Part shown: one piece after another, positions 1-64,000 of the stretch
How the letters are laid out: each line of letters starts with the position of its first letter
Position numbering within the stretch: position 1 is the first letter of the stretch
NCBI GenBank assembly: GCA_045837725.1
Contig: JBEWZL010000091.1
Location: 1 to 64,000 of the forward strand
From: Vermamoeba vermiformis
Taxonomy: Eukaryota
Direction: 5' to 3'
Length of the DNA stretch: 64,000 nucleotides
Notes under the pieces: generated by a model
Told to the model about the DNA's origin: nothing
Database searches by the model: none
The model's input: the letters and a program-made list of their open reading frames with translations, nothing else
Made by a program: the position numbers and the translations under genes

Positions 1-595
1 ATTTCGCAGTCGACTGTAACAATAAAATTACGTTTTTCAACATAGAACGACCACACTTATATCTTAAAGTTATATTTCTGTACAAAGTGGTCCCTGAATT
101 GACGGCAATTGATGCGAAGTGCCGTAACTTTTGGTTGGTAAGCCAGATGCTGGATTTGTTTTTTCTGATCTTCGCATCACAACAAAATTAACGACTAATT
201 CCATCGCGATAAATCATAATATTAATAATAGAGTGCCTCGTAAGCAATTACAAGCACTTTTGAATTATTTTGAATTATTTTTTAAAATTAACGCCTCCGA
301 TCTGTTCGGCCATTGTGCTGCAACTATTCGGGTCGTACTTTCGATTTGTAACACTCTTATTAATACAATCTTATTGATAGGTGTGCGACTTCATATTGAG
401 AAGATTTTGTACAGGCGATTTAGGGGACCCGGACTCTATTGTTTGAGTTTTTTCTGCCATCTTTGTAAACAAATTCCAGTAAATTTCGCACAATAGTGGT
501 GAGTTATTATCACTTTATACATGGCTAATGATTACTCAGTTTATTTTTGATGTGTTAGATCCGAACCACACGCGACCTCGAAAAGTGCCTCGGCA

Positions 596-3533
596 ATGGC
601 CAAAGTAGTAAACCTTGGTGCCACATGCTACATTAGCAGTTCTTTACAGCTATTATTTAGTATTGAAGCTTTCCGTGAGCTTGTTATATCATCAAAACCT
701 ACACACAAACTTGCGATTGAATTTCGACAGATTATCACACTTATGAAGAGTAATAAAACAATTCATATCGAACCATTAACAAGGCTATTGAAAATATCAA
801 AAGCAAGCTACCAAAAAGAACACCGTGATTTACAAGAGTTTCTGCTCAATTTATTGGACAAGTTAACTGAAGACTCTGAGTTCAAGCGAATTATAAAGCA
901 AGTTTTTGGTGGTGCCTTACAACGTAATGGTTCAGAATTAATGGAGCCTTTTATAGGTACAAATGACTGCTGCAACTCGACTTAATTTCAATTGACTTTA
1001 TAATTTAGATATTTCAATTCCAGTTGCCCCCGGCAATGTTGTGGACAGTTTAGTTCAACTTTTCAGCAGTGTACGTAACATTTGCATAAGACTTGGATTT
1101 TAACTTATTCAATGATAAGGACTGGGGTTCACACAAATTTTTGACATTCCCCACTGCATTAGTCCTCCACCTTAAGCGTTTTGATAATCTGGGCAACAAG
1201 AATGAAGCGAAGTTTCACTTCAAGTCAACTCTAGTTATTCCAGCAAAGCTCAGTTGTAGTGGTCATGCAGAGACCTACCAACTCAAATCAATAATAGTGC
1301 ACCAAGGAACTGCTAAACAGGGTCACTACGTAACCTACAGCCTTGCGAACAACCAATGGCTTGAACTCAATGATGCAGTCGTCTCAAAGGTAGTCAAAGT
1401 ATGCCATTTTGCAGGTTCTAACCTCAATGTAGGCTCCCAAAGACTTCATGCAGAGGTTATTTGAGGGAATTGCAAGTGCTTATATCTTAGTGTACTGCAC
1501 ACAGCGTATTTCATCCCCAACCAAGTCCAGACCCACACGAATTATTGGAAATGAATCACAGCAATTTAATGATTTTATGGAATGGGACTCAACATCATGT
1601 CAAAGTGATCCAATAGAGATATCAGATAGTGAATATGAAGCAAACGAAAGTGATGATATGAGTGAATCAATTGAAGAAGATAATGAAGAGACATCAGAAG
1701 TCGCAAGTCCTGCAGCAGTGAAAGAAGGTATTGATTTCTCATTCATTAATCATTTTGATAACCATTACTGGCAGCTAAACTTCAAGCAAAACTGTCTGGG
1801 TGGAAAAACGATGGGAGTAAATTCAAGCCCAAAACTTCTCAACCATTGACAAACCCAGGACCAAAGCACCAGCTCATCTTAACAAAAATTAATGCAATAC
1901 GTCATCAACTGGGAAAGCCAAAACTGTCTTCAACACTACGTGTCACAGAGCTTGACTGTTACTTACTTATGATGAATGACATAATTGAACATATTGAAAA
2001 AACAACAGATGCAAATCTGCACATCAAAGCAGTCGATTTGCGCGCTTATCTTGGTGTTAGAATTGCACAACAATTATTGCCAGGTCATTCTGTTGATGAC
2101 TCTTGGGCCTCCTTTTTGCATTCACGCGCCATGTGGGGCAACAGGTGGATTGCTAAAACAATGCTAAAAGATGAATTCAAGTTTATACACCGGAACAAAA
2201 AGTAAGTTCGTTGTTCACTCACTGTAATGGTTCTTACCTTTGGTCTTAGGTATGATGTGTACTTTGTTTGGGCAGCTCTGAATCAAACCTACTCAGAAAT
2301 ATGGGTGCCATTCAGCCACCTTGCTTTAGATGATAAAGCAAATGCTTGGAAAGGAAGGTCAATTTACAAGATTTACAGATTACGCAAGCCATTCCCTTGG
2401 GCAATGTTAGAATATGTCATTATTGATGAAAGTGGATGGATGTCTGGCTTCATTCCTCGATATGGACTGTTTGCTACCATAACAGACAAGTTCAAGAAAT
2501 GGCGAGAGTTATATCACGCCTTCAAAACAGGTCAACTTTCGCAAAGACCTCTACCATTTAAAACAATGTTTCCACGAGCATCAAAGACAAATTTCGATTT
2601 GGAAAAAGCCGTCAGTTTTTTATTGTCAAGACTCCCTGACAAACAAAGGCACGTTTATGACTTTATTAGAGAACCCACAAATTATGAAGAATGGAACAAT
2701 CTGACAACTCGAAACTTATCACACTATCATGTATTTTGTGACAGAGAGTTTTCCTCACTATGGCAGCACCTGCAAAAGCACAATATTGGATACACTGTTG
2801 GCATTATTGGAACATCACACCCTAACCTGTTTCAAAACAACCTTGCTCATTGTTTACAGCCAGGACAATGGCGCAGCTTAACAAACGACTCAGATATCAT
2901 CATGTCATTCTATGACCCTCAAGGCAAGACCTGTCACTGGGCTAGTAATCGAGGAACAGCAGCCTCAATTTCTGAAAAAGTAATTGATGGAAACAAAAAG
3001 AAAAAGCTTGCATACTCTGCTCCCCACTTGGTGCAACAATATCGGACATACTTCAGTTCTGTGGATAAGCATAACTCCAAAGCCAAGAAGTTTAAGTGGC
3101 CCTACCGGATTCGAAAAGTAACAGAGCGCTTAGTATTTGCAGATTGGGAGCGCTCTGCTCAAGTTCAGGCAGAAACACTCTTCAAAAGACTCACCAACAG
3201 TGATATTCCTGCCAAGAAATTTCTTGCCAATTTAGCGCGCTCCCTGGTAGAGGAATTCCAATCAAAAAGGAAACGAAACTACACAATAGAAGCGTTAGAT
3301 CTTGTGCGCGCCAGTGGAAAGCATAATCCATACACCCACACCTGTGCGTACGAATTTGGCAACTCCAAGCGTTGTTTCTTTTGTCAAACTCAAAAGATAT
3401 CTTCTTCTACACTGTAAGTATGTGTAGGTGTACTTTTGTCAAACTAATTAATTGCCTTAGCTACAAGTGCATTCAGTGCAAAGTTGCCTTACACAAGAAG
3501 TGCTGGAAGAAATTCAAAGGTGTAAATCTTTAA
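596..3533 (+). CDS. Fusion protein (~886 aa): N-terminal ubiquitin-specific protease (peptidase C19), acidic linker, piggyBac-like transposase with C-terminal Cys-rich domain
   Basis: GT-AG exons 596-956, 1009-1070, 1120-1398, 1433-1727, 1775-2201, 2250-3413, 3461-3533 join in frame. USP motifs: NLGATCY, DLQEFL..LLD, LVLHLKRF, IIVHQG...GHY, WLELND, AYILVY. piggyBac motifs: LALDD..WKGR..KIY...KP, HVFCDREF, P.LV..Y.....VD, and CFFC...CIQC.VALHKKC. Alternative last intron 3522-3574 would give ...KGHVTRCGVA* ending at 3601. Confidence 0.85.
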
Positions 3534-3571
3534 GTTTTGTACAAGGAGTTATCAGTTAACTATTGTGTGAA

Positions 3572-3839
3572 TAGCATGTAACACGTTGTGGTGTAGCATG
3601 AGCACGAAAGTGCCTGAGGCGGCTTTGACGCAAAAAACCTCGTGTGTAGGCACTGAGAGTTTGGGGATAGTCAGCTTGCTTCAGATTTATTCACATAATC
3701 ACCTGCTAGGCTAACTGTTAGTAGCATGTAACACGTTGTGGTGTAGCATGAGCACGAAAGTGCCTGAGGCAGCTTTGACGCAAAAAACCTCGTGTGTAGG
3801 CACTGAGAGTTTGGGGATAGTCAGTTTGCTTCAGATTTA
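3572..3839. repeat. Tandem direct duplication: 118-bp copies at 3572-3689 and 3722-3839 (150-bp period)
   Basis: TAGCATGTAACACGTTG...TCAGATTTA occurs twice with two mismatches. Confidence 0.95.
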
Positions 3840-3944
3840 CTCAACAGACGATAGCCTGGGCTACTATTGAGCTTATTTATGAGAAATGGGAGCAGCCATG
3901 TCCAAATTCTGGTACGTCTACCGTGTAGACTTCCAGTTGGTTAA

Positions 3945-5180
3945 GGAATATTTGTAATTGTCAAGCAGGGCCAATAACGAATTCAACACTGGCCATAACA
4001 CCGCTCGAAATTTTTCTAAGAAAACTCCCATGTTATTACTATTCCATCAATATAAAAAATGATCGTGCTGTAATTTAGCGAACAAATACGAAGATTTTTT
4101 TGTCGGATCTGGACTTTTCATAAAATGATCCTTACCATTAATAGAACCACATTGCAAGCAGGCAAACAATTCACATCGATACGCCAATGTGTTCATTAAT
4201 TGCATGCGATTTTCAATCTCCGAGGCTTTTTGTAGCAGCAGATCTGGCACTCCTTGTTCAGCGAGCAAATCCAACAACTCTTCGACTTCAAGTATGTTCC
4301 ATAACCAATCTATAAATATCGATAAGTATTAAAACCGCCAGCTTCGCACTATTAATAGTAATAAAAGAGAAAATAATTCATTTTTAAGCGTAGAAAAATC
4401 GTACGAAATCCGGATTTCGCATGTCTTTCGTCAGAATTGACCAGTGATGTTATCAACGGCAATGCTCCTGCCCGAATAATCTCCATGTGAAGCTCACCTA
4501 TATATAATAGTTATATTAATCATTCATTTGGTCGCTGCGGATCTTCAATGATTTTTTGACGCAGTCATTTTTTCTACATAAGAAAAATAATACTATATTT
4601 TTCTACAGACTTACTTGCTTCGCCAAAATATCTACATGCTGATATTAATGTGTCGCGCAGATCTTTATTCTGCTGAGCTGACTTAATGCCTTCAATTAAT
4701 ATTTTTGGTCCTTCTTTTTGAACGAAGTACGATTTGATGCTTCCTTTTCCATTAATAAATTAATTTATGAGGCTATAAAATATTTTTGTGCGATTTGGAG
4801 TCCAACAAACAAGAACAAGCGAGATCTGTATTTTAAAAATCCAATTGATTGAGAAATTAATTAATTTAATTGATAATAATTTGGCAACCCCTTAAGTATA
4901 CTTACTAACCCTTGCATCTCTAAACGGTAGAAATAACTTGTTTGCTAAATTCACTGCTACTTCTTCTAATTTTGTTTCGTCGGAAGAGGAGCTTAATATT
5001 ACCAAAATATTATCAATATTATCCTTATCTGCTTGAGATAAAGTATAATCAGCCTTCTGCGCTTCCTCCTTCCTATAAAAAGTATTTTCCGAGTTGAATT
5101 TATTCGTTGGAGGCTACAATAACAATAAGAAGCTTCAATGATACAAGACGACAAATTAACTAATAAATATACTCTTTTTC
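3945..5180 (-). pseudogene. Possible degraded spliced gene of unknown function next to the transposon end
   Basis: Minus-strand exon-like segments (PPTNKFNSENTFYRKEEAQKAD..., LLAEQGVPDLLLQKASEIEN...) bounded by GT/AG. No clear start codon, and stops appear near 4040. Confidence 0.3.
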
Positions 5181-5241
5181 GCGTAATTCTTACAAAGGAT
5201 CCGTTTAGGGGAACGAACTCAGAATTTAAAGTTTATTACTT

Positions 5242-7430
5242 TTAAATGTTACTATCGTTGCTCTTATTCGTCCTAGGACTAGACATGAGCCCTCTCGCAC
5301 TCATCGGCTCACTATCATCAGATTTGATCGACGCTGTTTTCGCCGAAGTTCCCATTGGTGTGTTCTGACCGCCTGTTGACCGAGGACCTGTAGTAGCTTT
5401 AGGCGGATGAATTGCCATGATTTGAAGCAAGCTGTAGAAACCAAAGAAGAAAAATCCTACGGACAAATCGCAAGTTAATCTTTTGTAACGACAAGATTGC
5501 ATTGGATCTGATCCCGCAATTATCAACTGTCTAGAATATCGAGTATTACATGCAACAGATTGATTTTAAGTATCAAATGATAAAGTATTATTCGGTTATT
5601 ATTGTTCATTCGCGTTTTCTAAATGAAAGTTGGATCGAGATCGACGTACCAAGAAACCAAAGACAGTAAAATCCCCAAGGAATCCAAAACCAAGGAGACA
5701 ATCCACCAATAGCAGTACCAATTGCCCATAATATCATAATAATGCTTGAGATGTAAATATACTGCGTGGTTTCTCTTAGTCTTCGAATTCTGTTCTCCAT
5801 ATTCGACGCTACGTGGACCATTTTTTTCAAGGCTTTGACCAATCTAACGCCAGTAACTAAGAAAAATATAGCGCATGCTCCATCGAGTATAACATATAAC
5901 GTTCCGACTATAGTCTTGAAAATTGAAATACTGTAGCCAAGTCCTCTAATAACGCCTGATAATAACTCGACGACTAATAGTACTCCAAATGTGCACCAAA
6001 ATGGTATTTTCATCTTTGCCAAAAAATTGTTCAAATTGACATTTGTTTTGCCGATCAGCTCGTGCCTAAAAATAGATCAGAGTTATTACCGACCCTTTGA
6101 TTAGTAATATAGTGTTATATATACCAGTAAAAAGTGATCAATAGTGTTGCCATAAGACTAAAAGGCCAGCTAACGGTGAATAAGACTTGATTGAGCAAGT
6201 ACGGAAATATCCGTTGCGATTGGATCGGATCTACCGTGACAGCAATAATGCGCACTAATAAAATATTAGCTTCACGTATTCTAATAGATTTAGACTTACG
6301 TGTATTAGCTACGATTTCGAAAATCAAGACGAGTTGTGGGATGGATCTTTCGCAGCCTTTTCTCGTAACGAATAAATACAATTTGTACGCTGCGTAACAC
6401 AGAGGCAGACCATTCGTAATGCTCAATATGACTCTGAATACTGTAATCATCGGTGAAGTAAACACTTCAGTCCATAAATTCCGCTCTGTGTGCAATTACT
6501 GTTAAACGACCACATCCGCATTATCCGCAGTTTTGCTTACCATTCGATACTATCTTAACTATCACTTCGGGGTATGTATGGAGATATTCGTATAATTTTA
6601 GCGCTGAAGGGTATGATATCTGCAATGTGCGTAACATTACTTCAGTCGCATCTGGATCGCACAAAAACAACACGTGAGTACTTAATCATTGCCGTTGGTA
6701 TACTTATTTATACCACGTACCTGTTCCATCCCACGCGTACGATGCTAATCCAGGCATGTCAACTATACTCTATCGTTAGAACGTCCCGAAATGTAATCGA
6801 AAAATGACACGTGTCATTTGGCGTGTCAAAAGAATTATCAGAAAAAAAGCTTACCAGGCGAAGAAGATTGCACCGATATGATTGCTAATGGGTTTTTCTG
6901 TATAAACCCACGTGCTGCTTCGGCATCACTTGCGCCTGTTTGCCCGATAAGGATCCTAAAATAGGCAAGTCGTAAGAACAATTATTTCAGAGCGGATTTC
7001 GTTTCCGACTTCATTACCCTTCATTATTATGATAGTATACTTACTTATTTGCTGGTTCAGTATCATTAAATAACGCTAAGCGTCCAACGGCTTCGAAATA
7101 CCAAAGAGGCGGACCAATCTGATCTATCCTCGGCGAATTGAAATACTAGCAAAAAATCTTATTAATAATGCAAAATTATAATTAAATAGATAATTTAGTA
7201 CAGCCTTGGCACTGACCAATTAACCATAAAAAAATGTATGAAGACATACCTGGCCTGCGATTTCAGGAGGCGATACTATTACGAGACTATGTACATGAGC
7301 ATATAAAGTAATACAATCTGGTACGAATTGTTAGTGATTCAACGGCGAGATGTGGTTGTTTCAAACATGAAATCGCTGTCTAACACTTACATAATACAAA
7401 TAAATTAACTATGATATTCTTGATAGCCAT
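5242..7430 (-). CDS. Signal peptide + PA-like extracellular domain + multi-pass (GPCR-like) membrane protein
   Basis: ATG at 7430 with hydrophobic leader. Exon ISYPSALKLYEYL..V.VKI resembles a PA-domain end. ORFs 6115-6495, 5606-6034 and 5242-5526 give ~7 hydrophobic helices and a Ser/Thr-rich tail. Confidence 0.65.
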
Positions 7431-7809
7431 GTCACGATAAAGAATCAAATATTTACAAATCCGCTTCAATCCACAAAAGTTGTCTCGATCGAACTTGCAG
7501 GCAGATCGATGCTCTATCTGATAAATGAGCTTAGCGGTGGTACTTAATAGAGTATTGAAGACAAAAAAAACTTAGGTGTCACGCTGCCAATTCTGGAACG
7601 AACAAAAATCTTGTGTCACAAATAGCCCAGGCTGGCATTGTACCTCAAATATTATTAGACTATTGTAATATTATTATATGGGCATATTTGAATAATCGAA
7701 TAAACCTAAGTCGATCACGTGATTTCATGTATTTCGGGACCGGACTTGACGTGCGATTTTTGATTCCAATTTCAGAGTTGTAACCACAACTGAAACTGTA
7801 GTATTAATA

Positions 7810-8415
7810 ATGTATTTTAAATATATATTGGTTATTTTTGCCTTAATTGGCGCGATTTATTGCGATTGGGAGCTCATCGGAAAATGCAAAAGTAACTCAA
7901 CGAATCCCTTCCACGATTGGGTCGTAGCAAATAATGGCGACTGCGCTGACCTAGGCTACGGACGATTTTCTAAATTTCAATGCGTGGATAGCAATACCGC
8001 GTATGGCTGGAACTGTTGGGATGCTGAATGCACCAAATGCGATCCAAAATATAAATATGAGTTACGTACGTGCGACAACCCCAATGATTTTTACTACGAC
8101 TGCTCCGTCAATATGCCAGATTGGGCAGCACTATTGCAAACTCCGGATTACTTGCTGATCAGCGCTACGATGGACAATTGCAAGTCGAATCATACAGTGA
8201 CTGCTAGTCCGCTTAAAAGATGCTTACCTAATATGTACAACTATCCTTCCGCGATCTACTCGTGCAACGCAACGGATGTGTTCGTTACAGCTTACGAGGA
8301 GGACAATTGCCAAGGACAAGACCATTATCAATACGTAACACCTATTACTTCATGCTCGTCAGATCCGAATGTATTTCAATATTACGAGTGCTTCAGCAAG
8401 CAGACTAGAAAATAA
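7810..8415 (+). CDS. Secreted cysteine-rich protein, single exon, 201 aa
   Basis: Signal peptide MYFKYILVIFALIGAIYC; many Cys in repeated C..(D)..C spacing. Confidence 0.85.
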   Translation: MYFKYILVIFALIGAIYCDWELIGKCKSNSTNPFHDWVVANNGDCADLGYGRFSKFQCVDSNTAYGWNCWDAECTKCDPKYKYELRTCDNPNDFYYDCSVNMPDWAALLQTPDYLLISATMDNCKSNHTVTASPLKRCLPNMYNYPSAIYSCNATDVFVTAYEEDNCQGQDHYQYVTPITSCSSDPNVFQYYECFSKQTRK

Positions 8416-8833
8416 AAATACTAATAATAATTGATTATTATTAGTTTGCGAAAAAACCGTTTCCTATTGCAAAGGTAATTTTTCTATTAATAATATAATT
8501 TTACTAACCTATTCTAGCATTTCGAGGCAGAAATGTAGTGGATGCGGCATGATCTTTGGAACAGCCGCTCAAATCAAGCTCAACCGATGACATTGCGTTC
8601 AAAAGCTTATTCATTAAATATGCTTTTGCTCTGTAAGAGCTAATGACACTAGGTAACGCTTGGACCAAGTTCGGAGACACGTGATCCGTTCATGAACGGT
8701 ACTGCACGAAAAAAAGCCAAATTTTCATGGTGTCGTTATTAAATCACCCTAATTACTGGTATACACCACTTAATCTATATTTATTTTTCATAGAATTCAT
8801 GCGGGAGCTGTAAAGACTTGCCTCAACAACAAA

Positions 8834-10328
8834 ATGACTGTTTCTACCCATAGTTTTGTATCCATTTTAGTATTGCTAGTAATAATTGTAAATAGTGGTA
8901 AGTAGCATCACTTAATCGAGCCATAATTGTTTCGTTCGTTGCAATTTTTCGTTTTCTCAATCCGAATTTTCGAACTATTTTGCCTCACGTAATATTTATA
9001 AACGAGGATTAGTATATTTGTATACTAATATTGATTATTTGTATCAGTAATATGTTTGTCGGAGCTCCCCAACGGTTTCAAATCTGGTAAGAGAGCTGGA
9101 GATAAGCCTGGTGACCATTGGGACTACTCAAACCCCGAGACTTGGGATAAAAAATTTCCGTTATGTGCGCATGGGAAAGATCCAATCAATATTCAATCAC
9201 CAGCCATAATTAACGCAACTATGGTTCCGAACCGCATCCACGATATCGAGCTGGATTATATCACATCTAGGTATGATTACTCAATACCCGCATGTTAAAA
9301 ACACCCGAGATCGTGCTGAAGCTCGAACCACTTCGTGCAGATCCAGCTAAAAAAAAAAGTGCGAAATTTCAACCAATATTTTTAAGATTTCAAACGGCCT
9401 TAATTCGGCTGATCGTTACGACAGTAATGAAATATTAACGTAATTTATGCAGTTACAAAGTGGTTAATAACGGTCACACGCTTCAATTTGAAGAATCGGC
9501 TGGTTCGTACTTAACGATCCTCGATCTCGACTTGTCCTTCGCTCTGTACGTAAAAATCTAAGCTATAATTTCAGATGTACAAATACTAACGCTTAATTCA
9601 GGCAACAAATCCATTTCCATACTCCTTCTGAACACGCGTTTCTCGCACCAGATGAGACAGGAGTTGAACGCTTGTTCTACGCGGATATGGAAGTTCATTT
9701 AGTGCACGCATATGGCATAGGTAAGTACTAATATTGTATACATTATACGATCAATTACTAAGCCTTCCTTAATTTAGCGCCGCGAAAGCATTTAGCTGTA
9801 ATTGCAGTGCTGTTCTATGAAGGCAAAGAAAATGAATTCTTGCGCGATGTGGAACAATTCAGCTTGCCCGATGCAACAGGCGAGACGACGGAAGTGCAAG
9901 ACTTTTACTTGGACTTGTACAAGTTGATCCCCGAGTATAGACGAGATTACTTTTATTACTTGGGCTCGTTGACCACTCCGCCATGCACCGAAGGCGTAAG
10001 TACCTATTATATACTTATATAAGCTGATAAAAAGTAATTATAAGGTCTTAAAATTTGTCTGTGTAGTGGATTCGCATCCGTTACAATAATTTATTAATTT
10101 TATTTCTCCGCTCAGGTACGATGGATCGTCATGCGAGAATGGATCAGCGCGTCAAAAGAACAAATTGAAAAGATTAGAAGTCTCGTTGGCCGCAACACGC
10201 GCCCAGTAGTGAATCGAATTATCGACAACAATCAACGCTTCACCAGCTTTGACTTTGAATACGGACTCAAGAAGCAACAAGACCAAGACGAATATTACTA
10301 CCCTTCGAAGAAGCCAAAGAAGAACTGA
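8834..10328 (+). CDS. Alpha-carbonic anhydrase (secreted)
   Basis: Signal peptide, HWDY...W....PLC..G.DPINI, NNGHTLQ, QIHFH.PSEH, EVHLVH, YYLGSLTTPPCTEGV.W, NTRP. Confidence 0.92.
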
Positions 10329-11172
10329 ATAATAGTTGGACGGCAATAAAAGCTCCTCGAAGCAACGATCCGATCTGGATCTGCTTTACACCTCACCTTA
10401 TTTTCTTGTTTAAGACAGAGTCGAATACGGCTGTTCAGTTTGCTCGTTCCTCCAATGCTTGTTGCGTCGCGCGGCGAAATTCAATAGCGAAAGGGAGGGC
10501 AAATAAGAACCAGTATCACTTTTTTGATTAGTACAATGTAACGTGATGGAACAAGGCAAACATACGTCTCAGTTGCAAACAGCAACAAAACAATTCACAT
10601 AAAATAAGATGTGCGTCAGTTAGAGAACGTGCCCTCGGGTGAACAAATCCGGTGGGACTTTGTTGCTCATCTGCTTTAATTTCAAATTACAAAATTATGT
10701 GCATAATTAGCGATCATTGGCCAGTAAATCGTACGTATAATTTGATTTTTAATAAATTATTAAAAATATTATTCAGATATTTGACCATTTTTTCCCGCCG
10801 CGTTTATCTGGCGTCGGGCTGCTGTTATTTTTACTTTTTGCTATTAAATGTCTCATTAATATTGCAGGCAGTCCTATGTCGAGAAAGAAGGATGACGCAA
10901 CTCGATCCACCACCGATTTGTTTTAACGAACAATGACGCAAATCCAGAGCTGACAACTGCTTGACGTAAAAGACACAAAACTCAGATTCTGGTCCCCTAA
11001 AATGTTGCATCATGCACCCGTATCTCTGTATTTTCCGAATATGGAATGACACGTGCCTACAAGTCCCATGTTCACCACCGGTAAAAAAGTGAGTATTTTC
11101 TCATTACCGTTGATCATTCATTTGACTCTAATATGACACTTGCAATAGCGGTGTCGAGGTAAAATAGAAGAC

Positions 11173-14070
11173 ATGTATAAACTCGTATTATTTGGCGCTC
11201 TTTGCGCGTTCTACCTCGCTGGATCGTGCGTCGCGCAAGTGCCTCAAGTCTGCGTGCAGCCATTTGCCTTTCCTGTTCCAATCTGGCTCGGAGAAAGTAA
11301 GTACTAGAGCGATAAATATTTGTATAATTTCAACTTGTAACGCAAAATGCTCGCTGATTCTTTTTGGATGCAGTTCCGATCTTATTTTCGAACTCACCGT
11401 AATTGCAAAATTGAGAATTCTAGAATACTGATATTTATTTAGATGGTACTGGACCTGCGTGCAGCAAAGGATTTTATTGTCCTTTTATCGTTGAAAGCAA
11501 TAACGCAACTTGGCCATCCGTGTGCCCGCCAACAGTCAATTGCACAGTCACGAGATTATCAGGAAATTTATGCGAAGCTCAAGGACTGTTCGAGCCAATA
11601 GTGTGTCCAGCTGGCTATTACTGCCCTGATTTTAGAACGAAGACGATCTGCCCCGAAGGACATTTCTGTCCTTTAGGAACGGTCGAACCTTATGTCTGTG
11701 AGGCAGTTAGCGAGTGTCCTGAAGGGTCGAGTCAACGGCGATATTGGGGAGCGCTCATTATCATCGCGTGCGTGGATGTGGGTCTTGGCGCACTTCTATT
11801 CGCGTACCTTTTTACTCGTCAAAAGAAGGCACAAGCACATAGCAAGCGATTCAAACTCATTGAACCGAGCGCTGGAGGTGATCACGGCCATACAGAGTCG
11901 TTAGAAACAGTTGTGCAGATGAAGCCAGCTGTTGCAGTCCTCGTCGATGGATTCGCTAGATCTCGCGGAAACTCACCAGCACTCGACATATTCTTTGAAG
12001 ATTTACGACTCACCTTGCCCAAGAAGAACAAGACACTGCTGGCAGGCGTCACTGGCTCGATGAAAGCAGGCAATATGACCGCTATCATGGGCCCGTCAGG
12101 TGCTGGAAAGACGACCTTTATCAGCACTCTGATGGGCAAAGTGAACGCGTCCTGGGACAGATCTGGCACGTTGAGTATCAACGGCGTCGAGACCACGTGC
12201 TCGGCTATCAAATCATCGATCGGATATGTCCCGCAAGAAGACATCATGCACCGCGAACTGACGGTCTGGCAGAACATTTGTTACTCTGCTGACACTCGTC
12301 TGCCGCCTAGTTGGACACGAGAGGAGCGTTATGCATACTGTGAAAGGTAAGCCCTGATCATATCGAATGTTTGGCCGAAAAATCCTTGTTTCAAAGAAAC
12401 CAGATCCGATTGATTTGATTTCTCGCTTAATTTTCTTTGAACCGTTAATTATGCACATCAAACCAAATAATTATTTCTATATATGGAATAATGTATTATT
12501 ATCTAAATGTCATTAATTTAAAACGCATCTGGCTTTTAGCTCGTTGTCTAACTTTTATTGTTACAGTATCTTGGAAGTGCTCAATCTTCAGTCAGTCAAA
12601 TATCAGCGCATTGGCAATGAAGAAAAGAGAGGCATTAGCGGTGGTCAACGAAAGAGAGTCAACATTGCGATCGAACTCGCAGCAGCACCCTTGATCTTGT
12701 TTTTGGACGAACCAACTACCGGTCTCGACGCATCAGCGGCGCTAGAAGTCTGCGAGATTTTGAATAAGATTGTCAAGCTGACTAATATCAACGTGGCTGT
12801 CGTTATTCATCAACCGAGAATTGAGATCTGGAACTCGTTGGACAATCTTTTGATCTTGGCACCAGGCGGCAGAACGGTCTATTTAGGACCTCAAAAATAC
12901 GTTCAAGAATATTTCTCAAAGCATCTCGGTCTTCAATTCCAAACTTTTGAAAATCCAGCGGATACGTTAATGGATGCGATCTCAATCAACGGCTCTGCCT
13001 ACGCTGACAAATGGAAAGATGACGGCAGCACTCTCTTATCGCAAATGATCAATAAGAAAGTACCGCCACCAGTTCCACCTCGCCAGAACAAGAGATTCAG
13101 CAAAACAGTCGAAGTTTTTGACGCTTATGCAGTGAACCACGGCTACAATTATCAATTTGAAGAACGAACAGACACACAAGAGATGCATGTTAATATAGAG
13201 ACGCATATAGGAGACTACAGCAACTTCAGTTTGACAGCGATCTCGAAGAGATCTGGCGCGACGTGGATCCGTCAATTGTTGCTCAGTCACGTCCGTTCAG
13301 TGAAACAACAAGCCGTCAACTACCAATCACTATTGATCGAGATGGCACTCTCGACACTTGCAGGCATTTTGATCGGAATGTCAAACACAGACACGTACAA
13401 AGGCGTGTTGAAAGGCAACTACGTGCTCATCTCACCGACACCAGCAGAATTCGTTATTCCGCTCAAAGGCCTCTTTATCAACCTTGCTATTGGTCTCGCG
13501 GCTTCAGCAGCAGGCGTGCGAACCTTCGGCGATGAACGCGTGATTTATTTCCGCGAAACAGCGTCTGGCCATTCACCGTCCGCGTACTACTTGGGCGTGT
13601 CACTGTCAGTCTTGTATCGCATCTTCATCATGGCACTTCACTTTGCCGTGCTATTCTACGTCGTTGGCATGCCCATGGCGTCGCTAGGCCACATCTACGC
13701 GATTTGTTTTGGTGTCTATTTTGCCGTGTACGGACTCGGTGCCATCATCTCAATGATTTTCAAACGCGAAGACGCACCGTTGACAGCTGTCATTGCGACA
13801 CTTGTAGCAGCGATCATGTCGGGATTCATCAACGTGTTTCCGCTCGGTCTCAAAGCAGTCTCATACGCGTTTTGGAGTGGCGAAGCATTTTACTCGGGTG
13901 AAGTCAAGCCATTCAGCAACATTTACGACCTGAGTGTGGCAAAAGATGTGTGGGACTACGATCTCGAGCGATTTGACGGTGATATTGTGGCAGTCGTGTT
14001 TTATGGTGTGGCTTATCGAATGATTGCGTACGTGTTGATGATCATGCTCAACAGAGACAAGCAAAAATAA
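11173..14070 (+). CDS. ABCG-family half transporter with signal peptide and Cys-rich extracellular N-terminus (ADP1/plant ABCG24-28-like architecture)
   Basis: ATG 11173 signal peptide; C..G.YCP repeats; TM helix; Walker A GPSGAGKTT; signature ISGGQRKR; LDEPT; IHQPR; C-terminal multi-TM domain. Confidence 0.92.
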
Positions 14071-14109
14071 ATGTTTATTAAACAGATTCAAACGTCAGAT
14101 CGACTTAAA

Positions 14110-16583
14110 TTACATTTTTTTCAACATGTTAAGGCACTCTTGAATTGTTGGTCGTTGTTCTGGTTCTGTTTTGCAACACATCATGATCAACTCACAAAGC
14201 TGATCATCAGCCACATTATCCCTGATCCTCTTCATTCGTTTACTTTCATCTCCAATAATTGGCAGAACTGTATTTGTGCACATTTCATAGAGCAGCACTC
14301 CAAATCTAATTAAACTTGTAAGGACTGTAACAGTGAATGATACTACATACGAATATATATCAGCACTTTGATTGTAGGGTTCCTCAGCAAGTATTTCAGG
14401 TGCCATAAAGTAGTTAGTGCCAGCAACAGTGTTAGCAAGTGATCTTTCATTCAAAAATCGTGAGTGACCAAAATCAGCTATCTTTGCCAGTGTTTTTCCA
14501 TTAAAAAGCTGTAATGGATTAATTGAATTGTTTAATTCAAAAATTTGACATACCAAAACATTTGCACTTTTAAGATCACGGTGTAGAACATGTAGTCTAT
14601 GAAGGTATGCTAGTCCAGAAGCAACATCACAAGCATAAGATAGGATGTCCTTGCAAGGTAGCTTGACCTTTTGTTTGTGAAGGATGTCATACAGTGAGCC
14701 ACCATCAGCATACTCCATGATCAATGAAATTTCAATATCTTTGCCAGTACACAATCCAAATGGAGTTATTATGTTGTCATGACAAAACTTCCTATAGAGT
14801 GAGTTAGTTACAGCAAGAAGTGCTAAATTACTCACATTAATGTCATCACTTCACCAACAAATTTATCATCATCAAGTGCAATTGGTCTCTTTAGAGCTAC
14901 TTGTTTCCCATTCCAATCAGCCAAATGAACTTCACCAAATCCACCTTTGCCAAGCAGTTTGCTAACTTTAATATCTTTGTGTGGAATTCCTTTAATTATT
15001 TCATCTCTTATTCTCTCTTTTTCTGTTAACCACTCTTTGTTATCTGGCTTTAATTCATAAAATAAGCTGAAGTCAATGTAAGCTTTGTGTACCATATTCA
15101 ATGCATTATGGACTCTAGCACGTATTAATATAGTAAATTCATCGTTTGGTTCAAGTTGATCAGCTCTATTCAGATCCTCCAATGCTCCTTTGTAATTGTC
15201 AAGCATTTGCTTTGTTGCTCCTCTACATTGTAGTGTAAATGCATTATTTGGTTGAAGTTGATCAGCTCTGTTCAGGTCATCCAGTGCTCCTTTGTAATCA
15301 CCAAGCAATCGTTTTGTTTCTCCTCTACATTTTAATGTAATTGCATCATTTGGTTCAAGTTGATCAGCTCTGTTAAAATCATCCATTGCTCCATTGAAAT
15401 CACCAAGTAATCGTTTTGTATCTCCTCTATATTGTAGTGTAAATGCATTGTTTGGCTCCAGTTGATCAGCTCTGTTCAGATCATCCAATGCTCCTTTGTA
15501 ATCACCAAGCATTCGTTTTGTATCTCCTCTATATTGTAGTGTAAATGCATTATTTGGTTCAAGTTGATCAGCTCTGTTAAAATCTTCCAATGCTCCTTTG
15601 TAATTATAAACCATTATTTTTGTTGCTCCGCTCTGTTGTAGTGTAAATGCATTATTTGGTTCAAGTTGATCAGCTCTGTTCAGATCATCCAATGCTCCTT
15701 TGTAATCACCAAGCATTTGTTTTGTATCTCCTCTATATCGTAGTGTAAATGCATTATTTGGTTCAAGTTGATCAGCTCTGTTAAAATCTTCCAATGCTCC
15801 TTTGTAATCATCAAGCATTCGTTTTGTATCTCCTCTATGTCGTAGAGTAAGTGCATTATTTGGTTCAAGTTGATTGGCTCTATTAAAATCCTCCAATGCT
15901 CCTTTGTAATCACCAAGCATTTGTTTTGTTACTCCTCTATATTGTAGTGTAAATGCATTATTTGGTTCAAGTTGATCAGCTCTGTTCAAATCTTCCAATG
16001 CTCCTTTGTAATCATCAAGTAATCGTTTTGTATCTCCTCTCTGACATAGTGTAAATGCATTATTTGGTTCAAGTTGATCAGCTCTGTTCACATCCTCTAA
16101 TGCTCCTTTGTAATCATCAAGCAATCGTTTTGTCACTCCTCTTAATTTAAGTGTAACTCCATCATTTGGTTCAAGTTGATCAGCTCTGTTAAAATCCTCC
16201 AATGCACCAGGGTAATTTTTAACCACTAGCTTCAAGACCCCTCGCATGGTTAGCATCCCTGGATCATTAGGGTCTAATTGAGATGTTCTATCAAAATCTA
16301 CTCTGGCTCCATCATAGTCGTTCATCACTCGCTTCACATCCGCACGACATGAAAGAGTGAACACATCGTTAGGGCACAATTCATCAGCTCTGTTGAGGTC
16401 TGATAGTGCTCCATTCAAATCACGCAATATCCTCTTTGTGTTTCCTCGCCACTTGAGAATGTTAGCGTTGTTGGGATCGAGTGCGCTGGCCTGTTCAAAA
16501 ACTTCTAGTGCCTGACCGAATTCTTCCGCTTCGTATTTTTGAATTCCAAGCTCCAACAAATCAGTAATGCTAATTTTCTCCAT
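14110..16583 (-). CDS. TPR-repeat array + TKL-type protein kinase
   Basis: About 15 34-aa TPRs, then GKGGFG, VALK, HRDLKSAN, DFG, APE. Short introns only in the kinase part. Confidence 0.95.
15130..16215 (-). repeat. Coding tandem array of ~10-11 near-identical 102-bp units (TPR)
   Basis: TTTGGTTCAAGTTGATCAGCTCTGTT...AATGCTCCTTTGTAATC recurs every 102 bp. Confidence 0.97.
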
Positions 16584-16933
16584 TATTACTTGATTTTAAC
16601 GTTTCTGCAATCCGGTTTTTGGCCAAAGATCCAAATTACCAAGATCTTTGAATAAAAGTAATTAATACATTTTCCGTGGCTAAAAAAATTAGAATAGGAA
16701 TAATTCGGTATACTGGCTATAATTTTAACATACAAGCACAAGAAAATAAACCGAATTAATTTTGGATCATAACGTCAAAGTCAATTATTACTCACCCCAG
16801 CGATAACGAAAAAAAGGATTGTATCTTTCGAACTGAAATTTATTGCGAGGTGTCGGTGTGGTTGTGGCGTGCTTATGAACATTAAAAGAAACAAAAATCT
16901 TTACACGTCTCGTACCCAACGTCAAATACCACA

Positions 16934-17632
16934 ATGGGTCTTAATTCAAAATATTCAATAGCTTTATTCGTGCTTTGCATAATAATTGGTGTAAGTCTGA
17001 TGGATGGATAAAGTTTCAATCTGATAGTTACAATTGCGACTTGGTTAAATCATTTGAATTAGGTTTTTTGCGGCATTAGCTGGGGTCTATGGGCCTACGG
17101 TTGGTTCCCTTACATGCGCGGAGCCATTGGATTAGTCCTTGCAATTCTTGGTTGCATTGGTGCTTGGAAGAAAAATCCCGGATTGTTATTTATCGTAAGT
17201 ATTTCTTATTAACATGACGATTCTTGTTTTAAACATGCATTGTCAATTGAAAAATCTTTTGTCGGACATCCGATCGCTAACTTTGACAGTCACCAACAAT
17301 TACTATTGGCAATAATTCCGATAATATTATTAATAAATTTCATTAGACTGCCCTCGGATTCCTTATTGTCGGCTGCTTAGCGGTTGTTGAGCTGATTTTG
17401 ATTGTCGTTCAAGTGCAAGGCCACCTTCCTGTCGGTGCTGTAGCCTCTGCTGCAATTTGGATTGCTATTTATGTAAGTACTCGAATAATCATGCTTATTT
17501 ATTCTTTAAGAAAGATTTTCTTCTACGGCAAAGTATCTTCGATCTGATTAAAATAATTATTTTATTCAGCTTGTTACCGCTTGGCTTGCTTATGTATTGC
17601 GTGGTCGTCATATGAGATGGACTAAGATTTAA
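16934..17632 (+). CDS. Small four-TM membrane protein (tetraspanin/MARVEL-like)
   Basis: Four exons join to MGLNSKYSIALFVLCIIIG-VFCGISWG...LGCIGAWKKNPGLLFI-TALGFLIV...AIY-LVTAWLAYVLRGRHMRWTKI*. Not in the ORF track because the exons are short. Confidence 0.75.
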
Positions 17633-17800
17633 ATCAGCACGCTCAACTTGAAGTATTTAGCAACGCATAATAAACAGCGATGCAGCTAAACAAATCCGTC
17701 AAATCCGTCAAAGTTGCAAAAACGAAACTTTATTCAACAAAAATAGATTATCGGGTGCTCATAATATGTTATGCCCATGCTTCTGACTCAACTAACGGTC

Positions 17801-20143
<2,343 letters not shown>

Positions 20144-20348
20144 TTCTTTTAATTTCTTGTTGAATAGAGTGAAATTACGTATGCGAATGATTTTTGACGC
20201 GCACAAAGGCTTTTATCTGTGACCAATACAGATTTCTTCGAGTTTTCATTCTTCCATCAAATTTCTTCGTGGATCCGGCGCCTGTACAAGACCCGAGAAT
20301 CAGAATAATATAGGGCACGATATCTGTTTAGGTACGCACTCGGACATA

Positions 20349-22568
20349 CTAAGCTAGCATCACAGAGGCATCGCTGACGTAACCATCCATTTCAATAAAG
20401 TCCACTTGATCGACTTCGCTGCTGGTCCTGGGCAACAATTGCAGATCCGGTCGCAAATTGTTGTTTTCACCGTTCAGTGAACTTTGATTCTTCTTGCGGA
20501 GATGACGGGTGAAGAACGGGATTAAATCTTCTCGATCAAAGGCCAAGAACGCGTTGTTAATTTCAGTGGCACCTCCTTTAGTAGGCAGTTCCATCATAAC
20601 ATCTTCTTCAGCTTCTTTGCCGATCTGGATCCAACAATTAAATTTTCAGTGAAAGTATGAAACTCGCGTAACGTACCTTAATTTTCAATGCCTTCAGTAT
20701 AGGCACCGTCAGACCACCAAATATGATCACAGTGATGAATACTATGATCAAAGTCGTCGACTGAATGACAGTCTTGGCTTGACTGGGCACATCCACCGTC
20801 AGCGAAAACGCCATGGCACCTCTAATACCCGAGAACCACATCATGATCTGGTGATTGAAGGGTATTCTATTGCTCTTCTCGCGTCGAAGATTGGCCACTC
20901 CGACCAATGGGAATGTGTTTGCCGCTCGTGCCAGTAGCAGAATTGGAATAGACCATAAAATCAATCCGATGTCAAATTTCTGTTGGGCCATATTAGTGTA
21001 CGATTCCAAATAAGGTAATAACGATAACTTGACGTACTTGTTTAAATAAGAACACGGCCATGCCCAAGTAAATGAAGACAAAAGTTTCAGCCATCTTTGC
21101 GATGATTTCAAAAAACTTCTTGCTGGCACGTTGCGAGACCCTATTTGATCAAATCAATAAGATTGCCCAATTAGGAAGTGCATTTGACTTACGAAGATAA
21201 ATTTTTGAAGCTGTAGTGACCCATAGTTATACCGCAGATAAAAATAGCAATAATTCCCGAGAGATGCAAGCCCTCAGCGATGTAATAACTGAAGTATGTG
21301 TATAAAATAAGCACTAGTGTCTCTATAATGGGCATTTTGTATAGTGACGTGTACTTGAACAGCTGAAAAAAATGATTAGATCTGGATCGGGTACTTTCGT
21401 CGCTTGTAAAGCCGTTACAATTATAACGTTTAAGTTGTACTTACAATAGCATTCAGGAGACCGACGACCACAGCTACTATAAACGATCCAAAGCAGATAT
21501 AGATCACTTTCAATATGGCAATAAAGATCGAAAGACCCGTTACTTCAGCGGTCTGAAATCCAATAATCGTCCTGCAATACCGATCAGTATTAGCTATTTA
21601 ATGGACCGACGTGTTATATTAACGTACTTGTATAATACAAATGCAACGCCATCGTTCAAAGAAGATTCGCCAAAAATATTTGCGTAGACGCGTGCATCTA
21701 CACCCACAGCTTTGAACAAGGCAAGAATGCTGACAGTATCAGTAGCAGATATCAATGCGCCATAGATGAAGCAGTCGTTGAGCGTTAGGCCGTAGGTCGT
21801 AAATCCTAATAAATTGTTGAAATTTCGATCGTTGATGTTTGAAGATCCAGATCTCGTTCGTAATTTTCTTACCTGCTTTTACAACGCTGAATATCAACGC
21901 CCCCGTCAACAGAGTTGATATAGTAGTGCCTAGCAATGCTGTTGCTAGAATTGAATCGAGATTATGGAAGAACGGGCCCTAGTACAAGAAGTTAATAAAA
22001 ACTGGCGAAATTACAATTAAATACGTGCTTACTCGTTGTAAATTGTATCCAGACTCGAATAATATCGGAGGCAATACGACTAAGAAGAAAAACTCCTGAT
22101 TGAACGACAAGAAAGTCCGCAGTTGATCCACATCCGTTGTGTAATGAATGATAGCTCCGACAGCGATGCCTATTTAGGGAATTTGCTATTAGTATCGTAT
22201 AAAATAACGAAATTTTACTATAAAAATGAAAGATATTATCACAATTATGAAAAATATCCGATTATTTTTGCGGAAGCGGATCTGGCGGTGTACCGGCCCG
22301 GAGTGGCCGTCTATACACCGGTATGATATTAATACTTGCCTAATATCAATCCTACACCAGACTCGTGCAAATATACGAAGTGGATCTGATGCAGCAAGTA
22401 GCCGAACAAAAAAGTCGCGACTAATAGGCCCATTAATACGAGCAATCCAAAGCCTAAAATTGCTTCGTCTGTAGGCGCAGTTTGATTAAATAAGGCCTCG
22501 CTGCATAATGGCAACAACGCAAATGCGACAACTATGATTATAAGAAATGCTGTCAATTTGACTTTCAT
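20349..22568 (-). CDS. Na+/H+ exchanger (CPA1, NHE/NHX-like)
   Basis: LHES, FFLVVLPPIIFESGYNL, ISATD.V, IFGESSLND, HLSGIIA, GIRGAMAFSL. Confidence 0.93.
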
Positions 22569-23275
22569 CTTTGTTTGTTCGGATGTGGATGCGTTGTTGA
22601 GCGTTGTTTAAACGATAATAAAATAACAAAATAGCGAAAATTCCGTTCAAATGATAAATTAACAACTAAAATACGGCGGGTAATAGTTATTTGAAATCTA
22701 ATTTGCCGATTTACGCCAATTCACACATACGTGTCTACCTATTTTGAATAATCAGTTAATTTACATTAGAGATTGTACATTAATTAGCGCAAAATTATGT
22801 TGTGGTCCGCGTTGCTATGCGGCAGCAACCGGATCAGCAGGTTCTTAGTTGTACTACACTGATCCAATTAAATTTTCAGTCGTGAAATCTATGTTACGTA
22901 ACGCATAACTAATATTTAAGTTTTCACATTAAGAATAATCATACGTTGGAATGTAATTTGGTTTGATCCATTAAATCTGGGTTCAGATTTCGTTTACAAA
23001 AATCGTAAAAATTTGTCCATGATAATAAATTTATAATATTTCGATCGCTATCGATATTTTAACGAGTCACAACGGTTTCAAAAACTTACTTGCATTTTTA
23101 CGACTTCGATCTTTTGCCCGCGCTTTTCCTCCGATCTAACTCGAGTCCACTAGGTGTGCCGCATGCATACTAATTGCTTTCTATCATGTACTTGAAATCT
23201 CCATTGCATTTGTGTTGCTAGATTGGGTTTTTGAAAGCTTGTTAAGTTAATTCACCTAGAAGACTTAACAACACA

Positions 23276-24606
23276 ATGGCGCAAGCAGCTAAAGCCCTCA
23301 AAGTACTTGTCGGAGGAGGCACAGGATTTATTGGCAAGCATGTCACTAATATTTTACGCAATAAAGGCCACCAAGTAAGCGAGAAAAAATTTCGGATGTC
23401 ACGCGCTGTCGCAGACTGAAATAATATCTGATATTAAAGCAAAAATCTCTACTAATTTCGCAATAAAGGTCACTATATTATCGCGTTCAAGTGGACCTGG
23501 CCACATCACTTGGAAAGATTTCGAAAAAAATACTGATATTAGTGAATTCAATGCTACTATTCAAGTACGAATGCTCATTATGCAATCCACAACATATAGT
23601 ACATTTAAAGATTCTAATTTATTGCGAACTTGCCTGTAGTTAAGCGGAGCACCAGTCCTTGAGCAACCTTGGACAGCAGATCGCAAGAAAGAACTGCTCG
23701 CATCACGTGTGGACCTCACTAAATTAATCGTATCAAAGTTAGAGAACGCCACTAAGCCTCATACATTTGTTCAAGGCAGTGCAATTGGATTTTATCCTTC
23801 CGAGTACGTAATTGAACTAGCCTTTCTACGAGTTACTTATCAATACTATGCTTAGTAAAACCGCTCAATTTGATGAAAATTATATGGGCCCTCCTGCTAA
23901 TGACTTTGCTGGTGAATTAGTTTCAAGACTCGAAGGTAGATCGCGAATCCACTGTAACATTTGAGTACCAGCTAACACTGTAGTTTAGACGCTAGTGAAC
24001 CGTTAACGAAGAATGAAAATATAAGGAGAGTATTGGTACGCACAGGCATTGTATTGGGACGCGAGGGAGGCATGTTGAAAATTATTCAAATTTCAAATTC
24101 TTTCAAATGTGCTAATACTATGAGCAGGTGCGTTCCCGCAAATGATCTTGCCATTAGGATTGGCATATGCAGGCAAAATGGGCGCAGGAGATCAATATTA
24201 TCCGTGGATCCACGTCGATGACATCGCTCACTTGTTCACTTATTGCGTCGAACACGACGTATCTGGCATTGTCAACGGTGTTGCTCCTCGTAAGTAGCCG
24301 ACACCTAATATAGTATTTTATACTTATTATGGTACAGATGCCGTCACCAATGGCGAGTTTGCGAAGATTTTAGGCAAGATTGGTGGCAAGTTCACGATAC
24401 CCGTGCCAGACATTGTGGTCCGAACAATGTTTGGCGACCGTGCCTTCATGATCCTGGTTCGTAATAGATATTATTCATGTATAATATTCTGATAATTTCC
24501 TTTTTAGGAAGGTTCAAAGATTCTGCCAACTCGTACTCTTGAATCGGGATTCAAATTCGAATATCCGACTCTTGAGAGTGCAATTAAAGAACTCGTTGGC
24601 AAATAA
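23276..24606 (+). CDS. NAD-dependent epimerase family protein (SDR39U1/TIGR01777-like)
   Basis: GGTGFIG, SRV..T, GSAIGFY, RTGIVLG..GG, G.G.Q..PWIH.DD, NGVAP..VTN..F, P.R.LESGF.F.YP. Confidence 0.9.
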
Positions 24607-24709
24607 TTTGGCATGTATTATTACTACACTAGTATTTTGTTATTTATCTATAAATCTACGGACAAACTTTCAAGATCTAGATCGATCTTTCATACAGTAT
24701 AACTTCACC

Positions 24710-26490
24710 TTAGAACAAAGCGACGATGAATGAAGCAACCAAGAACAACAAAGAGATGTTGTTGGCAACACCCATGCTGACAGTAGAGCAAGTACCGTCC
24801 TCTGCAAATCGTAACAAGTCAGATTAGATCCTTTGGTACACGAGGCATTAACGCAACACTTACCAACTTTAACGGTGAAATCAGCAGCGCCAGTAGTATA
24901 GACCTTATAGTACTTGCGGTCCTGATTAGTTCCAACGCTGACGCAAGCATTGCTGCCGAACGATTGAGGCTGCGAGACGGATGCAGAGCAGTCAGTGCCC
25001 ATGGCGGTGATACCAACATCACCTGAGCCGCCAGTTCTGCGGACCACAATACGCTAATAATGTCGTAAGTGCCAATTTATAATCATTAAAATTACTATTA
25101 ATACCTTGGTGGACTTGGTGTTGTCGAACGCATCCGTAGCGAAGATTCTGGTGGTGGCCTTGGAGACGCTCATGTCTTGGTCGGGATCATTGACGTAGTC
25201 CAAAATTCCATCTAATCCCTATATTTAGAATATATATAGAAGGGACTACACTTTACGTACTGTAAGTATTAGCCGTGATCGAGTAAGATCCGGTTGAAGA
25301 CCCACCGAAAGCAGCGACAATAGCAGTGGAGTACTCGCTGCTGCTGCACAAGCTACCATCACCGGAAGAACTAACGAGGACATCAGCACTAGCAGCGGTA
25401 GGAAGTTGGTTTCTGGGCGAGCAAGTATGTTAGTTCAGATTCTGCATCCGTTGAACTCGTTACTTACTGAGAGGCACCAAAGGTCGTATCAGCAGGACCA
25501 TTAAACTCGAGCAAGACAAACTTGTTGGGTTCAATCGAGAGCTCGTAGTATTCCTTATCCGCTGCGGCAATGTTTCCTGTCTTCTGCTCACCTACATTCA
25601 TAGGAGAGACGGAAACTGTACGGTAGTTAGTATACAAGTATTATCTATGTTGTCTTGACGGCAATAAGATATTAATTTGCGATGTTCTAGGTCACATCTG
25701 GTTTCTACAAAAAAAATCTTACCTTCAGGAGCTGTGACGGTAACTTGAGCGCAAGCCAACCTAAAAATATCATTATATGCCCCTATTAATATCCATTACT
25801 GCAGTATCTTACCAGCCGCTCCAGCGCTGAAATTGAATTTTCGGTCAGATCAAATTGTACGTAAATTCAAAATTTAACCAGCTTACCCATCGCATATAGT
25901 AAGTGCCAGGCTCCTTGGTAATGAAGAATGATTTTTCGTGGCTCGAAGGAGACCTGCATTCCCATTGCCACATAATGTTCTGATCGAAAGAGGTCTCGTT
26001 AGCGGATGTGGCCAAAGCAACCGTGCAAGGAGCAGTGTTATGACCTCCTCCAATGCTAAAAGTAGAGTCGATATTTCTAAGCACATAGTGATTAATTAAG
26101 TAACGTTGTTTGAGGTGGAATGTACCTCCGCTTCAGAAGGGAGTACACATCTGTAAGCTATTGTACCCGTATTTAGGCAAAGTAACACTACCAGGACCAA
26201 CACCAAATCCGCAAGGCTTATCTTGCGAGGCAGACGCTTGAGTATCGCCTACGAATTAGATTAGTAATTTTAATCCAGTACAAATGCAATATAATTAGTG
26301 ATGTAAGCATAATTATGAGCAATTTACCTTGATAATTAGCAGGAGTAGGCTTAATCATCCAACTGTAAATAAAATTAATTAGTTACGGATTGGCGGTCTT
26401 TTATTACTGTTAAGTTTATTACCCGTGACCGTAAGCAGCAACGCACAATGATGCAAGCACCACGAAAGCAAGAGCAAAAATCTTAGCCAT
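24710..26490 (-). CDS. GPI-anchored protein with N-terminal LPMO-like (histidine-brace) domain and two beta-rich extracellular domains
   Basis: Signal peptide ending AYG, then HGWMIKPTP; KPCG; GGGH...PC; YYMRWRWSGWLACAQV. C-terminal hydrophobic tail SMGVANNISLLFLVASFIVALF*. Confidence 0.7.
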
Positions 26491-26658
26491 AGTGATGTGT
26501 AGATATTCTCCGTTAATTTTCTAAAATAAAAGTTACTCGCCGCTTGCCTGATCTGGAATTTATGAAATTTATTTTTTCTTCGTTTCTCAGTTTCGTTTTG
26601 CTCGGTTGCTCACAAAAACGCGTTCGTCAATGCCAAATTAACAGCCATCATTCAGCTT

Positions 26659-28536
26659 ATGATGCTTACCGCGGTTATTGTGTTGCTGATCTTGGTGATT
26701 GCTGCCTTGGGTATCAAAACCTTATTAGCATCAAAACCTATCAATGGCGTACCTCTACTCGCAGGTCCTTCAATTGCAGGAAAATTCAATAGTAAGTAAA
26801 TTACCTACGTGTCAAGTCTAGATCCTCCGTTTTTAATTTCAAATCGCAGAAAATCCTGCCAAAATGCTCGAAGAGTCCAGAGAAAAATATGGAGACGTAT
26901 TTACCCTTGATTTATATTTACTACGAATGACTATCTCTTTTAAAGTCGCTGACATTCAAAGATTTTTTAAGGCGACTGAATCTGAAATGACAATTAAATG
27001 TAAGTTGCTCGCAAAAACTTGATTCCTTACAAGAATAATTTACCTCGCTAGATATTGATATCACTAGTTTCAAATTTCAGTTCGAAGTTGCAAACTTTTT
27101 TATTTCAGGTTCGCCTCTAGATTTCATAATAACCATTTCAATCCATAGCAACAGAACGGTTTGTTAAAGCTGTAGTTGGTCCTGAAGCGTTTGACCGCAA
27201 AGAAGCTATTCCTGACTCGCACGCACTAATAGCCGAAGGATTTCTAAGACCAGAACGACTCCAGCATTACATTGACCTACTGCGCGACGAAGCGAGAAAA
27301 ACTTGGGCCAAATTGGCTGAAAAAGAAGAATTTGATTTGTTTCCTGAGGTAAGACACGTGCTTTGATCATATTCGCCAATTTATGGCAACATCCCTTAAT
27401 TCTTCCCAGCCGTTTTTGTTTCTGACACGTGTCATTTTAGATCTCTCGGTTTGTAGTGCTGAGCAACATCTTGTGCTTCATGGGCAGACCTACTTACGAG
27501 AAACACGCAGACCAATTCGCACGTGCGTACTATGATATTGAGACCAATGCCTTTAAGCCGCTATCATTGCTCGCGCCATGGCTGCCTACACCTTCTACTA
27601 GGCTCGTTGCCAAGTCCCGCAAGAAGCTCTTAGAGATCATTGAGGAGGAAGTACGTCGTCAAAAAAGTATCACAACTACTACTACTGACAACGATGTTTA
27701 TGACAGACCAATAAGAGGTTAGCGAATCAAGAAGCGTACGAGAACAATAAGGATTATTTACAGCTCAATTTGAGCACGTCGCTCAAACAAGGGTTCCCGA
27801 CATCGAGGTACCCCTACTGGTTCTCCACATGGTTCGTCACATTGTTCTTTGCTGCGCACACCAATACTGCTGGAACTTTTGCGTGGTCCGTTGCGCATTT
27901 AGCTGAAAATCAGAAATTTCAAGAACGTGCCAGAAGAGAATGTCAAGCAGCTGTCAAAAGTACGTCACGACGGTAATCAAGGTAGCAGTGCTTAATTTTT
28001 CGGTAGATGACTCAGATCCGATCACATTATCAACGTTGCAGACATTGACGTTCTTAGACTGCGTAATGAAAGAGACCGTGAGAAGTTACGCGCTGTTATT
28101 TATGACGCGCAAGACGATGATTCCCGTCCAGTTCGGTGACGTGACAATACCTAAAGGTGAAATGGTGGCTATTAGTCCTTACATGATTCACCACGACCCG
28201 CAGATTTACAACGATCCGTACGTTTACAACCCCGATCGGTTTGAAGGTGAAGAGGGACAACGACATTTTGACGACAAGACGTACATTCAGTTCGGTTACG
28301 GCCAGCACCGTTGTTTAGGAGAAAAATTTGCGAATGTTGTGCTGAAGACCGGTTGGCTCGAATTGTTTTCCAAATATAGTATAGAAATCTTGTCTCCGAT
28401 AACCCCGCCTGATTTCTCAAGGTACGCCGAACACTTAATTAATTACCTTCTATAAATGTATAACGTCATATACAGAGCGGTTGGAATTCCTTTTTGCCAA
28501 GGTTCAATTCGGGCAAAATTACGGAAGTTGAAATAA
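26659..28536 (+). CDS. Cytochrome P450 (CYP51-like features)
   Basis: N-terminal TM anchor, KYGDVFT, I-helix LFFAAHTNT, KETVR, YNPDRF, FGYGQHRCLG. Confidence 0.92.
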
Positions 28537-28729
28537 GCGGATGCGGTTTAAACTAGAAGTGGAAGTGCGTTCTTATTCACGAGAATTTATGAAAGATTAC
28601 GAAGCGATACTTTCACCAAATAAGGAAATAAACTGAAAGTCACGCGGTATGTTTCGGAATTGTCCCGCTCAATAGTTGGTAATTTTAGTTTTTTCATTAA
28701 TTCAATCGCAAGCGACAGAGTTGACACAA

Positions 28730-31526
28730 ATGGCGCACTGCTGTAGTATCAAGACTACGGCAATTATATTTGGCCTCTTAGCGGTCCTCTTATACTTTCT
28801 TTTGCCAGGCCCAGACAGATCAATCCCGAATCTGCCCCCTTTCGTTAAGAGTTTGCCGGTGATTGGTAACTCTATCGATAATATATCTCGCAATAAGGCT
28901 TGGATAGTTGAAGTACTTAAGCAATACGGAGGCGTAGCTCACGCTTGGATCATGTTTCAAGTAAGTCCTAAATTTAGCTACCGCAGTCGCATCCGTGGGT
29001 TACATATTTAATGTAAAATATTCAGCTTATTAAATTGTATTATTACGCTTGATTCAGTTACTGAAACGTTTTCTGCCGAAATAATTATTTTTAGTACTCA
29101 TCCACAATCTGACGTTTTGATTGGCGATAGAATAATCTCTTAATGATGGACGCGCAAGGCTCAGAATTAGTTTACGATGAAAAACGATTTACTCGCCACG
29201 GAGCTATCCCCGAATTCGCGCTTAAACTGCTGCCTTGGAATGTCGGAAACATGGATGGCGAAGAACACAAGCAAAGAAAGACTCTCTTGCTCGAAACAGT
29301 ATCGGTGAGTATAAAACTGAATTTATTAGATTATTTTTGTAATTTAAAGTTTTATTTTCTTTCGGCGGATCGCGCCAAGTTTTTCCGACGCGTTTAAACC
29401 ACTAAAACTGATTGCTAAACGCATGAATATGCTTAGTAATATATATATTGCTCGAGTACAAGCATTTTCGGTGTTTTATATAGCTGATCCCGAGTAATAA
29501 TTTTATCAAAATTCCTTTGCGCGAATTTTATTAAGTCCGATGTTATTCCGCAGACTGTCAAGCTTGCGAATACGTTAATAACAATACTTATAAATCATAT
29601 AGGATGCCATGTTGGACAAATATCGTCCGATTATCTCGCAGCTCGTGGATCGATTTTTTGCCAGATGGAGCGCGCAGACTGGAAACTTTAGTTTCTCAGA
29701 TGAAGCATTTGGATTCTACGCCTTGATGCTGTCTCGATCCTTTTTAGGACAAGACATCGAGATCGGCGGTGAGAATTACGAAAATTTGAAGTTCTTGAGA
29801 GGATGCGTCATGGATGCAGTTCCAATCGATTTGCCGGGAACTACTTATCGTAAGAATAATCTATATCCATTATATATTTATAAATACATCGTAATCAGTT
29901 ATTCTACGCAATTAGACCAGAGGAAATTTCCAGTACAAAACTAAATCCGCTTTTTTGTCAAATATTAATTATAATTCCGACAGATAAATGCATTAAGACC
30001 GTTAATGCACAATTGAAGTGGTACGCAGATGTTATTACGGACCACTACAATCATCCTGAGAAGTACGACGATGGATTTAGAGCGGTCTACGAGCTCATGA
30101 AGAAAACGAAGCAAGATGTTAGCGCAGAAGATATGGCCAAAGAAATTAATCATATGATGTTTGCTGGACCTCCTGTAGCTTGGAAATTGTAAGTAGAAAC
30201 GAGATGCAGGATGCGCTTGTGGATTACAAAACAAATCTGACATTTCTTTTAGGGCTACTAATACCATCCTGGCCTTATTGAAGAACCCTGAGTATTTGCA
30301 ACGAGTCAAAGCGGAAATTAACCAAAACACAAAGCAACGGGTTGAATTTGATATTAACAAATTATTGCCGCCTATGGTAATGTCCAATAATGCAATATTA
30401 TAACACAAAAATATATCCTTATTTATCTATTTAATTGGTACCAAGATTCTGATCGCGAATGAATTTAAAGCGATAAAAATAACAGATCCAGCAATGTTAA
30501 TTAACCGCAATGAATTTCTTAATGATACGCGAAGATTTGACCTAATTTTGGTGTTATATAGGAGCTCGATATGGCCCTAAAAGAGACTATTCGTATGTAC
30601 GTTGGCTTACCTGGTATTCTGGCCAAAGCTCGAGACACTTTCAATTTCACGCATGCGTATCCGGATGGTACATCGAAGACATACACGTTCCCCAAAGGTA
30701 ATATAGCATATGATATATGTTGCCGTTGACAAAATGCCAATAATTATGATTGCATTTGTGTTGACGGGACCTGAATTCAATTTTTGCGACGGAAGAATAG
30801 ATTCGTTTTTGTGTTTTTTTTCGACGGTCGTTAAAGTCTATAATATGCACGCCTATGAAATTATTATTTAACGCCTATACTCGTAATAATAATTTATCGG
30901 AAGTTTCTGATCCGCCTGAAAATTGGTATCTTCGTGCGCGGGATCTAGGGCAGTTGTGAGCTCTGGTGTACTTCCCACGTAACATTTATTACTATACTAA
31001 CGCACTCATGTTGTTCAGGCTGGGTCGGCCAGATGTCTATTAATGCCGTGAATTATAACCCTGATAACTTTGAAGATCCCGAGTCGTTCAAACCTGACAG
31101 ATGGCACACGGATGCGGGCAAACATTCGCCTGAAAAATTCAATTATAACACGTTTGGTGCGGGTCCTATTATAGGTAACTTCATTTATATCAGTATACAG
31201 CTATCTAATTATGCCACAAACCTTCCCCAGCTGGTCGCGAGCCGTTTTCTTTTTATGAAATCTACGGCTGTTGCCTTGCTTCGATAATTTTCTTTTGACA
31301 TGACTGACAGTTAACTCTTTGCAAAACTAAGTCGATATCGATAGGACACCGTTGCTTGGGCCAGCGATTAGCGCCGTTCGTGACAAAGATGTTTATTTTT
31401 GAGCTCTTTGCTCGTGGATGTACTTTCAACATGGTACATCCGGACGAATGGCTGGAGTTCAACATGCAGATGGTGCCTATTCCTGAAAAGGGCTTTTTAA
31501 TCAATAACTTCAAGTGTGCGAACTAA
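28730..31526 (+). CDS. Atypical cytochrome P450
   Basis: TM anchor and PP hinge, MDGEEHKQRK, I-helix MFAGPPVAW, KETIR, FKPDRW, FGAGPII|GHRCLG. Confidence 0.9.
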
Positions 31527-31941
31527 TCTAGTGAGATCATGCAAAACTGTGCGTAAATAAACGAATTCAATAATTATTTAATTCGCAACCACATCCCTGC
31601 CTGGCTTCGAGAGCAAAATGCTTGCAGATCCGTAAACGGGTAAATCAAGTGTCACGTTGTAAAGAACCTCCGACCGCAGTCCACGTACGCCGGCCAGATT
31701 TAATCTTCCTTATATGGCTATTACGCCTTCTTATCAGGAAATTTTTGTGGGATTTCCGTTACGTGAGTTCTGTTAATTTATCACAACACGTCAAAGTTGT
31801 ACATTTCCAGGGTATAAATTATGTTTCGTTTTCTTTTTGGCATTATTTGTCGAGAATTAAAAGAGGTGACAACAACATTTCGGATTTGATTCGATTACAA
31901 AATCTTCTGTTGGGTTAGAGTTTCATTCAGCAGTTACACTC

Positions 31942-32764
31942 ATGGACTTCTCCGAGATATTAGATCTGAATATGACTTGCATCAAGCAATTCGATAGCGT
32001 AAGTGAACGTCGTCGATACGCGATCCGCATTGGTTAGAGCTCAAAGACTTACTCTTTAATACTAGAGCGCATATCAAATGCAGGAAGCGCACCTAGCACC
32101 TTACCTCTTCTCTTGGGACTACGTGTCCAGCTGCCTGGATGTTACCGATCAGCAGATGTCTCACAAACGAAAAGCTCCCGAAACACTTCTTGACTATGCC
32201 GAATACATTTTCAACGATACTATTTATCCGCCGCCTTATAAAAGACAAAAATTATCCTCGGAGGAATCGGACGAAAGAGTATCAATTCACAGTACTTTGA
32301 GCTCGCTTGTCTCAAGCCCAGAATGCAACGAAAGCTATGTTGGCGAGTCTGACCAATCATGTTCAGCGCCTATGAGTCCTAGCAGCGAGTGCAAGTCCTC
32401 AGACGATAGCAATATGGAATTGCCGAAACCTAGATCATCTGCCGGTCTTTCCTCAACGCTCCCCAGCGAGAAATTATGGCGTACTCTGCGTGAAAAAATG
32501 CGATACAATCATATTCACCAGAAAGAAGTCGCGAGAGATATCGGTGTTAGGTAAGATCGGGCTCACAAAATCTCTTTGTGGATCTATCTTCTAATCGATT
32601 CAATCAGCCCGAGTACAATCAGCTCATACATGAATAGAAAGAGTCGACTAAATGGATGGCATTGTCTTGAACTAGCGATCGTTCGATGGTTGGAAAAGAA
32701 CGAGAGCAGATTCAACTTGAACATTATCGATTACACCAAGACATTCAAGTTGACACCTGATTAA
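31942..32764 (+). CDS. Putative transcription regulator with C-terminal lambda-repressor-like HTH
   Basis: Three exons; NLS-like HKRK and YKRQK; Ser-rich linker; LREKM....IHQKEVARDIGVSPSTISSYMN. Confidence 0.75.
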
Positions 32765-33058
32765 TGCACTGATACCAACGGCCATATTTATTTATTATGT
32801 ACATATTGCGATTGATTGTATTTTATTAATTACGCTTCTCAGTAACGGTTAGAAATGATAATAAACCAATTTTGGACTGAACGGTCACATTGAGAACTGA
32901 ATCAAAGTGTATTTCAAATCTTTATTATCATAACAATATAGTACTTTAAACTAATCAAATTATCTCATGCAGCGGTCTTGCAAGCAGCAGAACTGTAGCG
33001 GCAGAAGAGGCGGATGTGATCTGACATTTGACACGTGTCAATCAGCTGACGACGAGAT

Positions 33059-36000
33059 TTAAACCTTGGGCGGGTTAGCATCTCGGATAACAGCTCCGAA
33101 CTCATTGCTCATCACGAGGATCGAGAACTTCTCAACAGAGTCGAGCTGATTGGTGCTCAATGAAGTGTAGTCGAAGCGGCCCTTCAGATCAGTGTACTAA
33201 ACATAGAAAAAAATAGATTAGTGACTGTGTTTTTAATCTCGCAACATTAGATAAAGCGAATTGGTATATAGTAAAGTGGGTATGTTAAAGTGAGTGAAGC
33301 TAAATTTGGTTATTATTTGTCAAACGCGATTGACAGGTATTCATCTCGCGAGAGCTAAAAACGATATTTTTTATGAGCTGTCATTCACGTCGTTCCCTTC
33401 CTGCTAAAATTGGTTGCAGTAAATCTTAAGATTAAAAAAGTGAGCGCAGGGAACGACCCCAAGAGTAATAAATCAAAATTTTTGCCCTCGGAATACGAAC
33501 AACGCTCAAATCGTAGCAATGATTGGCTATTATCGCAACAGTAATTTAACCGTTGCAAAGTACCGTAGTAGTAGACATGCGAAAACAACTGCTACTTACG
33601 CCGTCCTTGTAGAAATCAACGCTGCCGCTGCGACTTTGCGAGTAGACCTTGACGTACACCTTGGACAGTGGTTTGTTCTGGTCCTTGCGCAACACCTTCA
33701 ATTGACCAATGTTCTCCATCACGTGCACGGCAAGGGCGTTGCTGTAGTAGGCCTGTCATATTGGAATCATTAGTACAATTTATCGGCAGTATTGGAAAAT
33801 TCGGGTCGCGGATTCGCAATTCAACGAATAATCTCCGGCAAACCCGGTGTCGCTTTTTTTGTAGGTAATACTTAGAAAGTCCAGTCTCAATTCTCATAAA
33901 GATCACATAGATTAAAAATCGCTAGCGAATTACTTACGGTAGATCTGCGCAAGCCCCAAGCGAATACTTCGAGCATCAAGTTCTTGTTTTGAAGTTCCTT
34001 AGGGATCTCAACGACGGTTTCAGGTTGAGCAGGATCGATGGCAACCTTGATCGTCTTGTTGGGCTTGATGAACAAAAATTGATCGGCCCTAGAAAAAAGA
34101 ATTCAGTCAGATCTAATTCTGATTGGTAAAAACTAGATGCGGTATAATTATGCCACAATGTCTTAACGAGATGTATGACATATCCAATCATGATTTTTAC
34201 TCGCTTGTAATAAAATAAATAAATCAAATCTTTTTTTAAACCGATCTAAAAAAGGCAAATGCAAAATCAGATGATTATATTAATTAGCGTATCCATCTAT
34301 TAATATAAACGGGTACTTACTTGGTTTGGATGAAAGGATTGTTGCTGAACAACAACTCGAGATCCAAGTCGAAAAAGTTGACCACCAATTGGCCACCAGC
34401 GGGACCTGTGGCAGCGGCAATCAATTTGACGCCTTCGACATTGACAGACAAGGCAGGAGCCACGACAGTAGTGCTCGGGCCCTTGACTGGAGCAGCGGCC
34501 ACGTCCTCAGCAGTGACTTCGCTGGCCACGGCAGCCACGGCTTGGAACAGATCGCGCCATCTCTTGACAGGGTGATTCCTGATTCACAGAATTAATTAAG
34601 ATTTGTTTCTAGAAGGCGCCACGTGATCGTTTCTAGAGCTTACAGGTGTTTTTTGGAGATTTCTAACGCGGTCTTGGGGTTCTCGTTGAAGCAGTCCAAA
34701 TAAGCAGCGAGGTACTCGTACTGCAACACACTGTGCGAGCCAACACCCTTCTCGGGCTTGTTGACGCGCTTGAAGAAGTTGATGGCCTCTTCAATGCGGT
34801 CCTGAAGCACCAAGTAGACTACGACCGACATCTTTTGAGCATCGGTCAATTGCGGCACGTAGCACAACTGCTCGATGAATGACTCGTATTGGGCCTTGAA
34901 TCTGTTCATGATCACGTTAGACACGATCAAAATCAAATAAAATCAACGAGTCTTACGAAGTGTTGAGGATCTCGCGCTTCTTGCCAAGAGCGTGGGCACG
35001 GGCATTGACGAGCGGGAAGTACTCCAAGTGTTGGTAAGTGTGGCGCTCAATCGGATCAATCTTGACGAGCTTGGAGGTGAAGTAGCCCTTGATTTGGTAG
35101 GTGATCGAGTCGCAGTATTGGACGTACTCGGGGATAAGAGACTCGTCCTTGTGGTGCAGGGCGTAGGCGTACAAGGTGGAGTTGAAGACCAAACGCTTCT
35201 TCAAGATCTTGATGACCTTCTTGAACACGTCCTTCTTGTTCATGCGCCACGCGATGCGGTCAAGGGAAACCTTGTGGATGTTTTGAGTCTTCAAGAACTT
35301 GTAGACAGCGTCATCCGAGCCTTGTTGAGAGATGTACTCCCAAGTGTTCGTGTCAACGCTGGTTAACTTCTCGACGACGCGCAACTTGCTGGGAGGAGCA
35401 AAAGCAATCACCTTCTCGTCCTTGCTGACGTGAATGGGGAAGTGCTCAAAACTGCCCGCAGCGGGGAAGTAGAAGCTGTACTCGAAGGTGGTAGTCGAGT
35501 ACGAGCTCATGTCACGGTGCATGCTCTTGGTGACGAAGCCCTTGTTGACGGGAATGGCACCAATAGGGATTTGCATCAACATGTCAATGCGTTGCATGGC
35601 ACTGGAGACGTTGGAGAGAACAATGTGGCAGCCATAGACCCTGGAGAACATTGTTAGTTTCAATGATACGGACGAATCGAATAGACCTACTTGTTGATTA
35701 AGAACTCTTCCTTCTCCCAGTTGACGTATTTATCGACTTGAACTCCGCGATCATAGGTGTATCTGTCGTTAGGATCGAAGTAGTTTTGTCCGACGAGAAC
35801 AGCCATACTAAGCAACATGTCAGTAACGGTTGATAATTGTTAACATGATTGACTTACCGCTCGACAGGGCACTCCTTGATCTCCTTGTGGAAGGCAATAG
35901 TAGCCTTCTTGGTGTTCAAAATCATCTTGGTGTCTTCAAAAGCAACATCAAGGGCTTCGTCTTTAGTGCCAGTGCTCATGCTCAGATCCAACACGGACAC

Positions 36001-39000
36001 CACGAACATGACTTCGGTGAAGTTAGACGCTGCAAGCACGAAGTTCTTGGACAAGAAAGCGCCGGATCCACTGTAGTTGGCGAAGTCAGCCCAGAATGCA
36101 TTGATGGGAATCAAGCTGTTGTCTTGACGGCTGATTGGCAGCTTGTAATAGTTGTTTTCAGCGTACTCCTTGGTCTTGTCGAGCACCTTGTAGAATTGTT
36201 GCTGTTGTTGACGTTCCTCAAGGTAATCATCATCCTCTTCACCTTCAGAGTAAGCGGCTTCTTCCTTTTCCATTTCCATTTCATCCATGTCCATGCTCAT
36301 GTCCGCAGCATACGCCATTTTAGACGATGGCGCAAAATCAGCCATTTCATAAGCCATCTGTCTCATCATGGCACCAGGAGGTGGAGCTGGGGCAGCCATG
36401 GAAGCCATAATAGGAGCTGGCATCAGGTTCATCATCTCAGGCTCTGCCATGACTCGCGCTTCTTTTTTCTTAGCAACCTTCTCCTTCACTGCAAGAAGTA
36501 ATTGTTAGAATTTTCGAACGCGTTTAAGATCCTTTCAAACGTACTCGCGTAGGCCTTTTCGCGCGCTTGTTCCAGACCCAAGCTATCTTCAGCTTCAAAT
36601 GCCTTGCCCTTCAAAGCCTTTAACCAAAGTTAGTGACTTGAGGAGAATATATATTACCGCCACCACTTACAGCTTTAAAGCAAGCTTCCATTTGAATACT
36701 TTCATCGATAATGCTGACGACGCTTTCGTACAAGTTCTTGGCGAAATCTCCGATGCTGCTAGTAACCAAGCTCTTCGAGCTCTTGCTCTTCTTAGGCTTG
36801 TCTTTGGTGCTGCCGGTGGCTATAATGTAGGCATTAATAAGAGTTGCAAGTCGATTATTGGTGGAAATACTTACCAACAGCTCCAATCTTGTGGTACAAC
36901 AAGATTTGCTCGACAATATTCAAACGAGAGAATCTCCAAGGCTCAACGAATGAAGACAAATCTTCGTCCAACAAGTAGTAATCCATGAAGGTCTTGTCCT
37001 TCTTGTTGGCCAAGTAAGGCTTGACAATCTTGTCGAAGAAGGCACGGTCCTTCTTGTAAATGAAGAAATGCAACTCGTGGCAAGCGAATTCGTTGTACTT
37101 CTCTTTCTTCTCGTCTTCGCTGAGCTCGAGCCACTTCAACACAAAGTTGAACTCCTTGAGGGTGGTTTGAGTGCTGCCGTCGCTCAATGTCACCAACAAG
37201 TTGAAAGCCTTTTCGAGGCTGTCGTAAAACTCAAAGGAGGAAGTGGTGATGTCGGCAATAGTGAACTTGGTGCCAGATTGAATAGGCGTGATCTGGGGTT
37301 GCTCGGTGTAGTGGTCATTAGCGTGCAAAGCGTTGCGGGTAGCCAAGCGCAAGTCCTTGAACTTGGGGTTGGCCTCGTGCTTCAAATCGTGACGGCGGTA
37401 GACGCAAGCAGTGAGATCAATAGCCACGACAGTGAGCATGGCAGGTTGATTCTTGAATGCATCACGCTTGATGTTGATGACACCATCCTTGTCAGCCTTC
37501 AAGTTCAACAACAAAGTTGTCGGAGTGCTCATGAAGTCCAGTGAGGATTTGCCAGGGCTGGCAGAGGCGCCACCACCATAGTCGGCCTACATTTAAGTTA
37601 GAGAATGACAATAATTAAACTCTAAACTTACTCTACGGGAGCGAGAGGCCCCACTAAGTGCTTTTGCGGAAACGTCACGAGCCAAGCCGTATTCGCCACC
37701 AAGAGCAGCGGTTTGGGTGCCAGTCTCGGTAGTCTTGACAGCCCAAGGGTTCAACAGCAATTGAGGGCGGTGCAAGTTGTTTCCAGGGTAGACCTTGGCA
37801 CGCTTACGCTCCAAGATGTACTTGTACTCGTCACCAAGAGCACGGCCTTCAACAAACAAGCAAGGGAAGCGAACAAACTTGGACTCCTCATTGGGCTCAA
37901 GTATTGAACCCGCAAAGGATTGGTAGGCACTGTAGATTGGGGCGAAATAAGTGGCAAACACGTGCACACGAGTGTTCTTGGTGTCGTTCTCGAGCTTGAT
38001 GGTGACAACGTCGTCCTTCTCCTTGATGCTAGAGATGTGCAACATCTTCTTGTTCTTGACGGGCAAGAAGCGAGTACTGCCCAGAATGTGACCATGGACT
38101 TCTTCACCTTCAGTCACTCGGATAGTGATGACAGAGTATCCGTGAGCTTTGTCGTACAACTGGTAGTTTCCAGCTAGCAACTTCTTCACGGCAAGCATGC
38201 CATCTTCAAGAACCAAATGCTTGAAGCAGTCACGCAAAGGTACTCCACGACGCATTTCGTAGAGAGCCCATTCGGTACGCTTGACCTCAGTCTCGGTGCC
38301 CAAATAAGGAATGCGCACGCTGCGACCAACCTTGGCATGGATAGTTCTGGGGACAGCGCTCAAGGCAGCATCAGTGAGTGTCCATTGACGATTGCTGTAT
38401 TGAATGTAGTCAATGTCCTTCAGTTGTCCCAACTTGACGACACCATGCTTGTCAGTTTGGAGATAAGAGTTGATAGTCGAGCTCAGGTGCTTGTGCTTGA
38501 ATGTCAAGTACAATTGCTTTCCTGGACGAGGCTCGCCAGTCTTGCCGAGAACCATCAATTGATAGCCAGTCTTGCTCCACTGCAAGAAGTAATCTTCCAA
38601 TTCAGAGGTATTGTCGATCTGGTTCAAGTCGAACGACTTGGCAACGTTGAAGTTTTGATACTCGCCGTTGCTGATGGCCTTAACTTTGCAAGTCAGGGTG
38701 AAGCGAATGTTGCGCAAGTTGTCAGGGACCTTGAACTCAAAAGTGGAGTCTTTGTCCGCGTAGAGCTTGAAGTCTCTGACGTCCTTAGTAGTTTGAACAG
38801 ACTCGTGGTCAGTGGAGACCAATGACAAGACGACGTCTTCCAAGATCTCGAATGAAGCAGGGAGGCCGTTGAGGAAGAACTGAGGGCGAACAATAACTTG
38901 AGTCTTCTCACCCTTGATCAAGGATTCGCGGTCGACGTAGATGGAGGCGTCGAACGAGTACTCTTCGCGTTGGTGATGGAAAGTAGACAAAGCAGCAAAG

Positions 39001-41609
39001 TCATCCTGAATCAGCAAGATCTTCTCGGTAACCACGCTGTTGGTGTAAGGTATGATGATTTCACCGTCTTTGTTTTGATTGAACACGTGACCTTTCAACC
39101 AAATGGAAGCACCCTAAAACAGAAATTAGTGACACGATCGGGGGAGTGATTGTGTAAAAAGGCTTACCTCCACTTTCTTGCGGTGCTCGTCCAAAACAAT
39201 GAAAGAGTGGCCAGCAATAGTGTTCTTTTCCAAGTAGCTGAACTGACCCTTTCGGATGAGAGCGCGGCTGCTCTTACCGTTACCGATGAACTGAACAAGA
39301 ACACGTTAGAACAAAGGCCACTAGTGCTAGTAAGGAGCTACGTACTTCAACAACGAAGACACCACGTTTGTTGAGGTTAGGGAAAGCAATCTTGCGCAGA
39401 GAACGAACGATGGGTGCGTCCTTGTACTCGAAGACCATTTCTTCGTTAGGCACTAAGCCGTCCAAGTTGATCTTGGTGTTGATCTCGCTCAAGTTCTCGC
39501 GGTAGTAGCTCATAGTGTTGATCTCAAAGATTTTGACGATCAAAGTTGAGACGTTCTTGACGTAGACATCCAACTCGACGGGATCAGCAGAGTTGAAGAA
39601 AAGCCTATTTTATGCGCGTTAGTAGGTGATCTATTGTTGAATTGGTATGGCGTACTTGTTTCGAGGAGAGAATTCGATGTCAACACGTTCCTTGAGATCC
39701 TTCAACGTGTACTGATCGAGATTCGCAGCCCACTTGTCGGAGTCAGCGGCACCGCTCAAAAGCTTAACTTTGGAATGAGCGGCCTTCAAGTAGTCGTCAC
39801 TATTTAGCAAAAACATTAGGCTTGTGAGCTACACCTTCAAATTTCAGTGCCGAATCTACTCACCGGATGAATTGACTGAAAGGCTTGAAGTTGTCTCTAT
39901 TGACCAAAAAGTGCGACAAATAGTCATTAACGAGCTTTTCATCATCGCCAGCACTCAAGTTGGGCAAAGGAGCAGGCATGCTACGGAAGTTACCGTAGTG
40001 CTCGCTCTTTTGCTTGTTGCGCCAATCGTAGTCATAATAGCCAGCGTGCTTAGGGATCTCAAGGTACTTTAAGAACCTGCAAATGTACGTTAGAACATTG
40101 TTGCTCTCGAACTTCAAAAAAGGCATCCTTACTTGTCTTCGTTGTAGATTCCCTCTTCAGCATCCATTTTCAGGTCGAGGTACATGGCAGTGACCTTGAA
40201 GGAGTTATGAGCAGCTGAGAGCTTGCTAGTGAACGCCAAGATGCGGCCAATATACTCTCGCGCCTCTTTGCGATCACCATACTTGAAGTCATCCCAGCTG
40301 TTCAGATGCAAGTCGTCAGAGGGAGCCAGACGAGCAATCACGCGCTAACATAATGAATTGGGTTAAAAACGTATTTAAGTGCCGATTAATAATGAATTAC
40401 CTCAATGTAGGTGCTGTTATCGATCAAATCAGGTCGCTTGGCACGCAACTCTTCGAGCTGTTCCAAAGTCATTTTGTTGTGCAAGCCGGTGCCAAAACTG
40501 GAAATGAACATTAGTTTTATGTAATAGGTACGCCCATATGCGTGTACCTTTGTGAGGGATACTCCTTGGTATCAAGCATCTTAGCAACAAGCTCGGGGAT
40601 CTGCTCGAGATCAGGGGTCTCCAAGCTGTTCAGAATTTGCTGGAGCTGTAGTGGCAATTAGATCGAATATTTATGCAATCAAAAAACAGTGACCAGTTTA
40701 TGATTGGAATAAGACTTACAGTTTCTTTGTTGATCTTTGAGTAATCGATGGCACGTGCGGCAATATCCATTGCTTGTTTGTTCTGAAACTAATTAATACG
40801 CTGAATGATATGATTGCATAGTATGCTTACAGCGAGCTTATTGAAAAAATAGCGGTCGTGCTTCTCCTTCTCGACGATCTTCGAGAAATCGATCAAATTC
40901 TGATCAAGCTCAGAAGGGTATTTGGCTTCAGTGTTGCCTCCGGGGAGTTCTCTGTATACGTGTTAATAATTTTGCACTCCTTAGTTTGATAAGATCAATG
41001 ATGATTGCGAGTAAATGACGAAGATTTTCTTCCGTGGCTAAGGCTCGATCATGAAAATGACCGTTACAGAAATTCGATTTGAGGACTTACTGCGAGTGAT
41101 AGAAACCGGCGCCCGATTTTGACTTGAGCCAATCAATGGCGGCTTGAGTATCCTTGGAATAGTCATATTGTTGCAATTTGAACCTTTTGTGAAAATATTT
41201 AGCTGCGATCTGGTTTTTTCATTGTTTTTGCACTATTTACCTATGCTCCATCTCGGAGTGCAAAGAGCCATAATTATATCTAATTTTCTAAATTTATTTG
41301 GAAAGTTAGAACGCATCTTCAGATCTTAATTAGTATTTACCTCTAGAAGTTGCTCGATGTCCTTATGATTTTTACCATCAAAGTTATTGTTTATCAAATG
41401 AAGGAGCTTCAAGCGATAAAACTCTTGAGTTTCAGGAACGAGAGTTTTGAGCACATCCTCTCGGTTCTCAGCTAGAGCAAAATCTTCGTTCACACTTACA
41501 CTAATAAATACAAATTATTAATAAATACATCGCGGGAAGGTTGTTTTAAGAGGGTGGATAAATATCTACGCAAATCCCAGCGAAACAACCAATCCAATGC
41601 ATACCTCAT
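33059..41609 (-). CDS. Very large (~2,000+ aa) multi-exon protein of an uncharacterised family, possibly macroglobulin-like
   Basis: Continuous spliced frame from MSVSVNEDFALAENREDVLKTLVPETQEFY to YVKVYSQ...FYKDGYTDLKGRFDY...FSILVMS..GAVIRDANPPKV*. Strong C/G-ending codon bias (AAG, TTC, TAC, AAC). Confidence 0.85.
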
Positions 41610-41992
41610 TGTGATTTCGTGTTTCGTGCTTCAACAAAAAAAATACGATGAAAATTTGGGTTGCTTGCTGAAATAAATATTTTCTGTTCCCAAATTGTAA
41701 TTTCGTTATGTTCAGGGAAAAGGACTTGCCTTTTTGGTCGAATTACCTACGTTAGTGACAATCAATGACAGGGCGCTGATTAAGCATAACACCTTCTTGT
41801 TATTCCTCCTTTGATTACCCAGAGTCCGAATCTTCAACTATGGTTGTAATTAATTTTAATAATTCTGTTCCGTAAAGAGATCTGGCGACAATTTTTTCTG
41901 TTTTGCAACGAACTACAACAAATGATTATAATACTAATATAATAACAAGTCAAGATCATAACTACCGCAACTTCAATAATCGGGCCAAAATC

Positions 41993-43725
41993 ATGGATCT
42001 AACAATCGAAGAGCTTTCAGATGAGCTGCTATTTGATGTTTTCTTACGCTTAGATTATCTCGACTTGAGTCGGGCATTGATTGTGAGTACCAAAAAATCC
42101 ACGTAGGCCGAAAATTAATATGAAAATTAGGTCAATCTACGCTGGCACCAAATTGGATGCGATAGCGCATTATGGAAAGAGCTGTAAGGATAACTACACG
42201 ATTTTTTTCCTAATTTTAATTTTGCAACTCATTTTTACTAAATTCAATTTTGGTATGCAATCTCTCGATTTCTGACCAGCATTAATTATGTTAGGTACCG
42301 TTACCATTTTTGGTCAAAAATATACGGAGGATCACGGCTAAAAATGACGAATTTCAGTAGTCAGACTGGATTTGGGTGGAAAGTTTTGTTTGAGAGTCGA
42401 AAGGCCAAACCAAAGTGGCGCGAGCCTCGTTTAAACTCGCAAATCGAGAAAAAGGATTTAAGTGGTCATCGAAATGCTATTACATGCTTGCAAACCTCAT
42501 TTAGTTCATTCATAAGGTAAGTTTGATCACGCGCACGCGCCGTCATTAACTAATTGTTTTTCTTCGTAGTGGTTCGCGCGATTGGACTGCACGCATATGG
42601 GAGGGCGGGCAGTGTGTCGCTGTATGAGTTAAACCTTAAAAGTAGCATGTCTCTAATCGTGCAAAATAGATTCTACCGCACGATAGTACCGTGACTGCAG
42701 TCCAATGGCTCGACGAAGAAACAGTTATGACAGCATCCAGTGAAGTACAACTGTGGTCACGCGGCTCTAGGTCTTGGATAGAGTGGGCACAAGATGTTGA
42801 AGAAGGTGAGAAGCTCGAGCCAATGGTGAGCATGGGCGATGGATCATCGCTGTCGTGTGCCGTCGCCGATTGGGGTGGCTTGCAAGTGATATCCTCCACG
42901 GGCTCTAACTTGCAGCTTTGGGATGTCAATACCGGTCAAAACTTACAGACAGCACATACGGAGCTTTCAGGGGTCTTCAAGCTTGTGTGGGCTGAAGATA
43001 GTGTTATCACTGTCAGTAACAAGGACGTCACATGGTGGGACTTGAGGTACGATAATCATTTTATGCGTGTTACGATAGCATCCAATAACACGTCATAGAG
43101 CACCTATGATCAAATCTACGATTCGTATTCAAGTGAAGGATCACATTGCCTCGTTGGATTACGATCCGTTGAACAATCTCATTTTAATTGGCTCTGATGG
43201 AAGATCCGCATTCGGTAAGCCTAATTTAATTCATTCAATGCTATTTGCACGGCAGCGAGTTGTTAATACTTATTAACGTAGAGATGGACGTGTCCAAACG
43301 AAGTCTTTTTGCCACTTACCCTCACACAGGCCGCGTGACAGCAGTGCAATATTTCAACGAGTATATTCTCACGGTAAGTATTGTACAAGCGCAGCACTAT
43401 CTACTGGAGCAGTAGGTTCTACGTACTAGTTCTCGCGTGGCTTGCTTCTTCCGACATTTGTTACCTCAAGGTCATTACTAATGAAATGAATATGGCGTAG
43501 GGATCTTCAGACCGTCAGTTACAAGCGTGGAATCGAAAGTTAGTCGATTACAGCGGTGTTGGTGCTCCGACTGCTCGATTTGAACTCGGGATCGGCACCT
43601 TGACGTGTATGCACGCCAATGCGTCGTGGGTGACTTATGGAGGTACTGATGAGACCATTTCAATATGGTACTTCCCAACACTTTCGCGCAAGGACGAAGA
43701 AGTGCTCCTCAAGGGTAGCATCTAG
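41993..43725 (+). CDS. F-box/WD40 repeat protein
   Basis: IEELSDELLFDVFLRL...L.R...V..RW F-box; GH..AITCL, SGSRDWTARIW, LQLWD, TWWD repeats. Confidence 0.88.
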
Positions 43726-43895
43726 ATGCCAGCATCTGAAAGCAAACGCAGGTCCAAAAGAATTGTAATTCTGTAGATATGTTATTATTATAATTACGTT
43801 AGCTTGTTTATATTTAGTTAGCTTAGTAAAATTGTAAATCTTTTGTTCCGACAGAAATTCGGTTATTTTTTTCTACTTGCCGATTGATCTGCAAC

Positions 43896-44871
43896 ATGTC
43901 CGCTAGTGCAGCAACGACAAAGACAGTTTATTTAATTAGACACGCCCAAAGCACGCACAATGAGTTTGCTTTAACATGGAAGGAGACAGACCATTGGCAG
44001 GATCCTATGCACGTTGACGCGAAATTAAGTAAATTGGGCCAATCTCAAGTTGAACAATTGCGAGAAAAGGCAAAGCAGTACGTATCTATTAATTATATGG
44101 ATAATTGAATTATTAGAATTTATTTAGAATTTTGGTGACGATTAAACTAATAGCCGATCTGCAGGGAACTCACTGATATTGAATTAATCGTTGTTTCTCC
44201 TTTATCCCGCGCATTGATTACTTGCTCCGTCGGTTTAGAGCACCATATCAAAGAAAAAAAGGTAACGAACTTCCGAAGTTAGAATTCCGAGTCTGATTTT
44301 TGGTTCTATTTAATACATCATATTTATATGATCTCGTAATATTTATTTGCAATGATACTAATTGATTGCGTCGACAAACCAGACTCCCGTTTTGGTAAAT
44401 CCCTTGTGTCGCGAGAAAGTTGAAAATGGTTGCGATTTGGGCCGTCCGCCAACTCTTTTGCGCCAAGACTTCCCTGACTTTGATTTTTCCATGCTGTCTG
44501 ACATTTGGTGGTACACCGACAAGTACGAATGCACGCCCGAGAACTACGTTGAAGTATTTAGGACGCATCATTGGGAAGAGCCTGAAGGTACGTCTATCAA
44601 CGCTTATAGAAACGGTTAATGCTACATTTATTCCAATTTGCAATTCTTTGGATTATTTTGAACCCAAATTTTCGAAATCCCGGAAGATCTGGATCGCATT
44701 TTGATTTTGATTTATGTTTCAGATTATCTCGAGGAGCGTATTGCAGAATTTAAGAAGTGGTTATTGGAAAGGCCAGAGGCTACTATTTGTGTCGTAGGTC
44801 ATTCAGCGTACTTTTCTCGCTTGTGCGGCGTCTTCTTGCAAAATTGTCAAATCCATCGCATGACATTGTAA
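43896..44871 (+). CDS. Histidine phosphatase / phosphoglycerate mutase-like protein
   Basis: LIRHAQS.HN, D..LS.LG..Q, VSPLSRA..T, CRE, CD.G, VVGHS, NC. Confidence 0.92.
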
Positions 44872-45215
44872 TTGTTTATAATATCGCAAAATATATTACC
44901 ATTTGACCATATAATATGTCTATAACACAATTCTATCAATTAGACTCGTTCATTTCATTATTCATCTTTGGTATACTTTTTTTGGACCGTAAACTAATTC
45001 TGTACAAATATCTTTCGCTGCAATTATGCAAAATATACGCAAATACATGCATTATCGGCTTGAATTGCAGTTTGTATTCGTTTAAAGAAAAAGGACGTAA
45101 ATTTATCGTACATTCGAGATGTATTGGCCTTAGTCTGTTGACAATGACACTCAAAAAGCGAAACGAGGTGGCCATATTATTGTCATAGTAATCTTTAGAC
45201 ACTCAACACGCAACA

Positions 45216-45572
45216 ATGAACCAAGATCCCAAGCAACAAGACTATGAATCTAAGATCCACAATGTACCTCGCACGGAAAAATTCGTGCATCAAGAATTCA
45301 TCGATCATAAGCCTAGGAGCGAACTGGACAACAACGTAGACGTAACTAAGCTCACTCCTGAGAGCTTGAAAGGTTTGGATGCCTACACTCTTCGCGACAT
45401 CTTAAAGTAAGTGTTGTCCATAGAGCGGGCTTACTTTCTATTTAGATAATCTACAATCTAATCAACGGGTTCAACACCTAGGCGCTATGGTTTAGATAGC
45501 CGCGATAACCTGAACAAAGAAGACTTAATCCAGCAAATTGAAAGTTTGATCTTGAAGCCCGAGACCGCCTAA
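45216..45572 (+). CDS. Small protein with C-terminal SAP/HeH-like helix pair
   Basis: Two exons; LKGLDAYTLRDILKRYGLDSRDNLNKEDLIQQI. Confidence 0.65.
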
Positions 45573-45729
45573 CGAGTTAATAGTAGCATGATTTCTGTAC
45601 TTCAGATGTATTACTCTGTATTCATGCTTAATTTGCTGCAACTAAAAATAGACACGTTACAAAATTTTATGTCGCCATTTTCGTTAATATGTTGATTTAA
45701 TCCACGAGCTGTTTGCATAGACGAGCAGC

Positions 45730-48045
45730 ATGAATTCACTCGTTGAGTAAGTAGCGCTTTCGAGTTTTGACGAGTTGTAACGTCGATCTTAGACTTCCAT
45801 CCGAGGTACTGCTGCGAATATTATCTCACTTGCAACACTCCGAATTATATAATTGTATTTTGGTTTGTAAAATCTTAAGCGAGTTCGGAAACGATAGTTC
45901 AATTTGGAGGGTAGGAAATTTTTATCATTTAATTCCAAAATTCGCAAAAAATTGTATTGACAAACATCTTAATTTAGAATTTGTTGGATCGACGAAGAAA
46001 GCACGATTCAATTGGAATCGGACCGAGTGCTAATTTTAAAAAATTATTTCGGGTGTCTTTGGCAGTTGATAATTTGCGCAAGGGCCGGTAAGTGCTAACT
46101 AAACAACTATTCGAATTATTAATATTATATTCACAGCTTTATATATCGGACTTTATCAAAAGCGTACATTAAGAAGGGCAACACCCTCAAATTTAATCAA
46201 TACACGTATCTCAGTCCTCGCACTGGGGTAATTAATAACAGAACATTAGTGCCTCGTTCTCTTTGGTCAGTAGTGACGAAGTTACTGCAAAAATGAACTA
46301 ACCGGAATCATTTAGGAATGACTCTCCCCAACGAGTGGAGGCGAGATCGATTATGGATATTAAAACGCTTAACGTCACCGAGTTAAAGTCCAAGCAATTT
46401 GAAAACATGCACGTGATTTTTAGCTGCGGCTATTTTATCGCATTGAAAATTGGTCGTTACGGCCCTGATAGCAGACAACTTTTCGTCTACAAAGCTGACC
46501 CTGATAATCTCACAAATGTACCTAGTGACCCTATAACTATACTACGTGCGTGTCTATAGTGTCTGACTGTGATTTAGACTAATTCAAATTCATGAATAGA
46601 ATTCCCAAGCCGTACTTCCACCAGCTACGACGCGCATATTCTCAGTCATCGGTATTTACTGCACAGAGAAACAGTTGATATGTAAGTCTATATTAGTATC
46701 AAAATATAGACTTAAAGAGCAACAGAGGTGTCGGAAACTCTTCGATGATGGTTTACGATTTGCAGCAAAGTGCTACAGTTCCGCTGGCAAAATTTTCGTT
46801 CGAAGGCTATGTACTATTCTTGAACGAAGAGTATGTAGTGACTGCAAGAAGAGGATTCCCTACAGAACTCTACATTCTTGAATGGAGAAAGGTATGTTCC
46901 TTAGCGCGCGTCATGAGCGTACGTACTTATTTCTTCCGTTAAAAGGCAAGCGGGAAAATTGACCCAGAGAGCATGATAAAGATAGAAAGCGATGCAAAAG
47001 TATATGATGCGGCTGTTTCTGGTGATAGGGTCAGTTCTCGTTCAGCAGCGATTTTCACGTACTAACCTCTTGTAGTTGCTGTTGTTCAAATATAAGGACG
47101 GTGACACTGTGGATAGTTTGGCATTGTGGGATTTAAAAACCAAGAAATTACTCTTAACGATGGAAGGTGAAGATATTTTACCAGATGTACGTCAACACGA
47201 GGTTGTTTTTGAAGAAATTCTCTAGTTCTGATAGCTAATTCCAGAGCAAAATATCTTGTTTTCACGGGGACTTTTGTTTCCTTATTGGCCTTGACCGTAC
47301 GATAGCATTAGATTTGTCGACTGGAGCTGTAATTCAGCGCATTAGCATTGGCGAAATTATCAACATTGAACCTATTCTCGATGAAGACGGACTGTGCGGG
47401 AAGTTCTATATTGTAGGGGCACTCACGCGAGGAATTTTAGATTTAAGTAGTCCTCTGATCAACAGAAAGTTCCAAGTTATAGTTTTGCCCGCCGTTCATT
47501 CGATTAAAGCTGCTATGGATAATATTCAACGTGTGGAGGTCGTGTACGGCGATTTATCGAAAACCTTTCCAGAGTTGTGCAAAACTGAACCTCGTCACAT
47601 CGAATCGCAAGTACTGTTAGTTAAAGAAAAAAAGTTCAGGTATCAAAAACATTTCTGCGATTGATTGCTTTCGCTCATAATCTTGCAGGTACATTCTTGT
47701 GTTCAACTGTAAGGGAGAAAAGAAAGAGGAGACGTCAAGAATTGTAAAGAAGTTGTTGCTGCGTGCGACGAAACTACCACATAGCGACAATTGTCCCATT
47801 CATTGCGTTACTTTAGACTGGGTTGCCGATGCCTTCGATGAACGGTAATATCACCCAGTTACAAATCTAAACTCTTGTAACCTGTTTGTAGATTGGACGG
47901 TGAGGGAGGGAACATACTGCAATCACTGCGTGGCTATGGTCCATCGATATTGATGTACGAAGAGTGGAGCGAGACCGATGGTTGGATACCTACGAATGTT
48001 CCAAACTCGTTTGATCTAAAGAAACTCAAAAAGCAGATGAAATGA
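45730..48045 (+). CDS. F-box protein with beta-rich C-terminal region
   Basis: ELPSEVLLRILSHL....L..C.LVCK.......D..IW. About a dozen short GT-AG introns follow. Confidence 0.75.
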
Positions 48046-48094
48046 CGAAAGTAATTAGTATTTTATGTACAAATTTACAAGCACACGTAAATTA

Positions 48095-51000
48095 TTACGA
48101 GAACAAGTCAATCAAGTCATCGGCAGTCAGCTTGGTGGAGATTTCGGACTTGCGCAGAGCTCCTTCAGCGAGCTTTCTCTTCTTTTCTTGCAGCGCGAGA
48201 ATGCGGTCTTCGACAGAGTTTTGTATGGTGAATCGGATCACGTGCACAGGTTTGGTTTGGCCGACACGATGCACACGGTCAATGGCTTGTTCTTCAGCTG
48301 CTGGATTCCACCAAGGATCCAACAGGAATACGTTGTTAGCTTCAATCAAGTTCAAACCAAGACCTCCTGCCTTCAGAGACATGAGCAGAATGGTGATGTC
48401 CTCTTTCTCTTTAAAGGCGTCAATTTGTTGTTTGCGCTTTTGAATATTCATCGAGCCGTCCAAGCGAGAGAATGTCCAACCATGCTCTTTGAGCGGGTAT
48501 TCAATCAAGTCTAACATGCTCGTCCATTGGCTGAAAATAATGGACTTGCACTTGGGATCTTTTTCTTTAACTTTCTTTAGCTCTTCCAACAACGCTTTGA
48601 CCTTTGTGCTCGATTTAATGGCTCGTCCAGGCATTACGTTGAAAGATCCGATATCAATGTCCAAGTTGTTTGATTTGACGACGTAAGGCTTCATCGAATC
48701 CTCCTTCTGCGGAACAGTTAATTTCACGAAGCAAGAGAGCGTACAATTACTTACCAAATCAGCATTGCACACAGGACAAGCAAAACTAGCAGTGCCCTTT
48801 TCGATCTTAATTTGATTGGTGTTGTTTGCCGTTGCATCGGACTTTGGGTCGTCATCAGTCTTCTTCGTCTTGACGCACGACTTGCAGAACACGTGCTTGC
48901 ATGAACTGATGACGGGGTCTTCAAGTACGTCATTGCAAACTGGGCACACCGTCACTGCACTCTCTTTGGAGTCGTCTTTCTTGGTTTCAGCTTCTTTTTC
49001 TTGGGGTTTATCGTCCTTGCTCTTCTCATCTTTCTTCTCATCACTGTCGTTGTTGTTGCTTGACTTCTCGGGCGTCGTATCTTTCTTGCCTTTCATCTTG
49101 CTTCCTTTCTCGGTTGTCTTTTTGTTCTTGCTTGCGCGCGTTGTGACTTTAGTCTTCTTTTCCTCGACATTACCAAGGAGCACTTGTCCTTTGACTGCTA
49201 AATAGGGGTGATCGCAGGCTTGACGTAGCCTCAGCAACAGCACCAAGATGTGCGTGTAGTTTTGAATAATAGTGCCTGACTTGACATAGTCATCGAATTC
49301 GACTTTGGACTTGGCATACATGGCTTGATAAATATCGTCCTCCTGCAACAGCGAAGTTAGTGTCTTGTTTTGGAAGGTCGTGATTTATGTTACTAGTCGT
49401 ACCTCTTTAGAGAAGGCATCGGCTCTAAGGATGACGTTTCGTTCAGGAAGTGTTAGGATTGGTTTGCCATCAATTTCCATGTCCTTAGTTCGGCAGATCA
49501 AAATTGGATGCAAAATCGATTGAAGCAAAGCAAATCCCTTTTGAGTCAATCTGTCGGCAATAGATGACTTCCAGAACGAGTAGTCAGCGTAGGGACTGTA
49601 CTGCAAGAACTTCAACAAGCTGTACAAGTCGTCCAAGCTGTTTTGGATGGGAGTGCCCGTCATAGCCCATCTTTTCTTGGCATCGAGAGCGCAACACGCA
49701 CGTGCTTGACGCGTCGCTCTGTTTTTGATAGAGTGCGCTTCGTCTAAAACAACGCGGTACCATTTGACTTTCTGTGAAGGACCAAGCGGATCCGTTTCCA
49801 CTAAGGCAATGAATTAGCAACTGATTAATAGTTAGCCTAAAATATACCTTTGGGGTACTCGCTCGCAATTGTAGCATACGTGCTGATAACAACATCGTAT
49901 TCTGCGAGTTCTTTTGCACTCTTTGAGCGTGTTTGTCCGTGGTGAATTCTCACTTTGCTGTGAGGGTTGACGTTAGCATGTTTGGACTTGATGTTTGAGG
50001 TACTTACAAAAGACCATCAGCGGACTTGGTGGTAATTTCTTTGTACCACTGACTGACGCAAGACAACGGGCAGATAATGAGCGTAGCTTTGCGTTTGGGG
50101 TCTGGTTGTTTGGCTTTCGATTTTCCTTTGACACGCTCGGCTTCAGCAGCGGGAGTATTGTGGATGATGCACGAGAGCATTTCACTGGAAGAGTCGTTAG
50201 TTATCCTGAAGGACCAGACCATAAGAAATAACATACATAGTTTTGCCCAAACCCATTTGGTCCGCAACAATGCCACCAGCAGGCTCCATGCCCTCTCGCT
50301 TCGTCATCCACGCAAGCGCTTGTTTCTGGTACTTGAACAGCGGAACTTTAAGATCTTTCGGCGTATCGAGTTCGTCTTTGAGTTCTTTTGGACTCTGCAA
50401 GATCTTATTGACGAGGGACTGCACTGGTTGGGAGGTGTATTGCGGTTGTGCATCAATGCGAAGAGGAGCTTCGGGTTTGTTGGAAATGCTCGGTACTGCG
50501 TGCACATTGTTAGATTGACTCCACTGAGAACGAAAACGACTTACGGTCGGGAGTGTGAGTCAGCAGATCAGTTGTAAGTCCAGACATCATCGTTGAAGAC
50601 AAGATTGACGAGATGGAATCAATGCTCGGCAACTCTCCCGAGGCTGTCGAGTTCGGTGAATTACCAAACGAAGTTGTGGACATAAGTGGCTTGGACCCTA
50701 GATCGTGCCATCGTTAGCAAAAAAGAAAGTAATCCTTGGGCTAACGTACGTTTTGAATCTTGTGCTGCGATAAAAGAGGCCCAGTCTGTCTTGAACGGAT
50801 TTTCGTTGCCAGTAGTTTCAGTAAACGCTGAAACAGAATTAAGTTAGTTTAACGAAGCTGCACAGGTTCGCATCATACGTTTCTTTACGGGTATACTATG
50901 ACCACTGCCGATATTGAGTTCAATGTGCCTTGGCGGCGCTGGATCCAACTGAACGAGACCTTAGCGCCAAATGCCTTATAGAATTAGTACTTACGAATGG

Positions 51001-52664
51001 TGCAAACAATTCTTTCATCACGGGGTCGGTAGCCTTGCTCGGGTCAAATGTTGGCATGATACCAGAGAGCTGTGCAGCCCCGACCAGTGGAGGCTTTGGC
51101 TGTGAAGTAGGCAGAGGGTACGGCAACGTAACCACAACCTTTGGAGGTCGAGGAGGCTCGGGCTTGATAGGAACTGTAGGAGGCGTCGTGGCCTGTTGTT
51201 GAGAAGCAGTGTCTAGTGAAGAGATTGTCTGCGTGTTATTCAGAACTTGTTTGAGCATCTCATCGGTCTCCATCATCGACTTGCGAATACGCTCGACAAA
51301 ATCTTCGTCTTCAGCTTCAGTCGCATTCAGCTTCTCTGCAATCTTGCGCAACTCTTCTGCTGACACTTCTCGTTTAATGACTCCGTCGACCTTCTGTTTC
51401 TTGGCGGCTGGTTCTTCGTCTTGAGAATCAATAATTTCTTCCACCTTCCGCTTTTGTCCAGTCAACGTTCCATTTTCAGCCATGTCGTTGTCAACGATAA
51501 CCACCTCGTCATCGCTCGTGTGATTGAGAGTGCTCGATTGAGGGACTTGTGTTTGTTCATCGTTCACCAAGTCCAGCAACTCTTCCATGAGCTGACTCTC
51601 GTTTTGTTGGGAGAACTGTTCTTGACTCTGCTCCACGGAGAATTCATTGCCTTTCAACGCCTCGAGAGCCAACAGCAGCTTGCGTCGCAATTCAGGATCG
51701 TTTATTTGAAGTACTGACTCGAGGTCATCTTCAGATAAGCTTTCCAATATCTCGCCATCAATGCCTTCCTCTTCAAGGTTCTTTTTGTAATCTTTAGCAT
51801 CAGGAAAGTTCATCTCGAACCAAGCAGTGACCTCATCGACACTCCAATCTGACAGTGGTTTCTTTGGCTGCAGGGACTTGTTAGATAAACGTAAATCACC
51901 TCACTGACTCACTTTCTGCATTGATTCGTTCAAAATTTCAATTTCTGGTTCAACTTCTTCGTGGTCGACGACAACACGGGGGGACGCTATGTCTAAAATA
52001 AAAATGAATAAACTCGGCTAACAACCGTAGGTAGTGTACCTTTCGGATTAATGAACGTGTACACCAGATCCGAAGCTGGATTGTGTACTGGGGCACCAAC
52101 TTCATGATTTACCACGCCACCGAACACAATGATATCATTATGCCTAAAATACGATATCAGTATTTGATACAAAGCAGAAAGCAGTGACGTACTTCAATAT
52201 AGCTTCTTTGACGCGAATTCCATTTACAGCTAGACCGTTCAAACTGTTGTTGTCGGTAAGTTTGTATTGAATATTATCACCATCTTCGATGCGTTCGATA
52301 ATAGCGTGGACTCGCGATATCAATTTTGGCATTTTCGGAGAATCAAGTACGCTGGCCGGATGTCAGTAATCTATTGACGAATAGTGCAATACAGATGCTT
52401 ACATATCGCTAGCTTGTGACAATCTACCAAGTTTGAGCGTTTTTGGTTGCAAATTTATAACCGCAGGCGTATTAGGGCTGGATCGAGGAATTAATATTAG
52501 AATATTTTATTTTATTTGTATTTAGCTAAAATAACCATTGTAAAATATTGCCAGAGTTTTATAATAATTTTAACGATTATTCAGTATTTAATTTTGACTT
52601 ACCCCGCGATCTGAGGGTCAACCAGCTGTAAAAAGGCAAAACTATTATCGTGTGGCGAGTTCAT
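48095..52664 (-). CDS. FHA + SAM + SNF2-family helicase with RING finger (Rad5/Rad16-like)
   Basis: FHA: LGR...ISRVHA...SLNGL.VNG. SAM: WSVDEVTAWF...EEGIDG..L. Helicase: ADQMGLGKT, LDEAH.IKN, TGTPIQN, LLRLRQAC.HP, FSQW, GGLGLNL, WWNP..EEQA.DR.HR.GQ. C3HC4 RING inside the helicase. Confidence 0.93.
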
Positions 52665-52933
52665 ATTATTCCTACGTTCAAATATCTAATTAACTTGAAT
52701 TTGAAGCGCAGTTGTGGTGCACCCTCGATCTGATTTCTTCGAAGAAAAATATTCGAATAAATAACTTGATTTGCACCACAAAAGATTAGCCTTCTAGTTG
52801 TCTATAATTGGAAGTATGCTCTATTGTGTTTGTTTAAATTTGGTTCTTCACTGAATCGCGCGATTCAACCAGGGCTCGCAGCGGAGATCGAAACCCACGG
52901 CGATTTACACACTCATTTTTAAAAGATTCAGCT

Positions 52934-54801
52934 ATGAGCACCAAAGAAGCAGAAAATTTAGAGCTACTGCAGCACGATCATCATGGCGATGATTGGAAGA
53001 TGGATGTAGCCAAGCTCGGTCCTTTCAAAAAGACAGACGAAGATCTTAAATCAATTAAAGATAAAAAGAAGAAAAAATTCTATAAGAAGCAAAACGAACT
53101 TATTGATGAGCTCGAGAAGATAGAATCTGGAGAGTTGTCGAATAAAAAAGAAGAAGAGCGTATTGGTAAGTTTTTAAACACGAAATATAATATTGACCAT
53201 ACTGCTGGTACCCAAATACGCACGAGGATTTTTTTTATAAAGTTTTGTGGACCAAATGGACAACTTCTGATCAATTTCCAAATCTAGCTCGTCGTGGCCA
53301 AGTTGCTGTCCGTTTGTCCTTCGCCTTGAACGTAGTCTTAATCGGAATAAAATTAGCCATCGTAATTCGATCAGGCTCAATCTCGGTTATCGCATCGGTA
53401 ATCGACTCATGTTTGGACATTGTTTCTGGCTCAATTATTTTCGTAACTAGTTGCTTGATGCGCCGCAAGGTAAGTATCGATGAAAATATCATAACACACT
53501 TCGTTTATATTGGTAAATCTTTGTTTAAATTTCTTTTACGGAGTTTGGTTTGTGCCCATCTAATTTCCTTTTGTGTTTATCGCAGAATAAATATAAATAC
53601 CCGGCCGGAAAGACCCGTTTAGAGCCTCTCGGAATCGTAGTATTCGCAACATGTATGTTTACAGCATCTTTTCAAGTAGTGGTAAGTTGCAAAATACAAA
53701 AATACGGAAATTTGTTCTAATTACGTTCTGTGAACAGACTGAAGCAATCCGACGGCTCATAAACCAGGAACAGACTTTGGAGATTGACATATGGTCTATT
53801 GCTGGTCTTGCCGCTGTCGTACTTATCAAGCTATTTTTGCTTGTGTTTTGTATTACGTACGCTAAAGGAAGCGAATCCGCAGCAGCTTTGGCCCAAGATC
53901 ACCGAAATGACGTTATTTCGAACTCTTTCAGCATTGCAGCGGTATTACTCGCTTTCTACTATGTTTGGTGGTTGGATCCTGCTGGTGGTATGGCAATTGC
54001 TCTTTACATCATGATTAATTGGTAAGTTCCTTAGCTATTCGGAGTTCATGTCATATTCTAACAATAGTATATTAGGGCCATTACTGGTTTACGTATGTTG
54101 CTGTCTCGGAGTTAGTAGATGTTCTTTCTAACGTATTTTTAGGCTTGGTCCGTATGTTAACTGGCAAGGCAGCAAAGCGTGAGTTTGTACAAAAGATCAC
54201 GTTCTTGTGCTGGAATCATCACCCGCAAATCAAGGCCATTGATACCGTCCGTGCGTACCACTTGGCTCACGGTTACTTGGTCGAAGTCGATATCATCCTT
54301 GACGAAGGCATGGCCTTGAAGTAAGTTTTTCCGCATCGATGCGCAGGAATGTGTAACTCAATGACTTCAGGGACGCACACGACATTGGTGAGACTCTTCA
54401 GAACAAGCTCGAGAAATTCCCAGGTAAGCACGCACAATCAATGATGAAACGTGGTTTGCCTAACAGATTTATTTCGTATTTTAGAAGTCGAGCGCTGTTT
54501 CGTGCACTTAGATTACGAAGCGCGCCACGCTCCTGAACACGGCTCTATTTTCGAAGAGACCGAAAAGGAAAAGGCGGCAAGACTGAAGAAGGAAGAGAAG
54601 GCTAAAGCCAAGGCTGAAAAGAAGCAGTCCAATAGCCTTAAGAACAGCACCGAGGATTTGAAGAGCAGCGTTGAATTGAAGACTAGCGGTAGCATTGAAA
54701 TGAAAAAATCAACTTCATCTAGATCAATTTCAGAGCTCTCGGGATCCGAGGAGAAAGAGCGAATCGATGCTCACGCTGGAAAAAAATTGAACAAGGCCTA
54801 A
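52934..54801 (+). CDS. Cation diffusion facilitator, metal tolerance protein (Mn-CDF type)
   Basis: FY.KQN.LI, ASVIDS.LD, YP.GKTRLEPLG, AQDHRND, IDTVRAYH, VEVDI, AHDIGE.LQ.KLE, VERCFVHLDYE. Confidence 0.93.
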
Positions 54802-55548
54802 TGTAAGCCTATGGTTTGTAAATAAATAGTTTACGATCAGCGGAGTGCCAAATTTCAGTTTGTGATTTCCGTTTTTGTCTCATATTTACAGCGTTTTTGT
54901 TTGCGGCATTATTTGAAGCTCGTGTATACTAAAAGAAACAACAAAGGACAAGCCTTTTTGACGTGTCAAAAGCAGATCTGTATTATTAACAGGCCGATCT
55001 TGTTCCGCACGTCTCGAAGCTTCCTTTTGTGCAGTGTATATTATTTTTATTATTTATATGTATTATTTATGGTATAGAATTAATTAGATATAACAAGGTA
55101 TGTTCCCGCTTTATTTAATGACATACGAATAATAATAAATTACATCCGTCATAATAAATCAAACAAAATATCTACCATTGGTCCAGTTAAATTCTAGAAC
55201 CTACCTGGTCGTTGGTCTGGTTACAGCTCTAAAATTAAGCTGTCCTGTATTCGAAATCTAGAAACTTGCACGAAGGAAATTTGTTCTGAAGCATTACTTT
55301 TGTAGCTTAATGATATCTTATGTATTTAAATTTATTTAATGTCGCGATCTACTCAAATTTAGCCATCTAGATCATCTGATCGTTGCTTTCCCGAGAACAC
55401 TTGATAAATCATTTAACATAAAATATTAAAATAAGAACCTTCTAAAAGAAAACATTGCTTTCCTTATTATTCCTGACGGATGTCATTAAATAGATTTTTT
55501 GGAATTCAATAGAGAGGCACATAATTAACGCTATTTTAGTTTAGAATA

Positions 55549-58500
55549 ATGGCCAGCGAAAAGAATGTAAATAGTACGGACGCTAAAGGCGGAGAGGATT
55601 TGCCCGTGGATGTTTCCAATCAAAGGCTCACAAAATTGCCGAATTGGGTCTACAACTCGCATGCCCTGTCCATGCTGAATGCGAAGAATAACAAGTTAGC
55701 TAGACTAGGCAAAAAAATATTCAAATTAACGCGACTGACGCACTTGAACTTGCGTAACAATAATTTGAAGAAGTTGACGCGAGGAAATAGACTGGGTATC
55801 GAGAAGTTAACGTCACTACGGTATTTGGATCTGGGTCAAAATCAACTATCTAGATTACCAGTATCTATAGCGCAATTGGCCCGATTAGATTCTCTCAGTA
55901 TTGATCACAATCATTTAACACAGGTACGGCGCCGAGATCTCGCTGAGTAAATTACGATATTAATAACGGTATTTTTATAGCTTCCTCGAGAGATGGCCAC
56001 AGGGTTATCTAGACTACAGATACTTCATTTGGATTACAACAACATCGGCCCTACTTTGTTCAGTGCGACCAAAGCACGTGAATCTTTTGACGGAGATGAC
56101 AGTTCGGAAGAAGACGAAGAAGAGCCGATGCCAAATCAAACTATTATAACCGCAAATGGAGAGGCGTTTGATATTAGCACGAGCTGGAGTTCAACTCTGA
56201 AGCATCTAAGCGTTTCTTGGAACAGGCTAGTCGAATGCCCGGATGGCTTGGCACGTTTGGCGAGCTTGACTTACTTAGATCTCAGTCACAACCAATTGCG
56301 AGAGCTGCCTGACGACATTGGAAACTTGAGTCTCCTCCACACTCTAATCGCGAGCAGTAATCCGATCGAAACGCTTCCCTCGACCCTTCACAAGTTACAC
56401 AATTCATTGCACACGCTGCACTTGGACTACAATAGGCTTCAGTTCATACCTCCTCAAGTTTATCAACTTACTAAGCTTGCCGAATTGAAACTGAACAACA
56501 ACTTGATCGCTGAAATTGGTCACAACATTTCGCAACTGACGTCATTGAAGGTGCTGCATTTGAATGACAATAGAGTGCGCTACATCCCATTTGAACTCAC
56601 AACGCTACCCGTGGTTCAAAGCGCAGTAGTCGACGTCTCAACAGGCATTCCGCTGACAGATATCAATCAACACGATATTCACAGCATTTTGTCGATGTCT
56701 GAGGAGACTCTGAGTCATAGCAACGAAGCAACTTTTGCCGTGCATCTCGAAGGCAATCCTCTGGAAGACCAAATCCCGCGCGAAGTTCTTAAGCTCGGCA
56801 ATGCTGCTGTGATCTCATTCGTGCGATCAATCAATCAATCCAAAGCAAAGTGGCGCCGTGTCAAGCTGATGTTTGTTGGAGAGGAGAACGTAGGAAAGTC
56901 GACCTTGTTACGTATCTTGACCAGCAAGTTCTCGTCGGATTCTGCGGCCTCCAATTCAGCACAAGGAACAGGCTCCGAGCCTTCGATTTCCAATACTGTA
57001 TCGGTGCTCAACTTACTAGGCTCGTCATCTGCTCCCAGCATACCCGTATCACTAAGTGCTGAGGTACCTACTCCACGTGACTTGAATAAGAAAGCTACAG
57101 TGCGAGACCTTGGCAATTCAGCGGAGAAAAACAAAGCAACTGACGGAATCAAGATTTACGATTGGTTGCCTGAGATGGACGAAGACATAACGAGCACGTT
57201 ATCGCCCGAACAGATGGAAGACCTCAGCAAATATCCGTTGGTTTATTCTTGTTGGGACTTTGCTGGACAGGATGTGTATGTATTTTGATTATTGTTACAG
57301 CAATACGTTTACTAATAATACAAACAGGTACTACCCGACGCATCAATTTTTTTTGAGCGGCCGTTGCATCACATTGCTGATGTTCAACTTGACCGATGTT
57401 AAAGGATCTCGCATCGAGTACTGGTTGAAGGCGATTAAACAACGAGCTGGTGTTGGAGTGGGAGCTCCTGCTTGTCTATTAGTGGGTACTCACCGCGATG
57501 ACAAAAGAGTTGCTGACGAGCGCATTTGGACCGACACTTTGGCCAAGCTGAAGCAGAAATATCAAAGCAAATTCCCGTTCATTAAGGGCTACTTCGCTAT
57601 CAGTTGCAAGAGCTTCAAAGGCATTCGAGAGTTGAAGAACAAAGTCCTCGACTTGACGCTCAGCTCTCGTGTTATGTCACAGCAAGACGTGCCACTTGGT
57701 TGGGTCATGCTTGTCGATCACATCAAGCGAAAGAGACAACAAGAGCAAATAATTAACGTGGCACAATTCGCTCAGTTCGCACGATCATGTGCCGGTGTGG
57801 AAGTACCAGATATTCCGACGTTGGTACGATTCTACAACTCTGTTGGTATTCTGTCATTTTTCGATGACACTAGCGACGACGCGCAATTTTTGAAGTTCAT
57901 CAATATCAACAAACAGCCCAGCAAGAGCACCATGTTAAACGAGTTGGTCATTTTAAATCCTCAATGGATCGCCGATTTGATGTCGACTATCATCACAATC
58001 AAGCACTCGTTTGCAAAGGACGGTGTGTTGATGGAGTCAGATCTGCCTCAGATATGGCGAGACTATCCCACGGCCATGTACGATGCACTGTTGAACCTGC
58101 TGGAGAAGTTCGAAGTGGCTTACAGACTAAGAAATTCCAATTTGATTGTCTCACCTGCTATTACTTTCTTGGCGAAGCTACCAATGCGCTACGAACGAAT
58201 CAAACGCAAGAACAGACCTGGACGTAGCAACACTGTGTTTGCACTCAATTATCAAGACCCAGAAGTACCGGATTCAACAGAAGATATGACCGGTGGACGC
58301 GAGAGAAGTGGCACTGTCATCGTTCATGATTCATTGCCGCCATTTGATATGAGTGCCCTGGAGAGCCCGCCAATCAATGACATTACTAACTCGGTCACGA
58401 AATCTCCTCGGGATAGTCCACTTCGAGAGGCAAGAGATGACGCGGGGTTGAAGAAAGCAACGAAAGGCAGCGCTGCAGTTACACGCACGGATCGAAGCAA

Positions 58501-61500
58501 GAGTTTTGACTTGGGCAAGAAGCACGCGATCACCAGCATTAACTTGACCAACCTGCCAAAGCCTTTCGAGAAGTCCGAGACGTCACCAAAGGAAAAGAAA
58601 GAAAAAGAGAAGGAAAAAGATAAGCGCAAGAGTCCACGAAGAAAACGACGAGACAGCGACTTGGCTCCGCGACGAACCCCGTTGGCGAAGAGTGATAATG
58701 CCGTTCAATCCCTGAGCGCGGAAAAACTGATTTCACCTCCGCTCGTGCAAACCGTGGGATTACCCACTGGCGGATCATTGGACTCCGTTATAGAACAGCC
58801 TTTACCTGCACAGGTTGTAAATTTGAAGACATCGGCCGAGGCTCTTGACGACAGTCTTGAAAGCAGCGTTGATAGCGATATGAGTTCCGATGAAGATCCG
58901 GTCAGTCCAATGAAAAAGAAAAAAGACCGCTCAAAGCGTGAAAAGAAGAAAGAAAAGTCAAAGAAGGCAAAGTTGATCAGAAATTCAAGCGGAAAGATTA
59001 AGATTAGCTCGACTGTGAACTACTCTCCAGAACCCAGAGACGAAACTAAGGCTATTGCTATCAAGGGTGTGTTGAAGAGAACCCCGAGCAGATCCAACAA
59101 CGAAACGCCCGTTGGATCGCCGGCCATGAACACGAGCAGCAGCACGGTGTCTTTTGATGTACGCTCGTCACCCGAGTCAAGCAGCGCGAGTAACAGTGAG
59201 CGAGCTAGTTCCCCAAGAGCGGAGCGCGGACGTGACAGTGCGGGCATTAAGATTGTTGTGCCTTGCCTGTTGCCCAAAGAGCCCAACTTGAAGATGTTTG
59301 ACGCGTTGTGGCCTGAACCATTCGCTGAATTCACTTCCGACCCTGACTCGATCAACTACGATGAAATGTCTGGCAACCTGATCGTATCTATCGATGGAAA
59401 TGATCAAGGCAATTCTCAAGACTTCTTGCATCCCATGGGGCGTGTGTTATTGTTCGACTTCATGCCGTTAGGATTTATGGTAAGTTGAATGGTAGTGGTA
59501 ATTTCCTGGCTAACACCGTGCTTTCAGTCGCGACTTATTGTTAGGACTTTGCAGCTACGACAGATCAAACCACTTTATTTCTGGCGCCATGGTATTATGT
59601 TGGATTTAATCAACGAAGACACTGCTTTTACATCGCGCGGTTTGATCGTGTTTGATGAACTTAATTACAACCTTCACATTCGCATTCGCACCAAAAAGAA
59701 CAAAGAAGGCGTGGACGACAAAGGGTACATCAAACCAGCAGCGCAGTTGATGATGTTGCTCATGGACAACATCAACATTTTGTTGTCTCACTCGTGGTTC
59801 AAATTCTCGAAACAGCCAGAGATCAGAATTCCGTGTTCGCACTGCTTGGAGCAGAAGTTTGATAAGCTCTGGACTGACCCGAATGCCGTGCCCTCAGTCA
59901 TGAACATTTGTTGGTTCACGCTGGAAGAGTGCCTGATGCGAATTTACACGGGTTCCGATCACGTTGTTTGCTCCGTGACTCGACAATCGGAACGCGTCGT
60001 GAACCTCTTCTCTAACAATACTCGCATGCGCAAATTGTACAACAACTACGCACTCAACTCAGGACTTAGGCTCGTACACGACGCGAGAAGAGTAAGACAA
60101 TCCGTTCCCTTTAGTAACGTACACTTACCTTTATATTTTACAGCGTTTTGAACCGACTGTAAAGGCGAACGTACCTCTGTCTGACATTTGCCCTGATTTA
60201 ACGTTCTCGTTTTTGTCGGCAAACTCTGAAAACAACATATCAAGCTTGTTGGTCAACTTCGATGACTTTGTTCTCGAACGAAAGCTCGCAGTTGGTGGTT
60301 TTGCGGAAATTTTTGTTGGCAGACAAAAGCCCAAGGAGTCCGAATACTTCAACGACGACAAAGTATTTGCAATCAAAGTATTGTTGAACCAAATGAAACA
60401 AGTCACTCTGCCACCAAGTCCTCGAAGTGCCCAGCCGACTCCCGAAAAGCCCGCGACAGACACTAACGCTCCTTCAACAGTGCAACCAGTTACACCAGAG
60501 GTCGAAACACCTGCCGTGCAAAACCCAGAACCGAGCGGCACTGTTTCACCTCCGCCTGAGGAAGTCGTTGTCACTAATCAAGAGGTCTCGCAGCAACAGC
60601 TATTGCAGCTTCAGAACTTAGAGCGTGCCAAACAGTCCTTTGCACCACAAGAGGTTACTGGAACTGAAGCTGATGAGCTCATGGATCGAGAGGCCTTTAC
60701 ACTGTTAGGCGAGACTTTCCGTGAATTGCAGCACGAAGTGTTTGTCATGTGTCAACTTCGTCATCCAAACATCGTTACGCTGCACGCATTATCCATCAAC
60801 CCTGTGGCACTGTTCATGGAGTTCTATCCGTTAGGCTCGCTGGACAAGTACTTGAGAGCTGCCATCGAAGGTCGCTCTGCTTCATCATCCCCACGTGGCA
60901 TCGAACAACCAAAGGCGCTGAGCTGGAAGTACCGCGTGAAGGTAGCATTAGATATAGCTCAAGGAATGAACTACTTGCACGGAGAAGACATCATTCATCG
61001 TGATTTGCGATCACCAAACGTGTTGATAACCGACTTAAGCGACGAGGCAGAAGTAGTTGCCAAGGGTATGTATCTAGGATCTCTTTTTGGTTTGAGTGTA
61101 CTAACGGTTGCAGTCACGGACTTCGGAATGGCTCAATATTTAGCTGGATCTCTTTATGGGGGTGATTTTAACGGTACGTTTCCTGTCTGTGTGCCATGAG
61201 CTAATAATTTACGTAGAATGTTGGACTGCACCCGAAGTTCAAGAGGGACAAGAATACAACAACAAGTGCGACGTGTACAGTTTTGGAATCATAATGTGGG
61301 AGTTGTTGCAGATTGGTTATCCATTCATGGAGTTCAACGATAAATATGGCTCTGTGCCACGATCGGAGTTTGCACGTGCTGTCACCAATGGGCTTAGACC
61401 TTCAATTCCAAATAGCGTGCCGGATGAGTATGCCAGCGTTATAACGTAAGTATTATTTAATGCCACAATTTGTTGTATCAACTGTTTTGATTAGGTTATG

Positions 61501-61597
61501 TTGGCAATCAAGCCCAGATCTACGTCCTAGTTTTAGTGAGGTTGCGGAATTGCTTTTGCCCTTGTTGAAAATCTGTGAGAAATGGCTGCCATTGTAA
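55549..61597 (+). CDS. Roco kinase (LRR-Roc-COR-TKL kinase)
   Basis: LRRs; KLMFVGEENVGKST, ATDGI, WDFAGQ..YY.THQFF, VGTH.D; COR with long low-complexity insert; kinase HRDLRSPN, DFG, WTAPE, DVYSFG. Confidence 0.95.
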
Positions 61598-62419
61598 TGT
61601 AAAATTAAAGTTTGTTTGATAAAGCCTTTTGTTGCTGCCTAATAATATAATATAATATTTCGTCGTCTTCGTCGGACTTTTTTCGTTTTTTGTTTTCTTT
61701 AAGTTTTTCCATTTTTTTGTTATTTTCTCTTTCCAACTCGTCGTCATCCAGATCTGTAAATAACCACAAATTTAGAATTTATTGTGAAAAAATTTGCAAC
61801 TATTTTTCCTTACGTTTATTTCTTTTTTATCGCTTTCTGCTTGATTCGCGTTTTCATTTTCGTTTCCTTCGTCTTTATTATAAGAAGATGGCTCGGCATA
61901 GTCTTCACCATTATTTACATCGTTGTTTTCATCTACCGCCGAGCACTTGATCTGCAACCGGATTTACGTTGACCTCGTCGATAGAGCGTTATTATTCGTT
62001 TCAAACACCTCTTCGGGGTTATTAAACTTCGTTATCAGCCAAATGAAAAAGAACAACAAATTCTTGATCGGTGGCAAGACTTTGTTGCTCTTTTACGCCT
62101 ATCGTGTTTGAACACCAAAACTGTACGACCTACTAGTCGCTACTTGATTTTTCTTTCTAGTAACCAATGATAGAAAACAAAGACGATGAGCAGTAAGTTA
62201 ATGACTTCCGTTCGATGTCTGCTAATAAAATTAGCTTCAAAGAAAAGAAAAATTGATAACGCTACCGAGGAAAGGTCTGGAAAGAAAGCCAGGAAAGGTA
62301 CACTCCCTTCTTCGGAGATTTAAAATATTTTTTTGAAAGAAATATTATTGTTGTCCGGATTCAAATCCCGCCAAAAATAATTTATAAATAGTTCCCACCC
62401 CGTAAATATTATGAATTTT

Positions 62420-63115
62420 ATAAATTATTTTAAGTAAAATTCAAAATTTGAATAATGTATTACACGGGACGTTCGCAACCCGGGTAGAGCGTGCCTGCGT
62501 GCGAATACACAAATATACAATATTTTAAAGAGACTTATTTTATTACTTTATTACTACGGTTACACGATTCAAACACACGCAGAACTCGTTTGGCTTGACT
62601 ACTCTTAGCAGCACGGAGCAAGGCAGTGACGGAAGTGTTTGGACTTACCTTCGCGGTGTAGGCGGCTTCCGTGGCACTCAGGACTTTGACAACGCGAAAA
62701 AAACAAAAAAGTTTCGTGACACATCTTAGCTCACCTTCCAAATGCGGTCAAAATGACAAGATATCTCGGAAATTCTTGTCGGAAAACTGGAATGACCAAT
62801 CATTTGGAAGGATTGAGCTTTGTTTACGTCACGCAATTTTTTCATTTGTCAAAGTCCAAGTGCCACGGAACCACGAACGCACGCCGTCGGAGGTAAGTTT
62901 AAAACTTGTTGCTGCATTGCTGCCTTGGTAAAGCGCTAAGAGTGTTCAAGCCATTTGTCGGATCTGTATGTGTTTGTACCATGCAACCCGTAATAAAATA
63001 CTGTGGTTTAGCATATATTGTGTAATTTATGTCTATTCGCTTGCACGTACGCTCGGTGCCGGCCGCAACGCACGTTATTATTATTGAAATTATGAATTTT
63101 TAAAATAATTAAAAT
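62420..63115. repeat. Long degenerate inverted repeat centred near 62767
   Basis: Mirror-ordered blocks: GACAAGA/TCTTGTC, CCTTCCAAATG/CATTTGGAAGG, AGCTCA/TGAGCT, CGTGAC/GTCACG, GGACTTTGACAA/TTGTCAAAGTCC, TTCCGTGGCACT/AGTGCCACGGAA, ACTTACCT/AGGTAAGT, ACTCTTAGC/GCTAAGAGT, TGGCTTGA/TCAAGCCA, GCGAATA/TATTCGC. Confidence 0.85.
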
Positions 63116-63549
63116 TCTAAACAAAATTTAAACTATTTACAGGGTTCGAACTTATTATTGTTAACCGGGCTCAAATCCCCCCGGAAAATTGTTTATAAAA
63201 CTCTTAAAATTAAAATTAAGTTTCAATTCTATTAAAATATTGAATTATGAAACAACGATAAACAAATTAATTATCAGAACGAACAATTTAAAATGATTTA
63301 ACAATTAATATTAATAAATTACGGCAGTAACGGATGCACGCAGATCGACGGATGTGTTCGTTAAATTATTTTGTCGTGACTGATTTGAGACAACACCGGA
63401 ACTAACCTTTATTTTAAACATAAATATATGTATACAACAACATGAATACCAAAACTACAAAAAACAAAGAAAGTCACGAGCGCGAGATTGGCGAGGAGAG
63501 CGAGCAAGCAGTGGGAGCATGGAGCATTGGATTGTCGTTGCGTTGTATT

Positions 63550-64000
63550 TTATACACGCTGCTTGAGAGGATTTAAGCAGTGAAGGTAACATTTGAAAAC
63601 TAACGTACGAGTAACCATTTGGAATGCTAAGACGATTTGCTGTTGCAGGGTTAGATCGCGATTGTAATAGTTTCGAAGGATATGCTTAACGAACGCAAAT
63701 ATAAGTTCGATGGGATTTAGCTCGGGTGAGTACTTGGGCAATAACTTCAGCTGAATTTTTAGCTTATCTAAGTACTGTACTAACTCGGCGAATCCTTCAG
63801 CACTAGTATGAATGCGAGAATTATCTACAATCAGGTAGTCACCTTCGCGTAGAACATCGCGCGTTACACACCAACGAACAAAAGAATTGAAGTCCGAGTG
63901 ACAGTTCGTTTTGGGTCGAATTACACCAACGATTGGCTCCGTCTCTGGGTCGATACTAAACAATTAATACGTTGATGACAAAGCTTTACATCATACCATG
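63550..64000 (-). mobile_element. IS630/Tc1/mariner-family transposase, C-terminal part (continues beyond window)
   Basis: YLIVDNSRIH...LLPKYSPELNPIELIFAFVK carries the second D and the E of the DDE triad. Confidence 0.9.

What the first reader, a model, noticed from the sequence alone, without database searches (positions are those of the whole stretch)
596..3944. piggyBac-like transposon whose transposase is fused in-frame to an intact ubiquitin-specific protease
Seen: seven GT-AG exons join without a frameshift into one ~886-aa ORF. The N-terminal part keeps the USP Cys-His-Asp triad (TCY, GHY, ND). After an acidic linker comes a transposase with all three piggyBac Asp motifs (LALDD, FCD, SVD) and a Cys-rich tail, and a GG|TTAA end lies at 3940-3944. 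Known: Ulp1 and OTU proteases occur as cargo in several DNA transposon groups; I do not recall a USP (C19) fused to piggyBac. Inference: the element may carry its own deubiquitinase to protect the transposase from degradation, or to strip ubiquitin marks from chromatin or silencing factors. It could be an undescribed piggyBac lineage.
Basis: partly seen in the sequence, partly recalled or inferred. Interest (0 to 1): 0.88.

Follow-up and report, generated by a model that had tools for sequence, protein, structure and literature searches.

The report
USP deubiquitinase fused to piggyBac transposase
An intron-rich eukaryote carries an expressed, evolutionarily conserved gene that joins a ubiquitin-removing enzyme to a piggyBac cut-and-paste transposase, a pairing I could not find described, but nothing yet shows that it still jumps.

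Summary
Seven GT-AG coding exons (596-3533, + strand) join into one 883-aa frame. The frame encodes a minimal USP/C19 domain with its Cys, His and Asp, an acidic linker, a piggyBac DDD transposase and a Cys-rich tail.

Spliced contigs of run X8 confirm 3 of the 6 coding introns and two 5'-UTR introns. The USP/transposase junction 1727/1775 was not covered. It rests on comparison: metagenome contig L001 encodes an intact 887-aa protein with the same six intron positions. Synonymous sites are saturated, yet both domains are conserved. The transposase's conserved N-terminal motif has no ATG of its own.

The transposon reading is not shown:
- No left inverted repeat lies within 595 nt (window) or 522 nt (L001) upstream of the ATG.
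- Depth looks single-copy.
- Homology runs 7 nt past the TTAA.
- The conserved 3' non-coding region carries RNA-type covariation.

I lean slightly to a resident, piggyBac-derived fusion gene (0.5) over a still-mobile element (0.38).

Deubiquitinase or Ulp domains on other transposases are known. A USP on piggyBac was not found in eight literature searches or in the protein collections. I rate it a new variant of a known kind.

The parts
51..137 (+). 5'-UTR exon a. The start is a lower bound; the transcript may begin further left or outside the window.
   Evidence: The X8 contig joint 136/137 to 380/381 has 86 letters lying left of the joint. Boundaries were re-read. It holds one upstream ATG opening a 14-codon uORF. 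It is not conserved with L001 (z -0.2).
138..380 (+). 5'-UTR intron (243 nt, GT..AG). It contains the only conserved 5' block (about 138-300), with two exact AAAATTAACG motifs at 184 and 284.
   Evidence: Joint in X8. Window 130-300 against L001 108-280 gives z = 6.2 over shuffles. Motif search; alignment.
381..498 (+). 5'-UTR exon b.
   Evidence: X8 contig piece 380-498. Its loose end after 498 equals window 559-572.
499..558 (+). 5'-UTR intron (60 nt, GTGAGT..AG).
   Evidence: Loose end of the X8 contig located at 559.
559..956 (+). Coding exon 1, ATG at 596. USP Cys box (Asn6, Cys11) and the N-terminal half of the USP core.
   Evidence: Pfam UCH 59 bits. USP34 alignment. Model.
1009..1070 (+). 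Coding exon 2 (62 nt). USP segment FIDISIPV...; finger region without zinc-binding Cys.
   Evidence: Model. Same 62-nt exon in L001. The donor at 1070/1071 is confirmed by X8 joint 1070>1120.
1120..1389 (+). Coding exon 3. USP His box (His210, Asn225-Asp226).
   Evidence: Pfam UCH 65.3 bits. Ubp8 alignment. X8 joints 1070>1120 and 1387>1431, cut +2.
1433..1727 (+). Coding exon 4. End of the USP core (AYILVY) and the acidic Ser/Asp/Glu-rich linker.
   Evidence: Model. No Pfam family on the linker. Its composition is like the acidic N-terminus of the stand-alone relative P0004.
1728..1774 (+). Intron 4 (47 nt, phase 1). This is the USP/transposase junction and is not covered by any RNA contig.
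   Evidence: X8 depth is 0 in bin 1651-1800. L001 has an intron of the same position and phase. If retained, the frame stops at 1849, or after two codons in L001.
1775..2201 (+). Coding exon 5. Transposase N-terminal domain (GW..G..F / GP..IL..IN motif onward).
   Evidence: It aligns from its first codons with the N-terminal region of the stand-alone relatives P0004, P0006 and P0008. There is no in-frame ATG before the motif. X8 joint 2201>2250.
2250..3413 (+). Coding exon 6. piggyBac catalytic core (D499, D636, D744) and the start of the Cys-rich tail.
   Evidence: Pfam DDE_Tnp_1_7 43.3 bits. Invariant Asp in 8 of 8 sequences. Profile hits to piggyBac 6x67 (E 1.1e-7) and piggyBat 9c0f (E 1.9e-6).
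3461..3533 (+). Coding exon 7. End of the Cys-rich tail and stop codon.
   Evidence: Model. 22 of 24 residues match L001. The region 831-883 is the most conserved part, at 83% identity.
3572..3872 (+). Two tandem 150-nt units in the 3' non-coding region, each with a conserved predicted fold (three hairpins plus a long closing stem).
   Evidence: Repeat of 128 nt at 96%, period 150. The same array occurs in L001. 30 pairs, 120 of 120 cells paired, 8 pairs with changes on both sides, 0 of 500 shuffles reach this. Covariance model hits at 3572-3721 and 3722-3872. No Rfam family.
3913..3951 (+). Terminal conserved block: palindrome GTCTAC-CGT-GTAGAC (3916-3930), CCAGTTGG, TTAA (3941-3944), GGAATAT (3945-3951).
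   Evidence: 35 of 39 nt identical to L001 3813-3851. Similarity stops at 3951; the next 400 nt give z = -0.4. The X8 contig leaves the window at 3953.

Best explanation
The locus is one real gene. Its mRNA has at least nine exons (two 5'-UTR, seven coding) and encodes a single 883-aa protein with four parts:
- a trimmed but catalytically complete USP (C19) deubiquitinase, residues 1-255;
- an acidic linker that looks like the transposase's own N-terminal tail, about 256-345;
- a complete piggyBac-type transposase with the DDD triad, about 346-830;
- a Cys-rich DNA-binding tail, 831-883.

Shown: the frame; both domain assignments; splicing of 5 of 8 introns; conservation of the whole architecture in a second lineage under purifying selection.

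Inferred: I read it as a low-copy, resident gene derived from piggyBac. It would be domesticated or nearly so, in the manner of SCAN-PGBD1 or CSB-PGBD3, and not a currently jumping element. The transposase module with its Cys-rich tail would bring the protein to specific DNA, and may still cut it. The tethered USP would then remove ubiquitin locally. Its substrate could be the protein itself (protection from the proteasome) or chromatin and repair factors at the bound or cut site.

The conserved, base-paired 3' UTR modules would act on the mRNA, for example on stability, export or translation control.
For: Frame and domains. Foldseek on a low-confidence model (mean pLDDT 54.7) ranks piggyBac and piggyBat chains 1-3.

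Transcription and splicing: X8 contigs, 6 of 6 at 99% identity or more, show joints 136>380, 1070>1120, 1387>1431 and 2201>2250, plus a loose end that bridges 498>559.

Fusion:
- L001 has the same seven coding exons, the same phases and an intact 887-aa frame.
- pS is about 0.80 (saturated), against pN 0.35 for the USP, 0.23 for the core and 0.11 for the tail.
- Exon 5 aligns from its start with the N-terminal motif of stand-alone relatives and has no ATG before it.
- Retaining intron 4 ends the frame in both species.

Resident gene, not an active element:
- No inverted copy of the right end in 595 nt (window) or 522 nt (L001) upstream of the ATG.
- No second copy in 60 kb.
- X2 depth is 3.4-5.8 over the gene against 4.4-5.1 in the flanks.
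- X2 is identical to the window through 4090-4189 to the right of the gene, which suggests the same site in that strain.
- Only three close protein clusters (P0001 with 5 members, P0002, P0007) among about 15 billion proteins.
- Eight introns and an N-terminal added domain are, in the 2017 piggyBac survey, traits of domesticated copies (PMC5381638, passages read).
- Similarity with L001 runs 7 nt past the TTAA.
- The 3' non-coding conservation (z = 18.3) carries compensatory pair changes, and 19 of 120 paired cells are G-U. This fits an RNA on the sense strand.
Against: - The DDD triad and the Cys-rich tail are intact, and the tail is the most conserved part (83%). An active transposase needs exactly this.
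- The last 39 nt before position 3951 are 90% identical between lineages whose synonymous sites are saturated. They have the layout of a piggyBac end: a short terminal sequence, then a palindrome, next to GG|TTAA.
- Similarity with L001 ends abruptly, and the 528 nt of L001 downstream match nothing in the window, so synteny is not shown.
- The X8 contig leaves the window at 3953 for 58 letters found nowhere in 64 kb. A copy at another site would do this.
- X2 holds extra depth (27 against about 5) over 3751-3900, from diverged copies of the 3' module.
- Deubiquitinase or Ulp domains recur on mobile transposases (PMC2836005, PMC9741609).
- The left end may simply lie outside both sequences.
- No enzymatic activity was tested.
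- Junction 1727/1775 has no RNA evidence.
Confidence: 0.5

Rival explanations
1. It is a still-mobile (or very recently mobile) autonomous piggyBac-like transposon. Its transposase carries its own USP deubiquitinase. The right end lies at 3940-3953 and the left end upstream of the window. The USP would protect the transposase from ubiquitin-dependent degradation, or would edit ubiquitin marks on chromatin or repair factors during excision and integration.
For: - Intact DDD triad and a highly conserved Cys-rich tail.
- A conserved terminal block with palindrome and GG|TTAA, after which similarity to L001 vanishes (z = 18.3 inside, -0.4 outside).
- Subterminal direct repeats, which the piggyBac survey reports in many elements, some of them palindromic (PMC5381638, passages).
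- The X8 contig diverges at 3953 into sequence absent from the window.
- Extra depth from diverged copies of the 3' module in X2.
- No synteny with L001 downstream.
- Precedent for deubiquitinase or Ulp domains on transposases: Ginger1, MULEs, Helitrons, and a C19 domain with a pfam01609 transposase in T. vaginalis (PMC2836005 and PMC9741609, passages).
Against: - No left inverted repeat in the sequence available.
- Depth looks single-copy, and the right flank is identical in strain X2.
- No other copy in the window.
- Sequence shared with L001 (7 nt) and with X8 (9 nt) continues past the TTAA. A TTAA-bounded element at different sites should not do this.
- A 3' UTR-like RNA covariation pattern.
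- Eight introns.
- The extra X2 depth could come from related organisms in the same metagenome.
Confidence: 0.38
2. The USP and the transposase are made as two separate proteins, from neighbouring genes or alternative isoforms. In this reading the single 883-aa frame is a by-product of the model.
For: No RNA contig covers 1651-1800, so junction 1727/1775 is unobserved. If intron 4 is retained, a USP-plus-linker protein would end at 1849. In-frame Met405/Met406 exist inside the transposase N-terminal domain.
Against: - Only 47 nt separate the two parts.
- L001 has an intron at the same position and phase, and the frame is kept across it.
- The transposase motif GW..G..F / GP..IL..IN, conserved in stand-alone relatives, lies upstream of the first possible Met and directly after the acceptor.
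- The acidic linker matches the acidic N-terminal tail of stand-alone relatives.
Confidence: 0.07

Closest known systems
piggyBac (Trichoplusia ni) and piggyBat transposases (PDB 6x67/6x68, 9c0f)
   Same: DDE_Tnp_1_7 core above Pfam's cut-off. D499 and D744 align with the solved enzyme. There is a C-terminal Cys-rich tail. The right end has a short terminal sequence followed by a palindrome next to TTAA. The layout of TIR plus 19-bp sub-terminal repeat is as quoted in PMC5381638.
   Different: Very divergent: only 37 proteins at E <= 0.001 among 1.84 billion representatives. There is a longer insert between the first and second Asp, an N-terminal USP domain, six coding introns, and no second end seen.
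Transposases carrying ubiquitin-like-modifier proteases: Ginger1 (OTU or Ulp1), MULEs (Ulp1), Helitrons/Helentrons (OTU, VTD)
   Same: A papain-fold isopeptidase is fused to, or encoded within, the transposition protein. The proposed roles are protection from degradation or action on repair and chromatin (PMC2836005 and PMC9741609, passages read).
   Different: The protease class differs (USP/C19, not OTU, Ulp1 or VTD). The transposase superfamily differs (piggyBac). The domain is N-terminal here, but C-terminal in Ginger1.
Trichomonas vaginalis XP_001314237.1 (pfam01609 transposase + Peptidase C19)
   Same: This is the only earlier mention I found of a C19 ubiquitin hydrolase joined to a DDE transposase. 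It is one sentence in PMC2836005, citing Gladyshev and Arkhipova 2009.
   Different: It is an IS4/IS5-type pfam01609 domain, not DDE_Tnp_1_7. I could not see the protein or the cited paper, which is not held, so the likeness is untested.
Domesticated piggyBac fusions: SCAN-PGBD1 and CSB-PGBD3
   Same: Upstream exons coding for a host-type domain are spliced in frame to a whole piggyBac transposase, in a single-copy gene. Sources: PMC5381638 passages; PMC3459987 and PMC2268245, seen as search listing and start of abstract only.
   Different: The partner is a deubiquitinase. The DDD triad is fully kept. One piggyBac-like end is conserved across deep divergence. Synteny is not shown.

Membership tests
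piggyBac superfamily transposase (Pfam DDE_Tnp_1_7, PF13843) | Profile match above the curated cut-off | tested here: met
   Exon 6 scores 43.3 bits against a cut-off of 22.4, E 3.8e-11. Exon 5 scores 15.3 bits, below the cut-off. The profile of 8 relatives hits piggyBac 6x67 (E 1.1e-7) and piggyBat 9c0f (E 1.9e-6); these are the only 2 PDB sequences at E <= 1.
piggyBac superfamily transposase (Pfam DDE_Tnp_1_7, PF13843) | Catalytic Asp triad at the conserved positions | tested here: met
   D499/D500, D636 and D744 are invariant in 8 of 8 sequences. The first and third align with the HLTIDEQ and GVDTLDQ stretches of 6x67. The second was not aligned to a solved structure.
piggyBac superfamily transposase (Pfam DDE_Tnp_1_7, PF13843) | C-terminal Cys-rich DNA-binding domain | tested here: inconclusive
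   A Cys/His pattern is present (C837, C847, C850, C863, C866, H871, C874). It aligns to the tail of 6x67. There was no hit to zf-Tnp_2, only RING- or C1-like scores below the cut-offs.
piggyBac-like transposable element (mobile) | Terminal inverted repeats at both ends | tested here: not met
   Only the right end is seen. There is no inverted copy in window 1-595 or elsewhere in the 64 kb (18-mer, up to 3 mismatches, 1 match which is itself), nor in L001. The left end may lie outside both sequences.
piggyBac-like transposable element (mobile) | TTAA target-site duplication bounding the element | tested here: inconclusive
   TTAA lies at 3941-3944 after GG. However, similarity to L001 continues 7 nt further and identity to the X8 contig 9 nt further. 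The left side is not available.
piggyBac-like transposable element (mobile) | More than one copy, or presence/absence polymorphism | tested here: not met
   No other copy in the window. X2 depth over the gene equals that of the flanks, and no empty-site joint was reported. Extra depth is confined to 3601-3900. No whole genome is held.
Ubiquitin-specific protease (peptidase C19, Pfam UCH PF00443) | Profile match above the cut-off over the Cys and His boxes | tested here: met
   59 bits on model positions 3-129 and 65.3 bits on positions 142-239 of 254, against a cut-off of 23.9.
Ubiquitin-specific protease (peptidase C19, Pfam UCH PF00443) | Catalytic Cys, His and Asp/Asn, and the oxyanion Asn | tested here: met
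   Asn6 and Cys11 align with NLGATCY of USP34. His210 and Asn225-Asp226 align with GHY and ND of Ubp8. All are kept in L001.
Ubiquitin-specific protease (peptidase C19, Pfam UCH PF00443) | Full finger sub-domain that holds ubiquitin | tested here: not met
   Three gaps totalling about 60 residues against the 318-327-aa USPs P0045 and P0047, and no CxxC pairs. Substrate could therefore differ from ubiquitin. No fold could be predicted, because the domain is split over four exons.
Ubiquitin-specific protease (peptidase C19, Pfam UCH PF00443) | Isopeptidase activity | not testable with these tools
   Needs an enzyme assay.
Domesticated piggyBac-derived gene (PGBD type) | Single copy at a syntenic site in different species | tested here: inconclusive
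   Depth is single-copy-like and the right flank is the same in strain X2. The 522 nt and 528 nt flanks of L001 show no similarity to anything in the window outside the gene.
Domesticated piggyBac-derived gene (PGBD type) | Purifying selection on the coding sequence | tested here: met
   pN is 0.11-0.42 against a saturated pS of 0.68-0.90 in all five segments. This is also expected of a long-lived active family, so it does not discriminate.

The most novel reading that the evidence does not exclude
This is a living piggyBac lineage whose transposase brings its own USP-class deubiquitinase, which would be the first C19-piggyBac element. It would have an unusual right end: the TTAA is internal to the conserved terminus and the shared sequence ends at ATAT/TT. 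It would also have two tandem base-paired RNA modules in the 3' UTR that the element needs in cis or for its mRNA. That would tie ubiquitin editing, and possibly an RNA component, to cut-and-paste transposition.
Probability: 0.3. Interest if true: 0.8.

Novelty: new variant of a known kind. Interest (0 to 1): 0.6.

Why it matters
Isopeptidases for ubiquitin-like modifiers (Ulp1, OTU, VTD) turn up again and again on unrelated transposons. Why mobile DNA needs them is still open, and only the VTD domains have been assayed (PMC9741609). A USP welded to the well-understood, widely engineered piggyBac transposase would give a tractable test. The Cys mutant could be compared with wild type in standard excision and integration assays.

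If the gene is instead domesticated, it would be a natural DNA-targeted deubiquitinase. That would be a new kind of host use of a transposase.

The family is rare, with three close clusters among about 15 billion proteins. It would have been missed by prokaryote-style gene calling, which reports only the single-exon transposase piece.

Tried and rejected
- Whole-genome search: no genome is held for this window.
- RNA runs X21 and X23 (raw reads carrying the species label of the best DNA holder): 0 reads laid on 1-4500, so this is no test. No listed holder is on record as RNA.
- Left end: 18-mer with up to 3 mismatches, repeat finders and terminal motifs in the loci gave only the right ends. 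A weak gapped likeness to the inverted end inside intron 4 (around 1757-1774) has no counterpart in L001, and I dropped it as chance.
- Palindromic 'empty site' idea (the 7 nt after the TTAA mirrored before it): 0 matches in the window. TTAAGGAATAT is unique.
- Relatives in IMG/VR and in 185,579 prokaryote genomes: none. The terminal 18 specified bases gave one hit in each collection, L004 in a Leucothrix genome and L005 in a viral contig. Both lack the palindrome and the following bases and are chance matches.
- Longer (679-2000 aa) relatives of exon 6: none of 2899 candidates at E <= 1e-5. USP exon 3 profile, longer proteins: 4 of 258 candidates, all USP-only at 36-37% identity.
- Earlier findings of this scan: nothing by place, sequence or words.
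- Rfam on 3400-4100: only a chance snoRNA-like score of 15 bits against a gathering score of 50. Covariance model R1 found only its own four training copies in 71 kb.
- Structure of exon 6: mean pLDDT 54.7, too low to read. Foldseek still ranks piggyBac and piggyBat first, but with TM 0.19-0.25.
- The USP domain could not be folded because spliced products cannot be handed to that tool.
- I first read the X2 contrast (1 difference in 1-3573 against 14 substitutions and 2 deletions in 4190-4423) as a sign of recent insertion. I rejected this because identity continues to 4189, about 245 nt beyond the TTAA.
- Gladyshev and Arkhipova 2009 is not held. Supplementary tables of the piggyBac survey were not seen; they may list elements with extra domains.
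Full report
WHAT IS THERE

Reading 1-4800 and joining exons by coordinates gives seven coding exons on the + strand: 596-956, 1009-1070, 1120-1389, 1433-1727, 1775-2201, 2250-3413 and 3461-3533. The six introns are 43-52 nt and all GT..AG. The joined frame is 2652 nt, or 883 aa, and ends in TAA.

Pfam finds:
- UCH/PF00443 on exon 1: 59 bits, model positions 3-129.
- UCH/PF00443 on exon 3: 65.3 bits, positions 142-239. The cut-off is 23.9.
- Nothing on the acidic linker.
- DDE_Tnp_1_7/PF13843 on exon 6: 43.3 bits against a cut-off of 22.4.
- DDE_Tnp_1_7 on exon 5: 15.3 bits, below the cut-off.

Against solved structures, exon 1 aligns best with the USP34 catalytic domain (7w3r, E 7.3e-10), Cys box on Cys box. 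Exon 3 aligns with Ubp8, USP36 and USP7, with GHY and ND in register. The catalytic set is Asn6, Cys11, His210 and Asp226.

Compared with two 318-327-aa USPs, the domain lacks about 60 residues in three gaps of the finger region and has no zinc-binding CxxC pairs. It is complete at the active site but trimmed where ubiquitin is held.

In the transposase, D499/D500, D636 and D744 are invariant in 8 of 8 aligned relatives. A profile of these 8 hits only two PDB sequences at E <= 1: piggyBac (6x67, E 1.1e-7) and piggyBat (9c0f, E 1.9e-6). The first and third Asp motifs and the Cys-rich tail align. An AlphaFold model of exon 6 was poor (mean pLDDT 54.7). Foldseek still put piggyBac and piggyBat chains at ranks 1-3, but with TM only 0.19-0.25, so I give that little weight.

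IS IT ONE GENE?

One run search and one lay were allowed.

Two raw RNA runs with the species label of the best DNA holder gave 0 reads, which is no test.

Run X8 is labelled a guess at RNA. It gave 6 contigs, all at 99% identity or more. Their discontinuities are exact GT..AG introns:
- 136/137 > 380/381 (243 nt).
- 1070 > 1120.
- 1389 > 1433.
- 2201 > 2250.
- A loose end after 498 whose letters are window 559-572, giving a 60-nt intron at 499-558.

So the gene is transcribed. It has two 5'-UTR introns, and coding introns 2, 3 and 5 are as modelled. Introns 1, 4 and 6 were not covered; X8 depth is 0 in 1651-1800. The junction that makes the fusion (1727/1775) therefore has no RNA evidence here.

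It is supported by comparison. A scan of metagenome contigs with an alignment of relatives (166 pattern matches, 3 confirmed loci) returned L001, a 4379-bp contig collinear with window 595-3951. Modelled the same way, L001 has seven coding exons with the same phases. Exons 2, 3 and 7 have identical lengths. The introns are 39-54 nt, and the frame is an intact 887 aa.

Protein identity by segment is 49% for the USP, 43% for the linker, 62-65% for the transposase and 83% for the Cys-rich tail. The proportion of synonymous differences is about 0.80, which is saturated. Non-synonymous proportions are 0.11-0.42. Both halves have been kept by selection, together, for a long time.

Three further points favour one protein:
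- Retaining intron 4 stops the frame after 41 codons in the window and after 2 in L001.
- Exon 5 aligns from its first codons with the N-terminal GW..G..F / GP..IL..IN motif of the stand-alone relatives P0004, P0006 and P0008. There is no in-frame ATG between the preceding stop (1759-1761) and that motif, so it can only be translated through exon 4.
- The acidic linker resembles the acidic N-terminal tail of P0004. The USP thus appears to have been added in front of a complete transposase.

I put two separate proteins at about 0.07.

HOW COMMON IS IT?

HMMER against 1.84 billion representatives found only 37 proteins at E <= 0.001, and 6 at E <= 1e-30. The close ones are P0001 (66%, 415 aa), P0002 (53%, 300 aa) and P0007 (57%, 142 aa). 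P0001 is the exon-6 frame of an L001-type contig. All three are single-exon calls on contigs of 4.4 kb or less; the P0001 cluster has 5 members.

The next relatives (P0003-P0006 and P0008, 26-32%) are stand-alone transposases. Of 10 homologues scanned, 10 carry PF13843 and 0 carry PF00443.

Other searches:
- No protein of 679-2000 aa matched exon 6 at E <= 1e-5 (0 of 2899 candidates).
- In the near length class only P0001 and P0002 matched (2 of 1675).
- The USP exon 3 profile found 4 USP-only proteins at 36-37% identity (4 of 258).
- Nothing turned up in IMG/VR or in prokaryote genomes.

The fusion is thus confined, as far as these collections show, to the window's lineage and L001's lineage.

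TRANSPOSON OR RESIDENT GENE?

Evidence for a transposon:
- The triad and tail are intact.
- The 418 nt between the stop codon and 3951 are conserved far above shuffles (z = 18.3). The next 400 nt are not (z = -0.4), and the introns are only weakly conserved (z 1.3-4.3).
- The last 39 nt are 35/39 identical. They read as palindrome GTCTAC-CGT-GTAGAC, then CCAGTTGG, then TTAA. This recalls piggyBac's TIR plus sub-terminal repeat, as described in PMC5381638. That the Cys-rich domain binds that repeat is my recollection and comes from no call.
- The 528 nt of L001 downstream match nothing in the window.
- The X8 contig leaves the window at 3953 for 58 letters found nowhere in the 64 kb.
- Metagenome run X2 has depth 27, against about 5, over 3751-3900. 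This comes from contigs whose loose ends look like diverged copies of the same region.

Evidence against a transposon:
- The predicted left end is absent from the window and from L001. The repeat finders show no inverted partner.
- At least 595 nt and 522 nt upstream of the ATG, including two introns, lie inside the transcription unit without any end signal.
- No second copy or fragment lies in the other 60 kb, which hold ordinary host genes.
- X2 depth over the gene (3.4-5.8) equals that of the flanks (4.4-5.1). X2 is identical to the window in 4090-4189, right of the gene. The cluster of 14 substitutions and 2 deletions begins only at 4190, so it marks a haplotype switch and not an element boundary.
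- Similarity with L001 continues 7 nt beyond the TTAA (GGAATAT), and identity with X8 continues 9 nt. Independent TTAA insertions would not share that.
- The bases at 3954-3955 are GT, so the X8 break may be a splice.
- In the 2017 survey, multiple introns and added N-terminal domains mark domesticated copies (PGBD5, PGM, TPB2, SCAN-PGBD1, CSB-PGBD3). Sequences with one TIR or none were classed there as PGBD-like (PMC5381638, passages).

Weighing these, I lean slightly to a resident, low-copy piggyBac-derived gene (0.5) over a still-mobile element (0.38). The question is open because the left boundary lies outside both sequences.

THE 3' NON-CODING REGION

Both species carry two tandem 150-nt units: window 3566-3693 and 3716-3843 at 96%, L001 at 89%.

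RNAalifold on the four units predicts 30 pairs in four helices. All 120 cells are paired, and 8 pairs change on both sides. Some of these changes are between the two L001 units.

In the count with controls, 0 of 500 shuffles reach the observed pairing, double changes or covariation score. Versions slid by 1-3 columns pair at 25-52%, with 0-2 double changes. One caveat applies: the structure was derived from these same four sequences, which are only two lineages.

Nineteen of the 120 cells are G-U. The + strand also folds more stably than the - strand in 4 of 4 units: -51/-49.9 against -37/-38.5 in the window, and -43.3/-38.3 against -32.6/-28.5 in L001. Only the window units have notable z-scores (-3.1 and -2.3).

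This points to an RNA fold in the sense transcript and not merely a DNA-binding array. There is no Rfam family, and the covariance model finds only its four training copies. Two further small hairpins with wobble or compensatory changes lie between the units and the end.

WHAT IS KNOWN

Ulp1 and OTU domains on Ginger1, MULE and Helitron proteins are described in PMC2836005, which also has one sentence on a T. vaginalis protein joining pfam01609 and Peptidase C19 (passages read). The paper it cites is not held. VTD deubiquitinases in Helitrons, with activity shown, are in PMC9741609 (passages read).

Eight searches found no USP-piggyBac fusion. Supplementary tables were closed and might list one.

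VERDICT

The fusion is real and conserved. Mobility is unproven, and the balance is slightly against it. It is a new variant of a known kind: a transposase with a modifier protease, or a piggyBac-derived fusion gene. Interest 0.6.

Noticed in passing
window 3572-3872; L001 3494-3793: Two tandem 150-nt units in the 3' UTR share a predicted fold: 30 pairs, all 120 cells paired, 8 pairs with compensatory changes, many G-U pairs, and the sense strand more stable. No Rfam family matches. This may be an undescribed structured RNA module.
   Followed up: partly
window 138-300 (5'-UTR intron); L001 about 115-280: This is the only conserved 5' block (z = 6.2). It holds two exact AAAATTAACG motifs 100 nt apart (184, 284), with the same spacing in L001. 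There is only one other exact copy in the 64 kb. The UTR exons around it are not conserved.
   Followed up: partly
window 3861-3953: An RNA-type contig of run X8 follows the window to 3953 and then continues for 58 letters that occur nowhere in the window on either strand. 3954-3955 is GT. This could be a splice to an exon outside the window, another insertion site or a structural variant.
   Followed up: partly
window 3601-3900: Metagenome run X2 shows depth 8.7-27.7, against about 5 elsewhere. There are three variants at 3767/3771 and loose ends at 3734, 3831 and 3871 that resemble diverged copies of the same module. These may be extra copies in the genome or related organisms in the sample.
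   Followed up: no
window 4190-4423: X2 is identical to the window up to 4189. It then differs at 14 positions plus two small deletions within 234 nt. This looks like a switch between divergent haplotypes about 245 nt right of the TTAA.
   Followed up: no
window 3534-4200: There is no AATAAA or ATTAAA on the + strand after the stop codon, so the 3' end of the transcript is undefined.
   Followed up: no
window 596-955 (USP exon 1): In the protein-atlas feature search, the three nearest clusters are short UCH-domain proteins whose few labelled members are mostly Nucleocytoviricota (scores 0.94-0.96). This is a lead only. It hints that the trimmed USP resembles giant-virus USPs.
   Followed up: no
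window 11424-61199: The rest of the window holds ordinary eukaryotic genes with short introns: an ABC transporter (11424-14070), a TPR protein (14110-16595, -), a TPP enzyme (18132-19516, -), a Na/H exchanger, a P450, a RING/helicase (48095-49384, -), a SAM-domain protein and an LRR-Roc-COR-kinase (55981-61199). No other transposon-like frame was noticed.
   Followed up: partly
P0003-P0006, P0008; L002: The transposase belongs to a small, divergent piggyBac sub-lineage with a long insert between the first and second catalytic Asp. Its other members are stand-alone proteins of 472-648 aa with an acidic N-terminus and no USP.
   Followed up: partly
runs X21, X23 on window 1-4500: Two RNA-seq runs carrying the species label of the best DNA holder gave no read at all on the gene or its neighbour, while a run labelled as another organism (X8) holds near-identical spliced contigs. 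The species labels and the true source of the window may not match.
   Followed up: no

Follow-up and report, generated by a model that had tools for sequence, protein, structure and literature searches.

A TPR-kinase gene in a contig of Vermamoeba vermiformis with young, scaffold-alike repeats and a variable groove face

In a window of 64,000 nucleotides from Vermamoeba vermiformis (contig JBEWZL010000091.1, positions 1 to 64,000 of the forward strand, to which all coordinates refer), we analysed a minus-strand gene that joins an array of 15 TPRs to a kinase and that, as far as its sequence tells, looks like a fast-evolving binding module. The interpretation that we favour, and to which we give about an even chance of being right, is that of a soluble one-chain binder-plus-kinase, whose young central repeats exchange segments and whose lumen is a binding surface being diversified. 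According to this interpretation, a capped superhelix of 15 TPRs, shaped like that of OGT, would continue directly into an apparently active kinase of the TKL group. The initial repeats and the final one would be old and have orthologues in the relative P0001, and the ten central repeats would be young copies of a single 102-bp unit, which probably arose by tandem amplification and exchanged segments later on. The scaffold of each repeat would be kept by purifying selection, and the six helix-A residues per repeat that face the lumen of the superhelix would change faster than synonymous sites, which is why the lumen would represent the binding surface under diversification. A protein or peptide partner in the lumen may switch the kinase on or may be presented to it as a substrate; a foreign partner, as in immune sensing, and an endogenous one would both fit.

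The initial annotation, made from the sequence, had placed a TPR-kinase at 14110-16583, and the gene model bears this out, with 15 TPRs followed by a kinase that contains all catalytic motifs. The gene comprises four exons (minus strand, 16583..14110) with the start codon ATG at 16583-16581 and the stop codon at 14112-14110, and it encodes a soluble protein of 779 residues. The annotated direct coupling to a kinase in a cytosolic-type protein likewise holds: the array is fused to the kinase, and neither a signal peptide nor a membrane segment was found in the 779 residues. The features are as follows.

14110..16583, minus strand: whole gene; 2340-nt CDS, 779 aa; 15 TPRs, cap helix and TKL-type kinase
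14836..16583, minus strand: exon 1; all TPRs, cap helix and start of the kinase N-lobe (GKGGFG, VALK); 587-aa open frame
16161..16568, minus strand: TPR units 0-3 (old, diverged); aa 6-141
15141..16160, minus strand: TPR units 4-13 (ten homogenised 102-bp units with a variable groove face); aa 142-481
14997..15140, minus strand: TPR unit 14 (diverged, terminal) and capping helix; aa 482-529
14792..14835, minus strand: intron 1; 44 nt, GT..AG; splicing shown by a transcript contig
14554..14791, minus strand: exon 2; kinase subdomains as far as HRDLKSANVLL; PF07714, E 2e-19
14509..14553, minus strand: intron 2; 45 nt, GT..AG; predicted from continuity of frame and motifs and from colinearity with P0001
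14351..14508, minus strand: exon 3; DFG-to-APE segment; PF00069, E 7.9e-12
14306..14350, minus strand: intron 3; 45 nt, GT..AG; predicted, as its removal restores the subdomain IX motif D-I-Y-S-F-G found in P0001
14110..14305, minus strand: exon 4; end of the kinase C-lobe and stop; PF07714, E 2.3e-5; C-terminus resembles P0001 and P0013

Pfam assigned TPR families to exon 1 and PK_Tyr_Ser-Thr/Pkinase to exons 2-4, and the spliced product is colinear with the homologue P0001 over all three junctions. Transcript support for splicing covers intron 1, for which a 195-letter contig (run X5) connects 14617-14790 directly with 14835-14855, skipping 44 nt and showing 0 mismatches; introns 2 and 3 are without a spanning read. 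The gene is real and expressed; two RNA runs that carry the same species label, with 2 and 0 reads at the gene, are uninformative on expression.

The kinase is apparently active, judging from its intact catalytic motifs (GKGGFG at 545, VALK at 562, HRD at 653, DFG at 674 and APE at 698). Its affinity to TKL kinases was assessed against the PDB via the stand-in P0121 (50% identical to the P0001 kinase) rather than with the window's own spliced kinase in one piece, and the best matches of this stand-in were CERK1, CTR1, DLK/MLK, ZAK, TAK1, IRAK4 and LRRK2, interspersed with tyrosine kinases. In exon 1, which matches TPR_2 (E 4.5e-44) and TPR_1 (E 1.4e-43) in Pfam, the 15 units of 34 residues follow each other in register. 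The AF2 model of this exon, based on an alignment of 57 sequences (pLDDT 93.3, pTM 0.80), consists of 30 paired TPR helices, a helix at 516-529 and three strands, with helix A corresponding to TPR positions 1-13 and helix B to positions 17-30. At the end of the array the model places helices at 482-494, 498-511 and 516-529, i.e. the array adjoins the kinase with the cap helix alone in between, and TPRs, cap helix and kinase fully occupy the 779 residues.

The top PDB sequence matches, and thus the closest solved sequences, are engineered consensus TPR superhelices made of identical repeats (CTPR; 9qhb, 8bu0, 1na0), which align with the array in register and without gaps over about 300 residues (phmmer, E 2.6e-41) and thereby confirm the register of the units. 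The signature residues G8, A20, A27 and P32 are invariant in all ten core units; in contrast to the artificial CTPR proteins, however, the core units carry L4/R7/K11 in place of the canonical W4/L7/Y11. The top Foldseek matches were the TPR superhelices of OGT (7yeh with TMq 0.61; 1w3b with TMq 0.52 and TMt 0.73). The gene therefore resembles O-GlcNAc transferase and SPINDLY in its best structural match (TMq 0.52-0.61) and in a long N-terminal TPR superhelix in front of a catalytic domain, but the latter are glycosyltransferases, the identity is 16-20%, and their repeats are old and individually conserved, whereas those of the gene are young copies.

Tandem Repeats Finder detected a single array (15133-16205, period 102, 10.5 copies, 86% matches, 0% indels), in agreement with the 10-11 intron-free 102-bp units of the initial annotation. 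Since the whole array is located inside exon 1, the units are intron-free, and all 15 repeats share this one exon of 1748 nt. The ten residue strings that had been listed, from KL/V/RL to QC/A/QM, are exactly those of units 4-13 at positions 5, 6 / 9 / 12, 13. The ten core units (15141-16160) are 86% identical in DNA and 76% in protein, with a dS of 0.23. Their scaffold had been called near-identical, which we can support for the 28 positions outside the six positions of the ligand-contact set introduced below (mean identity of 85%, vs 34% at the six); over the whole unit the values are the lower ones just given for protein and DNA. Measured against the core, units 1, 2 and 14 of the gene itself show a saturated dS of 2.1-2.7, and unit 3 an intermediate one (0.70).

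P0001, the closest full-length homologue, has 10 TPRs only, of which the ends are orthologous to those of the gene and the centre is without one-to-one partners. It pairs with units 1 and 2 of the gene at 68% and 59% identity (support for unit 1 in the unit tree 96/97), and its last unit groups with unit 14 (53% identity, support 99/98). In the same unit tree, which is based on protein and 34 columns, the core units form one clade in 0% of the bootstrap trees. With respect to concerted evolution, the end units thus group as orthologues with P0001 and the dS at the DNA level supports a young core, and the tree does not resolve the centre. Signs of exchange between the units come from the four-gamete test, by which 28 of the 45 informative site pairs are incompatible, and 13 of the 15 outside the contact codons; a PHI-like test of distance-dependent incompatibility was uninformative (p 0.99). 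Relative to the consensus, a RIP-like mutation bias was not seen, with 22 GC-to-AT and 40 AT-to-GC changes and with 41 transitions and 46 transversions.

A wrong copy number or unit order could be an artefact of the assembly, which we regard as very improbable. Indeed, the contigs built from the short reads of run X2 are interrupted within the array, 27 of 54 records can be placed at two positions, and at 15692 and 16052 two contigs continue into unlike sequence. However, the open frame is uninterrupted and without indels, each unit is distinct, and the X2 contig pieces that were listed are identical to the window wherever they align.

The same data bear on the idea that the array, like that of O-GlcNAc transferase or SPINDLY, is an arm of constant function that selects substrates; its repeat differences would be fixed, functional and conserved in the species, and its lumen would hold particular endogenous proteins for the attached catalytic domain. 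We consider this unlikely, even though the closest solved folds are the OGT and SPY superhelices directly N-terminal to a catalytic domain, the array reaches the kinase with nothing but the cap helix between them, and the end repeats are conserved with P0001. The 10 instead of 15 repeats of P0001, with a centre that has no one-to-one partners, speak against a fixed arm, and the low dS of the core together with its mosaic units argues for turnover. OGT has an asparagine ladder, but helix A of the core units is without an invariant asparagine at any position.

With respect to the diversified lumen, we consider where the core units differ. The ligand-contact positions of the TPRs of HOP are 2, 5, 6, 9, 12 and 13 according to excerpts of PMC1261162, and the variable positions of the gene coincide with them, so that the placement of the variable helix-A positions in the binding groove, as annotated, is supported. 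The entropy per position is highest at position 6 (2.12 bits), followed by 5 and 9 (1.76 each), 2, 15 and 24 (1.36 each), 12 (1.30) and 13 and 22 (0.97 each). The initial annotation had located the substitutions mostly at positions 5, 6, 9, 12 and 13; these hold 7.91 of 18.16 bits, but positions 2, 15, 22 and 24 vary too. The variation is not spread evenly over the unit: the HOP contact set, which was defined a priori, holds 9.27 of 18.16 bits, i.e. 51% of the amino-acid entropy, a share that is matched by 16 of 1,344,904 sets of six positions.

Nonsynonymous and synonymous states were counted as 16:2 at the contact set vs 15:15 elsewhere (Fisher p 0.011). Omega, estimated by codon maximum likelihood with shared synonymous lengths, was 2.11, 2.28 and 1.84 at the contact set on three topologies vs 0.18, 0.14 and 0.17 elsewhere. 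That the two classes have the same omega was tested on the first tree only and was rejected there with p 1e-14. An omega of 1 at the contact set was rejected nominally on the three topologies (p 0.031, 0.0095 and 0.049), in a test that rests on 10 units of 34 codons and one assumed tree and is weakened because the units are mosaic, which violates the single-tree model; recombination is a known cause of false-positive omega > 1 (noted in PMC4986451). The per-codon dN/dS comparison that had been proposed as a check thus confirmed a nonsynonymous excess, with an omega of about 2 vs about 0.15, but an omega above 1 in a nominal sense only.

These limits leave room for a plainer explanation, which we rate as somewhat unlikely: a signalling kinase of the ordinary kind whose TPR scaffold was amplified recently, by tandem duplication, and is kept by purifying selection; its exposed helix-A positions would drift with an omega of about 1, and neither diversifying selection nor a receptor repertoire would be involved. 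The excess variability at groove positions is a general property of TPRs. The same positions are the most variable ones in TPRs generally, as excerpts of PMC1261162 state, and in 93 of the 94 homologues with at least five in-register units the contact positions hold more than their chance share of 6/34; relaxed constraint therefore explains much of the pattern. The marginal likelihood-ratio p-values under a model violated by mosaicism, as well as a Nei-Gojobori ratio at the contact set of 1.5 with its own synonymous sites, which derives from 3.2 synonymous sites per pair, are likewise compatible with drift, and kinases that combine TPRs with a TKL domain are catalogued as plain signalling proteins, for example one of the Phytophthora infestans kinome (PMC3019232, in excerpts). 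Drift, however, does not sit well with an omega whose point estimate for the contact set exceeds 1 on all three topologies, nor with several contact codons, e.g. at positions 5 and 6, at which units are two or three bases apart. Furthermore, the exposed non-signature positions 18, 21-23, 25, 26, 28, 29, 31, 33 and 34 are nearly invariant in the core, although 33 and 34 belong to the most variable positions in TPRs at large (PMC1261162, in the excerpts).

The pattern on which the diversified lumen rests recalls the fungal NLR-like (STAND) proteins, i.e. the Podospora HET-D/HET-E/NWD family (PMC4986451, PMC1805685), with which the gene shares repeat similarity at the DNA level. As in the TPR/ANK/WD repeats of these proteins (Dyrka et al. 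2014; Paoletti et al. 2007), variation falls on the predicted binding face, which is the concave one for TPRs, and units show signs of exchange and an omega that is nominally > 1 at a few positions. The HIC cut-off for fungal NLR repeats is a similarity to the repeat consensus (T-REKS PSIM) no lower than 0.85 across 100 aa or more; Psim, which we calculated ourselves and not by T-REKS itself, reaches it marginally for units 5-13 (306 aa, 0.853), with 0.912 for units 6-8, whereas all ten units lie just below (0.844). The high internal conservation that the initial annotation had likened to fungal receptors hence applies to units 5-13 but not to all ten. In contrast to fungal NLRs, the repeats are followed directly by a kinase, and a NACHT or NB-ARC domain is absent from the Pfam hits of all exons; without a NOD domain, the gene is therefore not an NLR, and the annotated NLR-likeness reduces to an analogy. 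Two further differences are the lack of a RIP-like bias in the gene and an organism that is apparently not a dikaryan fungus.

Among other eukaryotes that are neither animals nor plants, the NB-ARC-TPR, LRR-ROCO and LRR-kinase candidates of Ectocarpus (Zambounis et al. 2012, PMC3341825) resemble the gene in arrays under apparent diversifying selection and in repeats attached to signalling domains including kinases. In Ectocarpus, however, there is one exon per repeat, diversity arises by exon shuffling and the TPRs follow the NB-ARC domain, whereas here 15 repeats are encoded in one exon. The same architecture as in our gene is found in TPR-TKL/TPR-RLK kinases of P. infestans (PITG_16204, in excerpts of PMC3019232), Sphagnum, Ceratodon and Gigaspora, and several arrays of the Sphagnum-type proteins are equally homogenised (pairwise identity 0.69-0.80). 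Their kinase domains, however, are not orthologous to that of the gene, and the TPRs of PITG_16204 and of the Gigaspora protein P0101 are C-terminal; for none of these P. infestans, Sphagnum, Ceratodon and Gigaspora kinases is a function described. Keyword searches of the main text of open-access papers yielded no description of a NOD-less TPR-kinase with HIC-type repeats; HIC repeats beyond the NLRs are compiled in table S2 of PMC4986451.

Relatives occur in protist transcriptomes, mosses and Glomeromycota. Some proteins whose TPR arrays match exon 1 (E 1e-96 to 1.9e-49) carry other domains, namely TIR (P0120), CHAT (P0116) or trypsin-like (P0017) ones, and a metagenomic relative (L001) joins units that are 77-80% identical in DNA to the core (dS 0.4-0.7) to PARP and SAM. 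From this we infer that the array may behave as a portable recognition module, which is re-used with other output domains in relatives. The consensus unit shares 29 of 34 residues with that of P0013 and 23-26 of 34 with those of Sphagnum-type proteins; as the unit is strongly conserved across taxa, the sameness of the scaffold in protein owes something to purifying selection and not to homogenisation alone. A bolder version of our interpretation would be a one-chain innate sensor without a NOD, in which a TPR array that evolves as fungal NLR repeats do, through amplification and exchange of units and positive selection at the groove, directly gates a TKL kinase, as part of a eukaryote-wide toolkit (protists, mosses, Glomeromycota) with the same portable unit on kinase, PARP-SAM, TIR, CHAT or protease; we regard this as doubtful.

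The composition of the gene points to a further alternative, in which it is part of a gene set of foreign composition that possibly moves horizontally, and its repeat dynamics reflect that origin and not host immunity. Its GC3 is 0.25 (0.165 in the core units) vs 0.49-0.61 in six neighbouring coding stretches of five genes, its introns of 44-45 nt are short vs roughly 75-230 nt in the neighbours, judged by eye and without RNA support, L001 combines a GC3 of 0.23 and near-identical units with another output domain, and the window contains a piggyBac-like ORF. Nevertheless, we hold a foreign origin to be rather improbable: the gene has three spliceosomal introns, one of them proven to be spliced, it is linked to the neighbouring ABC gene by DNA contigs of run X2 with comparable depth, and viral contigs, scanned once with the single protein and once with the unit alignment, yielded no relative and no link to giant viruses.

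Scaffold-alike repeats with a diversifying binding face are the hallmark of fungal allorecognition and NLR genes, and for brown algae comparable arrays have been put forward as a repertoire of receptors. In our gene the pattern is marginal but clean, and it occurs without the architecture of an NLR, in repeats coupled immediately to a kinase; arrays that look alike are found in kinases of mosses and of arbuscular-mycorrhizal fungi. Should the diversification be real, a view centred on NLRs would understate both the portability and the spread of such recognition modules, and the gene would provide a simple test system with a single soluble protein and a single enzymatic read-out; if not, it calls for caution, as a recent TPR amplification alone would then give an NLR-like picture.

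With respect to sequence relationships, the clade of the kinase domain is small and comprises P0001, P0013 and P0121-P0123 at 46-50% identity, and the next matches are at 38% or lower, as are the best named ones. The neighbouring ABC gene is 90% identical to P0241, from a sister species, and has its best named matches in an aphelid and in chytrids, at 35-41% identity.

Positions 14110-16583 hold a single gene on the minus strand, the TPR-kinase gene, in which two open frames of 587 codons (14832-16595) and 246 codons (14110-14850) overlap at a GT..AG intron. Once three short GT..AG introns are spliced out, a CDS of 2340 nt results, which encodes 779 aa and is colinear over all three junctions with its closest homologue in the database, P0001 (614 aa, eukaryotic transcriptome set). 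Intron 1 is confirmed, because a transcript contig of 195 letters from run X5 joins 14617-14790 to 14835-14855 and skips exactly its 44 nt, with otherwise 0 differences.

Table. Introns of the TPR-kinase gene.
14792-14835, minus strand: intron 1, 44 nt, GT..AG, seen spliced in the run X5 contig
14509-14553, minus strand: intron 2, 45 nt, GT..AG, predicted
14306-14350, minus strand: intron 3, 45 nt, GT..AG, predicted

Pfam assigns exon 1 to TPR families (TPR_2, E 4.5e-44) and exons 2-4 to PK_Tyr_Ser-Thr/Pkinase, and the search of this gene returned no NACHT or NB-ARC nucleotide-binding domain. The kinase motifs GKGGFG, VALK, HRD, DFG and APE are retained, hydropathy over 19 residues peaks at 1.22 within the kinase, and the N-terminus shows no hydrophobic character; on the basis of these features the product can fairly be taken for a soluble, probably cytosolic, active kinase. 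The gene is expressed, and it fuses a TPR superhelix to an intact TKL-type kinase.

Tandem Repeats Finder identifies a single array at 15133-16205 (period 102, 10.5 copies, 86% matches, no indels). The protein register comprises 15 TPR units, numbered 0-14, of which the homogenised ones are units 4-13 (15141-16160), hereafter core units. G8, A20, A27 and P32 are invariant and the register is canonical, with a gapless phmmer alignment of about 300 residues to engineered consensus TPR proteins (9qhb, E 2.6e-41). AF2 modelled the exon-1 protein with a pLDDT of 36.8 without an alignment, and with a pLDDT of 93.3 and a pTM of 0.80 when the 57-sequence alignment A1 was supplied. In the latter model the helices form 15 pairs, helix A spanning TPR positions 1-13 and helix B 17-30; a cap helix (516-529) comes next, and after it the opening strands of the kinase. 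Foldseek ranks O-GlcNAc transferase first, matching its TPR superhelix (7yeh, TMq 0.61; 1w3b, TMq 0.52, TMt 0.73), followed by SPINDLY, BBS4, APC subunits and consensus TPR superhelices. That the array serves as a fixed, OGT-like substrate arm appears rather improbable to us.

As contact set we took TPR positions 2, 5, 6, 9, 12 and 13, which are reported as the ligand contacts of HOP TPR1 and TPR2A (Magliery and Regan 2005, PMC1261162); the set was adopted a priori, so that the positions were not picked from the data. All six lie in helix A, spaced as a single stripe along the helix, and judging from the in-register alignment with consensus TPRs and from PMC1261162 they probably face the superhelix lumen. 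Entropy in the core units is highest at position 6 (2.12 bits), followed by positions 5 and 9 (1.76), positions 2, 15 and 24 (1.36), position 12 (1.30) and positions 13 and 22 (0.97). The contact set makes up 18% of the unit yet carries 9.27 of 18.16 bits, which is matched by only 16 of 1,344,904 six-position sets, or by 7 of 230,230 if the sets are restricted to the 26 non-signature positions. The ten residue strings listed in the initial annotation are the exact residues at positions 5, 6 / 9 / 12, 13, and its claim that variation concentrates at groove positions is borne out by the entropy, although variation also extends to positions 2, 15, 22 and 24.

Mean identity among core units is 86% for DNA and 76% for protein; in the protein, the 28 positions outside the contact set are 85% identical and the six within it 34%. 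For fungal NLR-like proteins, internal conservation is judged by the T-REKS similarity to the consensus, which has to reach 0.85 over a stretch of 100 aa or more (PMC4986451). By our own calculation the ten units together reach 0.844, units 5-13 reach 0.853, and the highest value is 0.912 in units 6-8, so that the core array passes marginally. The dS within core units is 0.23, compared to an intermediate 0.70 against unit 3 and to saturated values of 2.1-2.7 against units 1, 2 and 14 of the same gene. P0001 contains ten TPRs only, of which units 1, 2 and 9 pair with units 1, 2 and 14 of the window gene (68, 59 and 53% identity; unit-tree support of 96/97 and 99/98 for two of the three pairings), and its units 3-5 are about equally similar to every central unit. 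The unit tree does not resolve the centre of the array, and therefore the lineage-specific amplification of the core is supported by the DNA evidence instead. The sameness of the units at the protein level is due in part to family-wide constraint, as the consensus unit has 29 of 34 residues in common with the consensus of the metagenome relative P0013, and Sphagnum-type proteins share 23-26 of the 34. A RIP-like mutation bias is absent from the core units. The central array is young and mosaic.

A contig from the DNA run X2 of the same organism matches a unit up to 15692 and continues with 255 letters of unlike sequence, the first 30 of which, read by hand on the gene's strand, are in frame and correspond to TPR positions 11-20. 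This continuation keeps the conserved K11, L14, D16, Y17, G19 and A20 and differs at 12, 13, 15 and 18, which points to a paralogue or to an allele with a different unit. A second X2 contig matches a repeat unit and runs into unlike sequence at 16052; it may likewise come from a paralogous locus or from another allele with a different unit.

Summed over all 45 pairs of units, the Nei-Gojobori method gave a dN of 0.489 and a dS of 0.325 for the contact set, and 0.069 and 0.218, respectively, for the remaining 28 codons. Minimum counts of nonsynonymous to synonymous states were 16:2 in the contact set and 15:15 elsewhere (Fisher p 0.011). We further applied our own codon-likelihood model, in which synonymous branch lengths are common to both codon classes and omega (dN/dS) is separate per class. 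Omega for the contact set vs the other codons was 2.11 vs 0.18 on the nucleotide ML tree, 2.28 vs 0.14 on a tree from the 28 non-contact codons only and 1.84 vs 0.17 on a star tree; equal omega in both classes was rejected on the nucleotide ML tree (p 1e-14). An omega of 1 for the contact set was rejected with p 0.031, 0.0095 and 0.049, respectively, values that are nominal only with ten mosaic units of 34 codons. The four-gamete test was failed by 28 of 45 informative site pairs (13 of 15 outside contact codons), and therefore no single tree is right for the omega tests; tests of this kind are known to give false positives under recombination (PMC4986451). A dN/dS comparison across the repeats, of the kind proposed in the initial annotation, yields a nonsynonymous excess at the contact set (omega 1.84-2.28, nominal p 0.0095-0.049); change is concentrated at these six positions of helix A, where the point estimates of omega lie near 2.

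Variability at these positions might also have arisen by drift after the recent amplification, which we regard as possible, though somewhat doubtful. In its favour, extra variability at contact positions is generic to TPR homologues: of 120 listed matches, 94 qualified by having five or more units in register, and in 93 of these the contact set lies above its chance share of variability (6/34; range 0.19-0.43), the lone exception being P0088 (0.09). Across TPRs in general, positions 33 and 34 belong to the most variable ones (PMC1261162), and other exposed positions including these two are nearly invariant in the core units. What stands out here is the contrast between the variable contact set and the near-invariant other exposed positions.

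The initial annotation had likened the gene to fungal NLR-like receptors, whose repeat domains evolve in concert, shuffle their repeats and are under positive selection at the interaction surface, for TPRs the concave side (PMC1805685 and PMC4986451). The repeats of the TPR-kinase gene follow a pattern of this kind. The gene itself is not a member of this family, since it lacks the nucleotide-binding domain by which the family is defined. It also differs from the Ectocarpus candidate receptors, which are described as having an own exon for each TPR or LRR (PMC3341825). The TPR plus TKL architecture is already catalogued, since the Phytophthora infestans kinome includes such a protein with eight C-terminal TPRs (PMC3019232). 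A keyword search of open-access article text returned no NOD-less TPR-kinase with this repeat behaviour. With about even confidence we read the TPR array as a binding module under diversification, whose partner may be foreign or endogenous; this reading overlaps in part with those of drift and of a fixed substrate arm. The lumen of the superhelix would bind a protein or peptide, binding would either activate the adjoining kinase or present a substrate to it, and the groove would be undergoing diversification.

Searching with the exon-1 protein, in a collection without the window's own full protein, gave 1484 proteins at E <= 0.001 among 7999 candidates, the top match being 50% identical. Proteins combining the same TPR unit type with a kinase occur in transcriptome sets, metagenomes and mosses (Sphagnum fallax, S. 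tenellum, S. balticum, S. magellanicum, Ceratodon purpureus), and with the kinase first in Gigaspora rosea. Mean pairwise unit identity is at least 0.65 in 13 of the 94 homologues, mostly Sphagnum-type plus the Gigaspora protein, and Sphagnum-labelled arrays range from 0.65 to 0.80. The Sphagnum-labelled P0006, P0027, P0028 and P0053, together with the close, unnamed look-alikes P0016, P0023 and P0032, form a sizeable set of TPR plus RLK-type kinases, whose arrays equal that of the window gene in homogenisation (pairwise unit identity 0.65-0.80) and vary at positions 5, 6, 9, 12 and 13; the literature searched held no description of them.

When the kinase region of P0001 was searched, 46-50% identity was reached only by P0121, P0122 and P0123, the other listed matches staying at or below 43% and those covering at least 80% of the query never exceeding 38%. 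P0013 has C-terminal kinase features in common with this small clade, in which the partner modules are TPRs (window gene, P0001, P0013), a concanavalin-like domain (P0121) or homogenised TPR-like repeats placed C-terminally (P0123). The P0123 repeats are about 41 residues long and by eye near-identical to each other. The same TPR unit type is re-used with other output domains. The lone metagenome locus recovered (contig L001, 49-1467, plus strand) encodes three TPRs of this unit type and, where the window gene has its kinase, a PARP catalytic domain and a SAM domain; at the DNA level its two complete units match the window core units with 77-80% identity (dS 0.4-0.7) and are far nearer to them than the window gene's own end units. 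Other exon-1 matches (29-37% identity over 59-68% of the query) adjoin TIR (P0120), CHAT (P0116), trypsin-like (P0017) and weak AAA_16 (P0057) domains. Two scans revealed no relatives in viral contigs.

The TPR-kinase gene is a compositional outlier, with a GC3 of 0.25 (core units 0.165) vs 0.49-0.61 in six neighbouring coding stretches of five genes, and with introns of 44-45 nt vs about 75-230 nt in three neighbour introns read by eye. The gene may have come from a foreign source, may belong to a special class of genes or may reflect mutation bias. The GC3 of L001 is 0.23.

Table. Neighbours compared for composition.
11424-14067
37593-39113
48095-49384
55981-59488

X2 DNA contigs connect the gene to its ABC neighbour at similar depth, and therefore this junction is not chimeric; the best named relatives of the ABC neighbour are from an aphelid and chytrids (35-41% identity). 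A RING-finger and helicase-C open frame (48095-49384, minus strand) and a SAM-domain open frame (50920-51900, minus strand) are ordinary neighbours without evident link to the TPR-kinase. An open frame at 2206-3417 (plus strand) matches a piggyBac-type DDE transposase (PF13843, E 3.8e-11) and has a GC3 of 0.39, which is also lower than that of the neighbours. The window's second repeat-plus-kinase signalling gene is of the ROCO type (55981-61199, plus strand), with LRRs at 55981-57288, COR-A at 57191-59488 and a TKL-type kinase at 60096-61199.
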